From assembly GCA_018402205.1 (NCBI GenBank), contig JAGYIX010000005.1:55202-119201 (forward strand): 64,000 bases of DNA, in the 5' to 3' direction. Position 1 is the stretch's first letter. Every line of letters starts with the position of its first letter. This document shows, one piece after another, positions 1-64,000 of this stretch. The notes under the pieces were generated by a model that ran no database searches, had not been told where the DNA came from, and worked only from the letters and a program-made list of their open reading frames with translations. The stretch is from Flavobacteriaceae bacterium. GTDB taxonomy: Bacteria; Bacteroidota; Bacteroidia; Flavobacteriales; Flavobacteriaceae. The translations under genes were made by a program, and so were the position numbers.

Positions 1-2
1 GG

Positions 3-905
3 CGTTTAAAGCGTTTATTTGACCGTCGAGGCATCACTATGGCCGGATGGGAAGACATTCTTCTTGACCATTCCAATAAAAGTCAAGGCGAAACGAAAAT
101 AGCCGAAGAAACTCTAAACTACGAAGCAATACCTTTTGTATGGAATACAAGCTGGGGCGAAGGTAGAGAAGATATGATCTACAAAATGGCGAATGAAGGA
201 TTTACCCCAATTATGAGTAATTCTTCGGCCTTCTATTTTGACATGGCCGACGACAAAGACATGGAGAGCTACGGTTTAAACTGGTCAGGATATGTCGATT
301 ACATCGATGCTTGGGGAATAAATCCGCTAGATGTATTTTCAAATCTAAGCTTTCGAGAAAAACACCATTTACATCAAAAATATATTGATGAACGCATCAA
401 ACTCAACCCCGATAAAACATCTAATTTTTTAGGAATACAAGGTCAACTATGGACAGAAACAGCCAGAACAGAATCTATTTTCGATGAACTACTTCTTCCC
501 AATTTGATCGTTTTGGCTGAAAGAGCGTGGGCGCCTTCACCGCTTTGGCATGAAATATCTGAAGCAAAAGCACAGAATAAAATGAGCCAAGACGAGTGGA
601 ACGTTTTTAGCAACACTCTCGGCCAGCGCATACTTCCTTTGATAAGTTATTGGTACCCCTCTATCGCCTATCATCTGCCTAAACCGGGGGCAAAAATAAT
701 CGATGGGCAGTGGAAGGTGAGAACTGTTTTTCCGGGGTTAAAGGTTCATTATAGTGTCGATAATGAAACGCCTACTTCAAATCATCCTTTTTACACCAAA
801 CCCCTTAGTACAAGCTTGACTAAAAACTCCATTTACGCGTTTTTGATCCAAACCAGCGCGGAGGAAAATCAATCCTTTCTTTACATTAACTCTTATACCA
901 TTTTC
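3..905 (+). CDS. beta-N-acetylhexosaminidase (GH20), C-terminal part; 5-prime end lies upstream of the window and no in-frame stop precedes the next gene
   Basis: Frame 3 is open from nt 3 (RLKRLFDRRGIT precedes the first Met). GH20 C-terminal signatures GIQGQLWTETARTE and LLPNLIVLAERAWAP, then a CHB_HEX_C-like tail (LKVHYSVDNETPTSNHPFYTKP). The end coordinate is nominal because the frame continues into the ATG at 906. Confidence 0.75.
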
Positions 906-1625
906 ATGCCCTACTCTTATCATCTAGCGGTTTCTGATCTATTTGAATCTATTGTTGAAGCTAACGAAAAGGAACTTGCACAAGCCATTGAATGGTTCAC
1001 AGACTCATTGATTCAAGATCATCTAATTCACACTTTTGGAACGGGCCATTCACATATGATCGGCCTAGAGCTCTTTGTAAGGGCAGGTGGGCTGGCCAAT
1101 GTAAACGCCCTGCTTGATTCCACTGTAATGACCGCAGAAGGAGCGCGTAGATCTGCAGAAATAGAACGTATTAGTGGATTCTCAAAGGTCATTTGGGATC
1201 AGCACAAAATCGCAAAAGAAGATTTGTTTCTGATCTGTTCAAATTCTGGACGCAACGCTATGCCAATAGAAATGGCTCTTTTAGCCAAAGAAAATGGAAA
1301 TAAGGTTATCGCCATCACCTCATTGACTCAATCCCAAAAGTATCCTTCTAGAATTGCGTCTCAACCTAAACTGTATGAGATAGCTGACCTAGTATTAGAC
1401 AACAAGGTTCCATCGGGTGATGGTCTATTGCAGCTTGGCGAAGAGCACATAGGTGCAGCCTCTACCCTGGCCGGATGTTTTCTAGTGAATCTCATCGCTA
1501 CTGAGGCGATGAAAAAAGCCCAATCTAAGGGAGTCAAACTTCCAGTTTACTATAGTCAAAATTTAGACGGATACAGCAATGAAGAATTATACACCCGTTA
1601 TAATGGGCGTATAAAACATCTCTAA
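906..1625 (+). CDS. SIS (sugar isomerase) domain protein, UPF0309 type
   Basis: 239-codon module with its own ATG. Motifs HTFGTGHSHMIGLELFVRAGGLA and LICSNSGRNAMPIEMAL are typical of single-domain SIS proteins. It lies in the same frame as the GH20 remnant, with no stop between them. Confidence 0.7.
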   Translation: MPYSYHLAVSDLFESIVEANEKELAQAIEWFTDSLIQDHLIHTFGTGHSHMIGLELFVRAGGLANVNALLDSTVMTAEGARRSAEIERISGFSKVIWDQHKIAKEDLFLICSNSGRNAMPIEMALLAKENGNKVIAITSLTQSQKYPSRIASQPKLYEIADLVLDNKVPSGDGLLQLGEEHIGAASTLAGCFLVNLIATEAMKKAQSKGVKLPVYYSQNLDGYSNEELYTRYNGRIKHL

Positions 1626-1668
1626 AGAAAAAACTGTAGGGTTGTGATGCTGCGAAAAAACTTCGATT

Positions 1669-2070
1669 TTAATTACTCGACTTTGTAGTAATAAGTATCA
1701 CACCACCGGCACCCATAAACCCGTATTGGGCGAAATCTTGAGGGTTCTTAAGTACGCGAATGCTGCCGATCTCTAAAGGATTTAAAGTAGAAGCTGCTCT
1801 TGAAAAATCTCCAACCTGAGCTCCATCAATAATAAATAAAACCTGCTTTGGATTATTAACACTAGAAACACCTCTAAGAAAGATTTCTGCACTGGCGTCG
1901 CTTCCGCGAATGACCAATCCGGCTTGCTGACGAAGTCGATCCAAAAGGCTCATATTGCCCATGTTTTGGCCCTCTTCAGTAGATGCTGCCGAAGAAGCAT
2001 TTTTTGTAGTCGAGCAGCTAACTGCAGTGAGTAAAAAGAGCGCAGAGGCTATAGTAAGTGTCCATTTCAT
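1669..2070 (-). CDS. small lipoprotein consisting of a stand-alone TonB-receptor plug-like domain
   Basis: Lipobox LLTAVSC. LVIRGSDASAEIFLRGVSSVNNPKQVLFIIDGAQV...IGSIRVLKNPQDFAQYGFMGAGGVILITTK resembles the plug region of SusC/TonB-dependent receptors, but the ORF ends at 133 aa with no barrel. Confidence 0.55.
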   Translation of the reverse strand: MKWTLTIASALFLLTAVSCSTTKNASSAASTEEGQNMGNMSLLDRLRQQAGLVIRGSDASAEIFLRGVSSVNNPKQVLFIIDGAQVGDFSRAASTLNPLEIGSIRVLKNPQDFAQYGFMGAGGVILITTKSSN

Positions 2071-2224
2071 GATAGCTAGGTTATAAATTCTGTCAAAAGG
2101 TAGGGGTTAATTAGATTGAACCTTAGGCGTATAGTGTTAAAGTCTTGATTTGAGCGTGTTAAAATACCTTTCACAGGGGTCGGCTTTTTTGCCGATACGC
2201 AAGACTATCTTATCTTTTGACATT

Positions 2225-3292
2225 ATGAGCGCTGATCAAACGATTCGAATTTTAGTAGTTGGCTGTGGCAATATGGGTGCCTCGCACGCCAAGGCCTATG
2301 AAGCGCATCACGCATTTGATATTTGCGGGTTGGTTTCAAGAGGCTCAAGCAAGAACACCCTCAATGACGCGTTAAAGGGCGACTACCCCTTATTCGACGA
2401 TTACGAATCAGCCCTAATACAGACCAAACCTGACGCCGTTTGTATCTCTACCTATCCAGAGACCCATGAACCCTACACGCTGGCCGCCCTCGAAATGGGT
2501 TGCCATGTCTTTCTTGAAAAACCCATTGCAACCACGGTGGCCGGAGGCCTGCGCATTAGTGAAAAGGCGAAAGCGCTGAACAAAAAAGTAGTGGTCGGAT
2601 ACATCCTTAGACACCACCTAGTATGGAAGCGCTTTATTGAGGAAGCTCAAAAACTAGGCAAGCCACTAGTTATGCGCATGAACCTAAATCAGCAAAGTCA
2701 AGGCTACATGTGGAATGTGCACAAAAGCCTCATGCAATCTTTAAGCCCCATTGTCGACTGCGGTGTACACTACCTCGACGTCATGTGCCAAATGACCCAG
2801 GCTAAACCCGTCAGTGTTTCGGCCATAGGCGCACGACTTACCGATGAAATCCCTGCTGACAATTACAATTATGGCCAGTTGCAGATTCGTTTTGACGACG
2901 GATCGGTGGGCTGGTACGAGGCCGGATGGGGCCCCATGGTCAGTGAAACGGCCTTTTTTGTAAAAGACGTATTTGGACCGAACGGCAGCGTCTCACTCAC
3001 CCAAGACCAACAGCGCTCTGACTGTGTCGACGGACACTCTAAAGCCGATCTAATGCGTGTTCACCATGCGGCTATTGACCAAGACAACCATTTTTTAAAA
3101 GCTGATGAGCTCATCCGCTTCGAACACAGCCCAGACCATCAAGAACTCTGCGATAACGAGCAAGCCTATTTTTACGAGGCTATTGCTGAAAACAAAGACC
3201 TCAGCAGCCACCTAAACGATGCGGTAACCAGTCTTCAAATTGCACTGGCCTGCGATCAATCGGTTAAAGAACAACGTACTATTACCCTTTAA
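2225..3292 (+). CDS. Gfo/Idh/MocA family NAD(P)-dependent oxidoreductase (no signal peptide)
   Basis: Rossmann N-terminus IRILVVGCGNMGASHAKAY and FLEKPIA motif. Start moved from the TTG at 2150 to the ATG at 2225, which sits just before the Rossmann strand. Confidence 0.8.
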   Translation: MSADQTIRILVVGCGNMGASHAKAYEAHHAFDICGLVSRGSSKNTLNDALKGDYPLFDDYESALIQTKPDAVCISTYPETHEPYTLAALEMGCHVFLEKPIATTVAGGLRISEKAKALNKKVVVGYILRHHLVWKRFIEEAQKLGKPLVMRMNLNQQSQGYMWNVHKSLMQSLSPIVDCGVHYLDVMCQMTQAKPVSVSAIGARLTDEIPADNYNYGQLQIRFDDGSVGWYEAGWGPMVSETAFFVKDVFGPNGSVSLTQDQQRSDCVDGHSKADLMRVHHAAIDQDNHFLKADELIRFEHSPDHQELCDNEQAYFYEAIAENKDLSSHLNDAVTSLQIALACDQSVKEQRTITL

Positions 3293-3303
3293 ATTTCACC
3301 CCT

Positions 3304-4779
3304 ATGAACAAATTACTTACTCTTTGCGCAGTGCTACTCAGCTCGATGAGCTGGGCGCAGCGCAGCCTTCCGCCTGATACCCTGAGCATTAAAACCGATC
3401 GCATACGCGTGGGCTCAGAATGGCTAGACTATTCGGTAGAAGTCGGCACTCAGCCCGTTTGGGACACCGATGGTAGCACTATCGCCTATTTACAGTATAC
3501 CTACTACAAGCGACTAGGTGTTGACAGTGAAACTAGACCATTGCTCATGAGCTTTAATGGAGGCCCAGGTTCTGGCTCTGTTTGGATGCACCTAGCTTAC
3601 ACCGGCCCAAAGGTACTTCGGGTAGATTCAGAGGGATTTCCGGTTCAGCCTTATGGGGTTAAAGACAATCCAAATACCGTGCTCACCGACACCGATATCG
3701 TGTTCATTAATCCGGTTAATACGGGCTATTCACGCACCGTTCCATTGGCCGGAAAAGAGGTTGACCGCAAAAAGTTCTTTGGTATCGATGCCGACATCAC
3801 CTATTTGGCCGAATGGCTGAATACCTTTGTGACCCGCCACAACAAATGGCGCGCCCCCAAGTATATCATCGGGGAAAGCTACGGAGGCACCCGCGTAATG
3901 GGCCTTGCCCTTACCCTTCAAGAAGAACAGTGGATGTACCTCAACGGAGTAATCATGGTGAGCCCAGCAGACTATCAGGTGCTCAGAGTGGGCGGACCGG
4001 TTTCTGAGGCGCTAAACCTGCCCTATTACTCGGCTACTGCCTGGTACCACAAGCAGCTCGACAGCGAACTACAGGCCTTGAGTCTTGAGTCACTGTTAGA
4101 AACCACCGAGGCCTACACCGTAGACACCCTGCTTCCGGCCCTAGCCAAAGGCGGATCATTAGAAGCCGCCGAGCGTCAGCAAATCGCTAGCGACATGGCC
4201 CGTTATACCGGGCTGAGCAAAGAAGATGTTCTCGCCCTCAATCTTTCGGTGCCTACAGGATACTTCTGGAAGAATCTGCTCAAAGAAGAGGGGTTCACTG
4301 TGGGTCGACTTGACAGCCGTTACAAAGGAATCGACAAAGAAGGCGTAGGCATGCGACCCGATTACAATTCAGAACTTACCTCGTGGCTGCACAGTTTTAC
4401 TCCGGCCATAAACTACTACTACAACGAAGTGCTCGGATTTAGAACCGATGTAAAGTACAATATGTTTGGCCCGGTGCGCCCATGGGAAGACGACCGCGTA
4501 AACACACGAGAAGATTTGCGCGCAGCCATGGCCGAGAACCCATATCTGCACGTGCTCAATCAATCGGGATACTTTGATGGCGCAACCACCTATTTTAATG
4601 CCAAGTATACGCTATGGCAAATCGATCCTAGCGGACGCTTCAACGATCGCATGGAGTTTAAAGGCTATGAATCTGGGCACATGATGTACCTAAGAGAAGC
4701 CGATTTAAAGGCGGCAAATCAAGACCTAAAAGCCTTTATTCAGCGCACCCAAACCAATGGAAAACCCGCTAAATACTAG
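3304..4779 (+). CDS. secreted S10-family serine carboxypeptidase
   Basis: Signal peptide MNKLLTLCAVLLSSMSWAQ. Motifs NGGPGSGS, GESYGG (nucleophile Ser) and C-terminal ESGHMMY (His). Confidence 0.8.
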   Translation: MNKLLTLCAVLLSSMSWAQRSLPPDTLSIKTDRIRVGSEWLDYSVEVGTQPVWDTDGSTIAYLQYTYYKRLGVDSETRPLLMSFNGGPGSGSVWMHLAYTGPKVLRVDSEGFPVQPYGVKDNPNTVLTDTDIVFINPVNTGYSRTVPLAGKEVDRKKFFGIDADITYLAEWLNTFVTRHNKWRAPKYIIGESYGGTRVMGLALTLQEEQWMYLNGVIMVSPADYQVLRVGGPVSEALNLPYYSATAWYHKQLDSELQALSLESLLETTEAYTVDTLLPALAKGGSLEAAERQQIASDMARYTGLSKEDVLALNLSVPTGYFWKNLLKEEGFTVGRLDSRYKGIDKEGVGMRPDYNSELTSWLHSFTPAINYYYNEVLGFRTDVKYNMFGPVRPWEDDRVNTREDLRAAMAENPYLHVLNQSGYFDGATTYFNAKYTLWQIDPSGRFNDRMEFKGYESGHMMYLREADLKAANQDLKAFIQRTQTNGKPAKY

Positions 4780-4800
4780 CGGGTTTTTCCCTTTTTTACG
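4761..4800 (+). terminator. rho-independent terminator overlapping the carboxypeptidase stop codon
   Basis: Perfect 10-bp stem AAAACCCGCT / AGCGGGTTTT with the 7-nt loop aaatact, followed by a T-rich tract (tcccttttttacg). Confidence 0.7.
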
Positions 4801-4818
4801 ACCTAATCTTACACACCA

Positions 4819-6987
4819 ATGAATCGCAACACCCCGTTCATTTTGCTGTTTTTGTTGGTGCTTATCGCTTTGCCTATAAGCGCTCAAGTGAACGCCAAAG
4901 ACTACCGTCTAGCTATTGAAAAAATTAGCGAAAAGATAGTCATAGATGGGGTCCTCGATGAGCCTGCCTGGAACCGCGCCCAAGTGGCCAAAGACTTTTT
5001 TATGATTACTCCAGTAGACACAGGTAAGGCCCGTCAACATTCTGAAGCCCGAGTTGCCTTTGATGACGAATACCTATATATATCTGTGATCTTTTACAAC
5101 AATGCCGTTAAAGGACCTTACGTAGTCGAATCGTTTAAGCGCGATTTTTCATTCGGTAAAAACGATAACCTGCTCATCGCCATAGACCCCTTTGACAACC
5201 AAACAACGGGCTTCACTTTCGGGCTTAATGCCTACGGAGCCCAATGGGATGGCACTATGTTTGAAGGGCGCGGAGTCGACCTTAACTGGGATACGAAGTG
5301 GTACTCAGAGGTGCGATTCGATGAAGACAAGTGGGTGGGCGAGATGGCCATTCCGTTTAAATCGATTCGCTACGACGAAACCATTAAAGAATGGGGAATC
5401 AACTTCAGTCGTCTAGACCTCAAAGCCAGCGAAAAATCGAGCTGGGCCCCTGTGCCTAGGCAGTTTCCGTCAGTCTCACTAGCCTTTGCGGGTAGGTTGG
5501 TGTGGGAAACTCCTCCGCCTGAGCAAAAGGTGAACGCCTCTTTTATCCCGTACGTTTCGAGCATCTCTGAAGGAACCAACCTGACCGACGATCAAAGTAA
5601 GATTAAAGTGGGCGCCGATCTGAAGTATACGCTCACCACCGCATTGAACCTTGATGCCACCATCAACCCCGACTTCTCTCAGGCAGAGGTCGATCAGCAG
5701 GTCACCAATCTCGATCGATTCGAGCTCTTTTTCCCAGAACGCCGTCAGTTTTTTCTTGAAAACGCCGACCTGTTTTCGAATTTTGGATACCGAACCATCC
5801 GCCCATTTTTCTCTAGACGCATTGGGCTCAACGTACCCATAGTAGCCGGAGCACGACTGAGCGGAAACCTAGATGAGAACTGGCGTATTGGCCTTATGAA
5901 TATTCAAACTAGGGCCGAAGACCTTATGGGCCTTGGCGCTGAGAATTACAGTGTTCTGAGCCTTCAACGTAAGGTAAAAGAGCGATCAAACATTAACTTT
6001 TTACTAGTCAATAAAGAGGCCCCCAATACCGACGCTTCACTATCCGAACGCTTTCACCGCAACGCAGGGGTCGAATACAACTACTTCTCTGAAGACAATC
6101 AGTACAACGGAAAGGTGATGCTCTTGCAATCGTTTAGCCCAGACCCCGAAAAAGAGGGAACCGTTATTGCCTCGCATCTAGAACACCAATCGATTCGCTG
6201 GAACTGGCGCGTGCAACAGGAGTATATCTCACAAGACTTTAGGGCAGACGTGGGCTTTGTGCCGCGCACCAACTTCCACAAATTCGAGGCCTCGGCGGGC
6301 CATCTCATCTACACTAAGAATACAAAAAACCCATTACTTTCTCACGGCCCCAGCGTTGCACGCACCTATTTCTTTGACTCAGACTTTGAGCGCACCGATC
6401 AATTCGACGAGCTGCGTTACCGCTTTAATTTTCAGAACCGCAGTCAATTTTCAGTAGCCGCAATGCACACTTATATTTTGTTGTTGGCCGACTTTGACCC
6501 AATTCGAAACGGCATAGCGGTGCTCGAAAAGGGCAGTGAACACAGCTACACGAGCTTTATGCTCTCTTACGATTCAAAGCCTCAAAACCTTTTCACCTAC
6601 TCTATCGACGCCATAGTCGGAGGCTATTTCGCCGACTCTAAGCGCAACGCCCTGGTAGGCGAATTCGGTTACCGCATACAGCCCATTTTAGAACTGAGCT
6701 CGGTGATTAACTACAACCAATTCGAGCTTCCAGAACCCTGGAACGATCAGTCGTTTTGGCTGGTCGGTCTAAAGGCCAATCTCACGCTTACCGACAACTT
6801 GTTCTTTTCAAACCTCTACCAATACAACGAGCAGGTCGACCTGTGGAATTTCAACTCTAGGCTTCAGTGGCGCTACAAGCCGGCCTCGGATATCTTCTTG
6901 GTCTTTAACAGTAACGAGGTGACTATTCCGTCGTTTTCTAGCGGATGGAATCTTACCTTCAAGATCAATTATTGGCTCAACCTATGA
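4819..6987 (+). CDS. CBM9-like / DUF5916 outer-membrane-type protein
   Basis: Signal peptide, then an N-terminal IDGVLDEPAWNRAQVAKDF motif typical of CBM9-like domains. Long beta-rich C-terminal region ending in an aromatic-rich strand (FKINYWLNL). Confidence 0.65.
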   Translation: MNRNTPFILLFLLVLIALPISAQVNAKDYRLAIEKISEKIVIDGVLDEPAWNRAQVAKDFFMITPVDTGKARQHSEARVAFDDEYLYISVIFYNNAVKGPYVVESFKRDFSFGKNDNLLIAIDPFDNQTTGFTFGLNAYGAQWDGTMFEGRGVDLNWDTKWYSEVRFDEDKWVGEMAIPFKSIRYDETIKEWGINFSRLDLKASEKSSWAPVPRQFPSVSLAFAGRLVWETPPPEQKVNASFIPYVSSISEGTNLTDDQSKIKVGADLKYTLTTALNLDATINPDFSQAEVDQQVTNLDRFELFFPERRQFFLENADLFSNFGYRTIRPFFSRRIGLNVPIVAGARLSGNLDENWRIGLMNIQTRAEDLMGLGAENYSVLSLQRKVKERSNINFLLVNKEAPNTDASLSERFHRNAGVEYNYFSEDNQYNGKVMLLQSFSPDPEKEGTVIASHLEHQSIRWNWRVQQEYISQDFRADVGFVPRTNFHKFEASAGHLIYTKNTKNPLLSHGPSVARTYFFDSDFERTDQFDELRYRFNFQNRSQFSVAAMHTYILLLADFDPIRNGIAVLEKGSEHSYTSFMLSYDSKPQNLFTYSIDAIVGGYFADSKRNALVGEFGYRIQPILELSSVINYNQFELPEPWNDQSFWLVGLKANLTLTDNLFFSNLYQYNEQVDLWNFNSRLQWRYKPASDIFLVFNSNEVTIPSFSSGWNLTFKINYWLNL

Positions 6988-7079
6988 TGAAAATGCGCAG
7001 TTTAGTTCTTCTGCTTTTAGGCATTGCCCTAACGCATGCCATTACAAGCCCAAGAGGTCGATTGGCGCCACCTAGATGA
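6984..7079 (+). other. orphaned signal-peptide mini-ORF, probable true 5-prime end of the GH3 gene but in another frame
   Basis: ATG 6984 overlaps the upstream TGA as ATGA. It encodes MMKMRSLVLLLLGIALTHA..., a classic Sec signal, then runs out of frame to a TGA at 7077-7079. Confidence 0.65.
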
Positions 7080-9588
7080 GCGCCTGAGCTTCGAAGAGCG
7101 CACCGAGATTCTGGTGGCTCAACTCAGCACCGAAGAAAAAATAGCTCAACTGGTTCATGAGGCCCCGGCCATAGAGCGGCTGAAAATTCCGGCCTATAAC
7201 TGGTGGAACGAGGCCCTTCACGGAGTGGCTCGAAGCGGATACGCCACGGTCTTTCCGCAATCAATTTCGGTGGCGGCCTCTTTTGATAAGGAGCTGCTGC
7301 ATCGAATAGGCTCGGTCACCTCAGACGAAGCCCGCGCCAAACACCACGATTTTATTCGGCAAAACAAAAGAGGCATCTACACGGGCCTCACCTTTTGGTC
7401 GCCAAACATCAACATCTTCAGAGACCCTAGATGGGGTCGAGGGCACGAAACCTATGGAGAAGACCCCTTTCTCACTGGCTCCTTAGCTTCAGCATTTATT
7501 AAGGGTTTACAAGGCAATGACCCTAAATACCTCAAAACCGTCGCCACCTCAAAGCACTTCGCCGTGCATTCAGGGCCCGAGGCCCTTCGACACGGCTTCG
7601 ACGTAGACGTGAGTGATGTAGATCTCTACGAGACCTATCTAGAGGCTTTTCGAATGACGGTGGTCGACGCCAAGGTGGCCTCAGTGATGAGCGCCTACAA
7701 CCGCTTTCGAGGAGCGCCCGCCTCGGCAAGCCATTTCTTGCTCGAAGAAACCCTAAGGCAGCAGTGGGGCTTTGACGGATACGTGGTCTCCGACTGCGGA
7801 GCGATTGGAGACATTCTCTACAACCACAAAATAGTCGACAGCAAGGCAGAGGCAGCGCGCATGGCCCTAGAGGGCGGATGCGATCTGAATTGCGGCTCAA
7901 CCTACCTCAGCCTCAAAGAGCTTATGGCCAAGGGTATTCTAAAAGAAGAGGCCGTCGATAAAGCCGTTAAACGTCTTTTTTTGAGCCGATTCAAACTGGG
8001 GATGTTTGACAGCGACGAATCTGTAGCATTCAGCCAACTGCCCATAGGCATAGTAGGCGCAGAGGCGCATCTCGACTTAGCACGAGAGGCCGCTCAGAAA
8101 AGCATCGTATTGCTCAAAAACGACAACCAGCTTTTACCGTTACATAAAGATCAACTCAAGAAAATAGCGGTGATAGGGCCCAATGCTGACAACTGGGAGT
8201 CGCTTGTCGGCAACTACCACGGAACCCCCATTGAGCCCATAACCTTTCTCAAAGGACTCCAAAACAAACTGAGCCCTGAGGTAGCCATCAGCTACGCTAA
8301 AGGATCTCATTTTAGCGACGATGTGTACAGCCTAGACCCCATTGCCTCGGTCTATTTTGAGACTAGTGACGGTCGCCAGGGCCTAGAGGCCTCGTATTAC
8401 GACAACATGAATTGGCAGGGTGAGCCCGTGCTCAGGCGCATCGACGACCAGATTGATTTTTGGTGGGAGCACGACCTTATTTCCAAAGAGCTTGACGACT
8501 TTTTCTCGGTTAAATGGACGGGCTTTCTCAAAGTGCCCGAATCAGGATCTTACGAACTCGCCGTATTCGCGAAAATGGGCATGAATCTGCGCATAGGTGA
8601 AGAAGAAATTGGCAATGGCCAGGGAATGGTGCACGAGACTACCTATGCCCGCAAAGCACTGAAGCTAGAAAAGGGGGTCAAATACCCCATTGAGGTGAAA
8701 TACTTCAGCGACGATTCAAACGCTGAATGCCGATTGCTTTGGACACGCACCGACACCGATCTTCAGGCTGAAGCCGTTAAGTTGGCTCAAGAAGCCGACC
8801 TGAGTGTAGTGGTCTTAGGGCTAAGTCAGCGGCTCGAAGGCGAGGGCGGTGACCGTAAAGACATAGCCCTACCGAAGGTTCAGACCGACCTGCTCAAGGC
8901 CATTAAGGCCCAAGGCAAGCCTGTAATTTTAGTGCTGAATGCCGGATCAGCCCTAGCCATAAACTGGGCCAAAGACGAAATCGATGCCATTCTAAGCGTA
9001 GGATACCCTGGCGAGCAAGGAGGTAACGCATTGGCTGATGTGCTCTTAGGAGACTACAATCCGGCCGGAAGACTGCCGATTACCTATTATAGCTCACTTG
9101 ATGAGCTGCCAGATTTTGAAAGCTACGACATGAGGGAGCGCACCTATCGCTACTACAGCGGTGAGCCCTTGTATCCATTCGGATACGGCCTTAGTTATAC
9201 CGAATTTAGCTACAGTAACCTCAAAGCCCCTGAGGCTGCCAGTGCCGGAGATCCGCTTGAAATAGCCGTTACGGTGACCAACACGGGAGATAGGGCCGGA
9301 GACGAAGTCGTTCAAGTATACCTCACCGATGAAAAGGCGAGCACCCCAAGACCCCAGCATCAACTGGTGGCTTTTGAACGTATCTACCTGAATGCCGGAG
9401 AACAAAAAGAAGTGAAAATCTCTATAGCCCCTAGGCACTTCTCTATGGTCAACCTCCAATCTGAGCGCGTCATAGAAGCCGGATCTTTTATGCTACATGT
9501 AGGTTCAGGTCAGCCTCAATTCACGCCTGCGGGTGCTCAGGTACAAAAACGCATCCGCATAAAGGGTAACGCCGAGCTGCCTCTTTAA
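7036..9588 (+). CDS. GH3 beta-glucosidase/beta-xylosidase with a PA14 insertion; the ORF as written lacks a signal peptide
   Basis: Motifs RDPRWGRGHETYGEDP, KHFAVHSGPE and VVSDCGAI (nucleophile Asp region). PA14-like insert (EASYYDNMNWQGEPV...KYPIEVKYF). Fn3-like C-terminus. Confidence 0.9.
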   Translation: MPLQAQEVDWRHLDERLSFEERTEILVAQLSTEEKIAQLVHEAPAIERLKIPAYNWWNEALHGVARSGYATVFPQSISVAASFDKELLHRIGSVTSDEARAKHHDFIRQNKRGIYTGLTFWSPNINIFRDPRWGRGHETYGEDPFLTGSLASAFIKGLQGNDPKYLKTVATSKHFAVHSGPEALRHGFDVDVSDVDLYETYLEAFRMTVVDAKVASVMSAYNRFRGAPASASHFLLEETLRQQWGFDGYVVSDCGAIGDILYNHKIVDSKAEAARMALEGGCDLNCGSTYLSLKELMAKGILKEEAVDKAVKRLFLSRFKLGMFDSDESVAFSQLPIGIVGAEAHLDLAREAAQKSIVLLKNDNQLLPLHKDQLKKIAVIGPNADNWESLVGNYHGTPIEPITFLKGLQNKLSPEVAISYAKGSHFSDDVYSLDPIASVYFETSDGRQGLEASYYDNMNWQGEPVLRRIDDQIDFWWEHDLISKELDDFFSVKWTGFLKVPESGSYELAVFAKMGMNLRIGEEEIGNGQGMVHETTYARKALKLEKGVKYPIEVKYFSDDSNAECRLLWTRTDTDLQAEAVKLAQEADLSVVVLGLSQRLEGEGGDRKDIALPKVQTDLLKAIKAQGKPVILVLNAGSALAINWAKDEIDAILSVGYPGEQGGNALADVLLGDYNPAGRLPITYYSSLDELPDFESYDMRERTYRYYSGEPLYPFGYGLSYTEFSYSNLKAPEAASAGDPLEIAVTVTNTGDRAGDEVVQVYLTDEKASTPRPQHQLVAFERIYLNAGEQKEVKISIAPRHFSMVNLQSERVIEAGSFMLHVGSGQPQFTPAGAQVQKRIRIKGNAELPL

Positions 9589-9630
9589 GCACAAAGAATT
9601 GATTATCTTAACCTATTGATTTTCAAAAAG

Positions 9631-10743
9631 ATGAAAAAAATATCCACCCTATTCATGTGCTGCTTGCTTTTTACAACTGCACCATTCGCCTACAGTCAGC
9701 AAAAAGAGGCGTCTAAGCCTCTAAGGCTTGGAATCATCGGCTTGGTGCACGACCATGTGCACTGGATACTCAATCGAAAAGGAAAAGACGTAAAGGTGGT
9801 AGGCATAGTAGAAACAAATGCCTCGGCCATTGCCAAAATGAAAGAGCGCTATAAGCTGCACGATTCGTTGTTTTTTGAGACGTACGAAGAACTCTTAAAC
9901 AAGGCCAAACCCGAGGCGATATCCGCCTTTAATGAGACTAATGAGCACCTTGAGGTAGCGGCATACTTCTTGCCTAAAAAAATTCCTGTAATGGTTGAAA
10001 AGCCCATGGCGACTAGTCTTGAGGCCGCTGAGAAAATGGCCGAATTGTCACGGCATCATAACACCCCACTACTGGTAAACTACGAGACCTCGTGGTACGA
10101 GAGCACCTACGAAACACAACGTATGGTGCAATCGGGTGAGTTCGGAGCACTTACAAAAATGGTCTTCAACACTGGGCATATGGGGCCGATTGAAATTGGG
10201 TGTTCTCCCGAATTTTTGGAGTGGCTCACCGATCCGATCAAAAATGGAGCAGGAGCGCTCACCGATTTTGGCTGTTACGGAGCCAACTTAGCCACCTGGA
10301 TGCTCAACCAACAAACTCCTGAAAGTGTCACGGCTATTAGCAAACAGACCAAGCCACATATGTATCCGAAGGTAGACGACGACAACACAATTATCTTGGA
10401 ATACCCTGACCTTCAAGTGGTCATACAAGCCTCATGGAACTGGACCCATCACCGCAAAGACATGGAAGTTTACCTCAATAAAGCCTCCATTTATGCGCTA
10501 GACGCTACCCGTATGCGCTTGCTCGATTACGATTCAGGAACAGAGCACGCGCATAAACCGCAGGCCATTGAGGCCCACCTTAAAGACCCCTTTCGTCTAT
10601 TGTACGAGATGGTGTACCAAGGGAGAACTCTTGAGGCCTCCTCGCTTTATGGCCTCGAAAACAATTTGATAGTGTCTAAAATTTTGGAACTTGCCAAGCG
10701 CTCTGCCGCAGAAGGCAGAACAATAAAGTGGAATGAGGGCTAA
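9631..10743 (+). CDS. secreted Gfo/Idh/MocA family oxidoreductase
   Basis: Sec-type signal MKKISTLFMCCLLFTTAPFAYSQ, Rossmann LRLGIIGLVHDHV and VEKPMA motif. Start moved from TTG 9616 to ATG 9631. Confidence 0.8.
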   Translation: MKKISTLFMCCLLFTTAPFAYSQQKEASKPLRLGIIGLVHDHVHWILNRKGKDVKVVGIVETNASAIAKMKERYKLHDSLFFETYEELLNKAKPEAISAFNETNEHLEVAAYFLPKKIPVMVEKPMATSLEAAEKMAELSRHHNTPLLVNYETSWYESTYETQRMVQSGEFGALTKMVFNTGHMGPIEIGCSPEFLEWLTDPIKNGAGALTDFGCYGANLATWMLNQQTPESVTAISKQTKPHMYPKVDDDNTIILEYPDLQVVIQASWNWTHHRKDMEVYLNKASIYALDATRMRLLDYDSGTEHAHKPQAIEAHLKDPFRLLYEMVYQGRTLEASSLYGLENNLIVSKILELAKRSAAEGRTIKWNEG

Positions 10744-11424
10744 TCAAAAATCAAAGTAGGAGTGGGCGAAAGGCTCATTCTTAAGTGTAAAATGCCACCA
10801 CTCTTTGGAGTAATTGCTAAACCCAAAATGAGTCATTAGCTCAAGCAGTAATCTGCGGTTGAGCTGCTGATCTTCACTGATTTGGTCGTAATCTGTGGCC
10901 GATTGCGGACCAAAAAAATCATAGCTGCCTCCCATATCTATCTCTTGACCAGCTGAGGGCCCCTTTAGATAGATGAGCGTCAGGTCTACAGTGCTTCCCC
11001 TTGAATGACCAGAACGCTCGGCAATATAGCCTTTAACAAAAAGGGAGTCTTTGGGCACATCAGGATAGTAGGCTGCTTTTGCTAGGGTGTCAGCAGGAAG
11101 TTGGGCCCAAGCTATAAAGTGATTTACGGCTCGCTGCGGACGGTATCCGTCGAAAATCTTAAGCCCCAAACCCAGTCGTATCAGTGAATCTTGAACGCCC
11201 TTTAAAGCCTCCAAGGCTGCTGCACTGAGCACCTTTTTGGGCGATTCATAGCCCTTAACTATTCGGCCCGTAAAGTTATTAGTTGAGGCGTACCTCAACT
11301 CTAAGACCACCCCACTAAGCACCGAATCAATAGACGCGAAGCCCTCAGGATACTGCTGAGAAAACCCTTTACCTATTGAAAATAGCGTGACTAAGGTGCA
11401 TACTATAAATACCTTGCTACTCAT
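10744..11424 (-). CDS. secreted D-alanyl-D-alanine dipeptidase (peptidase M15D, VanX/DdpX-like)
   Basis: Signal peptide. Zinc/catalytic motifs SGHSRGSTVDL and KEWWHFTL, as in VanX-family dipeptidases. Confidence 0.85.
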   Translation of the reverse strand: MSSKVFIVCTLVTLFSIGKGFSQQYPEGFASIDSVLSGVVLELRYASTNNFTGRIVKGYESPKKVLSAAALEALKGVQDSLIRLGLGLKIFDGYRPQRAVNHFIAWAQLPADTLAKAAYYPDVPKDSLFVKGYIAERSGHSRGSTVDLTLIYLKGPSAGQEIDMGGSYDFFGPQSATDYDQISEDQQLNRRLLLELMTHFGFSNYSKEWWHFTLKNEPFAHSYFDF

Positions 11425-13478
11425 AGAGAAGCGCTTAAGCTGAGAAAAAACTGACGGGGCAGACCCGATTCGTAAAAGCGTCCGCCAAAGGCATTGATGC
11501 GAATGTTGTCGGCATAGCTAACATTCGCCAGATTTTGAACGCCGATCGCTAGTCTGCTGCTCGTCTGGCCCCATTGAATTTGGCGCGAGACCGTAAGATG
11601 ATCTAACCATAGCGAAGGCACTTTATGCATATTAGCATCGTCGGCAAATAGGCTTCCCCTAAATAAGCGCTGATACTGAAGGTTCGTCGATTTTGAAATG
11701 GCATAGCTCAATTGTAAACTGGCAGAATGATCAGGAACTCCAGGCAAGCTGTTGCCTTCAAGTTCTTGTGCCAGATTAGAACCACTGAACTGAAGTTTCA
11801 TGTAAGTATATACCAGATCGATATCTAACCGCTTGAATCGGCGAAGATAGGAAGCCTCTACCCCATCTCTTTGGGTGCTTCCGGCATTTCTAAAAAAGCT
11901 TCTACCCGGAAAAGCCTCTAATTCATAGGGCAAGATATCATTGGTAGTTGTCCCTGAGAACAAAACTAGTTCCCATTGGGTAGCCTGGTCTCTTTTTCTA
12001 ATACCCAATTCAAACATCTGAGTACGCTGCACGTCAAGGGCCTTGTTAAATCCTAAATCGCCGCTCGGACTATTCGCAAGCTCACTAAGGGCAGGGGTCT
12101 CATAAGCCCTTGATGCATTAAAAAAAAGGGATGTCTGACGACTAAGCGCATAAGATGCACCAAATTGAGGGCTAAAGGCATTGAGCTGTAAGGCGTCTGA
12201 AGTATCTACCGAATCAATTAGATAAAAATCGTCTAATCGTAATTGATTCGCGTCATATCTAAGACCCATTTGAGCCAAAAAGTTTCGATTACTTAGTTCG
12301 TAAATGGCGTAGGTGCCGAAGCTTGAAAAACGCTCGTCTTGATTGAGGGTCAAGTCGCCCCTTTGCCCGTTTTCATTCACATAACGCTTGCGGTTGTCTT
12401 TTTGAGCGGCCCAATCGTATCCGATTTGCCACTGCGACGACCATGTAGCAACTGTACTAGATCTAAGTACCATCGAAGCCCCTTGTCCGGCATAAAGGCG
12501 ATCTAAAATAACCGCGCCACCATTAGCAAAGGGCAAAAATCCTTCAAAATAGCGCCCTGAAAAAAATCCATAACCGCTAAGGGTGTTGCCCTTAAAATCG
12601 TAGGTTAATGAGCTTCCGATTTTGTAATGTCTTATGCGTTCGCCGGCAGCAAAAGCTTCATTTTGAGGCCTTGCTGCTAATGGATCCCGCTCAAAGTCTG
12701 TCAAATTAACCGCTCCAGGATCTTCAGCCAGTGGGCTGTCGGTGTAGTTAAACTGTGTCACCCATTTGGTAGACGAATTAAATCGATGTAAAAACTTGGC
12801 ATTGAGCATTGAGGTCTCTACAGCGCTATGATCTCTAAATCCGTTTATCTTTTGATGAGATAGCTGCATGATTAGTCCGCCGGCAGTAGACGGGAGAGTC
12901 AATGAATAGGTATATTGATATTGGCCATACGTACCCAATCTAGAGCTAAAACGATGGGCCACTTCATCTCCAGGATCTCGGGTATCTATACTAATGACCC
13001 CGCCCGAAGCATTTCCAAATCTGAGCGAAGAAGGGCCTCGGAGTACCGAAATACGTTCAATTAGATCGAGCGGAATATTGTCAAGCTGACCCTGTCCGTC
13101 AGGAGTGGTCTCTGGAATTTGATCGACCACCAGCTTAATTCCTCGAATGCCAAAGGCTGCCCTAGAACCAAACCCCCTAATCGAAATGCGCAGATCTTGG
13201 GCGTAATTCGAACTGTTAAGTGTGTTTAATCCAGGTATTTGATACAAGTATTCTTGCAGGGAGCGCTGTCCACCAGTATAGGAATCAGAAAAGGTTTTTA
13301 GCGAAAAGGCAGCCGGAACCCGAAGTAGGTCTTGACGTTGCCTTAAGGCTGTGATTTCAACCTCTTGCAACTGCACCTCTGCAATAGAATCGTTCGGTAC
13401 TTGCTGAGCATGAATAAGGCTAAATGCCGAAAAAAGAAAAGTGATGAAAAAAAAGTGTGTTCTCAGTGGGCCAATCAT
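11421..13478 (-). CDS. TonB-dependent receptor
   Basis: Signal peptide. Plug motifs (LNTLNSSNYAQDLRISIRGFGSRAAFGIRGIKLVVDQIPETTPDG, ISVLRGPSSLRFGNASGGVISI) followed by a long beta-barrel. Confidence 0.9.
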   Translation of the reverse strand: MIGPLRTHFFFITFLFSAFSLIHAQQVPNDSIAEVQLQEVEITALRQRQDLLRVPAAFSLKTFSDSYTGGQRSLQEYLYQIPGLNTLNSSNYAQDLRISIRGFGSRAAFGIRGIKLVVDQIPETTPDGQGQLDNIPLDLIERISVLRGPSSLRFGNASGGVISIDTRDPGDEVAHRFSSRLGTYGQYQYTYSLTLPSTAGGLIMQLSHQKINGFRDHSAVETSMLNAKFLHRFNSSTKWVTQFNYTDSPLAEDPGAVNLTDFERDPLAARPQNEAFAAGERIRHYKIGSSLTYDFKGNTLSGYGFFSGRYFEGFLPFANGGAVILDRLYAGQGASMVLRSSTVATWSSQWQIGYDWAAQKDNRKRYVNENGQRGDLTLNQDERFSSFGTYAIYELSNRNFLAQMGLRYDANQLRLDDFYLIDSVDTSDALQLNAFSPQFGASYALSRQTSLFFNASRAYETPALSELANSPSGDLGFNKALDVQRTQMFELGIRKRDQATQWELVLFSGTTTNDILPYELEAFPGRSFFRNAGSTQRDGVEASYLRRFKRLDIDLVYTYMKLQFSGSNLAQELEGNSLPGVPDHSASLQLSYAISKSTNLQYQRLFRGSLFADDANMHKVPSLWLDHLTVSRQIQWGQTSSRLAIGVQNLANVSYADNIRINAFGGRFYESGLPRQFFLSLSASL

Positions 13479-13482
13479 ACCA

Positions 13483-13914
13483 TTAAACGCGGTGGTAATC
13501 GCCTTTCCAGTTTTTAATGCGCATCTTGATCTCTTTGGCTGCTAACTTTTGCGCTATTGCCTCATCAACTAGAGTAACAAACTCCTCATCTGGGGCAAAA
13601 CGCAGCGCAATAATTTGCGAAAGGCGAAGCTCAGTAGGCAAAGGCTTTTTCGTCAATAAAAAATACCTAAAGTTTTCCTCAGCGCGAATTGCTCTGTCTT
13701 GCGCCTTTAAAGCAAAGGTTCTAGTGAACCACATAAACACTAAAAAAATAGGGCCAATAAGCACCAATAAAGAGGCGAGATAATAATTATCTGACGAGGC
13801 TTTGGCCCAGTAATTCAATGATCCGCCTAAAAACAGAGCGATGAGCATAAAAAGGAGTCCATGGAATCCTTTCACCATGCGGGTATGATTCTTAAAATTC
13901 TGGGGGGTGGTCAT
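13483..13914 (-). CDS. small two-TM membrane protein of unknown function (resembles DUF6526 from memory)
   Basis: MTTPQNFKNHTRMVKGFHG followed by two hydrophobic helices. First gene of the receptor operon, with a 4-nt gap. Start moved from TTG 13950 to ATG 13914. Confidence 0.5.
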   Translation of the reverse strand: MTTPQNFKNHTRMVKGFHGLLFMLIALFLGGSLNYWAKASSDNYYLASLLVLIGPIFLVFMWFTRTFALKAQDRAIRAEENFRYFLLTKKPLPTELRLSQIIALRFAPDEEFVTLVDEAIAQKLAAKEIKMRIKNWKGDYHRV

Positions 13915-13986
13915 AAGTCTGATAAGTTTAGAATATCTTGCTAACACCAAATTACGGCTATTTTAATCACCCTACAATTTAGAGCT

Positions 13987-14733
13987 ATGCGTGTACTCCC
14001 TTTTCTATCTACCTTATTTTTTGTAATGCTATCAACTGTTAGTGCCCAAATAGAACCCAGCCAAAAAGAACTCATCGAGTTGCGCGGCTATGAAATAAAA
14101 ACTGGGGCAAAAATGGATGTTCTAGTTGAATACATGCGTCAGGTTTTAGTGCCAACACTTAAAGAAAAAGGGGCGCGAGAAGTGGCCCTTTTTAAAGAAG
14201 TCGGAGACGCTGAGCCGCGCAAGCTTTACCTTATGATCGCGCATAGTGACAGCAAGAGCTTTCTAAATAGCCAAGAACTTCACAAAGACAAAAAATACGC
14301 TCAACTGGCCGAATCCTACAATACTATTGGTATTGAAAATACCCTATACAATCGCATAGAATCTATGCTTTTATTGTCGTTTGATCGTTTGCCTAAGATG
14401 GATGCGCTAAAGGCCTCTTCTACCCTTTTCGAGTTGCGCACCTATGAGAGTTACAGCGAAGATGCCAATCGAAGAAAGATTGATATGTTTAATGATGAAG
14501 AGCTCGATCTTTTCTATGAAGTGGGCTTGCACCCTGTGTTTTTCGGAGAGCAAATTATCGGTGCTCAGAGACCTTGCCTAACCTATATGATACAATTCGA
14601 CGACATGGAAGAACATGACGCGAATTGGAAAAAGTTTATTGACTCCGAAAAATGGAAGCTAATGTCATCCAAAGAAAAATACGCCGATACAGTAAGCAAG
14701 ATATACAAGGTGTTCTTGAGTCGCGTTTTTTAG
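13987..14733 (+). CDS. NIPSNAP family protein with signal peptide
   Basis: Two NIPSNAP-like repeats (IELRGYEIK..., LFELRTYESYSEDANRRKIDMFNDEE). N-terminal hydrophobic signal ending SAQ. Confidence 0.7.
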   Translation: MRVLPFLSTLFFVMLSTVSAQIEPSQKELIELRGYEIKTGAKMDVLVEYMRQVLVPTLKEKGAREVALFKEVGDAEPRKLYLMIAHSDSKSFLNSQELHKDKKYAQLAESYNTIGIENTLYNRIESMLLLSFDRLPKMDALKASSTLFELRTYESYSEDANRRKIDMFNDEELDLFYEVGLHPVFFGEQIIGAQRPCLTYMIQFDDMEEHDANWKKFIDSEKWKLMSSKEKYADTVSKIYKVFLSRVF

Positions 14734-14747
14734 TCGTTCGCCCTAAT

Positions 14748-14777
14748 AAAAAAGCCGCCCAATGGGCGGCTTTTTTT
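14748..14777. terminator. bidirectional rho-independent terminator between convergent genes
   Basis: 13-bp perfect stem AAAAAAGCCGCCC / GGGCGGCTTTTTT with a 3-nt loop. The flanking A-run and T-run allow it to act on both strands. Confidence 0.85.
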
Positions 14778-14797
14778 GTTTCTAACTGTAGAAGAGA

Positions 14798-15307
14798 TTA
14801 CATGGCAGGTTGAATCTTTACTTCTGCCTTTCCGTATTCCCAACGCACCTCTAACCTGTCTGGCTTAACCTCATAAACCAAATGCTCTTCGAAAGAAGCT
14901 GCCTGGCCTGCATAAGCATTAACGCGCAATTGATCTTTAGTAGCGTCGTAATTGAAAGCGCCCCACTGATCAGCCACCTTGTTAAAAATAAAGGTAGACT
15001 GGTACTCGTTAGGAATGATAAAGAAGCTGTAGGTGCCAGCCGGCAAACGCTTTCCTTCAATCAAAATATCTTTTTCAGTGGTGAATTTAGTGGCCTCGTC
15101 AGCTCCGGCGCGCCAAACTTGACCAATGGGTACTAGATTTCCCCAAACCACTCGACCCTTAACCGCAGGGGCCGAATACTGTATGGTGATGCTACTTGCG
15201 CCAGCCTCACCTTTAGCTACTCTTGCAGGGCTCGCCTTTTCTTGAGCAAATGTAATGGCCGAGACCAGAGCAAAAGTTAAGGTGAGTAATAGATTTCTTT
15301 TTCTCAT
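14798..15307 (-). CDS. DUF2911 domain protein, secreted
   Basis: Signal peptide. VKGRVVWGNLVPIGQVWRAGADEATKFT...GKRLPAGTYSFFIIPN matches the DUF2911 pattern. Confidence 0.8.
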   Translation of the reverse strand: MRKRNLLLTLTFALVSAITFAQEKASPARVAKGEAGASSITIQYSAPAVKGRVVWGNLVPIGQVWRAGADEATKFTTEKDILIEGKRLPAGTYSFFIIPNEYQSTFIFNKVADQWGAFNYDATKDQLRVNAYAGQAASFEEHLVYEVKPDRLEVRWEYGKAEVKIQPAM

Positions 15308-15392
15308 AATATGGATTTTTATTGCCCCTTAAATTACGTATAAATACATTGATTTCGTAACCTGTGTTACCGATCAGGGGTTAAGTAATTGG

Positions 15393-15400
15393 TAACTTTG
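15393..15400 (+). promoter_or_regulatory. candidate Bacteroidota sigma-A -7 box (TAnnTTTG)
   Basis: TAACTTTG lies 18 nt upstream of the thioredoxin ATG. Confidence 0.35.
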
Positions 15401-15418
15401 TTACTTAAATGAAACCCT

Positions 15419-15781
15419 ATGCCAACAATTAAGCTAACTACGCAGAAATTTAAAGAAGATATATTCGATTACACGCAAGAAAAAGAGTGGAAATACAAGG
15501 GCTCAAAGCCAGCTATTATAGATTTTTATGCAGACTGGTGTGGCCCGTGCAAGATGGTTGCTCCTATCTTGGAAGAACTCAGTAATGAAAATCCTGATAT
15601 AGTTATCTATAAAGTAGATACAGAGGTAGAGCAAGAATTGTCATCCGTTTTTCAGATCAGAAGTATTCCGAGCATTCTCTTTATCCCTAAAGATAATAAA
15701 CAGCCAATGATGCAACCCGGAGCACTGCCGAAGCACGCACTCCAGGAAATCATCGATAAAGAATTACTTAAATCTGCTTAG
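15419..15781 (+). CDS. thioredoxin
   Basis: WCGPC active site in the context FYADWCGPCKMVAP; thioredoxin-fold length. Confidence 0.9.
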   Translation: MPTIKLTTQKFKEDIFDYTQEKEWKYKGSKPAIIDFYADWCGPCKMVAPILEELSNENPDIVIYKVDTEVEQELSSVFQIRSIPSILFIPKDNKQPMMQPGALPKHALQEIIDKELLKSA

Positions 15782-16752
15782 AGCGATGCAGAGGCCTTAA
15801 TCAAAAGGTCTCTCGTTGCTTTAATACCTTCTATTTCAGATAATCTGCTGCCCTCGTATTCTACGCCAATGAATCCGTCATAGCCATACGATTTTGCGAT
15901 TCCGAGCATACGCCCATAGTCAATAAAGGTCTCATCTCCATTCGCATCGAAGTCATTAGACTTGGCGCTCAGGGCCATTGCTTTAGGCATCATTTCTTCT
16001 ACACCCTGGTAGATGTCGTAAACTTCGGCGCAGCTTCCGTCAAATACCGAGCCGTAGCCCTCTTCAGCAATACAGAAGTTTCCAAAGTCGGGTAGCGTTC
16101 CACAGTTTGGTTGATTCACCCCATTGATAACCCCCATCAGTGCTGCCGCATTTGAGCTGATGCGCCCATGATTTTCAACCAGTACGTTGATACCCTTTGG
16201 AGCAGCATAAGCTGAAAGCGCAGAGAGGCTTTCTATAGAATTCGATTTCCAAAGCTCCGGATCATTTTCTCCGTAGAGATTTAAGCGCACCGCAGAGCAG
16301 CCCATATCTGATGCAGCATCTATCCACAGCTTGTGATTCTCAATAGCCTCGTCACGCGTCTGGGCATCTGAAGAAGATAGGCTGCCCTCTCCGTCAATCA
16401 TAATAAGTACATTTTGAAGGCCAAATTGCGCAGCGAGCTCGTTATTCTTTTCAACAAACACGGCTACGGCCGTCTTTTTGTCTTCTGCACGCACCACATC
16501 AGTATATAACTGATTTACATACTCTAATCCTTGGAAGCCCATTTCGTGGGCTTTTTCAGCAAAGTCATAGGGTGACATTTCACCCGATCGAATGGCGCGA
16601 TGCAGCGACCATTGCGCTAGTGATAATTTAACCGAAGTATCGGCTTCAGGGCTAGCCGCCGTTTCGGCCTGTTGCTTTGGTGCCTGGTTGCAGCTCCAAA
16701 GGGTTGCAGCAGCAAGCAGCAGTAAAAAGTATCTAGTCGTAATTGTTTTCAT
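15778..16752 (-). CDS. secreted xylose-isomerase-like TIM-barrel protein (sugar phosphate isomerase/epimerase family)
   Basis: Lipoprotein-type signal (TLWSC). Motifs GFQGLEYV, VRLNLYGE and LVENHG are typical of AP-endonuclease-2/xylose-isomerase-like TIM barrels. Confidence 0.7.
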   Translation of the reverse strand: MKTITTRYFLLLLAAATLWSCNQAPKQQAETAASPEADTSVKLSLAQWSLHRAIRSGEMSPYDFAEKAHEMGFQGLEYVNQLYTDVVRAEDKKTAVAVFVEKNNELAAQFGLQNVLIMIDGEGSLSSSDAQTRDEAIENHKLWIDAASDMGCSAVRLNLYGENDPELWKSNSIESLSALSAYAAPKGINVLVENHGRISSNAAALMGVINGVNQPNCGTLPDFGNFCIAEEGYGSVFDGSCAEVYDIYQGVEEMMPKAMALSAKSNDFDANGDETFIDYGRMLGIAKSYGYDGFIGVEYEGSRLSEIEGIKATRDLLIKASASL

Positions 16753-16789
16753 AAGTTAAATTTAAAGGAGTAAAAAAGTACTGAATAAT

Positions 16790-19000
16790 TCAAAGCGCAC
16801 GTGAAAGCACAGTCAAAAAATCGATAAAGGCTGTTGCATCAGCTATTCGGTAATGGGCTGCTGTAGGCTTATTTCCAACCTTTATGGTTAAGGCTGAAGA
16901 GGGCAAATAGGTAAACATATCTTCGTCGGTGACATCATCTCCTACGGCTAACACAAAATCAAAGGCTTCGGTATTATAACGTTCAACTGCCGCAGTTCCC
17001 TTATTTACACTACTGCTAACCACTTCTATAATTTTATCACCATTCATTAGGTGCACCTCATTTGAGATCATGCTCCTTAAAATGGTGTTTAGTTCTTCAG
17101 ACTTTATAATCCCCAGCTCTGGATCGGTTTTTCTGTAATGCCACACTAGGGCATTCTTCTTAATTTCTACAAAGGTTCCCGGCGTATTATCGGCAAACTG
17201 CTGCATAACAGGGAGCACATGAGCTATCCAATCGTCACTGCTTAGATTTTTTTCTTTCCAAACTAAGCTGCCTTTCTCTCGAGTCATGTGTCCATGCTCT
17301 GCGATGAGATCAATAGCAAGCTCGCCAAAATGTTTTTCTAAAAAATCAGGAGGCCTCCCGCTTATGATACCCAAATGATTTAAAGGGTCTTGACTTAACC
17401 GCTGCAGCGTGTTTAGAACCTCTTCGCTAGGTACAGCCTTTTGATGATTTACATGAAACCCAGTTAATGTGCCGTCGTAATCCAGCAAGAGCAAGCGTTT
17501 TTTTGCAGATTTATACGCCGTGATTAGCTGTTCTTTTTCTTTTATTCGCAGACGAATAGTCTGCTCTTCTGGCTCGCTTTTAGCTATCTGATCTAGTTCA
17601 TCAATAAAGCGTTTAGACCAGGCATAAACATCGTAACGCCTTATGCGCTCTCGCATAGGCTGGTTGCGCTCGATCTGTTCTTCTTCGCTCATTTTTAAGG
17701 CTTCGTAAATAGCATCAGCCAAGGCGTAGGTGTCGAACGGATTCACTAAAAGAGCGTTATGTAGTTCTTTCGATGCTCCTGCAAGCTCGCTTAAAATAAG
17801 CACTCCTTTGGCGTCCAGTTTTGTGGCCAAAAATTCTTTGGCCACTAAATTCATTCCATCGCGCAAAGGGGTTACCATAGCCACTTCGCATCCCTTGTAG
17901 AGATCAATGAGATCTTCAAAATCAAAGGCGCGATAGTAATACCAAATAGGCGTCCAGTTCACTGTAGAGTGCAATCCATTGACACGCCCAATACTTTCGT
18001 CTGTTTTTTTCTTTAGTGCCTTGTAGTGCGACACCTCTGATCGCGAAGGCACAATGACCATCACTAGGCGAATTTTTTCGTGAAATTCGGGATAGCGTTC
18101 TAGAAACAATTCATAGGCCTCAATGCGATTCAATATGCCCTTAGTGTAATCAAGTCGATCGATAGATAAAATCAATTTTCCGTCTGTTTGCGCACGATGT
18201 GAGGCGAACTGTTTTCTCAACTCCGAAAAATCACTAGGATGAATTTCATCATGAGCCTTAGAGACCGATTCGAACTTCTCAAAATCGATGCCCATAGGAA
18301 AGGTGTTAACAATTACCTCTCTGCCTTTATTCATAATGGTATTAAAATTCACCTCTAAATGCAATATGCGCTTAACCGAACTCATAAAGTGTCGTTGATA
18401 GTCGTAGGTGTGAAACCCAATTAAATCAGCGCCCATAAGCCCCCTTAGAATTTCTTGTCTTTTAGGGAAGATTCTAAAGATCTCGTACGACGGAAACGGA
18501 ATGTGCAAGAAGAACCCTATAGTTACATCGGGAATCTTCTGTCGTATGAGGTCGGGCAATAGAAGTAACTGATAATCGTGCACCCATATCGTATCTCCGG
18601 GTGAAACCTCCGCGGCCACAGCTTCTGCAAACTGCTCATTAACCTGCTGATAAGCCTCCCATTGTTGCTGCTCAAAAACCACATTTTGCTTGAAATAATG
18701 AAAAAGGGGCCAAATAGACTTGTTCGAAAGCCCTAGATAAAAATCTTCAACCTGAGCATGGTAGAGGTGCACTGCTTTAAATCTCATTTCTCTCAATGCA
18801 GCATCAGTTTCGTTAAGTTGCTGCGGAGTGAGCTCTTCTTTGGTTAGTCCAGGCCAACCTATCCACAATGCATTGCCATTTTGATGCACGCTCTTCAAAC
18901 CAGTCGCTAATCCTCCGCTGGTAGGGGTAAAAACTATCGATTGTGCATTTTTTTCAACTTTTAGCGGCAATCTGTTCGAAACAATGACAATTTTCTTCAA
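16790..19000 (-). CDS. otsAB: bifunctional trehalose-6-phosphate synthase / trehalose-6-phosphate phosphatase (OtsA-OtsB fusion)
   Basis: GT20 N-terminus (IVIVSNRLP, WVHDYQLLLLP, GFFLHIPFPS) plus a HAD phosphatase C-terminus (LLLLDYDGTL, GDDVTDEDMF). The only possible start in frame is TTG at 19000, because an in-frame TAA lies 15 nt upstream. Confidence 0.9.
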   Translation of the reverse strand: MKKIVIVSNRLPLKVEKNAQSIVFTPTSGGLATGLKSVHQNGNALWIGWPGLTKEELTPQQLNETDAALREMRFKAVHLYHAQVEDFYLGLSNKSIWPLFHYFKQNVVFEQQQWEAYQQVNEQFAEAVAAEVSPGDTIWVHDYQLLLLPDLIRQKIPDVTIGFFLHIPFPSYEIFRIFPKRQEILRGLMGADLIGFHTYDYQRHFMSSVKRILHLEVNFNTIMNKGREVIVNTFPMGIDFEKFESVSKAHDEIHPSDFSELRKQFASHRAQTDGKLILSIDRLDYTKGILNRIEAYELFLERYPEFHEKIRLVMVIVPSRSEVSHYKALKKKTDESIGRVNGLHSTVNWTPIWYYYRAFDFEDLIDLYKGCEVAMVTPLRDGMNLVAKEFLATKLDAKGVLILSELAGASKELHNALLVNPFDTYALADAIYEALKMSEEEQIERNQPMRERIRRYDVYAWSKRFIDELDQIAKSEPEEQTIRLRIKEKEQLITAYKSAKKRLLLLDYDGTLTGFHVNHQKAVPSEEVLNTLQRLSQDPLNHLGIISGRPPDFLEKHFGELAIDLIAEHGHMTREKGSLVWKEKNLSSDDWIAHVLPVMQQFADNTPGTFVEIKKNALVWHYRKTDPELGIIKSEELNTILRSMISNEVHLMNGDKIIEVVSSSVNKGTAAVERYNTEAFDFVLAVGDDVTDEDMFTYLPSSALTIKVGNKPTAAHYRIADATAFIDFLTVLSRAL

Positions 19001-19030
19001 CTTGGGAGGAGCTCTTTAAAAGGTTAGTAT

Positions 19031-20815
19031 ATGCAGTCAGACAATTTACATTACGGAATAATCGGAAACGGAGCTTCAGGTGCTCTTGTATCAAAAGACG
19101 CCTATATAGAGTGGTTGTGCCTTCCGCACTTTGCGTCACCCTCTGTTTTTGCCAAAATTCTGGACAAACAAGCAGGTCATTTAGGCATAATACCTGAGAC
19201 TCCTGCCGTAACTCATCAAACGTACCTTGAAAATACGAATATTTTAAAGACCGTTTTCGAAAGTCTCGAAGGATCGTTTGAGGTTTTGGACTTTATGCCT
19301 CGCTATCAAAAAGTAAACGGAAGTTATTATTACCCACCAGAACTTATTCGCATCATAAAACCGTTAACAGGCACACCGAAGATCGCTATTGACTATAATC
19401 CAGCATTAGAATATGCCAAAGGCAAAACGGAGACACACATAAAAGGATCACATCTGATTAGTATACTCGAAGATGAAACGCACTACGATACCCTATTTTT
19501 CTACTCGAATATAGCGTACGAACAAGTTATGGGGCGCGACATTTTTTCACTAGATGAAACAGTCTTTATAACCCTTTCGTACAACGAAAAACTGGAATTA
19601 CCTACTGTTGAAAAGGCTTGGTATGACTTTGATCTGACCAAGGCTTATTGGATGACCTGGGTGCAGCGCACCAAAACCTACCCGCTATATGCGCGAGAAA
19701 TTGAGCGTAGCGCGCTTGTTCTAAAACTATTGTCTTATGATAAGACAGGAGCAATTATTGCCGCCCTCACCACATCAATACCAGAAACTATAGGTGAAGT
19801 AAGAAATTGGGATTATCGGTTTTGTTGGATCAGAGACTCTTCAATGGTGATCAAGGTGCTCTCCCAACTCGGGCACCGCAAGGTGGTCAAGCGCTTCATC
19901 GATTACATAATTGACCTCATTCCAGAAAAAGATGAAAAGCTACAGATCATGTATGGTATAAATGGTGAGCGCACGCTCACCGAAGAAACTTTAGATCACC
20001 TTGAGGGCTACCACGGTTCCAAACCCGTAAGAATCGGAAACGATGCTTACCGTCAGAAACAAAACGATATTTACGGCATTTTGATCGATGCAATTTATGT
20101 AGAACTCAAAAACTACAGCCTAGATTACGAACGCAAAGAGGAGTTATGGGAAGTAGTAAAAAACATTGTTTGGATCGTCTCTAACAATTGGGAAGAACCC
20201 GATAAGGGTATTTGGGAGTTTAGAGGAGAAGACAAACATTTCACCTTTTCTAAAGTGCTGTGTTGGGTAGCTATTGATCGCGCAATTAAGATTGCACAAC
20301 TTCTAGGCATTGAAAAACCCAAATGGGTTGAAACTAGACATCTTATTAAAACCCAGATTGAAGAGAGGGCTTGGAATGAAGAAGTAAAAGCGTACACCCA
20401 ATATTACGGCGCAACCTCTCTCGACGCTTCTGTGCTGCTTATGGAGCAGTACGACTTTGTTTCGGCTAAAGACCCGCGATTTATAGCTACGGTGAAGGCC
20501 ACTGAAAAAGAGCTTTTGAGAGACGGACTAATGTATCGCTACAAAAACGAAGACGATTTTGGACAGCCGTCTTCGTCCTTTACGATTTGTACCTTTTGGT
20601 TTATTCGCAGCTTAGTTAAGATAGGAGAAGTGGAGAAAGCCAAAGCACTTTTTGATCGCCTTCTGTCTCACGCCAATCACCTAGGACTGTTCAGTGAAGA
20701 CATTGATTTCGAATCCAAGCGGCTTTTGGGGAATTTTCCTCAGGCCTACTCTCATCTAGCACTTATAGACACCGCAATTCAATTTAATGAAACATCGAGC
20801 AAGGCCCCGCATTGA
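19031..20815 (+). CDS. glycoside hydrolase family 15 protein (glucoamylase/trehalase-like)
   Basis: N-terminus YGIIGNGASGALVSKDAYIEWLCLPHFASPSVFA. Motifs RNWDYRFCWIRDS and GIWEFRGE are characteristic of bacterial GH15. Confidence 0.9.
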   Translation: MQSDNLHYGIIGNGASGALVSKDAYIEWLCLPHFASPSVFAKILDKQAGHLGIIPETPAVTHQTYLENTNILKTVFESLEGSFEVLDFMPRYQKVNGSYYYPPELIRIIKPLTGTPKIAIDYNPALEYAKGKTETHIKGSHLISILEDETHYDTLFFYSNIAYEQVMGRDIFSLDETVFITLSYNEKLELPTVEKAWYDFDLTKAYWMTWVQRTKTYPLYAREIERSALVLKLLSYDKTGAIIAALTTSIPETIGEVRNWDYRFCWIRDSSMVIKVLSQLGHRKVVKRFIDYIIDLIPEKDEKLQIMYGINGERTLTEETLDHLEGYHGSKPVRIGNDAYRQKQNDIYGILIDAIYVELKNYSLDYERKEELWEVVKNIVWIVSNNWEEPDKGIWEFRGEDKHFTFSKVLCWVAIDRAIKIAQLLGIEKPKWVETRHLIKTQIEERAWNEEVKAYTQYYGATSLDASVLLMEQYDFVSAKDPRFIATVKATEKELLRDGLMYRYKNEDDFGQPSSSFTICTFWFIRSLVKIGEVEKAKALFDRLLSHANHLGLFSEDIDFESKRLLGNFPQAYSHLALIDTAIQFNETSSKAPH

Positions 20816-22092
20816 TTTAGGTATTCTAGCTCGGCAAGCTTTGCGCTAAACTTGGCCTGTACCCCTGTGAGCTCAGCGTTGAGTAAGTTGATTTGTGCCT
20901 GTCTCAATTCAATAGAAGTGATCTGACCCAAGTCAAACTGATTCTTCGATCGCTCAAAATTATCTATGGCGGTAACCACGTTTTCTTGTTGTAGACGGTA
21001 CACCTCAACCGCATTGCGATAGGCTCCTTCTGCGTTTAATAGATCTCTCAGTACCTCCTGCTCAATTTGCTTTTCTTGTAATTCGGTAGAAGCAAGGGCT
21101 ATTTTAGCATTTTTGATGCCTACTTGCTGGGTGCCCTGTCCAAATAAGTTCCAGCTTAAGGTGGCCCCTGCAGACAATCCAATCACCTGGCTTGAGGCCA
21201 AGAATCCAGTAGCCGGAAAAACACCTTCACTGTACCCATACCCAGAATTTATGGCTAAAGATGGAAGCAAGGTAGAGCGCTGTGCCCTTAGACTTAGCGT
21301 ATTAATCTTTTCGTTCGATCTCACTTGAAGAAGCCGCACATTTTTAGAAGAGTATTCTTCACGCTTTTCTATAAGCACCGCATCGTCTAAAAAGCGCACC
21401 ATAGGGTTTACGGTGAAATCGGTTTCTAATTCTCTAGCCAAAATTACATTCAAATTGCGTTTGGCGTTAGTGAGCGCTTGTCGCTGCTGAATCAAGTTGA
21501 TGCTGTCGGTGTTGAGATCAACCCGGGCATTTAAGAGGTCTAATCGGGTAGACGATCCGAACTCAAAGCGCTTATCTGCACGCTCTAATCTCCTTTTAGA
21601 ATTATCAAATGTTTGTTCTAAAATACGCACTCCTTCTTCAAGGCGAGCCACCTCATAATAGGCCGAAAAAAGTTGAATGAGGGTTTGCTCAATAGTTTGA
21701 CGCACGCCCAACTTCGACAACTCGTACTGCTCTTTAAGTCGCTTAAAATTATAGAGCCTGCCCATTCCGTCGAAAAGGGTGAAGTTCATGTTTACCGAGG
21801 CGTTGTAGCGCGTAGTCTCTGCCCCATCAACGGTGCGGGTTTGCCCATCTTGAAACGTAGCCTCTTGATCGTCTATGGCAATGTCGGCACCCGTAGTAGC
21901 TGTAACCGCAGGCAGAAAGCGTGAGTTTAAAATAGAAGCGTTGTTCTTTGCTTGTGCCTGATCGTTTTTAGACACTAAAATGCCAAAATTGTTTTCCAAA
22001 GCCAAAGTCATCGCTTCTTCTGGCTGCAGCACTTGTTGTGCATTTGCGGCCATAAAAAAAGAGATGAAAAAAACGAGTATATACCTATTCAT
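20779..22092 (-). CDS. TolC-family outer membrane efflux protein
   Basis: Signal peptide MNRYILVFFISFFMAANAQ and two OEP-type coiled-coil repeats. Start moved to ATG 22092, which overlaps the RND stop by 8 nt. Confidence 0.85.
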   Translation of the reverse strand: MNRYILVFFISFFMAANAQQVLQPEEAMTLALENNFGILVSKNDQAQAKNNASILNSRFLPAVTATTGADIAIDDQEATFQDGQTRTVDGAETTRYNASVNMNFTLFDGMGRLYNFKRLKEQYELSKLGVRQTIEQTLIQLFSAYYEVARLEEGVRILEQTFDNSKRRLERADKRFEFGSSTRLDLLNARVDLNTDSINLIQQRQALTNAKRNLNVILARELETDFTVNPMVRFLDDAVLIEKREEYSSKNVRLLQVRSNEKINTLSLRAQRSTLLPSLAINSGYGYSEGVFPATGFLASSQVIGLSAGATLSWNLFGQGTQQVGIKNAKIALASTELQEKQIEQEVLRDLLNAEGAYRNAVEVYRLQQENVVTAIDNFERSKNQFDLGQITSIELRQAQINLLNAELTGVQAKFSAKLAELEYLNQCGALLDVSLN

Positions 22093-25000
22093 GAGTGTTT
22101 TGTTGTTCTTTAACTGCACGTTCAACCACCCTGCGATCAGGTTTTACTCCCGTTCTAAGCCAAACCACATAGATTTTCAACGTATTGCTAAACGTCAAGA
22201 ATAACGGAAGCATGATCAAGGTTAGTAAGGTCGCATAGCCTATTCCATATGCAATAGATACCGCCATGGGCTTTAGAAACTGTGCCTGTCTACTTTTTTC
22301 TAGAAGCAAGGGAGATAATCCGGCTATAGTGGTCAGTGAGGTTAAAAAGATAGCCCTGAAACGAGAACGTCCAGCCTCGTATAGCGCTTTTTCAAAGGGC
22401 ATGTTTTGTTTTAGGTTGGTGTTAAATTTTCCTATAAGTACCAATCCGTCGTTTACCATTATACCTATTAGTGCGATGATACCGAGAAGAGACAATATAT
22501 TCAACGGAAACCCGTGAATCTTGTGTCCCCAACCTACGGCCGTGATACTAAAAGGTACCAAGAGCAACAATAGCAAAGGCTGAGAAAAGCTTCTAAACGT
22601 AAAAGAGATGGTGACGAAAATTAAGAATAAGGCGGTAAATCCGACTAATCTTAAAGAATCAATAAGCTTTCCGGCCTCGCGGTTTTGGCCCTCATAAGAG
22701 GGGGATACGGTCGGGTAACGCGCTGTTATATCGGGCATCACCTCAGTTCTAATCCATTCCAAAATCTCGGTGGGTGTGGTCTCATCAGGATTGTCTAGAT
22801 CGGCATTGATTTGAATTTCGCGTTGTCCGTCTAAGTGATTAATGGCTACGTCGCCTCGCTCAATGGAATACGAGGCAATTTCTTGGAGAGGCACTTTGTC
22901 TCCGGTAGGCGTAGCGATACGCATCTGATCTAGGTCTACAATCGATGAACGGTTGGCGCTATTGTAACGAACCCAAACGCGAATCTCATCTTGTCCGCGT
23001 TGAAATCTAAGGGCCTGAGCTCCAAAGAAACCCGAACGCACTTGATCCATTACGATTCTTAAGTCAAGACCCAATAGATAGGCGTTATCTTTAAGTTTGA
23101 GTCTAATTTCTTTAATGCCTGCCGGATCATTATCGGCCACATCTTTCAACAGCGCATTATCAAGCATGGCCGTTTTAAGCTGATTTTTAGCGGCCTTTAA
23201 TTCTTGAATGTTATTGCCAAGCAGTGAAATACTAACCGGTGATCCACCAAAATTTCCTCCTGAGCCGAAAATCAAACTTTCGACACCTAATACAGGCCCC
23301 ACCAGCTCGCGAATTCGAGAAGTCACCAAATTTGAGCGAATAGCATCTGGCCTTTCTTCTCCTGGGAGCAGATTAATAACTAAGCTGGCTGCAGCGGTTC
23401 CCGGACCAATTCTTCGAATCGTATTTTCATAGAGTTTTTTGTCGGTTCCGTTTAGATAGGTTGCTGTAAACTCTTCATTAACGATTAAGGCTTTTTGCTC
23501 AATCATGCGAATGATAGAGTCGGTAATTTTTTCGTTTGTTCCATTAGGCATCTGTAGATTAATGGTCACCTGATCCGATGCAATACGCGGAAAGAAGGCG
23601 GTTTGAATAATTCCCCCACCAATCGATCCGAAAGTAGCAATCAAAAGAGCTACAAAAAGAGCAAAGGTGAAAAACGAATGCCGCAGCGAAAACCTCAGAA
23701 ACGGACTGTATAATTCGTCACGCATCCACACCATGGCACGATCGCCAATTTTATTGATCACCCGCATCTTTGCAAAAGCCTTTCCGATCAAAGAAGTGGG
23801 CTCGGTTTGAGGCTTTAATGCCTTAGAATGAGCCAAATGCGAGGGTAATATAATCAGTGCCTCAACGAGTGAAACCACGAGCGTCAAGATAACAATCACG
23901 GCTACTTCAGAGAAAAACTCTCCAATCTGTCCGTCTAAGAAAAGTAAGATACCAAAAGCTAAAACGGTAGTCATAATGGCCGAGACAATTGGCGGAATCA
24001 CCTCTAAGGTGCCGTCAATAGCGGCCTGAACCGGGCTCTTACCTTTCTCATAGTGCTGGTAGATGTTTTCTGCGATTACGATTCCATCATCGACCAAGAT
24101 TCCGATCACAATGATCATTCCGAATAGCGAGAGTACATTAATAGTTACCCCTGCAAAAGGAGCCACTATAAACATTCCCAAGAATGCCACGGGCAATCCG
24201 AAGGCAACCCAAAAAGCCAATCGCGTGTTCAAAAAGAGAGAAAGAAAAATGAGCACAAGTAGCATACCCATAATGGCGTTCTCTGTGAGCAATTCAGTAC
24301 GCTGAACCAACGTGATAGAGAGGTCATTGATAACATCAAGCCTCACGTTCGAAGACTTGGCATTATAGTCTGCGATATAGGCTTTTACAGCCTCGGCAGC
24401 ACCGATAAGGTCTTCGGTGTTGGTTGAAGTTACCGTAACGGTAATTGCACGTTTTTCGTTAAAATAAGTGGCATTTGGCGTTTCAGAAAAACGGTCAGAC
24501 ACCTTAGCAATGTCAGCGAGCAAGAGCCTTCTTCCGTCAGGAAGCGCCTTTACTACTATAGAAGAAAGCTCGTCTGCATAATAGAGCCTATTATTAGCAC
24601 GAATCAAATATTCTTCAGCCTCAGACTTAATGGTTCCGCCTGTAATCAGTAGGTTACTAGAAGCCACCTTTTGAGCCACTTCAGTAAAACTCAAATTGTA
24701 AGCTAATAATTGATTTTCATCTAAAGCGATCTCTATTTCCTCTTCAGGGTAGCCAGCTACTTCTATCTGAGATATTCCTGAAATCGCACGCAGATCATTC
24801 TCTACCTGACGCCCCACTTGCTTGAGCACCGAAAGTGGAACCGCATCACCACTAATGGCAAAACCGATAGTTTGGCGCACCACATCTTGCTTTGCAACTA
24901 CTAAAGGTTCCATTCCAGCCGGGTAGTTAGACACTCTATCTACGGCATTTTTCACCTCTAACAGCATAAAATCAATGTCACGCCCCTTTTCGATTTCGAC

Positions 25001-25279
25001 GTTAATGCTGCCCGAATTTTCTTTAGAAGTAGAGGTTACGCGGTCTATTCCCTGAAGTCCTTTTAAGTTGTCTTCAATCTTCAATACCACTCCTTCTTCA
25101 ATTTCTTGAGGGGAAGCCCCTGGATAAGCCACTGAAATAATGATATTCTTCGAGTCAGAAAGCGGAAAAAATGACGAGCGCAAAGAGAAGGCTCCGATCA
25201 ATCCAAATACAATAAAGGCAATGATCACAATGTTCACTGCCACTTCGTATTTTATAAAGTAGGCGATTAATTTCTTCAT
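22085..25279 (-). CDS. RND efflux transporter permease (AcrB/HAE family)
   Basis: 1064 aa with 12-TM AcrB architecture: N-terminal FIKYEVAVNIVIIAFIVFG, two large periplasmic loops, and conserved VDDGIVIAENI / VNDGLVLI motifs. Confidence 0.92.
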   Translation of the reverse strand: MKKLIAYFIKYEVAVNIVIIAFIVFGLIGAFSLRSSFFPLSDSKNIIISVAYPGASPQEIEEGVVLKIEDNLKGLQGIDRVTSTSKENSGSINVEIEKGRDIDFMLLEVKNAVDRVSNYPAGMEPLVVAKQDVVRQTIGFAISGDAVPLSVLKQVGRQVENDLRAISGISQIEVAGYPEEEIEIALDENQLLAYNLSFTEVAQKVASSNLLITGGTIKSEAEEYLIRANNRLYYADELSSIVVKALPDGRRLLLADIAKVSDRFSETPNATYFNEKRAITVTVTSTNTEDLIGAAEAVKAYIADYNAKSSNVRLDVINDLSITLVQRTELLTENAIMGMLLVLIFLSLFLNTRLAFWVAFGLPVAFLGMFIVAPFAGVTINVLSLFGMIIVIGILVDDGIVIAENIYQHYEKGKSPVQAAIDGTLEVIPPIVSAIMTTVLAFGILLFLDGQIGEFFSEVAVIVILTLVVSLVEALIILPSHLAHSKALKPQTEPTSLIGKAFAKMRVINKIGDRAMVWMRDELYSPFLRFSLRHSFFTFALFVALLIATFGSIGGGIIQTAFFPRIASDQVTINLQMPNGTNEKITDSIIRMIEQKALIVNEEFTATYLNGTDKKLYENTIRRIGPGTAAASLVINLLPGEERPDAIRSNLVTSRIRELVGPVLGVESLIFGSGGNFGGSPVSISLLGNNIQELKAAKNQLKTAMLDNALLKDVADNDPAGIKEIRLKLKDNAYLLGLDLRIVMDQVRSGFFGAQALRFQRGQDEIRVWVRYNSANRSSIVDLDQMRIATPTGDKVPLQEIASYSIERGDVAINHLDGQREIQINADLDNPDETTPTEILEWIRTEVMPDITARYPTVSPSYEGQNREAGKLIDSLRLVGFTALFLIFVTISFTFRSFSQPLLLLLLVPFSITAVGWGHKIHGFPLNILSLLGIIALIGIMVNDGLVLIGKFNTNLKQNMPFEKALYEAGRSRFRAIFLTSLTTIAGLSPLLLEKSRQAQFLKPMAVSIAYGIGYATLLTLIMLPLFLTFSNTLKIYVVWLRTGVKPDRRVVERAVKEQQNTHE

Positions 25280-25292
25280 GCTTGTACTGCGC

Positions 25293-26405
25293 TTAAGGGG
25301 CGATTACCTTTACGGGCATATTTATTTGAGCCCCCGGAAGGGGCTTAGCCAACATTTGCTCTCCATCGAGAACCCCTTGAACGATTACCGTGTTCTCATT
25401 AAAATGTATAGGCGTAACCTCAATTAACTGCAGGGCTCCATCTCTTATCACAAAAATCTCTTGACTATCGAGCAACAAACTTCTGTCAATTTCAACAGCG
25501 TCTTCTACCGAGCGTACTTCAAGTTCTGTCTTCAAATACTGTCCTTCTTTAAGTTCGGAATCGACTACAGATACAAAAACAGAAATCATCTGTGTCTCTT
25601 GATCAATGGCCGGATTGATCCTAACCACCCTTCCGTCGTATTGGTTTACCCCACCAAGAGAGGTCAATTGCACAGGCTTTCCTATGGCTAAAAAAGAGGC
25701 ATAGGTTGCCGCTACAGGAATTTCAACTTCATAGCGTCCATTCTCAATAAAGGTGCCCAGATTTTGACCCGAGCGCACCAATGTGCCTTCGGTCACGGCA
25801 GCGGCAGAGAGAGCACCCGTAAACGGAGCGATAATAACATATTTAGACAACCGCGTTTCAAGATTAACCACCGTATAATAATTATTGACAATTCCCCTTC
25901 CAGAAATAAAAAAGCGCTCTTTCTCTGATTCGAAGTCAGGAAGTCTCGGAACAGATAAATGAATATTAACGCGTTTTACGTAGGCGTTCCATTTATCGTA
26001 AACTTCAGGAAAGTCAAGCGCGATATCGGCTAGGGTAGTGCTTAAAGCATTTAAAAAGTTACTTTTTGCCGATTGAACCGAAGCCTTAAACTCAGTGTCA
26101 TCAATAGCAATTATAGTGTCGTTTTTTTGGTAGATCTGCCCCGCTCTAAACGCACGATCTTTGAGCAATAAAATGCCTTGAACTTCAGAAAAAAGCTCTA
26201 CACGACGCTGGGCGGTCAATCGACCATTACTGCTTAGTTTTACTCCTAAAGTTTGGTTTTTGGCTTCTTTAGAAAAAACAGATTTAATCGTTTTCTCCAC
26301 GGCTACCTGAGGAGCTTTACTCGCACTTACTAGGTCGTTTGCAATGAAGACAGCAATGGCTATAACCAGTATTCCAAGACCAGCCAAAATGAGTTTACGG
26401 TTCAT
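25293..26405 (-). CDS. RND efflux periplasmic adaptor (membrane fusion protein)
   Basis: N-terminal anchor with a HlyD/biotinyl-lipoyl-like barrel-sandwich pattern. Located immediately upstream of the RND pump. Confidence 0.8.
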   Translation of the reverse strand: MNRKLILAGLGILVIAIAVFIANDLVSASKAPQVAVEKTIKSVFSKEAKNQTLGVKLSSNGRLTAQRRVELFSEVQGILLLKDRAFRAGQIYQKNDTIIAIDDTEFKASVQSAKSNFLNALSTTLADIALDFPEVYDKWNAYVKRVNIHLSVPRLPDFESEKERFFISGRGIVNNYYTVVNLETRLSKYVIIAPFTGALSAAAVTEGTLVRSGQNLGTFIENGRYEVEIPVAATYASFLAIGKPVQLTSLGGVNQYDGRVVRINPAIDQETQMISVFVSVVDSELKEGQYLKTELEVRSVEDAVEIDRSLLLDSQEIFVIRDGALQLIEVTPIHFNENTVIVQGVLDGEQMLAKPLPGAQINMPVKVIAP

Positions 26406-26496
26406 TTATTAACATTTAAAGGCGTATGCAGCACGCGAATTCAGCAAATCTAGCCAAAACCGTGCCAAACCTTGATTTTTTTAAATCAAATGATCG

Positions 26497-28338
26497 TTAA
26501 GGTCTGTACTGTAAAGCAAAAAATAGATTTCTGCCTGGCATAGAAATTAAACTGGTCTCCCAATAGGATTGATTCAATAAATTGTTTAAACCCATATTTA
26601 ATCTAAGGTCGTTAAGCGTTTTTGAAAGCGTCAAATCAACAACAGTGTAAGACCTGCCGGTCGCGCGCTCTACCCACTTAACCGAGGTGAACATAGAGCT
26701 GGTTTTAGTCCATTCAGCAGCTGCACTAAGCACTAGGTGATGCCTTAAGTCATTATCTATGGAATAGCGAGAAAAGGCAGCCGCATCTTCGCTTAATCGC
26801 TGAGACAAGTACGCGTATGCCACACGAAAATCTACAGGAATATAAGCGCTGCTATTTTTGAAGTACTGGTATTCCACTTCTACGCCTTGGGTTTGAAGTG
26901 CTTGAATATTGTTGGCTTTAAATCGCTGCTCTTCAGACGACTTTACGTAATCAATCAGGTTCGATGAGGTCCTAGAAAACAAAGCGAAAGAGGCCATTGA
27001 ACGTTTTTGATTTATACGAATTCCTAGTTCAATCGTTTCAGCCTCTTCAGCCACCAGATCTGCATTGCCCTCTGTGCTTGGGTCGCTGTAATACAAGTCG
27101 GTAAAGGTCGGAACACGAAATGTCTTGCCCCAGTTTAGATAAGACTTGATTTTGTCGTTGATTCTCCACCCGGCATCTACTCCCGGAAACACCCTTTCAC
27201 CGAAATCAGAAACGTAATTCATCACTAAACCCGGAGTCACATCAAGCTTACTGTTCCATAAAAAAAAGCGGTGCTCGGCAAATAGATTAACCATGTCTCT
27301 TGAGCGCTCTCCTAGGTTGTTGCTTTGTATATTGGTAGACGATAGGTCTATACCTAATCCCGATTTTCCCAAAGAAGACTCGTGGGCTACATCAAATGCT
27401 GCGCCTATTTTATGAGTGATATGCATATTGCGGTAAATCTCAGGTCGATCGCGAACAAACTCATACATATCTTGACCTCTGCGCCAATATATTCTAGGGG
27501 TAAAAGTGGTGCGCTCTGATTGAAATTGCTGGGTTACTGCAACCAAGCTCGCCTGGGTTTCTTCATACTGATCAATAGCCGAAGGGCTGGCATAAAAACC
27601 ATTCGCTCCAAAAGCCCGAGGAGAGAAAAAAGCCAATACTCTAAAGGGTCGTTCTGTTGAGCCCGAAGCCAATGAGACAAACCACTGCTGTTGGCGGTAG
27701 TCGGTGTTGTGCCTATATCCGTCTGATTGGGCGTGGCTGGCGAAGGCCAGCACACGCACTTGATCAGTATTTAGTGAGCCTCGCGCTTGTAGACCTGCCG
27801 TACCAAAAGATCCGCCTTGAATTTCGCCCTGAACTCCAGACTCAAGGGTTCTTTTGGTGACTATATTAATAGCCCCAGAAAAGGCGTTTTGCCCGTAGAC
27901 TCTGGCCGAAGCTCCCCTTACGATCTCAACCCGTTCAATGAGGGCTACCGGAGGTAAAAAATTAGCTAAATGATGGCCCGTTTGAGCGTCTTCTAGAGCG
28001 ATACCATCAATGAGCAGCAGCGTCTGATCGAAGGTGCCTCCTCGTAAATTGAGATCGGCTTGGGTGGGACCCACTCCCCTTCTGCGCACGTCTAGCCCGG
28101 CCACCTGCTGTAAAAAATCTACCAGGTGCAGTACGCCTGATTGCGCGATTGCCTCAGCCGAATACACGGTCACCGACTTAGATTCATTTACGTAAGCTTC
28201 AGCAATGCGCCCTTGTACCACGACCTCCCCTAAAACTTGAGTAGGCAGGCTATCGCTGGGTGCCTCTAGCTGAGCAGATAGCGCAAGAGTGCCTGTCAGA
28301 AAAGCAAAAAAGGCGAGTACAGCAACGGATCGCTTCAT
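26497..28338 (-). CDS. TonB-dependent receptor (small, about BtuB size)
   Basis: Signal peptide. Plug motifs DFLQQVAGLDVRRRG, LNLRGGTFDQTLLLIDGI and VEIVRGASARVYGQNAFSGAINIVTK. Terminal aromatic strand FFALQYRP. Confidence 0.88.
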   Translation of the reverse strand: MKRSVAVLAFFAFLTGTLALSAQLEAPSDSLPTQVLGEVVVQGRIAEAYVNESKSVTVYSAEAIAQSGVLHLVDFLQQVAGLDVRRRGVGPTQADLNLRGGTFDQTLLLIDGIALEDAQTGHHLANFLPPVALIERVEIVRGASARVYGQNAFSGAINIVTKRTLESGVQGEIQGGSFGTAGLQARGSLNTDQVRVLAFASHAQSDGYRHNTDYRQQQWFVSLASGSTERPFRVLAFFSPRAFGANGFYASPSAIDQYEETQASLVAVTQQFQSERTTFTPRIYWRRGQDMYEFVRDRPEIYRNMHITHKIGAAFDVAHESSLGKSGLGIDLSSTNIQSNNLGERSRDMVNLFAEHRFFLWNSKLDVTPGLVMNYVSDFGERVFPGVDAGWRINDKIKSYLNWGKTFRVPTFTDLYYSDPSTEGNADLVAEEAETIELGIRINQKRSMASFALFSRTSSNLIDYVKSSEEQRFKANNIQALQTQGVEVEYQYFKNSSAYIPVDFRVAYAYLSQRLSEDAAAFSRYSIDNDLRHHLVLSAAAEWTKTSSMFTSVKWVERATGRSYTVVDLTLSKTLNDLRLNMGLNNLLNQSYWETSLISMPGRNLFFALQYRP

Positions 28339-28371
28339 TAGCGGCTTAGTTAAGCCGCAAAAGTAAGCAAC

Positions 28372-29451
28372 CTAGTTCAACTCTAGCGGGCTTCCATACC
28401 CTTTGCCCACAAGCTGAGGCAAGCCTAATAATTGACGCACTGTAGGAGCCACCTGATTGGTGTACAACTGTAAATCACCGTTTATTTCTCCCAGAGGGGC
28501 CACTTGGTTGCCGAAAAGAATAAACCAGGTCTGATCGGCGCCCTTTATTTCAGTGCCGTGACCTTTCCAAGTATCGAGCGGATCGGTTCCACGACCGTGA
28601 TCGGTAGTGATGATAAAGGTGGTGGCGTCTTTGTAATACGCATCGTTTTGAACGAAATTCCACAAATCTTCGATGAGTTTGTCGGTGTTGTGAGCCGATT
28701 TTAAGTAGGCAGCATAATCGCCGTCATGGGCAAAATCATCGGTTTCTCCGTACGAAATATAAATCAGGTCAGGATGGTGTTTTCTGAGGTATGCTTTGGC
28801 GTACTGATGGGTGAATCCGTCTAGGCGCACACTGCCCCACGGGCTTGGAATCACAGGCTGTAATTCATTGAGTAATTGCTCGTCGCTGCTTAACGGATAG
28901 TCAGTTGAAAGGTCGAATCCGCTATTGGTGTAAACCCCTGAGCGCTGTTCATTTACAATGAAATCAAATACATCCCAGCTTCCAAAAGCCGCCACCTTGT
29001 TGGTTTTCGACGTCTCTTGCGCAAACTGTTCTAGCACCGTGATATTGGGGTTTGGCTGTTTATCATTGCTTGAAATGCGCTCGTCATCGGCACGGCCTGT
29101 TAAGATTTCGTTGTAACCTGGGTAAGAGAACCACATATAATTGGTGAGATTTACCTTGCTGCCAAGGGTGCGATTGCCGTGAATCTGACCTATTTGGGCC
29201 ACTTTATTCCAGATAAACGGATTCAATGCCTCTCTGCGCTCCGCCGCCGATGGCCTCCAAAATTCACGATACAGCGCTTCTGGATTGTCTACATATTCGC
29301 TATTCTGAATTAATAAAGAATCGGCTCCGCTAAAAAGTTCTTGCCAGCGGTATCCGTCTAAAGTGATGAGAAATACTTTGTGCTCTGTTTGTGCATTCCC
29401 CAAAAAACTAAAAGAAATAAGGGCAAAAAAAGTGTAGATAAAAAGCTTCAT
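28372..29451 (-). CDS. secreted alkaline-phosphatase-superfamily protein (phosphodiesterase/NPP-like)
   Basis: Signal peptide. Metal-site-like motifs VFLITLDGYRWQE, SYPGYNEILTG, GETDDFAHDGD and ITTDHGRG. Confidence 0.6.
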   Translation of the reverse strand: MKLFIYTFFALISFSFLGNAQTEHKVFLITLDGYRWQELFSGADSLLIQNSEYVDNPEALYREFWRPSAAERREALNPFIWNKVAQIGQIHGNRTLGSKVNLTNYMWFSYPGYNEILTGRADDERISSNDKQPNPNITVLEQFAQETSKTNKVAAFGSWDVFDFIVNEQRSGVYTNSGFDLSTDYPLSSDEQLLNELQPVIPSPWGSVRLDGFTHQYAKAYLRKHHPDLIYISYGETDDFAHDGDYAAYLKSAHNTDKLIEDLWNFVQNDAYYKDATTFIITTDHGRGTDPLDTWKGHGTEIKGADQTWFILFGNQVAPLGEINGDLQLYTNQVAPTVRQLLGLPQLVGKGYGSPLELN

Positions 29452-29546
29452 AATTTAAAGGGCTAAAGTTTGGCCTCGAAAAGATAAACCGAAGATCTAA
29501 AAAGATTGCAGTATATTAATTCTAAAGTCTTTTGAGAACTGTACTT

Positions 29547-30752
29547 ATGAAACGCATTCGCTTAATTACCCTGTCTGTTATTAATGTGCTTTTAATAGCA
29601 TGCACGCCAAAAAGCCCTCTAGACCAGGCCATTGAGCAGGCTGAGCCAATAGTACAGCAACTCTTAGACGATTCGCATCACGAAATTCAACTGCGCTACA
29701 CTAAGATTAATCGTGACACTGCGGGCCTGCCTAGTTTTGTAACCCACTCAGTGAACGAAGATGGCGATGCTTATTTTTATCCGGCTAGTACCGTCAAGCT
29801 GCCCGTGGCCGTGCTCGCCCTTCAGCGACTCAACGAATTAAAGGCTGACGGCTTGGCTATCGACGCCTCAACGCCCATGCACATTTACGACGCGGCTTTT
29901 GAGCAACCGATCGCCCTGGCTGACAGCACCAAGGCCGACAGCTCGCTCACCGTTTCGCACCTCATCAAAAAGATTTTCTTGGTCAGCGATAACGACGCTT
30001 ACAACTACCTCTTTGATTTTCTGGGTAGAGACTACATCAACGCTCAGCTCAACGAAAAAGGACTAAGCCAAACCCAAATACAGCACAAATTCTTGTTTGG
30101 GGCAGACAATACCCAGACCTGGAGTTACGTCTTTTTAAAAGGCGCAGACAGCCTTTACGCGCAGCCTTCTATTACCAGTGAAGCGGCGCTCAGCACGAAC
30201 GCCAAAAAGGGTCTGCTAAAGGGTCAGGGATATCAGTCTGATGGGCAACTCATTCAGCAACCCTTTGACTTTAGCGCCAGAAATAGGATGTCGTTGGCTG
30301 ACCTTGAGGGGGTGATGAAGCGGGTTATTTTTCCGGAGGCCTTCGCAGAAGATCAGCGCTTTAATTTGACTGAAAAAGACTATTCTTTTCTGCGATTTTG
30401 GATGAGTCGAAATACCCTAGAAAGCCAAGAACCCAATTACGCCACTGACAGTACGTACTACGACAGCTACGGAAAGTTCTTTGTTTACGGAGACCGCCCA
30501 GGTCAAATGAATGACACCGTACGCATTTACAATAAGGTAGGATATGCCTACGGAACGCTAACCGATATTGCCTATATAGTTGATCGGGTTCATGCAGTCG
30601 AGTTTCTGCTGTCGGCCACCATTTTGGTCAATGAAAATCAAATCTTTAACGACAATACCTACGAGTACGACGAGAAGGGGATTCCGTTTTTAGGGGCCCT
30701 AGGCCGGGCGGTGTTAGAGTTTGAGCGAAACAAAAAAGGTGACGCCTATTGA
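29547..30752 (+). CDS. lipoprotein serine hydrolase, class A beta-lactamase-related
   Basis: Lipobox LLIAC. SxxK (ASTVK), SDN (VSDNDAYN) and a KxG-like motif (NKVGYAYG). Start moved from TTG 29532 to ATG 29547. Confidence 0.65.
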   Translation: MKRIRLITLSVINVLLIACTPKSPLDQAIEQAEPIVQQLLDDSHHEIQLRYTKINRDTAGLPSFVTHSVNEDGDAYFYPASTVKLPVAVLALQRLNELKADGLAIDASTPMHIYDAAFEQPIALADSTKADSSLTVSHLIKKIFLVSDNDAYNYLFDFLGRDYINAQLNEKGLSQTQIQHKFLFGADNTQTWSYVFLKGADSLYAQPSITSEAALSTNAKKGLLKGQGYQSDGQLIQQPFDFSARNRMSLADLEGVMKRVIFPEAFAEDQRFNLTEKDYSFLRFWMSRNTLESQEPNYATDSTYYDSYGKFFVYGDRPGQMNDTVRIYNKVGYAYGTLTDIAYIVDRVHAVEFLLSATILVNENQIFNDNTYEYDEKGIPFLGALGRAVLEFERNKKGDAY

Positions 30753-31279
30753 GTCATTTTCTTAGGGCCATACCACAAGAAAAATCCGCTTAGCGATAAT
30801 GCAATAAGGCCGAGTCCGATTAGCGTCGAATAGACCCATTTAGAGGTGTCTGTCTGAGAGAAGTAAAATTCAATAATAGAGCCGTCGTGAATACGCTCAA
30901 TAAAATGATCAGCACGTACTTCTTCAGAAACGATTTCGCCGCTTAACCCTTCAATTTGAAGTTCGGTGAAATGGCGCTTAAAGAGCACCTTTGCGATGCC
31001 CTTGTCGAGGCGAATATCAACCCGGTCGATTTGCGTATCTAGCCCCTTAGAGCGAGCATGAGCCTGAGCCACCTGAACAATCTGATCTAAAGGAGTCCAC
31101 TGTTCAACAGTAGTAAGTTCGACCGCCTTAGCGGTAGAAGGCTTTAGACCCAACGGATCTTTCCAGGCCAAGAGCACACCCGTTAGGGCCATTATAAAGA
31201 AAAAAACAAGCAGCCCAAGCCCAATTCGTTTATGCCACTTGCGAAAACTTCGAATAAGGTAGGCGCGCTTTTTGCGCAT
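30746..31279 (-). CDS. PepSY-associated TM-helix / PepSY domain membrane protein
   Basis: FRKWHKRIGLGLLVFFFIMALTGVLLAW N-terminal pattern, a periplasmic PepSY-like segment and a C-terminal TM helix. Start moved from TTG 31297 to ATG 31279. Confidence 0.6.
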   Translation of the reverse strand: MRKKRAYLIRSFRKWHKRIGLGLLVFFFIMALTGVLLAWKDPLGLKPSTAKAVELTTVEQWTPLDQIVQVAQAHARSKGLDTQIDRVDIRLDKGIAKVLFKRHFTELQIEGLSGEIVSEEVRADHFIERIHDGSIIEFYFSQTDTSKWVYSTLIGLGLIALSLSGFFLWYGPKKMTQ

Positions 31280-31396
31280 GTGAGGCAAATTCGACAAAAG
31301 TGTGCGGGATTAGGCGGTTAAAGCGTGAATTATCTAGGATCCTAAATTAGCGAAAATTTCTAGTTATATTGGAGGCCTTTAACACAATTAACGCTC

Positions 31397-33711
31397 ATGA
31401 AAGCCCTGTTTAGCCTTGTTTTCAGCCTTGTTTCTTTAGCAACTTTCGCCCAAGAAAAACCCCTTGACTCCCTAGTCAACGAATACGCCAGCCAAGAGGG
31501 GCTCATCACTACCTATTGGCATCCAGAGAAATCGAAGCTGCTGTTGGCTGTAAACGACAGCCTTTTGGGTAAGCCACTGCTTATGGTTACCCGTTACGTG
31601 AGCCTTCCAGCCAACTATTCGGCTTACAGAAATGCCGGATCAAAGACCGCAGAAAGTGTAATTAGCTTTGAGCGAGAGGCCAACAAGATTGTGCTGAAAC
31701 AGCTTTCTTACGTGAATTTGGCAGAAGAAGGCGACCCCATTGCGCAAAGTGTGGTACAGAATAACTTAGCGCCTATTCTTTCTGTTTTTGAAAAAATGAA
31801 TTCCGAGAAGCAGATCGCCCTTTTTGATGCGACCGATTTCTTCTCTAAAGACTCACCCGGATTTAATGCCGTCGGCGAAACCGAAAAAAAGAATTTCAAA
31901 ATCGGATCAATTGATTCCAAACGTTCATTTATCAATGAGGTGCGCAGCTTTCCGTTAAACACAGAGATCACGCACACGCTTACCTATCCTATAGCGGCCG
32001 CTCCACGAAGCAATCGCAGTGAGACCTTTAGCTTCAAGCTCAATCACTCGATCATCGCACTGCCCGAACACCCCATGCCCACCCGAAAGGTTGACCATAG
32101 AGTCGGATGGTTCTCTCTAGAGCAATACAATTATTCTTCAGAGGCGCTTAAATCAGACAACTACCGCATCGCCACTCGCTGGAGGCTAGAGCCTAAAGAC
32201 AAAGAGGCTTACGCCAGAGGAGTACTCTCAGAGCCCATTAAACCCATCGTGTTTTACATAGACCCCGCTACCCCACTAAAATGGCGACCCTATTTTAAGA
32301 AAGGCATAGAAGACTGGAACAGGCCGTTCGAAAAAGCAGGATTTAAAAACGCCATAATCGCTAAGGATCCGCCTACCAAAGAAGAAGACCCAGAATTCAG
32401 CCCCGAAGATGTGCGCTACTCGGTAGTGCGCTACGTGGCTTCTACCACCCGAAATGCCACCGGGCCGAGCGTGAAAGACCCCAGAACCGGAGAAATAATA
32501 GAGAGTGATGTTATCTGGTACCACAACCACTTGCGCTCTTACCGAAACCGCTACCTGCTCGAGACGGGGGCCGCCAATGAGAAGGCGCGTAGCCTAAACA
32601 CTCCTGAAGAAGAGATCGGAGAAATGATGCGCAGAGTCATCGCTCATGAGGTAGGTCACGCCTTGGGTTTACCGCATAATATGAAGGCTAGCTCGGCCTA
32701 TCCTGTTGACTCGTTGCGATCTGCTAGCTTCACCCAAAAATGGGAATTGCCGCCACCATTATGGATTATGCGCGCTACAATTACGTCGCTCAGCCCGGCG
32801 ACAAGGGGATCCGTTTTGTGCGCCAAATGGGGCCCTATGACGACTACGCCATCGAATGGGGGTACCGTTACTTCGAGACGCTCGAAGATGAACAAAAATG
32901 GCTGAAGCAATTTGTCGACCAGCGCAGTCTTGAGCCGGTCTACCAATTTGGTTCTTCGGGTAATGATCCGAATTCACAGACCGAAAACATAGGAGACGAC
33001 CCTGTAAAAGCCACTGCCTATGGGCTGAGCAACCTAAAAATTGTAGCTAAAAATCTCGAAGAGTGGACGACCTACGACGGAGCGACCTATGACGACCTCA
33101 ACGAATTGTACATGGAGCTGATTGGAGTCTACCGCCGCTACATCTATCACGTGGTGTCGGTGGTTGGAGGAGTAAACGAGACCCTGGTGGTAAAGGGACA
33201 GGCGGCGATTCCGTATCAAAATGTAAACAAGGCCAAGCAAAAAGAAGCTCTGGCCTCACTCGACGAGCACCTCTGGAAAACGCAAAAATGGCTATTTGAG
33301 CCAACGCTCATTTCAAAATTTGAGGGCGATGGACACCTTGACCTCATCTCAAATCTGCAAAAAGCGGCGCTTTACAGGTTGCTGAGCACCGATCGCTTAA
33401 ACCGCATGCTTTCAACCACTGTGACTCTTGAAGGCGAGGGACTTCATCCGCATGAGCTTATTGAATTGCTAGCGCAAGGGCTTATGTACAAGAAGGCCCA
33501 GCCCGATCTACTCGAGCGAAACCTTCAGCTGGCATTTATTGAGCGCAGCAAAGAACTGCTTGCCGATGAAAAGGTGCACGCTGAGGTCAAGTCTAGCGTT
33601 TTTAAGCAAAGTGAGTCGCTTAAAAAATGGCTGAAGAAACAAGAGCGCAGCAGCAATGGTGCATTAAGTGGTCATTTCGGCTATGCGCTAAAGCGCTTAA
33701 CGGCAGAGTAA
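31397..33711 (+). pseudogene. secreted zinc-dependent metalloprotease (DUF5117/DUF4953 type), split by a 1-nt frameshift
   Basis: ORFs 31397..32905 (frame 2) and 32740..33711 (frame 1) together rebuild one protein of about 770 aa. HEXXH site VIAHEVGHALGLPHN. The conserved IMDYARYNYVAQPGD block continues in the second frame. The junction is at an A5 run, 32736-32740. Confidence 0.75.
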
Positions 33712-33713
33712 AG

Positions 33714-34157
33714 CTATTTCGAGGCCTTGTACCAGGTTTGGGTGCGTCCAAGCAGTGAGATACCTAAATAGCCACGCACCTTCAAGGTCTGGTCGTCTTC
33801 TAGCGTAAGGGTGCACGAATACTGCTTTCCATTGGCCGGGTCGAGAATTTTTCCGCCGGTCCAGGCTGATCCGTCCCACTCGAGGCCTTCAATGATCGTG
33901 AGACCCTCTATGGGCTTGTCTTTTAAAGCACCTTTGCAAGCTGCACACTGCTTGCCCTTGTCTTCTTCGAGCAACAGTCGCGCGATTTGGCCGTATAGCT
34001 TTCCGCCTTCTACATAAAGGCTGATCTCAGATTTGCGCTGATTCGAAACATCATCGACAGAGACCCAAACGCCTTCGAAGGCCTGTTTTGTTTCGGTCTG
34101 CGCATAGGCGCTAGTTAGGCCAACAAAAAAAACAAGTAAAATAAGTGCGTTTCGCAT
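33714..34157 (-). CDS. DUF2147 domain protein, secreted
   Basis: Signal peptide. GGKILDPANGKQYSCTLTLEDDQTLKVRGYLGISLLGRTQTWYK matches the DUF2147 pattern. Start moved to ATG 34157. Confidence 0.85.
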   Translation of the reverse strand: MRNALILLVFFVGLTSAYAQTETKQAFEGVWVSVDDVSNQRKSEISLYVEGGKLYGQIARLLLEEDKGKQCAACKGALKDKPIEGLTIIEGLEWDGSAWTGGKILDPANGKQYSCTLTLEDDQTLKVRGYLGISLLGRTQTWYKASK

Positions 34158-34168
34158 GGTAATTGGGT

Positions 34169-34843
34169 TTAACGAAGATTGGTGAGCACAGATAACAGAA
34201 GGGGTTCCATGACGGCATATCCGGCCTCGTTGGGGTGAACCGGATCGTACCCCCAATCAGACCTGAGGCCCTTTTGGGCATCGACCATGGCCCTGTAGTA
34301 ATCGACATAGGCCAATTCATAGGTCTTGGCCATATGCTGCAACATGCCGTTCAATTCTACCACCTTTTCGGTCGGATCGATACGCTGCCTCCACGGAAAA
34401 GAGTTGGCCGGAAGCACCGAACAAAGCACCGGAACCACACCATTGGCCAGAGCAAGCTGCACCATGCTCTCAATGTTAGCCGCAATTTCTGTAAGCGAAA
34501 TGGGGCCGGTATTCTCGGCTATGTCGTTTATTCCTGCCAGAATAACCACCATTCTCGGGTTCAAATCAATCACGTCTTGACGAAACCGAAGCAGCATCTG
34601 AGGAGTGGTTTGGCCCCCAATTCCGCGATTAACAAACCCGTGCTCTTGAAAGAATTCCGGACGCATAGAGAGCCATCCTTGGGTTATCGAGTTTCCCATG
34701 AACACCACGCCTATTTGATCTGATGCAGCGCTAATAGAATCATTTTGCGTTTTAAAATAACTCATCTGGGCCCAGTCTTGAGCATGAACAGTTACAGAGC
34801 CTAAAAACAAGGCCAGCAGCAACATAGTTAACAGTCTATTCAT
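34169..34843 (-). CDS. secreted SGNH/GDSL-type esterase
   Basis: SGNH blocks FMGNSITQGW (I), GIGGQTT (II), LAGINDI (III) and DPVHPN (V). Confidence 0.85.
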   Translation of the reverse strand: MNRLLTMLLLALFLGSVTVHAQDWAQMSYFKTQNDSISAASDQIGVVFMGNSITQGWLSMRPEFFQEHGFVNRGIGGQTTPQMLLRFRQDVIDLNPRMVVILAGINDIAENTGPISLTEIAANIESMVQLALANGVVPVLCSVLPANSFPWRQRIDPTEKVVELNGMLQHMAKTYELAYVDYYRAMVDAQKGLRSDWGYDPVHPNEAGYAVMEPLLLSVLTNLR

Positions 34844-35609
34844 AACTATTGTCTTTATCTACCGCGCACAAATCTACAATGAGCTCGGCAATCTTATCGG
34901 TTACGTCTGCAATATATCGGGCTCCCTTTTCAGCCGAAGAGAGGCTGGGGTCTCCAATGCCCGTATCTTCACTTACCTCAGACCATTTTCGTTCGGCCCA
35001 TGCCCATTTTTCTCTTATGGCCTTGACCTTGTGCTTTTTTTCAGCGCCGCTTCCGGCTTGATCCAAAGGCAGCACTAATTCAGGATGAAGCTGCATCATG
35101 ATTGAGGTTTCCATCTCGTCCGCGTGGTCACCAGCCTTTTCAAAATATACCCTCTTATCTAGCATGTGAAACCAACTGCAAGTCACCAGCAACATCTCAG
35201 GAAAGAGCAGTCCAAGCTCCCGCAAGTGAGTCTTAAAGTCGTTTCCGCCATGGCTATTGAATACCAATAGCTTTTTAAGTCCTTGTCTATTGAGCACCGT
35301 AATCAGGTCTTTGAGAATGGCAAATTGGGTGCTCGGGTTGAGGTTCATATCGAGGTATATGTCGCTCTGGCCCGTGTTCACTCCAAAGGGAACGGTCGGA
35401 AGAATCACAAAATTGCCCCCCTTGTCATAGGCCTTCTGACCGGCGATTCTGAGCAATCCATCGGCCTCATACACATCAGTGCCATAAGGCAGGTGATAGT
35501 TATGGGCCTCTGTAGCAGCCCAACCGAGTATGGCTAGATCATATCTATGCGTCTTAAGGCGCTTCCAGTTGGACTCTTTGAGGTCAAAAAATTCGGCAGC
35601 GTCAGACAC
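34836..35609 (-). CDS. creatininase-family metal amidohydrolase (no signal peptide)
   Basis: Motifs AATEAHNYHLPYGTD, VFNSHGGN and GDHADEMETS are typical of the creatininase fold. GTG start at 35609. 8-nt overlap with the downstream esterase gene. Confidence 0.8.
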   Translation of the reverse strand: MSDAAEFFDLKESNWKRLKTHRYDLAILGWAATEAHNYHLPYGTDVYEADGLLRIAGQKAYDKGGNFVILPTVPFGVNTGQSDIYLDMNLNPSTQFAILKDLITVLNRQGLKKLLVFNSHGGNDFKTHLRELGLLFPEMLLVTCSWFHMLDKRVYFEKAGDHADEMETSIMMQLHPELVLPLDQAGSGAEKKHKVKAIREKWAWAERKWSEVSEDTGIGDPSLSSAEKGARYIADVTDKIAELIVDLCAVDKDNSYE

Positions 35610-35626
35610 TTTTAGTTACTTAAAGA

Positions 35627-36973
35627 TTAGAAAGAACGATAATCCCCGCTGAGATACTGGTTGGCCTCAGCTTCTTCAAAGGCAGACGCTTCTTTGTTGT
35701 AATGCAATGTTTTTCCAGGAAAGCGCCCAGCAATAACCCCCAACAGAATAGTTTCTGTTAGACGAGCTGAGTAATCAAATGGAGCAGAAGTCTCCGCTGT
35801 ACCTAGACAGGCATCGATGAACTGATGGTAGTGCTTAGGCGATTCACCCGCGTAGTCACGAACCGGCTCGCCCATAACGCCCTCAGTGTCAAAGTCTGAA
35901 ATGGCATAATCTGTATAGGCCCCTTCTTCAATGAGTTTAGGAAGCTGTTGAAAGTGCGGAAGCAGTAATCTTCTTCCGTCTTCTCCGATAAACATGGCCC
36001 CTTGATCGGGTAAGGCATCACCATTAGGGAGCATGAGCTCGTCACTCATCACCGGACCTTCGACTCCGTCGTACCACACCCACTCAAATTCAGGAGTAGT
36101 ATAGGCGGTTCCTTCAAACGTGTAGTGCACCTCGTTGCGCTCAGGATAACCGTATCCGTTAGATTCGCGGCAATAGGTGGTTATAGTGTTCGGAACATCA
36201 ATATCAAGGGCGTTGTAGGGTGTATCAAAAATGTGAACCCCCATGTCTCCCAATGTGGCGCATCCGTAATCCATGAGCTTTCTCCAGTTCATCGGATGGT
36301 AATAGCCTTCTTTATAAGGCCTTTCAGATGAAGTGCCCAACCACAGATTCCAGTCTAATCTTTCAGGAACCGCATCGGCGCCCTCAGGAATAGGGCCGTC
36401 GTAGCCCCAGTTTTTATTGGACCAGGCAATTACCTTGTTCACCTTGCCCACAATTCCTTTGCGAATGAGCAGTGTGGCTAGCTTGTAATCGTAAAAAGAG
36501 TGCACCTGAATACCCATCTGCGTTACCAATCCTTTTTCATTGGCCACCTTACGCATTTCTCTAGATTCTGACACGTAATGCGTTAAGGGCTTTTGGCAGT
36601 ATACAGGCTTGTTGTATTCCATGGCTAGCATCGAGGCGGGTGCATGCGTATGGTCGGGAGTAGACACCACCACAGCATCGATCTGTTCGCCATATTGCTC
36701 CATTAAAGTGCGGTAGTCAGCAAAAATCTGTGCATCCGGGAAAAGGGCATGGGCCGCTTTCAGATGCTCGCTATCTACATCGCAGAGTGCAGCAACCTTA
36801 ACCTGTGGGTGAGAAGCAATAGCCTCAAGGTCGGCCATTCCCATGTTTCCGACCCCAATGTGGGCTGTTCGTATCATTCTTGGCGCCGAAGAAGCGCACG
36901 ACCAAATAGACAACGGAAGGGCTGAGGCGCCAGCTGCCAAGGTCATTGATTTTAAAAACTCTCTTTTCTTCAT
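35627..36973 (-). CDS. Tat-type exported Gfo/Idh/MocA oxidoreductase (glycoside dehydrogenase-like)
   Basis: N-terminus MKKREFLKSMTLAAGASALPL is a KR variant of the RRxFLK Tat motif. Rossmann IRTAHIGVGNMG and CQKPL motif. Confidence 0.8.
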   Translation of the reverse strand: MKKREFLKSMTLAAGASALPLSIWSCASSAPRMIRTAHIGVGNMGMADLEAIASHPQVKVAALCDVDSEHLKAAHALFPDAQIFADYRTLMEQYGEQIDAVVVSTPDHTHAPASMLAMEYNKPVYCQKPLTHYVSESREMRKVANEKGLVTQMGIQVHSFYDYKLATLLIRKGIVGKVNKVIAWSNKNWGYDGPIPEGADAVPERLDWNLWLGTSSERPYKEGYYHPMNWRKLMDYGCATLGDMGVHIFDTPYNALDIDVPNTITTYCRESNGYGYPERNEVHYTFEGTAYTTPEFEWVWYDGVEGPVMSDELMLPNGDALPDQGAMFIGEDGRRLLLPHFQQLPKLIEEGAYTDYAISDFDTEGVMGEPVRDYAGESPKHYHQFIDACLGTAETSAPFDYSARLTETILLGVIAGRFPGKTLHYNKEASAFEEAEANQYLSGDYRSF

Positions 36974-36975
36974 GA

Positions 36976-37743
36976 TTATAATTCTTTGATTTTAATATTT
37001 CTAAACCACAATGAGCTACCGTGATCTTGTAGCCCGATGAATCCCTTTTTAAAAATTCCGTAGTCAGGAGCAAGCCCCCATTTACCACCTGATTTCTTAG
37101 CCTCCCAGTCTTCAGACCAGGGCACAAAACTCAGCAGCATTTCTCCGTTTAACCAGTGTTCAACGCGCTCAGGGGTAAACACGATTCGTGACGAATTCCA
37201 CTCACCGGCCGGGTTGAGTTTTTTCTTTGCAGGGTCGGGCACGTACATGGCGTAGTCGGCACCTGTTGACTGCAAGGGTTGCAGCTTTTCAGGATTCTCG
37301 GTAACCCCTATACTCTTGTTGTAACCCGTAATATCGTGATAGTCGGTATAATTAAGATCATCGATGAGCTGATATTCGGGAGACACTTCAGGAATACCAT
37401 TGTACCCTTCGACTACATGGTAAAATATTCCGCTGTTACCTCCAGACGGGATCTTCCACTCTAGGTAAAGCTCAAAGTTTTCAAATTCCTTGGCGCCATA
37501 GATGAGGTCGCGACTTCCTTTGTAATCGTAGTCTTGCTCTTTGACCATTTCGGTGCTGAAGGTGAGCTCTCCTTCGACGATTCCCCAGCCCGGAGGCAGT
37601 CGGTCACCATTGTAGGCACGCCAACCGTCTAGTGAGGTTCCGTCAAAAAGCATCATCCAGTCGGTTTCAACTTGTTTAGAAGACTCTTCAGCGCACGAAA
37701 GCACGAGCACAGCGGTCAGCAATAAAACGCTTAATTTTTTCAT
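36976..37743 (-). CDS. DUF1080 (3-keto-disaccharide hydrolase fold) lipoprotein
   Basis: Lipobox VLSC. Motifs LFDGTSLDGWRAY, FELYLEWKIPSGGNSGIFY, AGEWNSSRIVF and IGLQDHGSSLWFRNIKIKEL. Start moved to ATG 37743. Confidence 0.88.
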   Translation of the reverse strand: MKKLSVLLLTAVLVLSCAEESSKQVETDWMMLFDGTSLDGWRAYNGDRLPPGWGIVEGELTFSTEMVKEQDYDYKGSRDLIYGAKEFENFELYLEWKIPSGGNSGIFYHVVEGYNGIPEVSPEYQLIDDLNYTDYHDITGYNKSIGVTENPEKLQPLQSTGADYAMYVPDPAKKKLNPAGEWNSSRIVFTPERVEHWLNGEMLLSFVPWSEDWEAKKSGGKWGLAPDYGIFKKGFIGLQDHGSSLWFRNIKIKEL

Positions 37744-37750
37744 GTTTTGC

Positions 37751-38338
37751 TTATAATTCAGTGAGGTACATATTTCTCCATTTGACTTTGATTCCTCCGC
37801 CGTCGTGAATTTGCAGGGCGATTCCACCCTTACCCTTTCCGATCTTTTCGTCGGTTAACGTCACCATCTCGTGCCCATTTAGGTAAGTAGTCACGGTGTC
37901 GCCGTTACAAATGATTTTCATCTTGTTCCATTCGCCCATCTTAAGGTACGCATCTTTGGCCTTATCAGGCTTAATAAGCCATCCGCGACCATAAGACTCG
38001 TATATCCCCCCGGTGTCGTGATCAGGCGGAGCTACCTCTACCTGCCATCCGCTTACCACTGTTCCGTCAACGGTTGATCTAAAGAAGACCCCGCTGTTGC
38101 CGTCTGCCTCCTGCAAAAATTCTAATTCGAGTGAAAAATTGTCGTAATAGGCATTGGTTGAGAGGTATCCGTAGGCCTTGTCAGGGCCGCTCTCGCACAC
38201 CAGAAGCCCGTCTTCAACATACCATTTTTCGGTGCCGTTTATCGTCCACCCCTCTAGATTTTCACCGTTAAAAAGAGCGGTTTGAGCACTTATACCTAGG
38301 GTAATTAAAGCGAGTAGAGCTGTGAGTAAGTTTTTCAT
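37751..38338 (-). CDS. DUF1080 (3-keto-disaccharide hydrolase fold) protein, secreted
   Basis: Signal peptide. Motifs LFNGENLEGW, FSLELEFLQEADGNSGVFFR, GEWNKMKIICNG and IALQIHDGGGIKVKWRNMYLTEL. Confidence 0.88.
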   Translation of the reverse strand: MKNLLTALLALITLGISAQTALFNGENLEGWTINGTEKWYVEDGLLVCESGPDKAYGYLSTNAYYDNFSLELEFLQEADGNSGVFFRSTVDGTVVSGWQVEVAPPDHDTGGIYESYGRGWLIKPDKAKDAYLKMGEWNKMKIICNGDTVTTYLNGHEMVTLTDEKIGKGKGGIALQIHDGGGIKVKWRNMYLTEL

Positions 38339-38349
38339 TTAAGGTTGAT

Positions 38350-39438
38350 TTATAGTTTGATGTAAATTTTCTTCTTGAATAGCCACCAGGTAGGTAAACT
38401 AATCACACCGACATATAGTAGGGCGTAGAGTAGCGAGGCCAGTTTAGGGGCCACTTTGATCGAGACCAATTGCTCCATAAAAACTTTGTTTAGAGCTACC
38501 CCTATAAGAAAGTCACTGTAAAAAATAGAGACTAGTAGACTAGAAAGCGCATAAGACACGATCGGATTTTTGCCAAATGCCTCAACCAAGGTAAATGCCT
38601 TTTTAGGTTCATCTCGGTCAAAAAACAAGCTGCAAATAACCCACCCTTGCATAGATGCTCCGGCCGTAATTAGAGTAAATGATGTCGACCACAAGGGCTT
38701 GTTAATGGGAAAAAGATAACTTAAAGCATATCCGCCAGCCAAAAACATTGCTCCGATAATCATCATGCGAAGCATTTTTTTTGAATGTTCTTCTTCTTTT
38801 AAAAAATGATGGGCAGCTGTCATTCCCAATAGCGCAGAACCTACTGCTCCAACGGTGCTCAGTATTCCCTCAGGATCCCATGTTTTTTGCCACAACACTC
38901 CAGGAAGCATAAAGCTATCTATATAATTGGCCCAATTAAACATGGGTTGTGAGAGATCTGGTGCGCCTATTCCAGGAACCGGAATAAAAACCATGATCAC
39001 TGTGTATAAGGCTAACAAGATTATGGCCAATTTTAGCTGATTAGATCGCTTGGTGAACAAATAAATACTGGCACAGATAAAATAGACTATAGCTATTCGG
39101 GGAAGCACCCCCACATAGCGAATATGGGTTAAATCAAAATCGGGCCATATCCACAAAAAAATACCGACAGCATAAATTTTTGCGCTTCTGAAAGCGATTT
39201 TTCTAAAGGTCTGAGATGCGGGTTGCTCTTCGATGCGACTGTGCATGGCTAGAACAATCGAGACCCCTACGATAAACAAGAAGCTAGGGAAGACGAAGTC
39301 GGTGGGTGTAATACCGTTCCAGTCGGCATGCAATAAGGGCGCGTACACATGACCCCAACTGCCTGGAGTATTCACCACAATCATAAGCATGATCGTTAGC
39401 CCTCTTAAAATATCTACCGAACGAACGCGGGCACTCAT
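38350..39438 (-). CDS. heparan-alpha-glucosaminide N-acetyltransferase-like membrane protein (DUF1624/DUF5009; NagX-like)
   Basis: About 10 TM helices. The N-terminus SVDILRGLTIMLMIVVNTPG...LLHADWNGITPTDFVFPSFLFIVGVS parallels the HGSNAT region carrying the acetyl-accepting His. Start moved from TTG 39444 to ATG 39438. Confidence 0.75.
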   Translation of the reverse strand: MSARVRSVDILRGLTIMLMIVVNTPGSWGHVYAPLLHADWNGITPTDFVFPSFLFIVGVSIVLAMHSRIEEQPASQTFRKIAFRSAKIYAVGIFLWIWPDFDLTHIRYVGVLPRIAIVYFICASIYLFTKRSNQLKLAIILLALYTVIMVFIPVPGIGAPDLSQPMFNWANYIDSFMLPGVLWQKTWDPEGILSTVGAVGSALLGMTAAHHFLKEEEHSKKMLRMMIIGAMFLAGGYALSYLFPINKPLWSTSFTLITAGASMQGWVICSLFFDRDEPKKAFTLVEAFGKNPIVSYALSSLLVSIFYSDFLIGVALNKVFMEQLVSIKVAPKLASLLYALLYVGVISLPTWWLFKKKIYIKL

Positions 39439-39541
39439 ATTCAAGAATAACTATTAGGGTTTGCGCTTTAACATTTTACACTTAGCGGTCTTGTTTTTCT
39501 GCGGTATCTTTAAGTAAACGTAGAAAATTGCTCTTAATATT

Positions 39542-40813
39542 ATGAAAAATGCTCTCGGTATCCTAAAAAACCTGAAGCTTACTGCGGTCTTTGTGGTAGC
39601 CTTCAGCTTGTTAGCCTTTGGGCAAGACAGCTCATTACTTACCTTGAGAGGAAAAGTCTATGATGCGCAATCGAATGAAGCGCTGCCTCTAGCTTCTATT
39701 CGGCTTGAAGGCACTTCATACGCAACAGTAAGTAATGACGAGGGGGTTTTTAGCCTAAAATTTGAATCTGCAGAGCGCCCTACGCATTTAGTTGTGTCTT
39801 ACTTGGGTTACCGTAGCACTCGAGTAGCACTTTCAGAAGTAAACGATCTCGATAGTGAAATCAGTATAGGCCTACTTAGCGACAGCATAAGACTTGAAGG
39901 GGTTGATGTAAACAATCCGGAGGACGCTAAGAGTATTGTGCTAAAAATGCTGGATAACTACGACGCCATGAAACCGCTTCAGCCCAAAACGGCAGTCGCT
40001 TTCTTTAGGGAGCGTATTAATAGACGCAATCGCAACTTATCTATCACAGAAGCTGCCATAGAAATTCAAAAAGACCACCTCAAAGAAGGGCTTAACGGAG
40101 CCTATGTAATTGAATCCCGAAAGCGAAACGACTACAAACCCTTAGACACCATAGCACTTAAGCTTCAGGGCGGCCCCTATAACCTTATTTACCTCGATCT
40201 GCTGAGCCATAGAAACGATATTCTAGACGACGAAAGCATTGATCAATACCTGTTTACCCTCACCGGAAAGGTACGGTACAAAGGTGAAGACGTCTACATC
40301 GTTCACTTTGAGCAAAATCCAGAGATTTTCGATCCGCTCTATAAAGGAGATCTGTACATCACTGTTGAAAAGCACCTACTGTCGAAGGCAAACTTTGAGC
40401 TGAACATCACCAACAGCGAACAAGCGGCCAAGCTCTTTGTGCGCAAAAAGCCAAAAACGCTCAGAATAGAGCCCACTAAGGTGGCTTATAGAATCGATTA
40501 TCAGACAGCCCGAGACGAACCCGTTCAGGTCTATGCCGATCTTCAAATGGAATTCACCATTAATTGGAGAAACCGACTCTTCAATCGCAACTACACAGTG
40601 CTGGCTGAAATGGCCTTCACCCGATGGGACGACGCCAAGAGAGAAGAGGTAAAGCCGCGCAATGAAAGGCTCAGACCAACAGTAATTATGGCTGATTCTG
40701 AAAGTGGATTTAGCGATCCCAATTTCTGGAGAAACTACAATGTGATCGAGCCCGACCAAGACATCGAATCTATACTGAAGCGAATCGAACGCCAATTAAG
40801 ACGAGTGCGCTAA
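39542..40813 (+). CDS. carboxypeptidase-regulatory-like (CarboxypepD_reg) domain protein, secreted; C-terminal domain unknown
   Basis: Signal peptide, then LRGKVYDAQSNEALPLASIRLEGTSYATVSNDEGVFSLKF, a typical CarboxypepD_reg beta-sandwich. The remaining roughly 300 aa are unassigned. Confidence 0.65.
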   Translation: MKNALGILKNLKLTAVFVVAFSLLAFGQDSSLLTLRGKVYDAQSNEALPLASIRLEGTSYATVSNDEGVFSLKFESAERPTHLVVSYLGYRSTRVALSEVNDLDSEISIGLLSDSIRLEGVDVNNPEDAKSIVLKMLDNYDAMKPLQPKTAVAFFRERINRRNRNLSITEAAIEIQKDHLKEGLNGAYVIESRKRNDYKPLDTIALKLQGGPYNLIYLDLLSHRNDILDDESIDQYLFTLTGKVRYKGEDVYIVHFEQNPEIFDPLYKGDLYITVEKHLLSKANFELNITNSEQAAKLFVRKKPKTLRIEPTKVAYRIDYQTARDEPVQVYADLQMEFTINWRNRLFNRNYTVLAEMAFTRWDDAKREEVKPRNERLRPTVIMADSESGFSDPNFWRNYNVIEPDQDIESILKRIERQLRRVR

Positions 40814-40920
40814 AGACAGCAGTGTTTCAAAGACAAAAAAAGACGGCAAAAATTTGTTCTGACGATATTAACCAATACATTTCTTGCTAAAGTCAGTCTT
40901 AAAAAGAAAAAACAATAAAA

Positions 40921-42846
40921 ATGGCCATTATTACTCCTACAGAGCTAGCTTATAAAGCACCTGGAACACACGAAGAAAACCGATTTGAAAAGCTACATAA
41001 TGTCGTTGTTTCTTCTGCCGCCAAAGGTTCTGAGTTAATTGCACAAGAAATAGCCGATCTAATCCGCAATAAACAAGCGAAAAACAAGAAATGCGTGCTC
41101 GGTTTAGCTACGGGATCGTCTCCACTAAGCGTGTATGCCGAATTGGTGCGTATGCACAAAGAGGAGGGGTTAAGCTTTGAAAATGTGGTCACCTTTAATC
41201 TGGATGAATACTGGCCGATGAATAAAGAAAATCTGCAGAGTTATCACCACTTCATGCATGAGAACCTCTTCGACCATATCGATATTAAACCCGAAAACAT
41301 TAACCTGCCCGATGGAGAAGTAAAACCATCTCAAGTTAAGGCCTTTTGTCAAGGATATGAGGCTAAAATTGAAGCCCTAGGAGGTCTAGATTTTCAGCTT
41401 TTAGGCATCGGAAGAACAGGGCATATTGGATTCAACGAGCCGGGCTCAAACCAAAACTCTAGAACCCGATTGGTCAACCTAGATCATATCACTAGAGAAG
41501 ATGCTGCCGAAGGATTTCAAGGTCTAGAATTCGTTCCTAAGCGGGCGATTACTATGGGAATAGCCACTGTGCTTTCAGCCAAGCGCGTCGTACTTATGGC
41601 CTGGGGGCAAAAAAAGAGTGCTGTAATTCACCTAGCCGTCGAAGGGGCAATAACAAGTACCCTTCCGTCTTCTTTTTTACAGCTGCACAAAAACACCACT
41701 TTAGTTTTAGACGAAGAGGCAGCCGCTGAACTTACTCGCATTAAAACGCCTTGGTTGGTTCAAACCTGCGAGTGGAATGACAAGTTAAAGTACCAAGCAG
41801 TAGTTTGGTTATGTCGAAAAACGGGTAAGTCTGTACTTAAACTAACAGAGTCTGACTACAATGAAAACGCCTTAGCTGATCTGCTCGAAACGCAGTCGAT
41901 TTACGACCTCAATATTGAGATTTTTAATAGACTTCAGCACACCATTACCGGCTGGCCTGGAGGCAAACCCGATGCCGACGACTCGCACCGCCCAGAGCGT
42001 GCTAGGCCTAAATCGAAACGGGTCATCATCTTTAGTCCGCACCCTGACGATGACGTCATTTCTATGGGGGGTACACTTGACCGCCTAATTTCGCAGGGGC
42101 ATGAGGTTCATGTGGCTTATCAAACTTCTGGAAGTATCGCTGTTTCTAACCAAGAGGCATTAAAATTCCTCGAAGTTGCTTGTGATATGATGCTAGGCGC
42201 CGAGAGCAATAACCTCAAAGATCTCAGAAACGAGATCGATCAACTTAAAGACGGCGAGATTCCTTCGACCGAAATCCGCAATCTAAAAGCCATTATTCGT
42301 CAGCGCGAAGCCATTGCCGCCACCCGATATCTAGGACTTCCTGACGAGAACGTTCACTTCTTGAAATTGCCGTTTTACGAGACGGGTGCTGTCAAAAAGG
42401 CTCCTATATCACAAGACGATATAGATATCTTGAATCACTTAATCAAAAGTATTCGCCCGCATCAAATCTATGCGGCTGGCGATTTGGCCGACCCGCATGG
42501 AACGCACCGATTATGTATAGATGCCCTGCAACAATCGCTAAGTCAACTGCGCAAAGAGCCCTTCTTAAAAGATTGCTGGGTATGGCTATATCGCGGAGCA
42601 TGGCACGAGTACGAGCCTTACGAAATTGACATGGCGGTGCCTATGAGCCCTGCTCAAGTCAGAAGAAAGCGACGCGCTATCTTTTTTCACCAAACTCAAA
42701 AAGACGGAGTTATGTTTCAAGGAAACGACCCTCGAGAATTTTGGGTGCGGGCAGAAGATCGCAACCGAGAAACTGCGGCACTATACCGCGACCTAGGTCT
42801 TTCAGACTACGCAGCCATCGAAGCCTTTAAGCGTTATTACTACTAA
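40921..42846 (+). CDS. nagB: glucosamine-6-phosphate deaminase, long form fused to a LmbE/PIG-L-type deacetylase domain
   Basis: NagB motifs GLATGSSPLSVY, FNLDEYW and GIGRTGHIGFNEPGS. C-terminal PIG-L motif IIFSPHPDDDVISMGG. Confidence 0.9.
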   Translation: MAIITPTELAYKAPGTHEENRFEKLHNVVVSSAAKGSELIAQEIADLIRNKQAKNKKCVLGLATGSSPLSVYAELVRMHKEEGLSFENVVTFNLDEYWPMNKENLQSYHHFMHENLFDHIDIKPENINLPDGEVKPSQVKAFCQGYEAKIEALGGLDFQLLGIGRTGHIGFNEPGSNQNSRTRLVNLDHITREDAAEGFQGLEFVPKRAITMGIATVLSAKRVVLMAWGQKKSAVIHLAVEGAITSTLPSSFLQLHKNTTLVLDEEAAAELTRIKTPWLVQTCEWNDKLKYQAVVWLCRKTGKSVLKLTESDYNENALADLLETQSIYDLNIEIFNRLQHTITGWPGGKPDADDSHRPERARPKSKRVIIFSPHPDDDVISMGGTLDRLISQGHEVHVAYQTSGSIAVSNQEALKFLEVACDMMLGAESNNLKDLRNEIDQLKDGEIPSTEIRNLKAIIRQREAIAATRYLGLPDENVHFLKLPFYETGAVKKAPISQDDIDILNHLIKSIRPHQIYAAGDLADPHGTHRLCIDALQQSLSQLRKEPFLKDCWVWLYRGAWHEYEPYEIDMAVPMSPAQVRRKRRAIFFHQTQKDGVMFQGNDPREFWVRAEDRNRETAALYRDLGLSDYAAIEAFKRYYY

Positions 42847-42856
42847 TTTTCTCTCT

Positions 42857-44368
42857 ATGTCTATCGCCAGAAACCTTTGCCTTTCGCTCTTTTCGGCCCT
42901 TATGCTAGCCGCATGCAGCCAACCTAAGCAAGACGGATCTGCCTACGAGGCACTTATGCCCATGGCCGAAACAATCCTCCTTAAAGAAGGGGTGTTCGCG
43001 CTTGAGGAATCGATAACTATTGGTTTTGAAGGCTTTTCTGTTGAAGCCTCTGAATCGTTTATAAAGGTAATCGGTGATCAGGCCCTAGCACAGGGATTCG
43101 CTGTGGTTAAAGAGGAAGCCATAAAAAGCGATCTAAGCTTTAGCATTGAGCCTAACTTAGAGCCCGAGCAATATGTGCTAGAAATAGGGACAGAAGGAAT
43201 AGACATTAAAGCAGGCGCAGCCTCTGGAGCTTATTTTGGATGGCAAACGCTTCGACAAATACTCTTGCTGCAAGAAGGTCAGCCCAACGCGAATGTGCTT
43301 AGAGCGGCAGAAATCAGCGATAAACCCGCTTATGAATACCGCTCTGTAATGCTAGACGTGGCGAGGCATTTCTTTGAGCCAGAGGTAGTCAAACAGCTCA
43401 TCGATCAGCTCACCCTTTACAAGGTGAATACCTTACATCTTCATCTTTCTGACGATCAAGGCTGGCGCATTGAAATTAAAAAATGGCCAAACCTAACTGC
43501 TCACGGGGGGCTTACAGAAGTTGGAGGCACTGATGGCGGATACTTCACTCAAGAACAATACAATGACCTAGTGGCCTATGCCAAAAGCAGATTCATTGAC
43601 GTAGTACCCGAGATAGACCTTCCAGGACACACCAACGCCGCACTTTCAAGCTACCCAGAATTGAATTGCGATGGCATAGCCCCAGAGCTGTACACTGGCA
43701 TTGAAGTTGGGTTTTCAACCCTCTGTGCCGACAAAGAAATCACCTATACTTTTTTAAACGACGTATTCGAAGAGCTCGCAGCTATGACTCCTGGGCCCTA
43801 TATTCATATTGGAGGAGACGAGTCGCATGTAACTTCAGAAGAAGACTACGTGAAGTTAGTAGATTTTGCTCTCGATAAAGTGAGATCTTTGGGCAAAACC
43901 CCCGTGGGATGGGACGAAATAGCCCATGGCGCTGTAGACCAGACAACGGTCTCGCAGTACTGGGCAAGTCAAGAAAACACCGAGAAGGCTTATAAAAAAG
44001 GAGCAAAGCTCATCATCTCTCCGGCCATTCACGCTTATCTAGACATGAAATACGACTCGCTCACCCCAATTGGGCTTAAATGGGCCGGATATCTGAGTAT
44101 AGACAAAGCATACGATTGGTCGCCTGACGCACTAGTTGAAGGGGTTTCTGCCGACCAAATCATTGGTACCGAAGCCCTGCTTTGGACAGAAACCGTAGCA
44201 ACCGTCTCAGATATTCAGTATCTTATGTTTCCCAGAGTGCTCGGAATCGCTGAAATCGCCTGGTCTAAAAAGGAAAAGCGCAGTTTAGCTTCTTATAAAG
44301 CTAGACTCGAAAGCCACCTTAAACTATTAGACCGATTACAGATCGGCTATTACAAGGGTTTAGAGTAA
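42857..44368 (+). CDS. beta-N-acetylhexosaminidase (GH20), lipoprotein
   Basis: Lipobox LMLAAC. Motifs MLDVARHF, LHLHLSDDQGWRIE and HIGGDE (catalytic Asp-Glu pair), plus LLWTE. Confidence 0.9.
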   Translation: MSIARNLCLSLFSALMLAACSQPKQDGSAYEALMPMAETILLKEGVFALEESITIGFEGFSVEASESFIKVIGDQALAQGFAVVKEEAIKSDLSFSIEPNLEPEQYVLEIGTEGIDIKAGAASGAYFGWQTLRQILLLQEGQPNANVLRAAEISDKPAYEYRSVMLDVARHFFEPEVVKQLIDQLTLYKVNTLHLHLSDDQGWRIEIKKWPNLTAHGGLTEVGGTDGGYFTQEQYNDLVAYAKSRFIDVVPEIDLPGHTNAALSSYPELNCDGIAPELYTGIEVGFSTLCADKEITYTFLNDVFEELAAMTPGPYIHIGGDESHVTSEEDYVKLVDFALDKVRSLGKTPVGWDEIAHGAVDQTTVSQYWASQENTEKAYKKGAKLIISPAIHAYLDMKYDSLTPIGLKWAGYLSIDKAYDWSPDALVEGVSADQIIGTEALLWTETVATVSDIQYLMFPRVLGIAEIAWSKKEKRSLASYKARLESHLKLLDRLQIGYYKGLE

Positions 44369-44392
44369 AGTAGGGGTATAAAACTTTTACTC

Positions 44393-45349
44393 ATGCAACA
44401 CAAAAATGAGCACCTAGAAATCCCTGGAAATCCTTCGGTAGACAAATCGAGCAGTTATCGCCTTAATGAGCGCCTTAACAACGAGCCCCTTAGGGCGCTG
44501 ACCGAAGAACAATGGCTTTTTTGGATAGAAAACGGATACGTAGTTATCAAGCAGGCTATTTCTAGAGAACAAGCAGCTAAAACGGCCTCCTTCTTGTGGG
44601 AGTTTGAAGAAAAAGATCCGCAGCACCCTGCAACTTGGTACGCGGCACCGCGGGCCGAAATGCAGATGAAAGAGCTCGTTGGAACAGGCATGGTAGAGGT
44701 CTACAACCATCCATTGCTTTGGGAAAACAGACAGCAGACTGCTATTTACGAGGCGTTTACCGATATATGGGGCCGCGAAGCCCTTTGGGTAACTATAGAC
44801 CGGGCTAACCTCAATTTTCCGAATCGCCCAGGTCACGAACAAAAAGGATTCATTCACTGGGACTACGACCCAGAAACTAAGCCTCAAAACGTTCAAGGCG
44901 TGCTTGCTCTGGCAGATCAAACCGACCCCGATATGGGCGGATTTCAATGCGTGCCTTGGCTATATCGCAACTACGACAGCTGGAAGCTTACACAGCCCGA
45001 AAATCGAGATCGCTTTCAACCTGATATGAGGGGCCTAGAGCATGAATTAGTAAAAGTGGCCCTTGAGGCAGGAGATTTGCTCATATTTAACAGTACCCTT
45101 GCTCACGGTATTCGTCCAAACAAATCCAAAGACAAAGTGCGCATAGCGCAATACATTTCTATGATGCCAGCAGATGAGTCGAATCAGGCGCTCATCGATT
45201 GGCGGGTGCGCTCTTGGAGAGATCGCATCGCTCCAGAAGGATACGCTTTTCCTGGAGATCCTCGAAAATGGGAACAAATACGCTATGAGCGTGCCGAGTT
45301 ATCGGCACTAGGCAAAAAACTGCTCGGCCTTGATTCATGGAATCTATAA
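44393..45349 (+). CDS. phytanoyl-CoA dioxygenase (PhyH)-like Fe(II)/2-oxoglutarate dioxygenase
   Basis: HxD...H facial-triad candidates (FIHWDYD and STLAHGIRPN) at PhyH-like length and spacing. Confidence 0.6.
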   Translation: MQHKNEHLEIPGNPSVDKSSSYRLNERLNNEPLRALTEEQWLFWIENGYVVIKQAISREQAAKTASFLWEFEEKDPQHPATWYAAPRAEMQMKELVGTGMVEVYNHPLLWENRQQTAIYEAFTDIWGREALWVTIDRANLNFPNRPGHEQKGFIHWDYDPETKPQNVQGVLALADQTDPDMGGFQCVPWLYRNYDSWKLTQPENRDRFQPDMRGLEHELVKVALEAGDLLIFNSTLAHGIRPNKSKDKVRIAQYISMMPADESNQALIDWRVRSWRDRIAPEGYAFPGDPRKWEQIRYERAELSALGKKLLGLDSWNL

Positions 45350-45369
45350 ATCAAAACTTAAGCCCTTAA

Positions 45370-46146
45370 ATGCAGCAAAAACAATCGATACTCATAACGG
45401 GATCCACCTCAGGTATTGGTTTCGCCACAGCGGCCGCACTGTTGCAAAAAGGGCACCGGGTTTACCTAAACGGACGTTCAACAGAGACTGTAGAAAGTGC
45501 GCTTAAGTCTATAAAAAACCAACATCCAAAGGCCGATGTCGATGCAGTCGTATGTGATTTCTCTAAAGAGATCGATTTAACAAAATTTCCGCCCCACCTA
45601 GACGTACTGATCAATAATGTGGGCATTTATACCTCTCAATCTTTTTACGACACCTCAGACCAAGATTGGCTTAAACAATTTGAAGTGAATTGCCTTAGTG
45701 GGGTGCGATTGAGCCGTCATTACCTCAAGCCTATGTTAAAGGCCAATTTCGGACGTATACTTTTCATATCTAGCGAATGCGCCTATTTAGCCCCCGAAGA
45801 CCTTATTTCTTATAGCGCCACCAAAGCGGCTATTCACGCATTGTCGCGAGGGCTATCGCAGCTAACACGAGGCAGCGGGGTAACTGTCAATACGATAGTT
45901 CCTGGGTCTACCCTTACTGAAGGGGCAGAATCTTTTATAGCCGCTAAGGCAAAAGCCCAGCAAGAGCAGGCTGAAAAAGTGGCTAGAAATTTTATCCGAA
46001 CAGAACGGCCAAACTCACTCATTGAACGCTTTGCGCGTACTGAAGAGGTGGCTAATCTCATCGCCTTTTACGCTAGTAGCGAGTCGAGTGCGGTTAACGG
46101 ATCTGTTATTTTTTGCGAAGGCGGAAGCACAAACGCAACTTATTAA
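45370..46146 (+). CDS. short-chain dehydrogenase/reductase (SDR)
   Basis: TGxxxGxG (ITGSTSGIG), NNVG and YSATKAA (YxxxK). Confidence 0.88.
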   Translation: MQQKQSILITGSTSGIGFATAAALLQKGHRVYLNGRSTETVESALKSIKNQHPKADVDAVVCDFSKEIDLTKFPPHLDVLINNVGIYTSQSFYDTSDQDWLKQFEVNCLSGVRLSRHYLKPMLKANFGRILFISSECAYLAPEDLISYSATKAAIHALSRGLSQLTRGSGVTVNTIVPGSTLTEGAESFIAAKAKAQQEQAEKVARNFIRTERPNSLIERFARTEEVANLIAFYASSESSAVNGSVIFCEGGSTNATY

Positions 46147-46157
46147 GCCCCTTTTCT

Positions 46158-46889
46158 ATGATACAATTTGAAGTTTGTGCAAATTCATTCACCTCGGTGC
46201 AAAACGCCCAAGAGGCAGGAGCGCATCGTGTAGAACTCTGTGCAGAACTTGGAGTCGGTGGCCTAACTCCGTCTTTTGGACTCATCGAAAAGGTAGGTGA
46301 AGAACTCAATATCAAGGTCAATCTGCTCATACGCCCCCGAAGCGGAGACTTTGTATACAACGACGAAGAGTTTGACGTTATGATGCGCGATATTCGAAAG
46401 GCCATTGACCTTGGGGTCAATGCCATTGTTTGCGGAGTGCTGCAATACGACAACACTTTAGACCTAAGGCGTACTGCCCTACTGAGAGAGGCCTGTAGCA
46501 ATGTAGAATTTACTTTTCACCGCGCCTTTGACTTAGTAAACGATCCGCATTCTACCCTTGAGCAACTGGCCTCTATCGGAGTAACACGTATTTTAAGCTC
46601 TGGCCAAAAATCCACTGCACTAGAAGGCATTGAATTACTAGCAGCGCTAAAAGACCAAACTGCGGTAAAGATCATGCCAGGCTCTGGAATCAATGCACAG
46701 AACGTTCAAAGTTTTGTCTCAAAGGGGTTTGAAGAAATACATTTTTCTGGAACACTAATGAGCGCTACAAGTGGCGATAGCCCAAAAATTCCATTTATTA
46801 CGCCATCGCTTATCGCTGAGTCAGCTCATGCCACCTCAGACCTAAACAAGCTCAAAAAAATCATAGATGCGGCTAAAGGCCTAAGCTAA
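46158..46889 (+). CDS. cutC: CutC family protein
   Basis: FEVCANSFTSVQNAQEAGAHRVELCAELGVGGLTPS and FHRAFD motifs are typical of CutC TIM barrels. Start moved to ATG 46158. Confidence 0.82.
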   Translation: MIQFEVCANSFTSVQNAQEAGAHRVELCAELGVGGLTPSFGLIEKVGEELNIKVNLLIRPRSGDFVYNDEEFDVMMRDIRKAIDLGVNAIVCGVLQYDNTLDLRRTALLREACSNVEFTFHRAFDLVNDPHSTLEQLASIGVTRILSSGQKSTALEGIELLAALKDQTAVKIMPGSGINAQNVQSFVSKGFEEIHFSGTLMSATSGDSPKIPFITPSLIAESAHATSDLNKLKKIIDAAKGLS

Positions 46890-47947
46890 TTCTTCTTCTT
46901 AATGCTATGCGTTTGTTCGTAATAGGTAATAATCGGCTGAAAAGGCCCAAGTTGATGTTGCTGAATAGAAAACGCGTCGGCATAGGGCCCATAGGGGGTA
47001 GAAACAGGTTTCTTTAAGCGATCGGGAAAGTCCTTTTCAAGATTTGCTCGAAGCGGACGCTTTTGTTGGTTCATATACCCAGCCACATCATAGGCCTCTT
47101 CATCAGTGAGCACCGGGTTTTCGTGAGAGATACCAAATGGCATGTTGTACTTAATGAATTGGGCGGCTGTGATTACGCGATTCATTCCGGCCCCATTATT
47201 GTATGATTTTGGTCCCCACAAGGGCGGATAGGTATAGGTTAACCCATCTGCATTAACCAATCCTTGCCCATCAGGTTGATGGCATACCGCGCATTGTGCA
47301 GTATATACTTGTGCGCCGTTTTGAAGATCAACGGCTCTATTTGGAAGTTCAATGGGTTTGAGCCCCTTTTTAACCTCATCGGCCCCTACTTCAAAGTACT
47401 CATCGAGCCATTTTATATAGGTAATAATGGCCTGCATCTCAGGCTGATCTACCTCTAATGCACTCCCATTCATACTACGTGTAAAACACCCATTAATGCG
47501 GTCTGCCAATGTTCCCATTTTATCTTCGCGCCCTCGGTACTGCGGAAAACGCAGATCTACAGCCACCAAAGAAATACCGTAATCTTTAGCCCCATCATTC
47601 AAATGACAACTAGTGCACTGCAATGCATTACCTGTATAGCGCATAGCAGGGTCGGTCACATTAGGGCCCAGTAGTTCATCGGTTTGGGTCAATAAGGCAT
47701 ATCCGTATTTCAACTGCTGGTCACTCGATTGATCTATAGCATCTACAATACTTAATTTATCTTCTATCTCGGGTGCTAGTGTAGCGCTAGAAATACTCAA
47801 TAATTGCTGCTGAGGGACATCAAAAATAAAGGTAGACAAGAATATAACCGCAACGAGCAATACAATCATTAAGCTTGCCGTGGCAATGGTCTTAGAAAGG
47901 CTTCGGATGACTTTCTCAAGATCGTGTTTAGGAGCTTCTGAGGCCAT
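46886..47947 (-). CDS. membrane-anchored dihaem c-type cytochrome, TsdA (thiosulfate dehydrogenase)-like
   Basis: N-terminal TM helix. Two CxxCH motifs (CTSCH, CAVCH). RINGCFTRSMNG and PPLWGPKSYNNGAGM blocks resemble TsdA as I recall it. Confidence 0.6.
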   Translation of the reverse strand: MASEAPKHDLEKVIRSLSKTIATASLMIVLLVAVIFLSTFIFDVPQQQLLSISSATLAPEIEDKLSIVDAIDQSSDQQLKYGYALLTQTDELLGPNVTDPAMRYTGNALQCTSCHLNDGAKDYGISLVAVDLRFPQYRGREDKMGTLADRINGCFTRSMNGSALEVDQPEMQAIITYIKWLDEYFEVGADEVKKGLKPIELPNRAVDLQNGAQVYTAQCAVCHQPDGQGLVNADGLTYTYPPLWGPKSYNNGAGMNRVITAAQFIKYNMPFGISHENPVLTDEEAYDVAGYMNQQKRPLRANLEKDFPDRLKKPVSTPYGPYADAFSIQQHQLGPFQPIITYYEQTHSIKKKN

Positions 47948-48062
47948 TGAAAAATGAAATTATATCAATAAATGTAGCGAAAAGTAATTCTTGACGGGCA
48001 GACCTAAAGTAACATCGGTTACAAAAGCCTTAACTTCATAGTACACAATAGTTAAAGGAAGT

Positions 48063-49958
48063 ATGACTTCGAATTATCAGCAGTTTTTGTCGCTGATCGC
48101 AGAGCGGTATGGGCGCTCATTTGATTCTTATGAAGCGCTTCATGCCTTTAGCATTAATGAGCAAGAACTATTTTGGCAAGCAGTAGTCGATTATTTCAAA
48201 ATTGACTTTTCAGTGCCCGCCGAACAAATCTTTGTCGAGGGGGCAAAGCTTTGGCAGACACCCTATTTTTTGGGAGCTAAGCTAAGTTACGCCGCACACC
48301 TTATTCGCTATGCTTCTGCGCATCATCTACCCCTTATTTTTAAACACGAGCAGGGTGAAGCCCAAGAAGTGTCCTGGCCTGCGCTGCTCAAGCGCGCTTT
48401 ACTCTATCAAAAGAAATTGCAGAAATTAGGGGTTAAAAAAGGCGACAGGGTAGCCGCTTTATGCACAAATAGCCCAGAAACCATTGCAGCTTTTTTAGCT
48501 ACGAATAGTTTAGGGGCCATTTGGTCGTCTTGCGCCGTAGAGTTCGGGTACAGCGCACTTTTTGATCGTTTCTCTAGCATTGAGCCCACGGTCTTATTCG
48601 CTCATGGCCATTACCATTATGCCGCAAAGCGCTTCGATTTGACCAAAACGCGCAAACAACTCGAAGAAACGCTAAAAAGTATCAAAGGCACCATAGTGCT
48701 TGAACCCTTTGAAAATATTGAAGATAAGGCCGATGATCTCCAGTCGCTTTTGGCTTCTTTTTCTATGGTAGAAGTAGAATTTGACCACCCTATTTATATT
48801 CTTTTTTCTTCAGGCACCACAGGTAAACCAAAGGCCATTGTGCATAAAACAGGAGCTATGCTACTTGAGCACTGTAAGGCTCTTGGTATTCATCAAGGGG
48901 TAAGCGAAAGAGATCGATATTTCTGGTTTAGCACAACGGGATGGATGATGTGGAACTATAGCCTTAGCTGCCTAGCCCTAGGGGCAACTCTCTGCCTGTA
49001 TGACGGGGCCTCAAATTACCCTGATGACCTTGCACTCTTGCGCTATGCCGAAGTAAATGCTATAAATCATTTTGGTCACGGAGCTGCCTTCTATGGATAC
49101 TTGGCCGAGAATAATCGCTCCTTTTCAGAGCTAAATCTAAGCGCAATTCGCACCATAGGATCTACTGGGTCTGTTCTATTGCCGCATGCTTTTCATTTTA
49201 TACGCACACAATTACCTGAGGCAGAAATTCATTCGATTAGCGGCGGAACCGACGTCTGCACCGCTTTTGTCGGTGGGCTATCGGGCCGAAGCACCAAGGC
49301 AGGCGAAATTGCTTGTAAAATGCTCGGTGCAGCTGTAGATATTTTCGATAAAAACGGCACATCTCTAGTTGACGAGCCCGGAGAACTTGTGCTTACCAAA
49401 CCCTTTATAGCCCTACCTCTAGGCTTTTGGGGCGACACCCAGAACAAGCGCTTTGTACAGAGCTACTTCTCAACCTTCGACAATGTTTGGAAGCACGGAG
49501 ACTGGGCGAAACAAACCTCAGATAACCGCATAGTCATCTTTGGACGGTCAGACGCCACCCTGAATCGCGATGGAGTGCGCATTGGAACCTCCGAAATCTA
49601 TGCCGCTTTGGCACGTTTTGAAACAGTCGAAGATGCTCTAATTATTCATTTATTTGATTCCAACACGGATAGCCTGTTTTTATTCATCGTAAGCAAAAAA
49701 GACATCGATAGTCAACAGTTAAAGCGGTACCTTCAACAAGAATGCTCTCCGCGCCACAAGCCTGACCACATCATACAAGTCGACGCAATTCCATATACCT
49801 TAAACGGGAAAAAAATAGAAATTCCGGTAAAGCGCATTCTAGAAGGCGAAGCGGTAGAAAATGTCATTAGTCTAGCCTCGGTAAAAAACCCGGAGAGTCT
49901 TTATGCATTCGAAGCACTTAGACCTCAACTTAGAACCCTCATAAACGCAACCACATGA
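48063..49958 (+). CDS. acetoacetate--CoA ligase (acetoacetyl-CoA synthetase)
   Basis: AMP-binding motif ILFSSGTTGKPKAIVH and an N-terminal LFWQAVVDYFKIDF block typical of acetoacetyl-CoA synthetases. ATGA overlap with the thiolase gene. Confidence 0.75.
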   Translation: MTSNYQQFLSLIAERYGRSFDSYEALHAFSINEQELFWQAVVDYFKIDFSVPAEQIFVEGAKLWQTPYFLGAKLSYAAHLIRYASAHHLPLIFKHEQGEAQEVSWPALLKRALLYQKKLQKLGVKKGDRVAALCTNSPETIAAFLATNSLGAIWSSCAVEFGYSALFDRFSSIEPTVLFAHGHYHYAAKRFDLTKTRKQLEETLKSIKGTIVLEPFENIEDKADDLQSLLASFSMVEVEFDHPIYILFSSGTTGKPKAIVHKTGAMLLEHCKALGIHQGVSERDRYFWFSTTGWMMWNYSLSCLALGATLCLYDGASNYPDDLALLRYAEVNAINHFGHGAAFYGYLAENNRSFSELNLSAIRTIGSTGSVLLPHAFHFIRTQLPEAEIHSISGGTDVCTAFVGGLSGRSTKAGEIACKMLGAAVDIFDKNGTSLVDEPGELVLTKPFIALPLGFWGDTQNKRFVQSYFSTFDNVWKHGDWAKQTSDNRIVIFGRSDATLNRDGVRIGTSEIYAALARFETVEDALIIHLFDSNTDSLFLFIVSKKDIDSQQLKRYLQQECSPRHKPDHIIQVDAIPYTLNGKKIEIPVKRILEGEAVENVISLASVKNPESLYAFEALRPQLRTLINATT

Positions 49959-51133
49959 TATCACCGGTTTACATCGTAGCAGCAAAACGAACCCCCTTTG
50001 GAAGCTTTGGTCAGGGCTTGTCTTCTATCTCAGCAACCGACTTAGGCGCCGCTGCCTTGAGCGCAGCGCTCAAGGCAGCACGCCTGCCCCCGGAGGCGAT
50101 AGAAGAAGTGTTTATGGGCAATGTATGCAGCGCCAACTTGGGGCAGGCGCCAGCGCGGCAAGCCGCGCTGGGCGCCTCAATCCCATTCAGTGTTCCAGCC
50201 ACTACTATTAATAAAGTGTGCGCCTCAGGAATGAAATCGATCATGCTTGGGGCGCAATCTATCGCCCTTGGGCAAGCTGAATTCATCGCCGCGGGAGGGA
50301 TGGAAAACATGTCGCAAATTCCCTATTACGCCCCTCAGCAGCGGTGGGGGGCCAAATACGGGGACGCCCTGCTCGTTGACGGTTTAACTAAAGATGGGCT
50401 TAGCGATGCCTTTGAAAGGGTGTCTATGGGGGTGCTTGCCGATCGCGTGGCCGCTGCGAAAAAGATAAGTCGTGAGGCTCAAGACGACTATGCATTAGAA
50501 TCGTATAAACGAGCTGCAAAGGCTTGGGCTGAGGGTGCCTTCTCGGCAGAGGTTGCCCCCATTGAGGTGCAAGAGCGCAAAGAAAAGCGGGTGATAACCC
50601 AAGATGAAGAATTTCACAAGGTGATGGTTGAAAAGGTCAGGAGTTTGAGGCCTGCCTTTACCGAAGATGGAAGTATTACAGCGGCTAATGCCTCAACACT
50701 AAACGACGGGGCGTGCGCGCTCATTCTGGCGTCTGAAAAAGGGGTGAAAGACCTTGACCTTATACCCATAGCGCGCATTGTAGGTTATGCCGATGCGGCC
50801 AGAACACCTGCTGAATTTACCTTGGCACCCATTGATGTCACCGAAAAACTGCTGGCTCAAACCAAAAAATCCATAAACAATATAGATTTGTTCGAGATCA
50901 ATGAAGCCTTCGCTATGGTTCCATTGGCCTATGCGGCCCATTTTAAGTTGGCGCTCTCCAACGTAAATGTACATGGAGGGGCAGTGGCACTGGGGCACCC
51001 CTTGGGCGCCTCTGGGGCAAGAATAGTAAGTACCCTCATGTATGCCCTCAAGGCTAGAAATCAACGAATAGGGCTTTCAACTATATGCAATGGTGGGGGC
51101 GGCGCATCGGCCATGATGATCGAATTGGTATAA
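49955..51133 (+). CDS. acetyl-CoA C-acetyltransferase (thiolase II)
   Basis: Active-site Cys context INKVCASGMKS, NVHGGAVALGHPLGASG, and C-terminal CNGGGGASAM. Confidence 0.92.
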   Translation: MISPVYIVAAKRTPFGSFGQGLSSISATDLGAAALSAALKAARLPPEAIEEVFMGNVCSANLGQAPARQAALGASIPFSVPATTINKVCASGMKSIMLGAQSIALGQAEFIAAGGMENMSQIPYYAPQQRWGAKYGDALLVDGLTKDGLSDAFERVSMGVLADRVAAAKKISREAQDDYALESYKRAAKAWAEGAFSAEVAPIEVQERKEKRVITQDEEFHKVMVEKVRSLRPAFTEDGSITAANASTLNDGACALILASEKGVKDLDLIPIARIVGYADAARTPAEFTLAPIDVTEKLLAQTKKSINNIDLFEINEAFAMVPLAYAAHFKLALSNVNVHGGAVALGHPLGASGARIVSTLMYALKARNQRIGLSTICNGGGGASAMMIELV

Positions 51134-51159
51134 AAAACACGTCTATCTTTGCCCCAATC

Positions 51160-52134
51160 ATGATCCTCTCTACAGACATAAATGAAGCGGCAGCCTTGCT
51201 CAGAGCTAATGAGGTGGTGGCTATTCCGACCGAAACAGTTTATGGATTAGCAGCTAACGCTTATTCTGCTGAGGCCGTTTCAAGAGTATATGAGGTCAAA
51301 GAACGTCCAAAGACTAATCCGCTTATCGTTCATATCGGCTCAGTCGATAAGCTGGCTGCGGTAGCCTCATCGGTCAGCCCTAATGCCCAGAAACTAGCGG
51401 CACATTTTTGGCCCGGACCGCTCACCCTTCTACTGCCAAAATCAGCACGCATTTCAGATCAGGTAACGGCTCATAGCCCCTTTGTGGCCGTCAGAGTTCC
51501 CGATCACCCGCTCAGTCTGGCCCTTTTACAGCAATTGGAGTTTCCGCTTGTGGCTCCTAGCGCAAATCGCTATACGAGTGTTAGCCCAACAACCGCCGCT
51601 CATGTGGCCACGAATTTAGGCGACCGTATACCGCTGATTCTCGACGGAGGACCCTGTAGAAAGGGGCTAGAATCTACTGTCGTAGGTTTTGACGCAGATG
51701 ACCAGCCGCAGGTATACCGGCTTGGAGCCATAACGCTTGAAGAGCTGCAGGCCATCATTCCCGAAACAGCTCTTTTTAAACAGACCGACACCGAGGTTTC
51801 CCCATCTCCCGGAATGGCCAAAAAGCACTACGCTCCTACAACCCCGCTCAAGGTGGTCGATCAGTTAGAGCGCTTTTTAGTCGAGCATCCGCCGCTACAA
51901 TCAGTCGCTTACGGTGTGCTCAGCTTCGGGCACGAGAAAACGGCAATGAAAGGCCTTACGGTCTATGAGCTATCTGCCCAAAAAAATCTAGAAGAAGCCT
52001 CAAGCCGCCTATATGACGGGCTCTACGAGCTAGATGCGAAAGGGCTGCAATTTATAGTGGTAGAATGGTTTGAAAACCAAAGATTGGGGCGCACGCTTAA
52101 CGATAAGCTAAAGCGAGCTTCGAGTGCTCTCTAA
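51160..52134 (+). CDS. tsaC: L-threonylcarbamoyladenylate synthase, long Sua5/YwlC form
   Basis: Motifs VAIPTETVYGLAANA, KERPKTNPLIVHI, FWPGPLTLLL and APSANRYTSVSPT, plus a Sua5 C-terminal domain. Start moved to ATG 51160. Confidence 0.88.
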   Translation: MILSTDINEAAALLRANEVVAIPTETVYGLAANAYSAEAVSRVYEVKERPKTNPLIVHIGSVDKLAAVASSVSPNAQKLAAHFWPGPLTLLLPKSARISDQVTAHSPFVAVRVPDHPLSLALLQQLEFPLVAPSANRYTSVSPTTAAHVATNLGDRIPLILDGGPCRKGLESTVVGFDADDQPQVYRLGAITLEELQAIIPETALFKQTDTEVSPSPGMAKKHYAPTTPLKVVDQLERFLVEHPPLQSVAYGVLSFGHEKTAMKGLTVYELSAQKNLEEASSRLYDGLYELDAKGLQFIVVEWFENQRLGRTLNDKLKRASSAL

Positions 52135-52154
52135 GATTCGAGTGCTCTCTAAGA
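52119..52154. repeat. perfect 18-bp tandem duplication (TTCGAGTGCTCTCTAAGA x2)
   Basis: Copies at 52119-52136 and 52137-52154 are identical. Copy 1 holds the tsaC stop codon and copy 2 holds the stop of the convergent permease gene. Confidence 0.95.
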
Positions 52155-53114
52155 AAAGGTCTCTATCACATACAGATAGAACGGAATACCAAACATCACA
52201 TTAATCGGAAAGGTCACGCCTAGGGCCATGGTAAGATAAAGCCCCGGATTTGCCCTGGGGGCCGCGAGTTTCATTGCCGCCGGAACAGCTATATAAGAGG
52301 CACTTGCCGCCAAAATGGTTAGCAGCAGGCGGTCGCCTATTTCAGAAAGAAAGAACTGGCTTACATAGGCCACGATCAATCCGTTTACTAGCGGAACAAG
52401 TATGGCTACCGCCAGCGCATTTTGGCTTTTTCGAAAGAATCCTTTAAGGTGTTTACCACAAGAAAGGCCCATGTCTAACAAAAATATGGCAAGAAATCCT
52501 TTGAATATGTCGGTAGTGAATGGGGTGATTCCCTCGGCCTGAGAATCGCTAGAAATAAATCCGATAATTAAGCTTCCTAAAATGAGCAATACGCTTCCAT
52601 TGGTAACTGCATGCCGCAACACCGGGCTCACCTTTTTCCATTGAAAATCTTCCGAAGAATAGAGCGAAATGAGCACTACTCCGGCTACTATAGAGGGTGC
52701 CTCCATGAGGGCCATCACGGCCACCATGTGCCCGCCGTAATGAATAGATTGTAACTCCAAAAAGCTAATAGCCGTAACAAAGGTGACTGCTGAAACCGAG
52801 CCATAAGATGCAGCAACCGCTCCTGCCGTCTGCACGCCAAAGCCTTTTTTTGTGAGCCCAAAAACATAGACGGGTACACACAGGGCTAATAGCAAACCGG
52901 CAATAAGTGCCCACAAAATCTCGGTGCTAAAAGAGCTGTGAGCCAACTCTTGCCCCCCTTAAAGCCTATAGAAAATAGAAGGTAAAGCGATATGAATTTG
53001 GATGAATTCTCTGGAACATTCAGATCACTCCTTGATTTGAGAGGCTAAAATTCCTAGAATAAAAAATAAAAGTGCTGGATTTCTAAAGTTTTCAAGAAGC
53101 AGGTCCCACTGCAT
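52149..53114 (-). pseudogene. sodium-dependent bicarbonate-transporter-family (SbtA-like, DUF897) permease; 5-prime end disrupted by two compensating frameshifts
   Basis: ATG at 53114 is in frame with ORF 52149..52946 but is separated from it by TGA (53025-53027) and TAA (52959-52961). The conserved SDLNVPENSSKFISLYLLFSIGFKGG segment is readable only in the +1 frame, at 53029-52952. Confidence 0.7.
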
Positions 53115-53141
53115 ACTTTTTTGTTTGCGAAGGTGCATTTT

Positions 53142-53167
53142 TTAATTCATAAACATTTATGAATTAA
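53142..53167. promoter_or_regulatory. dyad-symmetric operator candidate (LysR-type) in a divergent promoter region
   Basis: TTAATTCATAAA-ca-TTTATGAATTAA has 12-bp perfect arms. It lies between the permease gene and the divergent LysR gene. Confidence 0.55.
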
Positions 53168-53172
53168 TTTTG
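53165..53172 (+). promoter_or_regulatory. candidate -7 box (TAnnTTTG) for the LysR gene
   Basis: TAATTTTG lies 23 nt upstream of ATG 53196 and overlaps the right arm of the palindrome. Confidence 0.35.
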
Positions 53173-53195
53173 AAAGTATATATATACAATAATTT

Positions 53196-54071
53196 ATGAA
53201 TTTTACGTTCCACCAACTAAAGATTTACAGCGAGGTAGTGCGCCAAAAGAGTATTACAAAGGCAGCCAAAATTCTCAACATGACTCAACCAGCGCTTTCT
53301 ATTCAGCTCAAGAATTTTAGCAGCCTCTTTGAATTTCAGCTCTTCGAGCGAAAAGGGCGCTCCATAAAGGTCACCGATTACGGGCTTCAGATTTTTCACA
53401 CCGCCCAAGAATTGCTAGAAAAGGCTACGCACATGAATTACCTCACTGAGGCCTTTAGAAATCTAGAGGCAGGGTCACTGCGCATTGCCTCGGTTTCTAC
53501 AGGAAAGTATATTATTCCGTATATCGTCGCCGACTTCTTAGAGCATTATCCTAAGGTTGATCTCAATATTCAAGTTTCTAATAAAGAAGACGTTGTGTCT
53601 AGATTGAAAGATGAAGATCTCGACTTCGCATTGGTTTCATCTATTCCAAAGAACGTACTTGTAAGCGAAGAAGTACTTTTCAAGAATGAGTTATTTCTGG
53701 TAGGCAACACCCCCGAGTTCGATCCAAAAAGGCCACTTATTTACAGAGAAAAGGGGTCTTCTACTCGACAAGAAATGGACCAGTATTTTGGAGAGAGTAC
53801 CCCAAAAAAATCATTTGAGCTAACGTCAAATGAGGCAGTTAAACAAGCTGTAAAAGCTGGACTTGGCTATTCGATAATTCCGCGAATAGGCATTACTCGA
53901 GAGCTCGCCGAACAATCGCTCTATATTATACCCCAAAAAAACTTACCTATTGTGACCCAGTGGCGAATAGTGTATAATAAACAGAAACTCTTGTCTCCAG
54001 TGGCTCAAACTTTTTTGTCTTATTTGAAAGAACACAAAGAAGCTATCATTAAAAGGTTCTTTTCTGAATAG
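53196..54071 (+). CDS. LysR family transcriptional regulator
   Basis: N-terminal wHTH (FHQLKIYSEVVRQKSITKAAKILNMTQPALSIQLKNF) plus a LysR substrate-binding domain length. Confidence 0.9.
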   Translation: MNFTFHQLKIYSEVVRQKSITKAAKILNMTQPALSIQLKNFSSLFEFQLFERKGRSIKVTDYGLQIFHTAQELLEKATHMNYLTEAFRNLEAGSLRIASVSTGKYIIPYIVADFLEHYPKVDLNIQVSNKEDVVSRLKDEDLDFALVSSIPKNVLVSEEVLFKNELFLVGNTPEFDPKRPLIYREKGSSTRQEMDQYFGESTPKKSFELTSNEAVKQAVKAGLGYSIIPRIGITRELAEQSLYIIPQKNLPIVTQWRIVYNKQKLLSPVAQTFLSYLKEHKEAIIKRFFSE

Positions 54072-54224
54072 GCACACCTGGTTGATCAGAAAAAAGACTG
54101 TTTTTAGCGCTGAATGATTGGTTTATTCTACCTTTGACCTCAAATCACATCTATACCATTAGTTCTCAAAGATTTAACTTGCTTGTGATCAAGGTTTCTC
54201 AAACGCCTTTCAGTTGCGGTAGAC

Positions 54225-55970
54225 ATGTTTTTTAACCCTAAGTACCTCTACAGGTTCTCTTTTTGGACGAGCCTTCTCATTCTCATTTTGATACTCATTG
54301 ATTTGGGTTTTCATCAAAACCAACAGTTAGAGCGTCAGATAGAGAACTACTACTATTACGCCCTTTTAGTGGGGGTTGTGACTACTACACTGTCGTATAT
54401 TATTGATAGTAAGCGCATAAAACAGAATATTGCCCTGATCGATCTAGCAGGAGTTGGTTTTGCCTTATTCCTCTTAGGCATTCATTTTTTTGCAGATCCT
54501 AACTTAGACCTTTCGTTAAAACTTTCAGCCTGGCATTTAGAGAAATACTCCGCAGGCTTGCTCTTTTTAAAAGGCCTTTTAGATTTACGGATAGAATATA
54601 AAAGATCTGACCTAAACCCCGCTCAACTCTTTTTAATCAGCTTTATTAGCATTATCCTTTTTGGCACACTTCTTCTCTCTCTTCCAAGTGCTACCGTAAA
54701 CGGAATCTCTCTGCTCGACGCGCTCTTTACAGCAACAAGTGCAGTGTGTGTCACGGGGTTGATCGTATTAGATACTGCAGTCGATTTTACCTCTTTTGGA
54801 CAAGGTATTATTCTTTTGCTCATTCAAGTAGGAGGGCTTGGGATTCTCACCTTTGTAAGCTACTTCAGTTACTTCTTTAAGGGCCAAATTAGCTATGAAA
54901 AGCAAATTGCTATGAGCTCCATGAACTCTAGCACTGCTATTGGTAAAGAACTAACACTGTTAAAACATATCTTACTCATTACACTCACTATAGAGGCGGT
55001 GTCTGCAGTATTGATCTTTTATAGTGTAGATAGATCCAGTTTTTCAAGCGTTGCAGACCAGGCTTTTTTCGCCATATTTCATGCCATTTCTGCATTTTGT
55101 AACGCAGGATTTTCTACGCTAAGCGGCTCATTGCAAGAAGGTTCGTTCGAATTCAATTACGGGCTTCAAATTATTGTGGCGCTCACTTTCATTTTAGGAG
55201 GGCTCGGGTTTCCCATAGTTGAGAACATCGTATCCTACTTAAAATATAGGGCAAAGCAACTTTTCTCTTTCTCTAAAGAAATGAATTACCGACCCTGGGT
55301 GCTAAATCTAAATAGCCGAATTGCACTTATCACTTCTGCCTTTTTAACCGCCGGAGGGTTTATCGCCTTTTACGCATTAGAATATCACAACACGCTGGGG
55401 CGTCACGACGAAGCGGGCAAACTAATAACAGCGTTCTTTGGTGCAGTTACCCCAAGAACAGCTGGATTTAATACTGTGGATACAGCATCGCTGCTCTTTC
55501 CGACTACCTTGCTCCTCTTTTTCTTAATGTGGGTAGGCGCCTCGCCAAAATCTACAGGGGGAGGAATCAAAACCACCACGTTCGCCATTGCTATACTCAA
55601 TATCATTAGTATGGCCAAAGGCAGCTCACGTATTGAAATTTTCAGGAGAGAGATCGTTGAGGTTACCATAAAAAGAGCATTTGCCATGATCGCTCTTTCT
55701 ATAATCGTAATTAGTATTGGTATTGTGATCATCGCTAGTCAAGAACCCGAAATGGAGATGCTTAATATTGCCTTCGAATGCGTCTCGGCATATAGCACCG
55801 TCGGGCTGAGCATGGGCATAACCGCTGGGTTGGGCTCTGCAAGTAAACTTGTTCTTATTCTGCTCATGTTTATTGGTAGAGTGAGTGCCCTCACTGTTCT
55901 TTTTGCTATCTTCAGAAAAACAGTGGTTCGCAATTATAGATATCCTAAAGAAGAAATAACTATTCACTAA
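54225..55970 (+). CDS. TrkH/KtrB family potassium transporter with an N-terminal membrane extension
   Basis: Repeated M1-P-M2 units with selectivity-filter-like motifs (VCVTGL, FCNAGF, RTAGFN, YSTVGLS). About 100 extra N-terminal residues with TM helices. Confidence 0.85.
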   Translation: MFFNPKYLYRFSFWTSLLILILILIDLGFHQNQQLERQIENYYYYALLVGVVTTTLSYIIDSKRIKQNIALIDLAGVGFALFLLGIHFFADPNLDLSLKLSAWHLEKYSAGLLFLKGLLDLRIEYKRSDLNPAQLFLISFISIILFGTLLLSLPSATVNGISLLDALFTATSAVCVTGLIVLDTAVDFTSFGQGIILLLIQVGGLGILTFVSYFSYFFKGQISYEKQIAMSSMNSSTAIGKELTLLKHILLITLTIEAVSAVLIFYSVDRSSFSSVADQAFFAIFHAISAFCNAGFSTLSGSLQEGSFEFNYGLQIIVALTFILGGLGFPIVENIVSYLKYRAKQLFSFSKEMNYRPWVLNLNSRIALITSAFLTAGGFIAFYALEYHNTLGRHDEAGKLITAFFGAVTPRTAGFNTVDTASLLFPTTLLLFFLMWVGASPKSTGGGIKTTTFAIAILNIISMAKGSSRIEIFRREIVEVTIKRAFAMIALSIIVISIGIVIIASQEPEMEMLNIAFECVSAYSTVGLSMGITAGLGSASKLVLILLMFIGRVSALTVLFAIFRKTVVRNYRYPKEEITIH

Positions 55971-55973
55971 CAG

Positions 55974-56666
55974 ATGAAATATATTATTGTCGGACTCGGA
56001 AACTTTGGCGCATCTCTAGGCCAAAAACTAACCAGCCAAGGAAACGAGGTTATTGGTATCGATACCAGCGCTGCTAAGGTAGAGGCATACCGCGAAAAAA
56101 TTACCTACACCATGGAAATGGACGCCACAGATGAACTTGCCGTTTCGGGCTTGCCCCTAAAAAGCACTGATATCGTGGTTATTGGTATTGGAGAAGACCA
56201 AGGAGCAAACATAATGGCAACCGCACTTTTTAAAAATCTCGAAGTAAAACGCCTCATAAGCCGCTCCATTAATCCGCTGCACGAGAAGGTCTTACAGGCA
56301 ATAGGTGTTGACGAGATCGTGCGCCCAGAAGAAGAAACCGCCGAGCGTTGGGCCAAAAAACTTTGTCTAGTAAACGTGGTAGATTCATTTGAATTAAGCG
56401 ACGACTATAGTATAATCGAGGCCACGGTGCCTGAAGAGTATGTAGGCAAGACTTTAAAAGAGGTCGGATTTCGCTCAAAGTACAACTTACTTGTGCTCAC
56501 TATCATCAAGAAGGTAGAAGCAACCTCTATTCTAGGAAAAACTAAAATGGAAAATCAAGTACAAGGGGTAGCCTCTGCAGAAAATAGCCTAGAAAAAGGC
56601 AATATATTGGTGCTATACGGTGCTAATAAAGACCTTCAGCACTTCTTAAAGCAGAAATTTAGATAG
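55974..56666 (+). CDS. TrkA/KtrA family potassium uptake regulatory subunit
   Basis: Rossmann IIVGLGNFGASLGQKL (TrkA-N) and a C-terminal TrkA-C-like domain. 3-nt gap after the TrkH gene. Confidence 0.85.
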   Translation: MKYIIVGLGNFGASLGQKLTSQGNEVIGIDTSAAKVEAYREKITYTMEMDATDELAVSGLPLKSTDIVVIGIGEDQGANIMATALFKNLEVKRLISRSINPLHEKVLQAIGVDEIVRPEEETAERWAKKLCLVNVVDSFELSDDYSIIEATVPEEYVGKTLKEVGFRSKYNLLVLTIIKKVEATSILGKTKMENQVQGVASAENSLEKGNILVLYGANKDLQHFLKQKFR

Positions 56667-56970
56667 CCCTAAACGAGATAATTCGCTTATAGTGGGTTTC
56701 AACGGCCATAGCGAATTTAAAATCGAGAGTGGTTAGTCCAGAAGCATCGTGCGTAGTCAACGACACATCAACAACCTTGGCATTTACCACAATATCGGGG
56801 TGATGATTTTGCTCATTCGCCTCTCTAGAAAGCCGCGTTAATAGCTCGTGTACTTCTTGCAAACTATCAAGCTCTAAACGAAGCTTAAGTGCATTATCAA
56901 CTATGCTCCAATGCAGGTCAAGTTGATCGAGTACATACCTTTGTTGCTCTTCTTCAGACAATCTTTTCAT
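56659..56970 (-). CDS. 4a-hydroxytetrahydrobiopterin (pterin-4a-carbinolamine) dehydratase
   Basis: 103 aa; the EQNHHPDI motif and overall length are typical of the PCD/DCoH family. Confidence 0.8.
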   Translation of the reverse strand: MKRLSEEEQQRYVLDQLDLHWSIVDNALKLRLELDSLQEVHELLTRLSREANEQNHHPDIVVNAKVVDVSLTTHDASGLTTLDFKFAMAVETHYKRIISFRAI

Positions 56971-56980
56971 AAATTACAAG

Positions 56981-59062
56981 ATGCAAATAAAAATCATGAA
57001 AAACCATTTCTCTATTGCGCTTATTCTCATGCCTTTTTTCGTTGTTTTCGGACAGATTAATCCGCAAAACATTGAAATTATTCGCGATGCCTATGGTGTG
57101 CCTCATATCTATGCTAAAACAGATGCTGAAGTAGCCTACGGTCTCGCCTGGGCGCATGCAGAAGACGATTTTGAAACCATTCAACTTGGATTTTTAGCGG
57201 GAGACGCGAAACTTTCAAAAACTATTGGATTAAAAGGGGCTCCCGCAGATTTTTTACAGCAATTCATTCAAGCAGAAAAAACAGCAAGAGAACAAGTACA
57301 CACGCTTTCAGACGACTTTATGCAAGTAGTTAAAGGGTACGCAGAGGGGCTTAGTGCCTATGCAGAGGCGCATAAAGAAGAGGTGCTGCTCGATGAACTT
57401 TTTCCAATAAGCCCCATTCAAATGATCGCGTATTCTCAACTTCAGCTTTTTGTATCTAATGCGGCTGACCGCTTGGTTAGTCAGATTCTGAAGAAAAGAA
57501 CACCCAGAGAGCTTCCTATTCAAACCGAGAGCAATGGATCAAACCTTATCGCCCTTTCTAGCAAAAAAACCGGACAAAACGCTAGTTTTCTTACCATAAA
57601 CACCCATCAACCCTTAGAGGGGCCAACCTCATGGTATGAGGCGCACCTAGTAAGCGAAGAGGGCACTAATATTATTGGAGCACTTTTTCCTGGAGCGCCC
57701 TGCGTACTTACAGGAGCTAACGAATATTTAGGCTGGACACATACGGTGAACTTCCAAGACAAGGCCGATATTTTTAAGCTAGAGGTCACTGACAAAAAGA
57801 ATCTTACCTACAGGGTAGACAATGACCTGCTTACACTTGAAAAGCACAAAGCCAAGGTCTATTTCAAATTTTTAGGACTACGCATCGGAATCAACCGCCC
57901 TTTCTACTCTAGTATTTACGGGCCAACACTTAAAAACTCAAAAGGGTTTTACGCCGTTCGTACCCCAAGCACTACTACGGTTCGCGCCCTAGAGCAGTGG
58001 TGGCGAATGAACAAAGCGCAATCGTTTACCGAGTTCTACCAGGCGTTAAAAATGAACGCTTTACCCGGATACAACATCGGATATGCCGATAAGAATGACA
58101 CCATATTTTACATCTCTAACGGTAAAATGCCCATACGTGCCGAAGGATACAATTGGGAGGGTCTGGTGCCCGGAAATACCTATGAAACACTTTGGGACAG
58201 TTACTACGAGACCGAAGACCTTCCGCAGGTCATTCAGCCTAAATCGGGTTACGTGTACAACGCCAACCACAGCCCCTTTAAGTCAAGCGCACCAGAAGAC
58301 AATCCCAAAGCTGAAGACTATCCTATTTCTATGGGCTACGAGCGGTACGATAATAACAGAAGTACAAGGCTCTTTAAGTTGCTAGAAGAAACGGATACTA
58401 TAGATTTTCAGCGGTTAAAACAAATTAAGTACGACCATACGCTGCCAGATCCACTCAATTATAACTATGTAAATCTCAATGCTTTATTTGATATGGACCC
58501 TGCAGACTATCCAGGTGTAGGAAGCTTACTGCGAAAAATTCAATCATGGGACAGAGTAGCGGCAGCAGACTCAAAAGGGGCAGCAGCCTATGCCATTTTA
58601 TACTATCAATTAGGGCGCTACTGGGCGAAGCTGGGCGAAGACAAAACGTTCGATATGGCAACGCTTCACAAGGGGCTCAAACGCACAAGCCGCTACATGA
58701 ATCGCCATTTTAAGTCGCAAGACATTGTGCTTGGCGATTTTCAGAAGCTGGTAAGGGGCGACAAGAATATTCCGATTTGGGGGCTTCCAGACGTGGTGAC
58801 AGCCATGCACGGGGCTCCGTTTAAAGACGGACGCTACCGCATCACCAACGGCGAGTCTTACATCGCGCTCATTCAGTTTAGAGAAGACGAGACCCACTAT
58901 CAGTCGGTTATTTCGTACGGAAACAGCAATCGTAAAAGTTCGCTTCACTACGACGACCAGATGAAGCTCTATCAAAATTTTCAGACTAAACCCATGTCTT
59001 TTAATAGAGACGATGTGGTGCAAAATTCAGTAAGGCGCTATGCACCAGTGGCTAATGACTAA
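56981..59062 (+). CDS. penicillin-acylase-family Ntn hydrolase (possible acyl-homoserine-lactone/beta-lactam acylase), secreted
   Basis: Signal peptide. RDAYGVPHIYA N-terminal block. Autoproteolysis-site-like ESNG/SNLIALSS (Ser-Asn nucleophile). Start could instead be ATG 56996. Confidence 0.7.
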   Translation: MQIKIMKNHFSIALILMPFFVVFGQINPQNIEIIRDAYGVPHIYAKTDAEVAYGLAWAHAEDDFETIQLGFLAGDAKLSKTIGLKGAPADFLQQFIQAEKTAREQVHTLSDDFMQVVKGYAEGLSAYAEAHKEEVLLDELFPISPIQMIAYSQLQLFVSNAADRLVSQILKKRTPRELPIQTESNGSNLIALSSKKTGQNASFLTINTHQPLEGPTSWYEAHLVSEEGTNIIGALFPGAPCVLTGANEYLGWTHTVNFQDKADIFKLEVTDKKNLTYRVDNDLLTLEKHKAKVYFKFLGLRIGINRPFYSSIYGPTLKNSKGFYAVRTPSTTTVRALEQWWRMNKAQSFTEFYQALKMNALPGYNIGYADKNDTIFYISNGKMPIRAEGYNWEGLVPGNTYETLWDSYYETEDLPQVIQPKSGYVYNANHSPFKSSAPEDNPKAEDYPISMGYERYDNNRSTRLFKLLEETDTIDFQRLKQIKYDHTLPDPLNYNYVNLNALFDMDPADYPGVGSLLRKIQSWDRVAAADSKGAAAYAILYYQLGRYWAKLGEDKTFDMATLHKGLKRTSRYMNRHFKSQDIVLGDFQKLVRGDKNIPIWGLPDVVTAMHGAPFKDGRYRITNGESYIALIQFREDETHYQSVISYGNSNRKSSLHYDDQMKLYQNFQTKPMSFNRDDVVQNSVRRYAPVAND

Positions 59063-59098
59063 CCTTTGGTTTTGTTAATTTAGTATATTCGCTGTGCT

Positions 59099-59917
59099 AT
59101 GGAATCTTTTTTACTCTTTTTTGAACAGATGCCGGTTTGGATGAAAGCCGCCTGGATCTTCTTTGTTCTAGGCATTTTCTGGATCGCAGAAGGGTATTAT
59201 GCTCAAATCAATTTCAGCTACAAAAAATGGCGTCATGCACGAGTTAATGGCTCGCTGCTTTTCATGGTTATGCTTATTAATGTGGCATTCGGAGCACTCA
59301 CAGCACTGCTTTATCAATGGATCAATCAAAGTAATTTTGGGCTTTTAAACTTGATCGAGTGGCCTTTATGGGCCGAGCTCATAATTGCCCTAATCTTTCT
59401 TGATTTTATCGCCCAATACTTTGTGCACTTTTTACTGCATAAAGTACCCGCCCTTTGGAGGCTACACCTGGTGCATCACAGCGATAAGCACGTCGACGTC
59501 ACTACTGGAACACGACACCACCCACTTGATTTTCTGCTCAGAGAGACCTTCGCATTAATAGCCATAGCCCTTACAGGCATGCCGGTCTCTTTTTATTTGT
59601 TTTATCGCATCTTGAGTGTGGTATTCACCTATTTCACGCACGCAAATATCGCCCTTCCAGTGGGGATTGATAAAGCCATTTCTTATGTGTTTGTTACTCC
59701 GAATATGCACAAGTTTCATCACCACAACGAGCTACCTTGGACCGACTCTAACTTCGGCAATATGCTGTCTATTTGGGATCGAATCTTTGGAACCTTTGTC
59801 TACGGAGATCTAACTAAAGTAGTGTATGGTGTAGATATCGCAGATCACAAAGACGATCAAAACCTTTGGGTGCAGCTTGGGGTGCCCTTTGATCGATCTA
59901 TCAAATCTAAGCGTTAA
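59099..59917 (+). CDS. fatty acid hydroxylase superfamily (sterol desaturase family) membrane protein
   Basis: His boxes HFLLHKVPALWRLHLVHH, HH (TRHHP) and HKFHHH, with SIWDRIFGTF. Confidence 0.8.
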   Translation: MESFLLFFEQMPVWMKAAWIFFVLGIFWIAEGYYAQINFSYKKWRHARVNGSLLFMVMLINVAFGALTALLYQWINQSNFGLLNLIEWPLWAELIIALIFLDFIAQYFVHFLLHKVPALWRLHLVHHSDKHVDVTTGTRHHPLDFLLRETFALIAIALTGMPVSFYLFYRILSVVFTYFTHANIALPVGIDKAISYVFVTPNMHKFHHHNELPWTDSNFGNMLSIWDRIFGTFVYGDLTKVVYGVDIADHKDDQNLWVQLGVPFDRSIKSKR

Positions 59918-61371
59918 CTCAGCGCTTGTAAAGGCCACAACAGCGGCATTAGATAGTACACCCATAAAGTAATGAGCAAAATAGAAAACAGGTTTAGCCC
60001 AAGCCCGGCGCGAATCATATCTGACATGTTAACATAGCCTGAGCCAAAAACCACGGCATTTGGCGGAGTAGCCACTGGCAACATAAATGCACAAGATGCC
60101 GCCAGCGTTGCGCTAATCATGAAGGTATACGGATGCACTCCCATAGCAGCCGCCAACGGTGCCAAAACAGGCAAAATCATCGCTGTAGTGGCTAAGTTCG
60201 AAGTGATTTCAGTCAAGAAATTAATAGCGGCCACTAGCACCAAAGTCATTAACAGTAGTGGAAGAAACTGCAAAGTGACTAGCTGCTCGGCAAACCATTG
60301 GGCAAGGCCGGTTTCTTTAAAGCCTTGTGCTATGGCTAATCCGCCACCAAAAAGCAACAGAATACCCCAAGGCACCCTTTTTGAATCGTCCCAGTGAAGA
60401 ATAGCCTCCCCTTTAGAAGACCCAGGCAGCACAAAAAGAATAATTCCTGAGGCCAAGGCGATAATGGTGTCGTCTATAGCTGGTAAAATAGGGGCAAGCA
60501 AAAAAGATCTGCTCATCCAGGCGATAGCCGTAAGTACAAACACTAGTAATACTTTTTTCTCTGAAGCATTCATTTGCCCTAAAGCCGCGCGCTGGCGACT
60601 TATCTCTTCAACTCCTCCGGCAAAATCATCGGCCTTAAGCGTGATCGCCATTCGAGTGAGGTAAAGCCAGCATACGACCAAAAGCACTACCGATAGCGGA
60701 AACGCAAGTAACATCCAGTCTAAAAAGCCAATCTCTACCCCATACAGCTCTTTAACAATTCCCGCCAAAACCAGATTGGGCGGGGTTCCGATTAGGGTGG
60801 CCATTCCGCCAATAGAGGCGCTATAGGCGATGGAAAGCATAAGCATCTTTCCAAACTGGGTGTGCTCGTTTTCTGGGGTTTCTGGGTGATCTCTATATTG
60901 GGCAATAATTGCCAGGCCTATGGGAAGCATCATTACCGAGGTGGCTGTATTAGATATCCACATCGACAAAAAAGCAGTGGCCACCATAAATCCCAGCACA
61001 ATAAGTCGCATTCGGGTTCCAATAAGCGCAATAATGGTTAGTGCAATACGTCGGTGTAAATTGACCTTCTCGATGGCTATGGCCAGCAGAAATCCGCCGA
61101 GATATAAAAAAACATATTTATGCCCATAAGCCACGGTAGTCGTGGTCAAATCAAGAGCTCCGGTAAGCGGAAAAAGCACCATGGGTAATAGCGCGCTAAC
61201 GGCAATCGGAACGGCCTCGGTTACCCACCATGTACCTATCCAAAGCGCAACAGCAAGGGCGGCAATAGCATCGGACGAAAGCCCCTTAGGAGAGAATCCG
61301 AAATAAACCACTGCAAAAAAAAGCGGACCCAGTACCAAGCCGATATTGGCCGCAGAAAAGCGACTACGCAT
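59914..61371 (-). CDS. DASS/SLC13 family anion:sodium symporter
   Basis: Multi-TM protein with the TWWVTEAVPIAVSALLPMVLFPLTG N-terminal hairpin motif and the repeat ATPPNAVVFGSG. Start moved to ATG 61371 (8-nt overlap with the upstream gene). Confidence 0.8.
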   Translation of the reverse strand: MRSRFSAANIGLVLGPLFFAVVYFGFSPKGLSSDAIAALAVALWIGTWWVTEAVPIAVSALLPMVLFPLTGALDLTTTTVAYGHKYVFLYLGGFLLAIAIEKVNLHRRIALTIIALIGTRMRLIVLGFMVATAFLSMWISNTATSVMMLPIGLAIIAQYRDHPETPENEHTQFGKMLMLSIAYSASIGGMATLIGTPPNLVLAGIVKELYGVEIGFLDWMLLAFPLSVVLLVVCWLYLTRMAITLKADDFAGGVEEISRQRAALGQMNASEKKVLLVFVLTAIAWMSRSFLLAPILPAIDDTIIALASGIILFVLPGSSKGEAILHWDDSKRVPWGILLLFGGGLAIAQGFKETGLAQWFAEQLVTLQFLPLLLMTLVLVAAINFLTEITSNLATTAMILPVLAPLAAAMGVHPYTFMISATLAASCAFMLPVATPPNAVVFGSGYVNMSDMIRAGLGLNLFSILLITLWVYYLMPLLWPLQALS

Positions 61372-62593
61372 CGGCAAGGGCCCATTTGGTGGCTAGGCCC
61401 GAGAGAGCGCTCAAGCCTACTAAAAGGGTAAATGGTAAGCCCATTGCCACGAAGAACGCTGAAGCCCACACGTACAAACCAATGAGCAACGCGATACGCA
61501 AGGCCTCAAAAACTAAAGCCCAACGAGAGCCATCCATGAGCGAAGAATAACCCAAAACCATCAAAAAAATCAGCGCTCCTGAATAAACTCTGTGAATAGT
61601 ACTCAAGTCTGAAAAGAGTGCGAAAAAGTAAAACAACAAGCTTATAGCTAGTACAAACTGAACGAAGACCACCACCTTGCGCAGCAAGGTGCTCTTCGGA
61701 TCATACTTTTCATAGGCATACACATCTTCAATGATGGGTCGCTCAAAACGATTAGCTACATCGGCTGGGCGCCAACCTGTGGGCATAAACCAAATACGCA
61801 ACTTGTCTATAAAACGCCTAGCATGCCAAGCATCAAAGGCAAGGTTATAGGCGTGTTGAAAATTGATCCATAAAGGGTTATAGGTTTCTGCAGGTTTCAG
61901 CACTCCATAGCGGGGAGGCACCTCGTCTAATTCTTCTTGAAAAGTTCCAAAAAGACGATCCCAGACAGAGAAGATTTGTCCTAGATTTTTGTCTATATAC
62001 TGCTGATTGATCGCATGATGAACCCGATGCTGAGAAGGGGTCACCAAGATGTATTCAATAAAGCCCAGCTTTCCGATATGCTGGGTGTGGTACCAAAATT
62101 GCCCGAAAAGATGCAGCGGTGCTAACACTGCGATTACCGAATACGGAACGCCCAATAAAGCGGCTGGTAATAACAAAATAGCAGTATATCCGACTACGTT
62201 AGAGATCGACTGTCTAAGCGCGCAGGCCAAGTTGAAGTCTTCGCTCGAGTGGTGAATCACGTGCTGATTCCAAAATATATTCACATGGTGACTCAGGCGA
62301 TGGTTCCAATAACCGGCAAAGTCAATCACCACAAAGGCGATAGCCCAAGTTAACCATGATCCTGAAACCTCTGTGACCGCCAAGCGAGATACCAAAAACG
62401 GATAACTCACTAGCACAAGCGCTAAACCAAGACTGTCTTTGAGTACATTGGTGACTCCACTGCTCAAACTGCTCAAGGTATCAAATAGCCTGTATTTCTG
62501 TTGCTTCGCATAGTGACCGTAGGCAATTTCGATCAACACCAAGACCATAAAGGCTGGAATAGCATAAAGCAAAGCGTTAGCGTAAGCATTCAT
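61364..62593 (-). CDS. fatty acid hydroxylase superfamily monooxygenase resembling alkylglycerol monooxygenase (AGMO/TMEM195) over its full length
   Basis: HRLSHHVNIFWNQHVIHHSSEDFNLACALRQS, FWYHTQH and PSQHRVHH...IFSVWDRLFGTF, plus a multi-TM C-terminal extension of about 120 aa that ordinary bacterial sterol-desaturase-family proteins lack. Confidence 0.65.
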   Translation of the reverse strand: MNAYANALLYAIPAFMVLVLIEIAYGHYAKQQKYRLFDTLSSLSSGVTNVLKDSLGLALVLVSYPFLVSRLAVTEVSGSWLTWAIAFVVIDFAGYWNHRLSHHVNIFWNQHVIHHSSEDFNLACALRQSISNVVGYTAILLLPAALLGVPYSVIAVLAPLHLFGQFWYHTQHIGKLGFIEYILVTPSQHRVHHAINQQYIDKNLGQIFSVWDRLFGTFQEELDEVPPRYGVLKPAETYNPLWINFQHAYNLAFDAWHARRFIDKLRIWFMPTGWRPADVANRFERPIIEDVYAYEKYDPKSTLLRKVVVFVQFVLAISLLFYFFALFSDLSTIHRVYSGALIFLMVLGYSSLMDGSRWALVFEALRIALLIGLYVWASAFFVAMGLPFTLLVGLSALSGLATKWALADA

Positions 62594-62644
62594 AGCTTTA
62601 AAAATACTAAAATTCTCCGCTTAAAAACTTAGTAAACTTCAGTG

Positions 62645-62652
62645 TATTTTTG
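62645..62652 (+). promoter_or_regulatory. candidate -7 box (TAnnTTTG)
   Basis: TATTTTTG lies 17 nt upstream of ATG 62670. Confidence 0.35.
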
Positions 62653-62669
62653 CTCAAACAACCCAACCT

Positions 62670-63587
62670 ATGCAATTACAACTGACAGACGAAACCTCTA
62701 GGTTGCGTTCGGTGATTCTGGGAATTGCACATCAGAACGGCCCCGCTCCTACTTTAGAGGAGGCCTATGACCCAAAATCAAGAGTGCACATTGCTCAAAA
62801 TTCCTATCCGCTCGAGAGCGATATGATCAAAGAACTCGACGCGTTTGCAATAGTACTTCAACGTTATGAGGTGCAGGTATTCCGGCCTCAAATTATCGAA
62901 GACTGCAATCAAATATTCTCTAGAGACATCGGGTTTGTCATAGATGATTTTTTTGTGAAGGCAAATATCTTGCCCGATCGCGAAAGAGAAATACAGGCTA
63001 TCAAACACATACTGAGCCTTATCGACCCTTCAAAAATACTAACGCCGCCTAGCGAGGTTCACGTTGAAGGCGGAGATGTAATGCTTCACGGCGAACACCT
63101 ATTTGTGGGCTATTACAACCAACCCGACTATGCCCAGACCATTACCGCTCGAACCAACGTTCAAGCAGTAGATTGGTTAGGCAAGCAGTTCGGCAACAAA
63201 AAAGTAAAGGCCTTTGAGTTGCGCAAATCAAATACCGATCCGTTTGCCAATGCTCTTCACCTTGATTGCTGTTTTCAGCCGGTGGGAGACCGCTATGCTA
63301 TCATTCACAAAGAAGGGTTTATGCACCAAGAAGATGTAGATTACCTTACTAGCCTCTTTGGCGCAGAGCAGTTATTTCCTATTTCGGCACAAGAGATGTA
63401 TGAAATGAATAGCAATATTTTCTCGATTAGCCCCACCGCCGTGGTCTCTGATCACAGCTTCGACCGCCTAAATTCATGGTTACGCTCAAAAGACATTACC
63501 GTCGAAGCTGTACCTTTTAGAGAAATAGCCAAACAAGAGGGCCTGCTGCGCTGTACAACACTTCCGCTGTTCAGAGACCCCAAATAA
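62670..63587 (+). CDS. amidinotransferase-fold protein, dimethylarginine dimethylaminohydrolase (DDAH)-like
   Basis: Motifs SRDIGFVIDD, HVEGGDVM, ALHLDCCF and a C-terminal catalytic-Cys context EGLLRCTTLPL. Confidence 0.6.
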   Translation: MQLQLTDETSRLRSVILGIAHQNGPAPTLEEAYDPKSRVHIAQNSYPLESDMIKELDAFAIVLQRYEVQVFRPQIIEDCNQIFSRDIGFVIDDFFVKANILPDREREIQAIKHILSLIDPSKILTPPSEVHVEGGDVMLHGEHLFVGYYNQPDYAQTITARTNVQAVDWLGKQFGNKKVKAFELRKSNTDPFANALHLDCCFQPVGDRYAIIHKEGFMHQEDVDYLTSLFGAEQLFPISAQEMYEMNSNIFSISPTAVVSDHSFDRLNSWLRSKDITVEAVPFREIAKQEGLLRCTTLPLFRDPK

Positions 63588-63595
63588 AGAACCCC

Positions 63596-64000
63596 ATGAA
63601 GCAATACAGTTCACATCTTCTGATGGTGCGCCCATCGAGTTTTAGAAAAAACGAAGAAACTGCCGTCAACAATTATTTTCAAGCAGACGCAGGCCTTGAG
63701 TCGAAGGCGGTTCTGAAAGAGGCCCAAACGAAGTTTGACGCCATGGTTCAACAGTTGAGGCAGGCACGCATAAACGTTACTGTGTTTGACGAACCCGAAG
63801 GCAGTGATACACCAGATGCGCTTTTTCCGAATAACTGGATCTCGATGCACCACGACAGACGTGTTGCGCTATACCCAATGTTCGCCGAAAATCGTAGACG
63901 TGAGCGCCGAGAAGAGGTGCTTGATCTTTTAGAAGAGCAGGGTTTTGAGATTGAAGAAGTGATCGATTACAGCAGAGCTGAAGAAGAAGGCCTTTACCTA
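63596..64000 (+). CDS. arginine deiminase-related / CtlX-like amidinotransferase-fold protein, 3-prime end beyond the window
   Basis: Absent from the ORF track because no stop falls in the window. ATG 63596 opens 135 codons to the window end: MKQYSSHLLMVRPSSFRKNEETAVNNYFQ...DALFPNNWISMHHD, typical of this family. Confidence 0.7.
   Translation, partial: MKQYSSHLLMVRPSSFRKNEETAVNNYFQADAGLESKAVLKEAQTKFDAMVQQLRQARINVTVFDEPEGSDTPDALFPNNWISMHHDRRVALYPMFAENRRRERREEVLDLLEEQGFEIEEVIDYSRAEEEGLYL

Follow-up and report, generated by a model that had tools for sequence, protein, structure and literature searches.

The window, i.e. the complete stretch of 64,000 nucleotides of Flavobacteriaceae DNA under analysis, contains at 33714-39438 a series of seven minus-strand genes that we regard, with moderate confidence, as a lineage-specific mosaic operon whose old core is a periplasmic module of three genes, DUF1080a-DUF1080b-GFO (Table 1). 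A mosaic origin is evident from the GFO tree with its mapped neighbours and from the genomic contexts of the creatininase and SGNH orthologues. The module itself would, with a similar degree of confidence, be an exo-glycosidase of the BT2157/BT2158 (AL2/AL3) type, redox-neutral and non-Koshland, within an amino-sugar-linked operon.

An earlier note on this DNA had described seven same-strand ORFs with spacings of -8 to +17 nt, and the ORF listing agrees with it in coordinates and gaps. With the most plausible start codons, the successive gaps from the NagX-like gene to the DUF2147 gene are 11, 7, 2, 17, -8 and 11 nt, and we infer that the genes are co-transcribed. The stop codon of the DUF2147 gene lies 2 nt away from that of a convergent Met-zincin gene. 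Since the identical seven-gene order is found in six independent assemblies (L007-L011 and L090), it is not an assembly artefact. All seven domain assignments were confirmed by Pfam, and the flanks are as the note had stated: a CarbopepD_reg-like gene, a long NagB and a GH20 gene are divergent, and neither SusC/SusD nor a regulator is present near the seven-gene locus. The divergent intergenic region is presumed to be the promoter region of both operons; sigma-70 and terminator signals did not exceed background there in scans whose models omit Bacteroidota-type promoters, and it gave zero Rfam matches.

Table 1. Features of the seven-gene locus and of its divergent flank (positions in the window).
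Feature	Position	Strand	Basis
NagX/HGSNAT-like polytopic membrane protein, putative transmembrane glucosamine N-acetyltransferase, first gene	38350-39438	-	Pfam, NCBIfam, PDB alignment
DUF1080a, short secreted protein, 195 aa	37751-38338	-	Pfam 3keto-disac_hyd
DUF1080b, 255-aa lipoprotein, BT2157/AL2 type (3-keto-glycoside lyase / glycal hydratase family)	36976-37743	-	Pfam, PDB
GFO, Tat-type (K-R variant) Gfo/Idh/MocA oxidoreductase, BT2158/AL3-like putative glycoside 3-dehydrogenase	35627-36973	-	NCBIfam, PDB
Creatininase-fold protein, GTG start, no leader, cytoplasmic metal amidohydrolase-type	34836-35609	-	Pfam Creatininase
SGNH/GDSL esterase, secreted	34169-34843	-	Pfam Lipase_GDSL_2
DUF2147 protein, secreted, last gene	33714-34157	-	Pfam DUF2147
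Divergent intergenic region, ~100 nt, between NagX-like and CarbopepD_reg-like genes	39439-39541	.	Sequence read
CarbopepD_reg-like gene	39542-40813	+	Pfam
Long NagB with PIG-L domain	40921-42846	+	Pfam
GH20 hexosaminidase	42857-44368	+	Pfam

Leaders were assessed by eye and by a hydropathy scan, which reproduced the previous assignment of leaders to all proteins except the creatininase-fold protein and the polytopic acetyltransferase. Sec-type signals are apparent in DUF1080a (…GISAQ/T), SGNH (…VHAQ/D) and DUF2147 (…AYAQ/T), DUF1080b has the lipobox VLSC, and GFO starts with MKKREFLK, a K-R variant of the twin-arginine motif. The pattern [KR]-R-x-F-[LI]-K is common to all 88 aligned GFO sequences (the window's own counted), about a quarter of which have R-R. 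The NagX-like protein features at least six strongly hydrophobic segments.

GFO matches Pfam GFO_IDH_MocA (65 bits) and GFO_IDH_MocA_C2 (35 bits). Among the NCBIfam models it fits BT_2158_fam (glycoside 3-dehydrogenase) best; residues 3-439 align to model positions 2-436 of 487, with a score far under the equivalog cut-off (268.5 against 750 bits), and the best solved structures in a PDB search are 8TDF/8TDH (132 bits). These top matches support the 3-keto glycoside-cleavage chemistry that had been proposed for the combination of GFO and DUF1080. In the alignment GFO keeps the AL3 catalytic residues: Q156, W189, D243 and H247 correspond to AL3 Q161, W195, D248 and H252, the position of AL3 R192 is occupied by K187, and positions 156, 187, 189, 243 and 247 are invariant across the 88 sequences. 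AL3 Tyr349, which contacts OH-2, falls in a C-terminal stretch unaligned with GFO, and tolerance of a 2-acetamido or 2-amino group is outside this comparison.

Both DUF1080 proteins match Pfam 3keto-disac_hyd (DUF1080a, 137 bits; DUF1080b, 154 bits). Of the former description as a 3-keto-disaccharide hydrolase fold the domain call stands, but not the hydrolase role, since members of the BT2157/AL2 type have meanwhile been described as 3-keto-alpha-glycoside 1,2-lyases and 2-hydroxy-3-keto-glycal hydratases (bioRxiv 10.1101/2024.03.25.586180). The lipoprotein DUF1080b matches the structures 3U1X (164 bits) and 3OSD/8RR2/8TDA (about 108 bits) and resembles BT2157 in that all eight conserved residues of the latter (E103, N134, E164, Q166, Y190, K245, Q273 and H275, mapped via the 3OSD chain) are kept. 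DUF1080a is, judged by its sequence, a distinct, uncharacterised subfamily; its homology to the DUF1080b family has a probability of 99.3% in hhalign, and the motifs GNSG, GGIYE and LQIH are kept. In the majority of the closer GFO loci its gene precedes that of DUF1080b, and in the PDB the protein is matched best by 4JQT, which has two domains, in the N-terminal one. In 4JQT, as in L073/L078/L079, a type-a domain is fused to a type-b domain in unchanged order, which indicates that the two DUF1080 types work together.

With respect to sequence and arrangement, the module matches a known oxidation-elimination-hydration system (BT2157/BT2158, AL2/AL3), namely the stepwise glycoside cleavage by BT2156-BT2160 of Bacteroides thetaiotaomicron and AL1-AL5 of Alistipes (Liu et al. 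2021, PMC8121099; Nasseri et al., bioRxiv 10.1101/2024.03.25.586180). Common to both are the adjacent same-strand genes, the periplasmic location (predicted for the window proteins) and a Tat-type GFO whose homology to BT2158/AL3 extends over the full length, with unchanged catalytic Asp/His and NAD-side Gln and Trp. In contrast to the BT/AL clusters, the window locus has no TIM-barrel (sugar-phosphate-isomerase-like) 3-keto-beta-glycoside lyase and no SusR/DUF6377 regulator; the short type-a proteins are present as a further DUF1080 subfamily instead, and NagX-like, SGNH, creatininase-fold and DUF2147 genes accompany the module in the window lineage. A second cytoplasmic oxidoreductase (BT2159/AL4) is likewise absent from the locus, and GFO has QKP instead of EKP and the Lys in place of AL3 Arg192. 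Systems of the LacABC/ThuAB type (Caulobacter, Agrobacterium; PMC9007349) also form 3-keto-glycosides in the periplasm, where a secreted DUF1080 protein goes on to cleave them, but their dehydrogenases are membrane-bound, described as cytochrome c-dependent (PMC8121099), and not Tat-exported Gfo/Idh/MocA proteins with tightly bound NAD. Genes for such dehydrogenases are absent from the window operon. GH109, an NAD-dependent alpha-N-acetylgalactosaminidase of Bacteroidota with a Gfo/Idh/MocA fold, cleaves a 2-acetamido-sugar glycoside via C3 oxidation and elimination, so that this chemistry is feasible on HexNAc; unlike the window module, it performs all steps as a single enzyme. At E <= 1e-5 the window GFO has 34 PDB matches, and the structures 2IXA/2IXB, which we take to be those of GH109, are not among them.

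The single NagX-like gene of the window encodes a protein that matches Pfam HGSNAT_cat (35.8 bits) and DUF5009 (30 bits) and aligns with human HGSNAT (8VKJ/8JKV, 77 bits), with His37 at the place of the catalytic His297 (PMC9007349). NagX of Shewanella, Caulobacter and Echinicola, a putative transmembrane glucosamine N-acetyltransferase homologous to HGSNAT, has been tied to glucosamine use by fitness data (Price et al. 2022, PMC9007349). The window protein is like NagX in being polytopic and of similar size (362 aa), in the conserved catalytic His, in the adjoining GH20 and NagB genes and in its full-length similarity to the NCBIfam model NagX_SO_3504, but its score of 165.7 bits falls short of the equivalog cut-off (480). 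As both GFO and the NagX-like protein are far below their equivalog cut-offs, their specificities may differ from those of BT2158 and NagX. A long GH20 is the usual partner of NagX (43 of 80 NagX loci). Relatives with 45-55% identity usually occur in a CarbReg-GH20-NagX-SIS cluster, whereas the window gene heads the DUF1080/GFO operon and the window's long GH20 runs straight into the SIS gene, NagX not being in between.

We assume that the Tat-exported GFO, with its tightly bound NAD, would oxidise the non-reducing-end sugar at C3, upon which a DUF1080 protein would eliminate the aglycone in a 1,2-lyase reaction. The 2-hydroxy-3-keto-glycal could then be hydrated by a DUF1080 protein, and reduction of the 3-keto sugar by GFO would regenerate NAD. 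DUF1080a, the second paralogue, probably replaces the TIM-barrel beta-lyase of the Bacteroides/Alistipes clusters. In the window lineage the module would have joined an amino-sugar salvage neighbourhood, with the NagX-like gene upstream, NagB and GH20 divergent and SGNH downstream, before the creatininase-fold and DUF2147 genes were inserted as late passengers. The likely role is periplasmic trimming of amino-sugar oligosaccharides (chitin/chitosan, N-glycan or peptidoglycan fragments), in which NagX would re-N-acetylate GlcN and SGNH would strip O-acetyl groups that block C3 oxidation or GH20.

The creatininase-fold protein (Pfam 174 bits; best structure 3LUB, 193 bits) is far under the NCBIfam equivalog cut-offs for creatininase, MftE and IolN. 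SGNH (Pfam 101 bits) matches 3P94/4PPY/4HF7/4IYJ (173-194 bits), all of unknown function, and the sialate O-acetylesterase 6NJC with 44 bits only; the DUF2147 protein scores 107 bits in Pfam.

Conservation was followed in 80 genomic loci with GFO orthologues (60-95% identity). DUF1080 gene(s) plus GFO are conserved in 75 of these, spanning Flavobacteriaceae, Chitinophagaceae, Saprospiraceae and Cytophagales, while every other gene family occurs at 18 loci or fewer. Of the two partners suggested previously, the NagX-like gene adjoins the module in three separate lineages (order NagX-DUF1080a-DUF1080b-GFO), but the creatininase gene, like DUF2147 and CarbReg, is confined to the window clade (L007-L011 and L090) and is, by this distribution, a recent insertion. 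SGNH is present in two sister clades, in one of them directly 3' of GFO (L022-L026, L028, L055, L083, L174), and close by in a third.

It is therefore improbable that the seven genes constitute one dedicated oxidative pathway for an O-acylated and/or N-unsubstituted amino-sugar glycoside with the creatininase-fold and DUF2147 proteins as functional steps, as the earlier note had proposed in part. The tight spacing, the order shared by the six related assemblies and the recurrence of amino-sugar genes near the module would fit such a pathway, and four freshwater contigs have a creatininase orthologue ~8.5 kb from GH20-NagX-SIS and just 3' of an N-sulfoglucosamine sulfohydrolase-like gene, a hint that this family may also touch amino-sugar metabolism. 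However, the full set is restricted to the closest relatives (uncultured Flavobacteriaceae, GFO 91-95% identical), and DUF1080a-DUF1080b-GFO-SGNH suffices in the sister clade. Creatininase and SGNH orthologues at 59-73% identity have mostly unrelated neighbourhoods: the former (65-73%) stand beside Asparaginase_2/CutC, catalase-peroxidase or DUF5916 with nitroreductase, the latter mostly amid housekeeping genes. A protein without leader is also at odds with periplasmic chemistry, and no role of the creatininase-fold enzyme in the route found support. Even less probable, and in our opinion very unlikely, is that no glycoside is cleaved at all and that GFO oxidises a free sugar, inositol or other polyol in the periplasm with the DUF1080 proteins as binding or accessory components. 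GFO does have weak NCBIfam matches to inositol, levoglucosan and xylose dehydrogenases besides its sub-cut-off BT_2158 score, and DUF1080 domains can be non-catalytic or otherwise employed (endo-xanthanase/lichenase cited in PMC9007349); the best full-length match of GFO to the glycoside 3-dehydrogenase family and the AL3 structures, the complete BT2157 active-site set of DUF1080b and a strict GFO-DUF1080 pairing that parallels characterised systems argue against this.

Rather doubtful is the alternative that neutral glucosides or disaccharides (e.g. trehalose-, sucrose- or laminarin-derived, as for BT2157/BT2158) are the substrates and that the proximity of the module to amino-sugar genes is a by-product of clustering, the substrate not being shared. 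Glycan genes of Bacteroidota tend to cluster regardless, glucosides, mannosides and disaccharides are the substrates of characterised relatives, most GFO loci have a free-standing module of two or three genes, and genes for trehalose synthesis and for a GH15 trehalase-like enzyme are also present in the window. When GFO lineages are defined as clusters at 80% identity (n=37), 30 have no amino-sugar gene nearby; the ancestral substrate may therefore have been a neutral glycoside. Against this, NagX, NagB or GH20 recur independently within 8 kb of the module in 7/37 lineages and at least five architectures, where chance would account for ~1 such lineage (a rough estimate from gene density); one of the seven, L127/L130, was found through a NagX search and is thus ascertainment-biased. 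The proposed link to the opposite-strand nagB-GH20 operon gains some comparative support from these lineages, and an amino-sugar connection of the module is suggestive, not proven. Several of the arrangements are contiguous on the same strand, including L074 (GH92-GH2-GH20-DUF1080b-GFO, single strand), L073, L127/L130 and Arcticimaribacter MAGs, and NagB-GH20 is head-to-head with DUF1080a in the sister clade, too (L022 group, L174).

The stretch at 33714-39438 of the window consists of seven consecutive ORFs on the minus strand, whose coordinates assume the most plausible start codons. The gaps between them (11, 7, 2, 17, -8 and 11 nt) are those claimed in the earlier note, and all seven of its domain calls hold, with Pfam scores well above the gathering score. 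We refer to the oxidoreductase as GFO, to the short secreted and the lipoprotein type of DUF1080 protein as DUF1080a and DUF1080b, and to DUF1080a-DUF1080b-GFO as the core module.

Genes of the seven-gene operon in the window
Gene	Coordinates	Strand	Basis
NagX-like	38350-39438	-	ORF + Pfam
DUF1080a	37751-38338	-	ORF + Pfam
DUF1080b	36976-37743	-	ORF + Pfam
GFO (Gfo/Idh/MocA oxidoreductase)	35627-36973	-	ORF + Pfam
Creatininase-fold	34836-35609	-	ORF + Pfam
SGNH	34169-34843	-	ORF + Pfam
DUF2147	33714-34157	-	ORF + Pfam

The leaders, assigned by eye and by a hydropathy scan, also agree with what had been proposed: Sec-type signals are seen in DUF1080a, SGNH and DUF2147 and a lipobox in DUF1080b; the NagX-like protein is polytopic and the creatininase-fold protein starts without a leader. 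The Tat-like leader ascribed to GFO (N-terminus MKKREFLK) is found throughout its relatives, as the pattern [KR]-R-x-F-[LI]-K is present in 88 of 88 aligned GFOs. Two arginines (R-R) occur in about a quarter of these 88 N-termini, the window GFO being included in the alignment; given the invariance of the overall pattern, the K-R form is a natural variant of the twin-arginine leader in the GFO family.

The flanks are likewise as described before. Divergent on the plus strand lie a CarbopepD_reg-like gene (CarbReg), a long NagB with deaminase and PIG-L domains, and GH20, followed by PhyH, SDR and CutC. At the other end a convergent Met-zincin gene ends 2 nt from the DUF2147 stop. The absence of a SusC/SusD pair and of a regulator from the operon and its flanks was confirmed: no adjacent SusC/SusD pair of the PUL type is present at the locus, both TonB-dependent receptors of the window (11421-13478 and 26497-28338) are without a SusD partner, and the nearest regulator gene in the window is of the LysR type (53196-54071). 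A promoter and terminator scan of 33400-39700 gave counts no higher than for shuffled sequence, Bacteroidota promoters being outside the models of the tool, and an Rfam scan of the whole window gave zero matches. The sole element found in the repeat search is a 30-nt direct repeat (36973-37002 and 37748-37777, 77% identity); it corresponds to the 3' ends of both DUF1080 genes, where it encodes a shared C-terminal ...RN.....EL, and is not a regulatory element. The Met-zincin gene (DUF5118/DUF5117/DUF4953; 31397-33711, plus strand) is broken into the overlapping ORFs 31397-32905 and 32740-33711, whereas it is a single ORF of about 770-790 aa in the related loci L006 and L174; the split is a frameshift, either of a pseudogene or from a sequencing error.

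Both families that define the 3-keto route of glycoside cleavage are present in the core module. In Bacteroides thetaiotaomicron the Tat-signal Gfo/Idh/MocA enzyme BT2158 is required for growth on trehalose and other disaccharides, and the DUF1080 protein BT2157 degrades 3-keto-trehalose (PMC8121099); cleavage of 3'-ketolactose has also been linked to DUF1080 proteins (PMC9007349). For these proteins and their Alistipes counterparts, Nasseri et al. (bioRxiv 10.1101/2024.03.25.586180) describe C3 oxidation by AL3/BT2158 with tightly bound NAD, elimination of beta-linked aglycones by the TIM-barrel protein AL1/BT2156, and both elimination of alpha-linked aglycones and hydration of the 2-hydroxy-3-keto-glycal by the DUF1080 protein AL2/BT2157; in the final step the enzyme is re-oxidised by the 3-keto sugar. 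The best NCBIfam model for the 448-aa GFO is BT_2158_fam 'glycoside 3-dehydrogenase' (268.5 bits; residues 3-439 against 2-436 of 487 model positions), well below the cut-off of 750 bits for equivalog-level identity with BT2158, that is, for the same specificity. In a PDB search GFO matched 8TDF and 8TDH, solved structures deposited in the same series (bioRxiv 10.1101/2024.03.25.586180), with 132 bits and, more weakly, the 'glucuronide-3-dehydrogenase' 8TDI. After conversion of the structure chain numbers to the numbering used by Nasseri et al., the alignment places GFO Q156, W189, D243 and H247 at AL3 Gln161, Trp195, Asp248 and His252. The window enzyme differs from AL3 in having Lys187 in place of Arg192, which holds O5/OH-6 in AL3 (bioRxiv 10.1101/2024.03.25.586180), and QKP in place of EKP. 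Q156, K187, W189, D243, H247 and QKP are invariant in all 88 aligned GFOs. The C-terminal third of GFO lies outside the alignments to solved structures, and AL3 Tyr349, which contacts the C2 substituent, falls into this part. We also considered GFO as a GH109 NAD-dependent alpha-N-acetylgalactosaminidase and rejected this assignment, as a GH109 entry is missing among the 34 PDB matches with E <= 1e-5. This check relied on a structure accession that we take to be that of a GH109 enzyme.

The two DUF1080 proteins are clearly homologous (hhalign 99.3%) and differ in type. DUF1080b matches the BT2157-type structures 3OSD, 8RR2 and 8TDA with about 108 bits and carries all eight residues of the conserved set listed for BT2157 (bioRxiv 10.1101/2024.03.25.586180), at the positions of E103, N134, E164, Q166, Y190, K245, Q273 and H275; the mapping was made via the 3OSD chain with a single offset of 25, and the tyrosine needs a shift of one residue that is backed by the 3H3L alignment. 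DUF1080a belongs to a shorter, distinct subfamily that keeps part of this set (GNSG, Y and Q-x-H) and lacks the long finger with the E-x-Q motif. In the PDB it is closest to 4JQT, a protein with two domains, of which the N-terminal one corresponds to DUF1080a and the C-terminal one to DUF1080b. The same a+b order, which is also the gene order in the window, is found in fused DUF1080 proteins of three related loci (L073:11521-12960, L078:11412-12857 and L079:11547-12959), each of them beside an additional GFO gene; a GH20 comes next in L073 and L079. Such a Rosetta-stone pattern argues that both DUF1080 types act together.

Other parts of the BT2156-2159/AL1-4 system are missing here. A TIM-barrel 3-keto-beta-glycoside 1,2-lyase of the sugar-phosphate-isomerase-like kind is not found among or adjoining the seven genes, neither a second cytoplasmic Gfo/Idh/MocA protein (BT2159/AL4) nor a SusR/DUF6377 regulator is present in the operon or its flanks, and the scores are not of equivalog level. 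What is shared are both defining protein families and an exported GFO with the catalytic Asp and His. We take the module, which has neither the lyase nor the second oxidoreductase, for a modified form of the known system; the lyase or hydratase step that is lacking is probably carried out by the type-a DUF1080.

How much of the operon belongs to this module was judged from its conservation. The GFO-side survey comprised 80 loci at 60-95% GFO identity, with one genome per species, from Flavobacteriaceae, Chitinophagaceae, Saprospiraceae and Cytophagales; all ORFs in contexts of +/-10 kb were translated and searched with the window proteins. DUF1080 accompanies GFO in 75 of the 80 loci, and any other flanking family, by unsupervised clustering of all flanking ORFs, in at most 18. 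The full seven-gene order together with CarbReg-NagB-GH20 and the Met-zincin gene is restricted to five loci with 91-95% identical GFO (L007-L011) and the metagenome contig L090; a 7-kb MAG contig (L006) shows its downstream half. In a sister clade (L022-L026, L028, L055, L083 and L174; about 74% identity) GH20-NagB stands head-to-head with DUF1080a-DUF1080b-GFO-SGNH, after which comes a convergent Met-zincin gene. This clade is without NagX, CarbReg, creatininase and DUF2147, all four of which are therefore additions in the window clade. The three-gene core is thus conserved, and the arrangement of seven, put forward in the earlier note as one unit, is not: neighbourhoods seen from the GFO, creatininase, SGNH and NagX sides agree that genomes beyond the close relatives do not share it. 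The seven-gene 'pathway' is largely a recent accretion, and with four of the seven operon genes being recent arrivals their tight spacing is no proof of a shared pathway.

The NagX-like protein at the head of the operon looks functional from its sequence. Its best model is NCBIfam NagX_SO_3504 (NF046061; 165.7 bits, residues 14-363 against 11-368 of 369 model positions), short of the equivalog cut-off of 480 bits; by their scores, GFO and the NagX-like protein are both family members and not equivalogs. It has the Pfam HGSNAT_cat domain and at least six hydrophobic segments, and in the alignment with human HGSNAT its His37 falls on His297, the catalytic histidine that carries the acetyl group (PMC9007349). 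In five bacteria, published fitness data connect NagX with the use of glucosamine (PMC9007349). Metagenomes scanned with the NagX-like protein yielded 80 loci, in which a long GH20 immediately upstream is the commonest neighbour (43 of 80), often with a CarbopepD_reg-like gene before and an SIS_2 protein after it; the window gene itself is head-to-head with CarbReg-NagB-GH20. GH20-NagX-SIS is the order in many related contigs, and the corresponding site at 1-1625 (plus strand) of the window is without NagX: here the C-terminal part of a long GH20 (CHB_HEX_C) runs in frame into an SIS_2 domain protein with no stop codon, which suggests either a true fusion or loss of the intervening stop codon. 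Since NagX is missing from this site and the sole copy of the window heads the DUF1080/GFO operon, a relocation of NagX is suggested. About 10-12 NagX loci (L122, L143, L149, L151, L156 and others) show a different trio close to GH20-NagX, another periplasmic sugar-oxidation module composed of a Tat-signal Gfo/Idh/MocA protein, a NapC/NirT cytochrome c-FGE-sulfatase fusion and a Tat-signal xylose-isomerase-like TIM barrel.

The association of NagX with the core module is not confined to the window. In a simple distance tree of GFO (neighbour joining, with the neighbours mapped on), NagX stands directly upstream of DUF1080a-DUF1080b-GFO in three parts of the tree that lie apart. These are the window clade, a group made up mainly of MAGs labelled Arcticimaribacter plus related contigs and nested among relatives without NagX, and the distant pair L127/L130 with the order NagX-SIS-DUF1080a-DUF1080b-CBM9-like protein-GFO. 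Other amino-sugar genes occur as well. L046 and L058 have SusC-SusD-DUF1080a-DUF1080b-GFO, then a convergent GMC oxidoreductase, then NagB; L074 carries GH92-GH2-GH20-DUF1080b-GFO on one strand, and the GH92-GH2-GH20 set is typical of N-glycan degradation. L073 and L079 combine a TRAP transporter, DUF1080b, GFO, a fused DUF1080, a second GFO, GH20 and a DUF7133-cytochrome c protein. Grouping at 80% identity gives 37 GFO lineages, and in 7 of these NagX, NagB or GH20 lies within 8 kb. One of the seven carries a bias, having come from the NagX search, and two more, the window clade and its sister, share their origin, which leaves about five independent cases. Roughly one case would be expected by chance, a rough estimate from gene density in a phylum where glycan genes cluster anyway. 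The connection of the operon to the nagB-GH20 genes, proposed in the earlier note, has some support from this comparison, and the amino-sugar link of the module is suggestive, not established.

We consider the core module most likely to be a periplasmic, redox-neutral exo-glycosidase of the oxidation-elimination-hydration type that was recruited in the window lineage to an amino-sugar salvage neighbourhood. GFO, DUF1080a and DUF1080b would act together in the periplasm. Periplasmic GlcN, whether free or terminal, is probably turned into GlcNAc by the NagX-like protein at the expense of cytoplasmic acetyl-CoA. O-acetyl groups are probably the target of the SGNH esterase; with O3 acylated the dehydrogenase would be blocked, and position-3-modified glycosides are not hydrolysed by the characterised system (bioRxiv 10.1101/2024.03.25.586180). 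GH20 and NagB would take over the later processing of the products. Candidate substrates are chitin/chitosan, N-glycan or peptidoglycan fragments, between which the sequence cannot choose. A bolder alternative, to which we give little credence, takes DUF1080a-DUF1080b-GFO as a non-Koshland exo-glycosidase specialised for amino sugars (HexNAc/HexN termini), with type-a DUF1080 as a new class of lyase that replaces the TIM barrel and with NagX cooperating. The NagX-like protein and the module would then acetylate across the membrane and cleave oxidatively afterwards, analogous to lysosomal heparan sulfate breakdown, and would give access to fragments of chitin, N-glycan or peptidoglycan that end in GlcN or are O-acetylated and lie beyond the reach of GH20. 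The screen of Nasseri et al. included a beta-GlcNAc thioglycoside and gave hits for every substrate, none of them described (bioRxiv 10.1101/2024.03.25.586180). Among the papers searched we found none on this gene combination or on an amino-sugar-directed multi-enzyme 3-keto pathway. The papers cited are also all that came up on DUF1080 proteins in recent work and on members of the creatininase family in glycan loci.

The preferred reading, a recruited exo-glycosidase, bears on a recently recognised alternative to classical glycosidases, for which most characterised examples so far come from gut Bacteroides and Alistipes. The compact variant, which combines a Tat-type GFO with DUF1080 proteins of two kinds and has no TIM-barrel lyase, is conserved among environmental members of Flavobacteriaceae, Chitinophagaceae, Saprospiraceae and Cytophagales and is repeatedly placed next to genes for amino sugars. 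Should the link to amino sugars be real, the pathway would extend to the turnover of chitin, chitosan, N-glycans or peptidoglycan in aquatic carbon and nitrogen cycling, and the type-a DUF1080 subfamily would obtain a function.

For the creatininase-fold step of the route proposed in the earlier note we found no place, and this cytoplasmic enzyme and DUF2147 are treated as late passengers. Fold membership is clear (Pfam 174 bits; 3LUB 193 bits), and the scores are below the equivalog cut-offs for creatininase (55.7 vs 235), MftE (50.8 vs 172) and IolN (35.3 vs 245). The protein keeps motifs that are presumably the metal ligands of creatininase. A role as IolN-like diketo-ring hydrolase on the 3-keto sugar was considered and dropped in view of the low IolN score and of a gene that is not conserved with the module. 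Its orthologues show strong conservation, with 65-73% identity in Algoriphagus, Cecembia and Flavobacteriaceae, and have other neighbours: Asparaginase_2/CutC in Algoriphagus, a catalase-peroxidase in a Flavobacteriaceae MAG and DUF5916 in TARA contigs. In Algoriphagus aquimarinus (L001:8101-10762) the gene is head-to-head with Asparaginase_2 and CutC; the CutC gene of the window (46113-46889) follows GH20, PhyH and SDR in the plus-strand operon, which hints at a loose recurring set of glycoprotein and amino-sugar genes. In the freshwater contigs L155, L159 and L162, and also in L154, the orthologue directly follows an N-sulfoglucosamine sulfohydrolase-like sulfatase (SGSH_C), and this pair lies about 8.5 kb downstream of GH20-NagX-SIS with GH2 and a D-serine-dehydratase-like gene between; with the HGSNAT-like NagX included, this set is reminiscent of the enzymes of lysosomal heparan sulfate degradation. 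The SGNH protein shows the GNS, G, N and DxxH blocks, its orthologues (about 60% identity) stand among housekeeping genes, and in the PDB search its best matches are uncharacterised structural-genomics proteins, with 43.6 bits to the sialate O-acetylesterase 6NJC.

DUF5916/CBM9-like proteins recur near both the creatininase orthologue and the DUF1080/GFO module (L167-L170:8001-10950, L003:101-2299, L127/L130, L037 and L063), 11 nt downstream of the creatininase orthologue in TARA contigs and just after GFO in several loci. The other GFO genes of the window (2150-3292 and 9616-10743) belong to a second glycan-type cluster after GH20-SIS (2150-10743, plus strand), which also contains a serine carboxypeptidase S10, DUF5916/CBM9 (4819-6987) and GH3-PA14 (7036-9588). 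The nearest xylose-isomerase-like TIM barrel of the window (AP_endonuc_2; 15778-16752, minus strand) is about 17 kb from the operon, next to a trehalose-6-phosphate synthase/phosphatase fusion (16790-19000, minus strand) and a GH15/trehalase-like gene (19031-20815, plus strand), and shares its superfamily with the 3-keto-beta-glycoside lyase AL1/BT2156.
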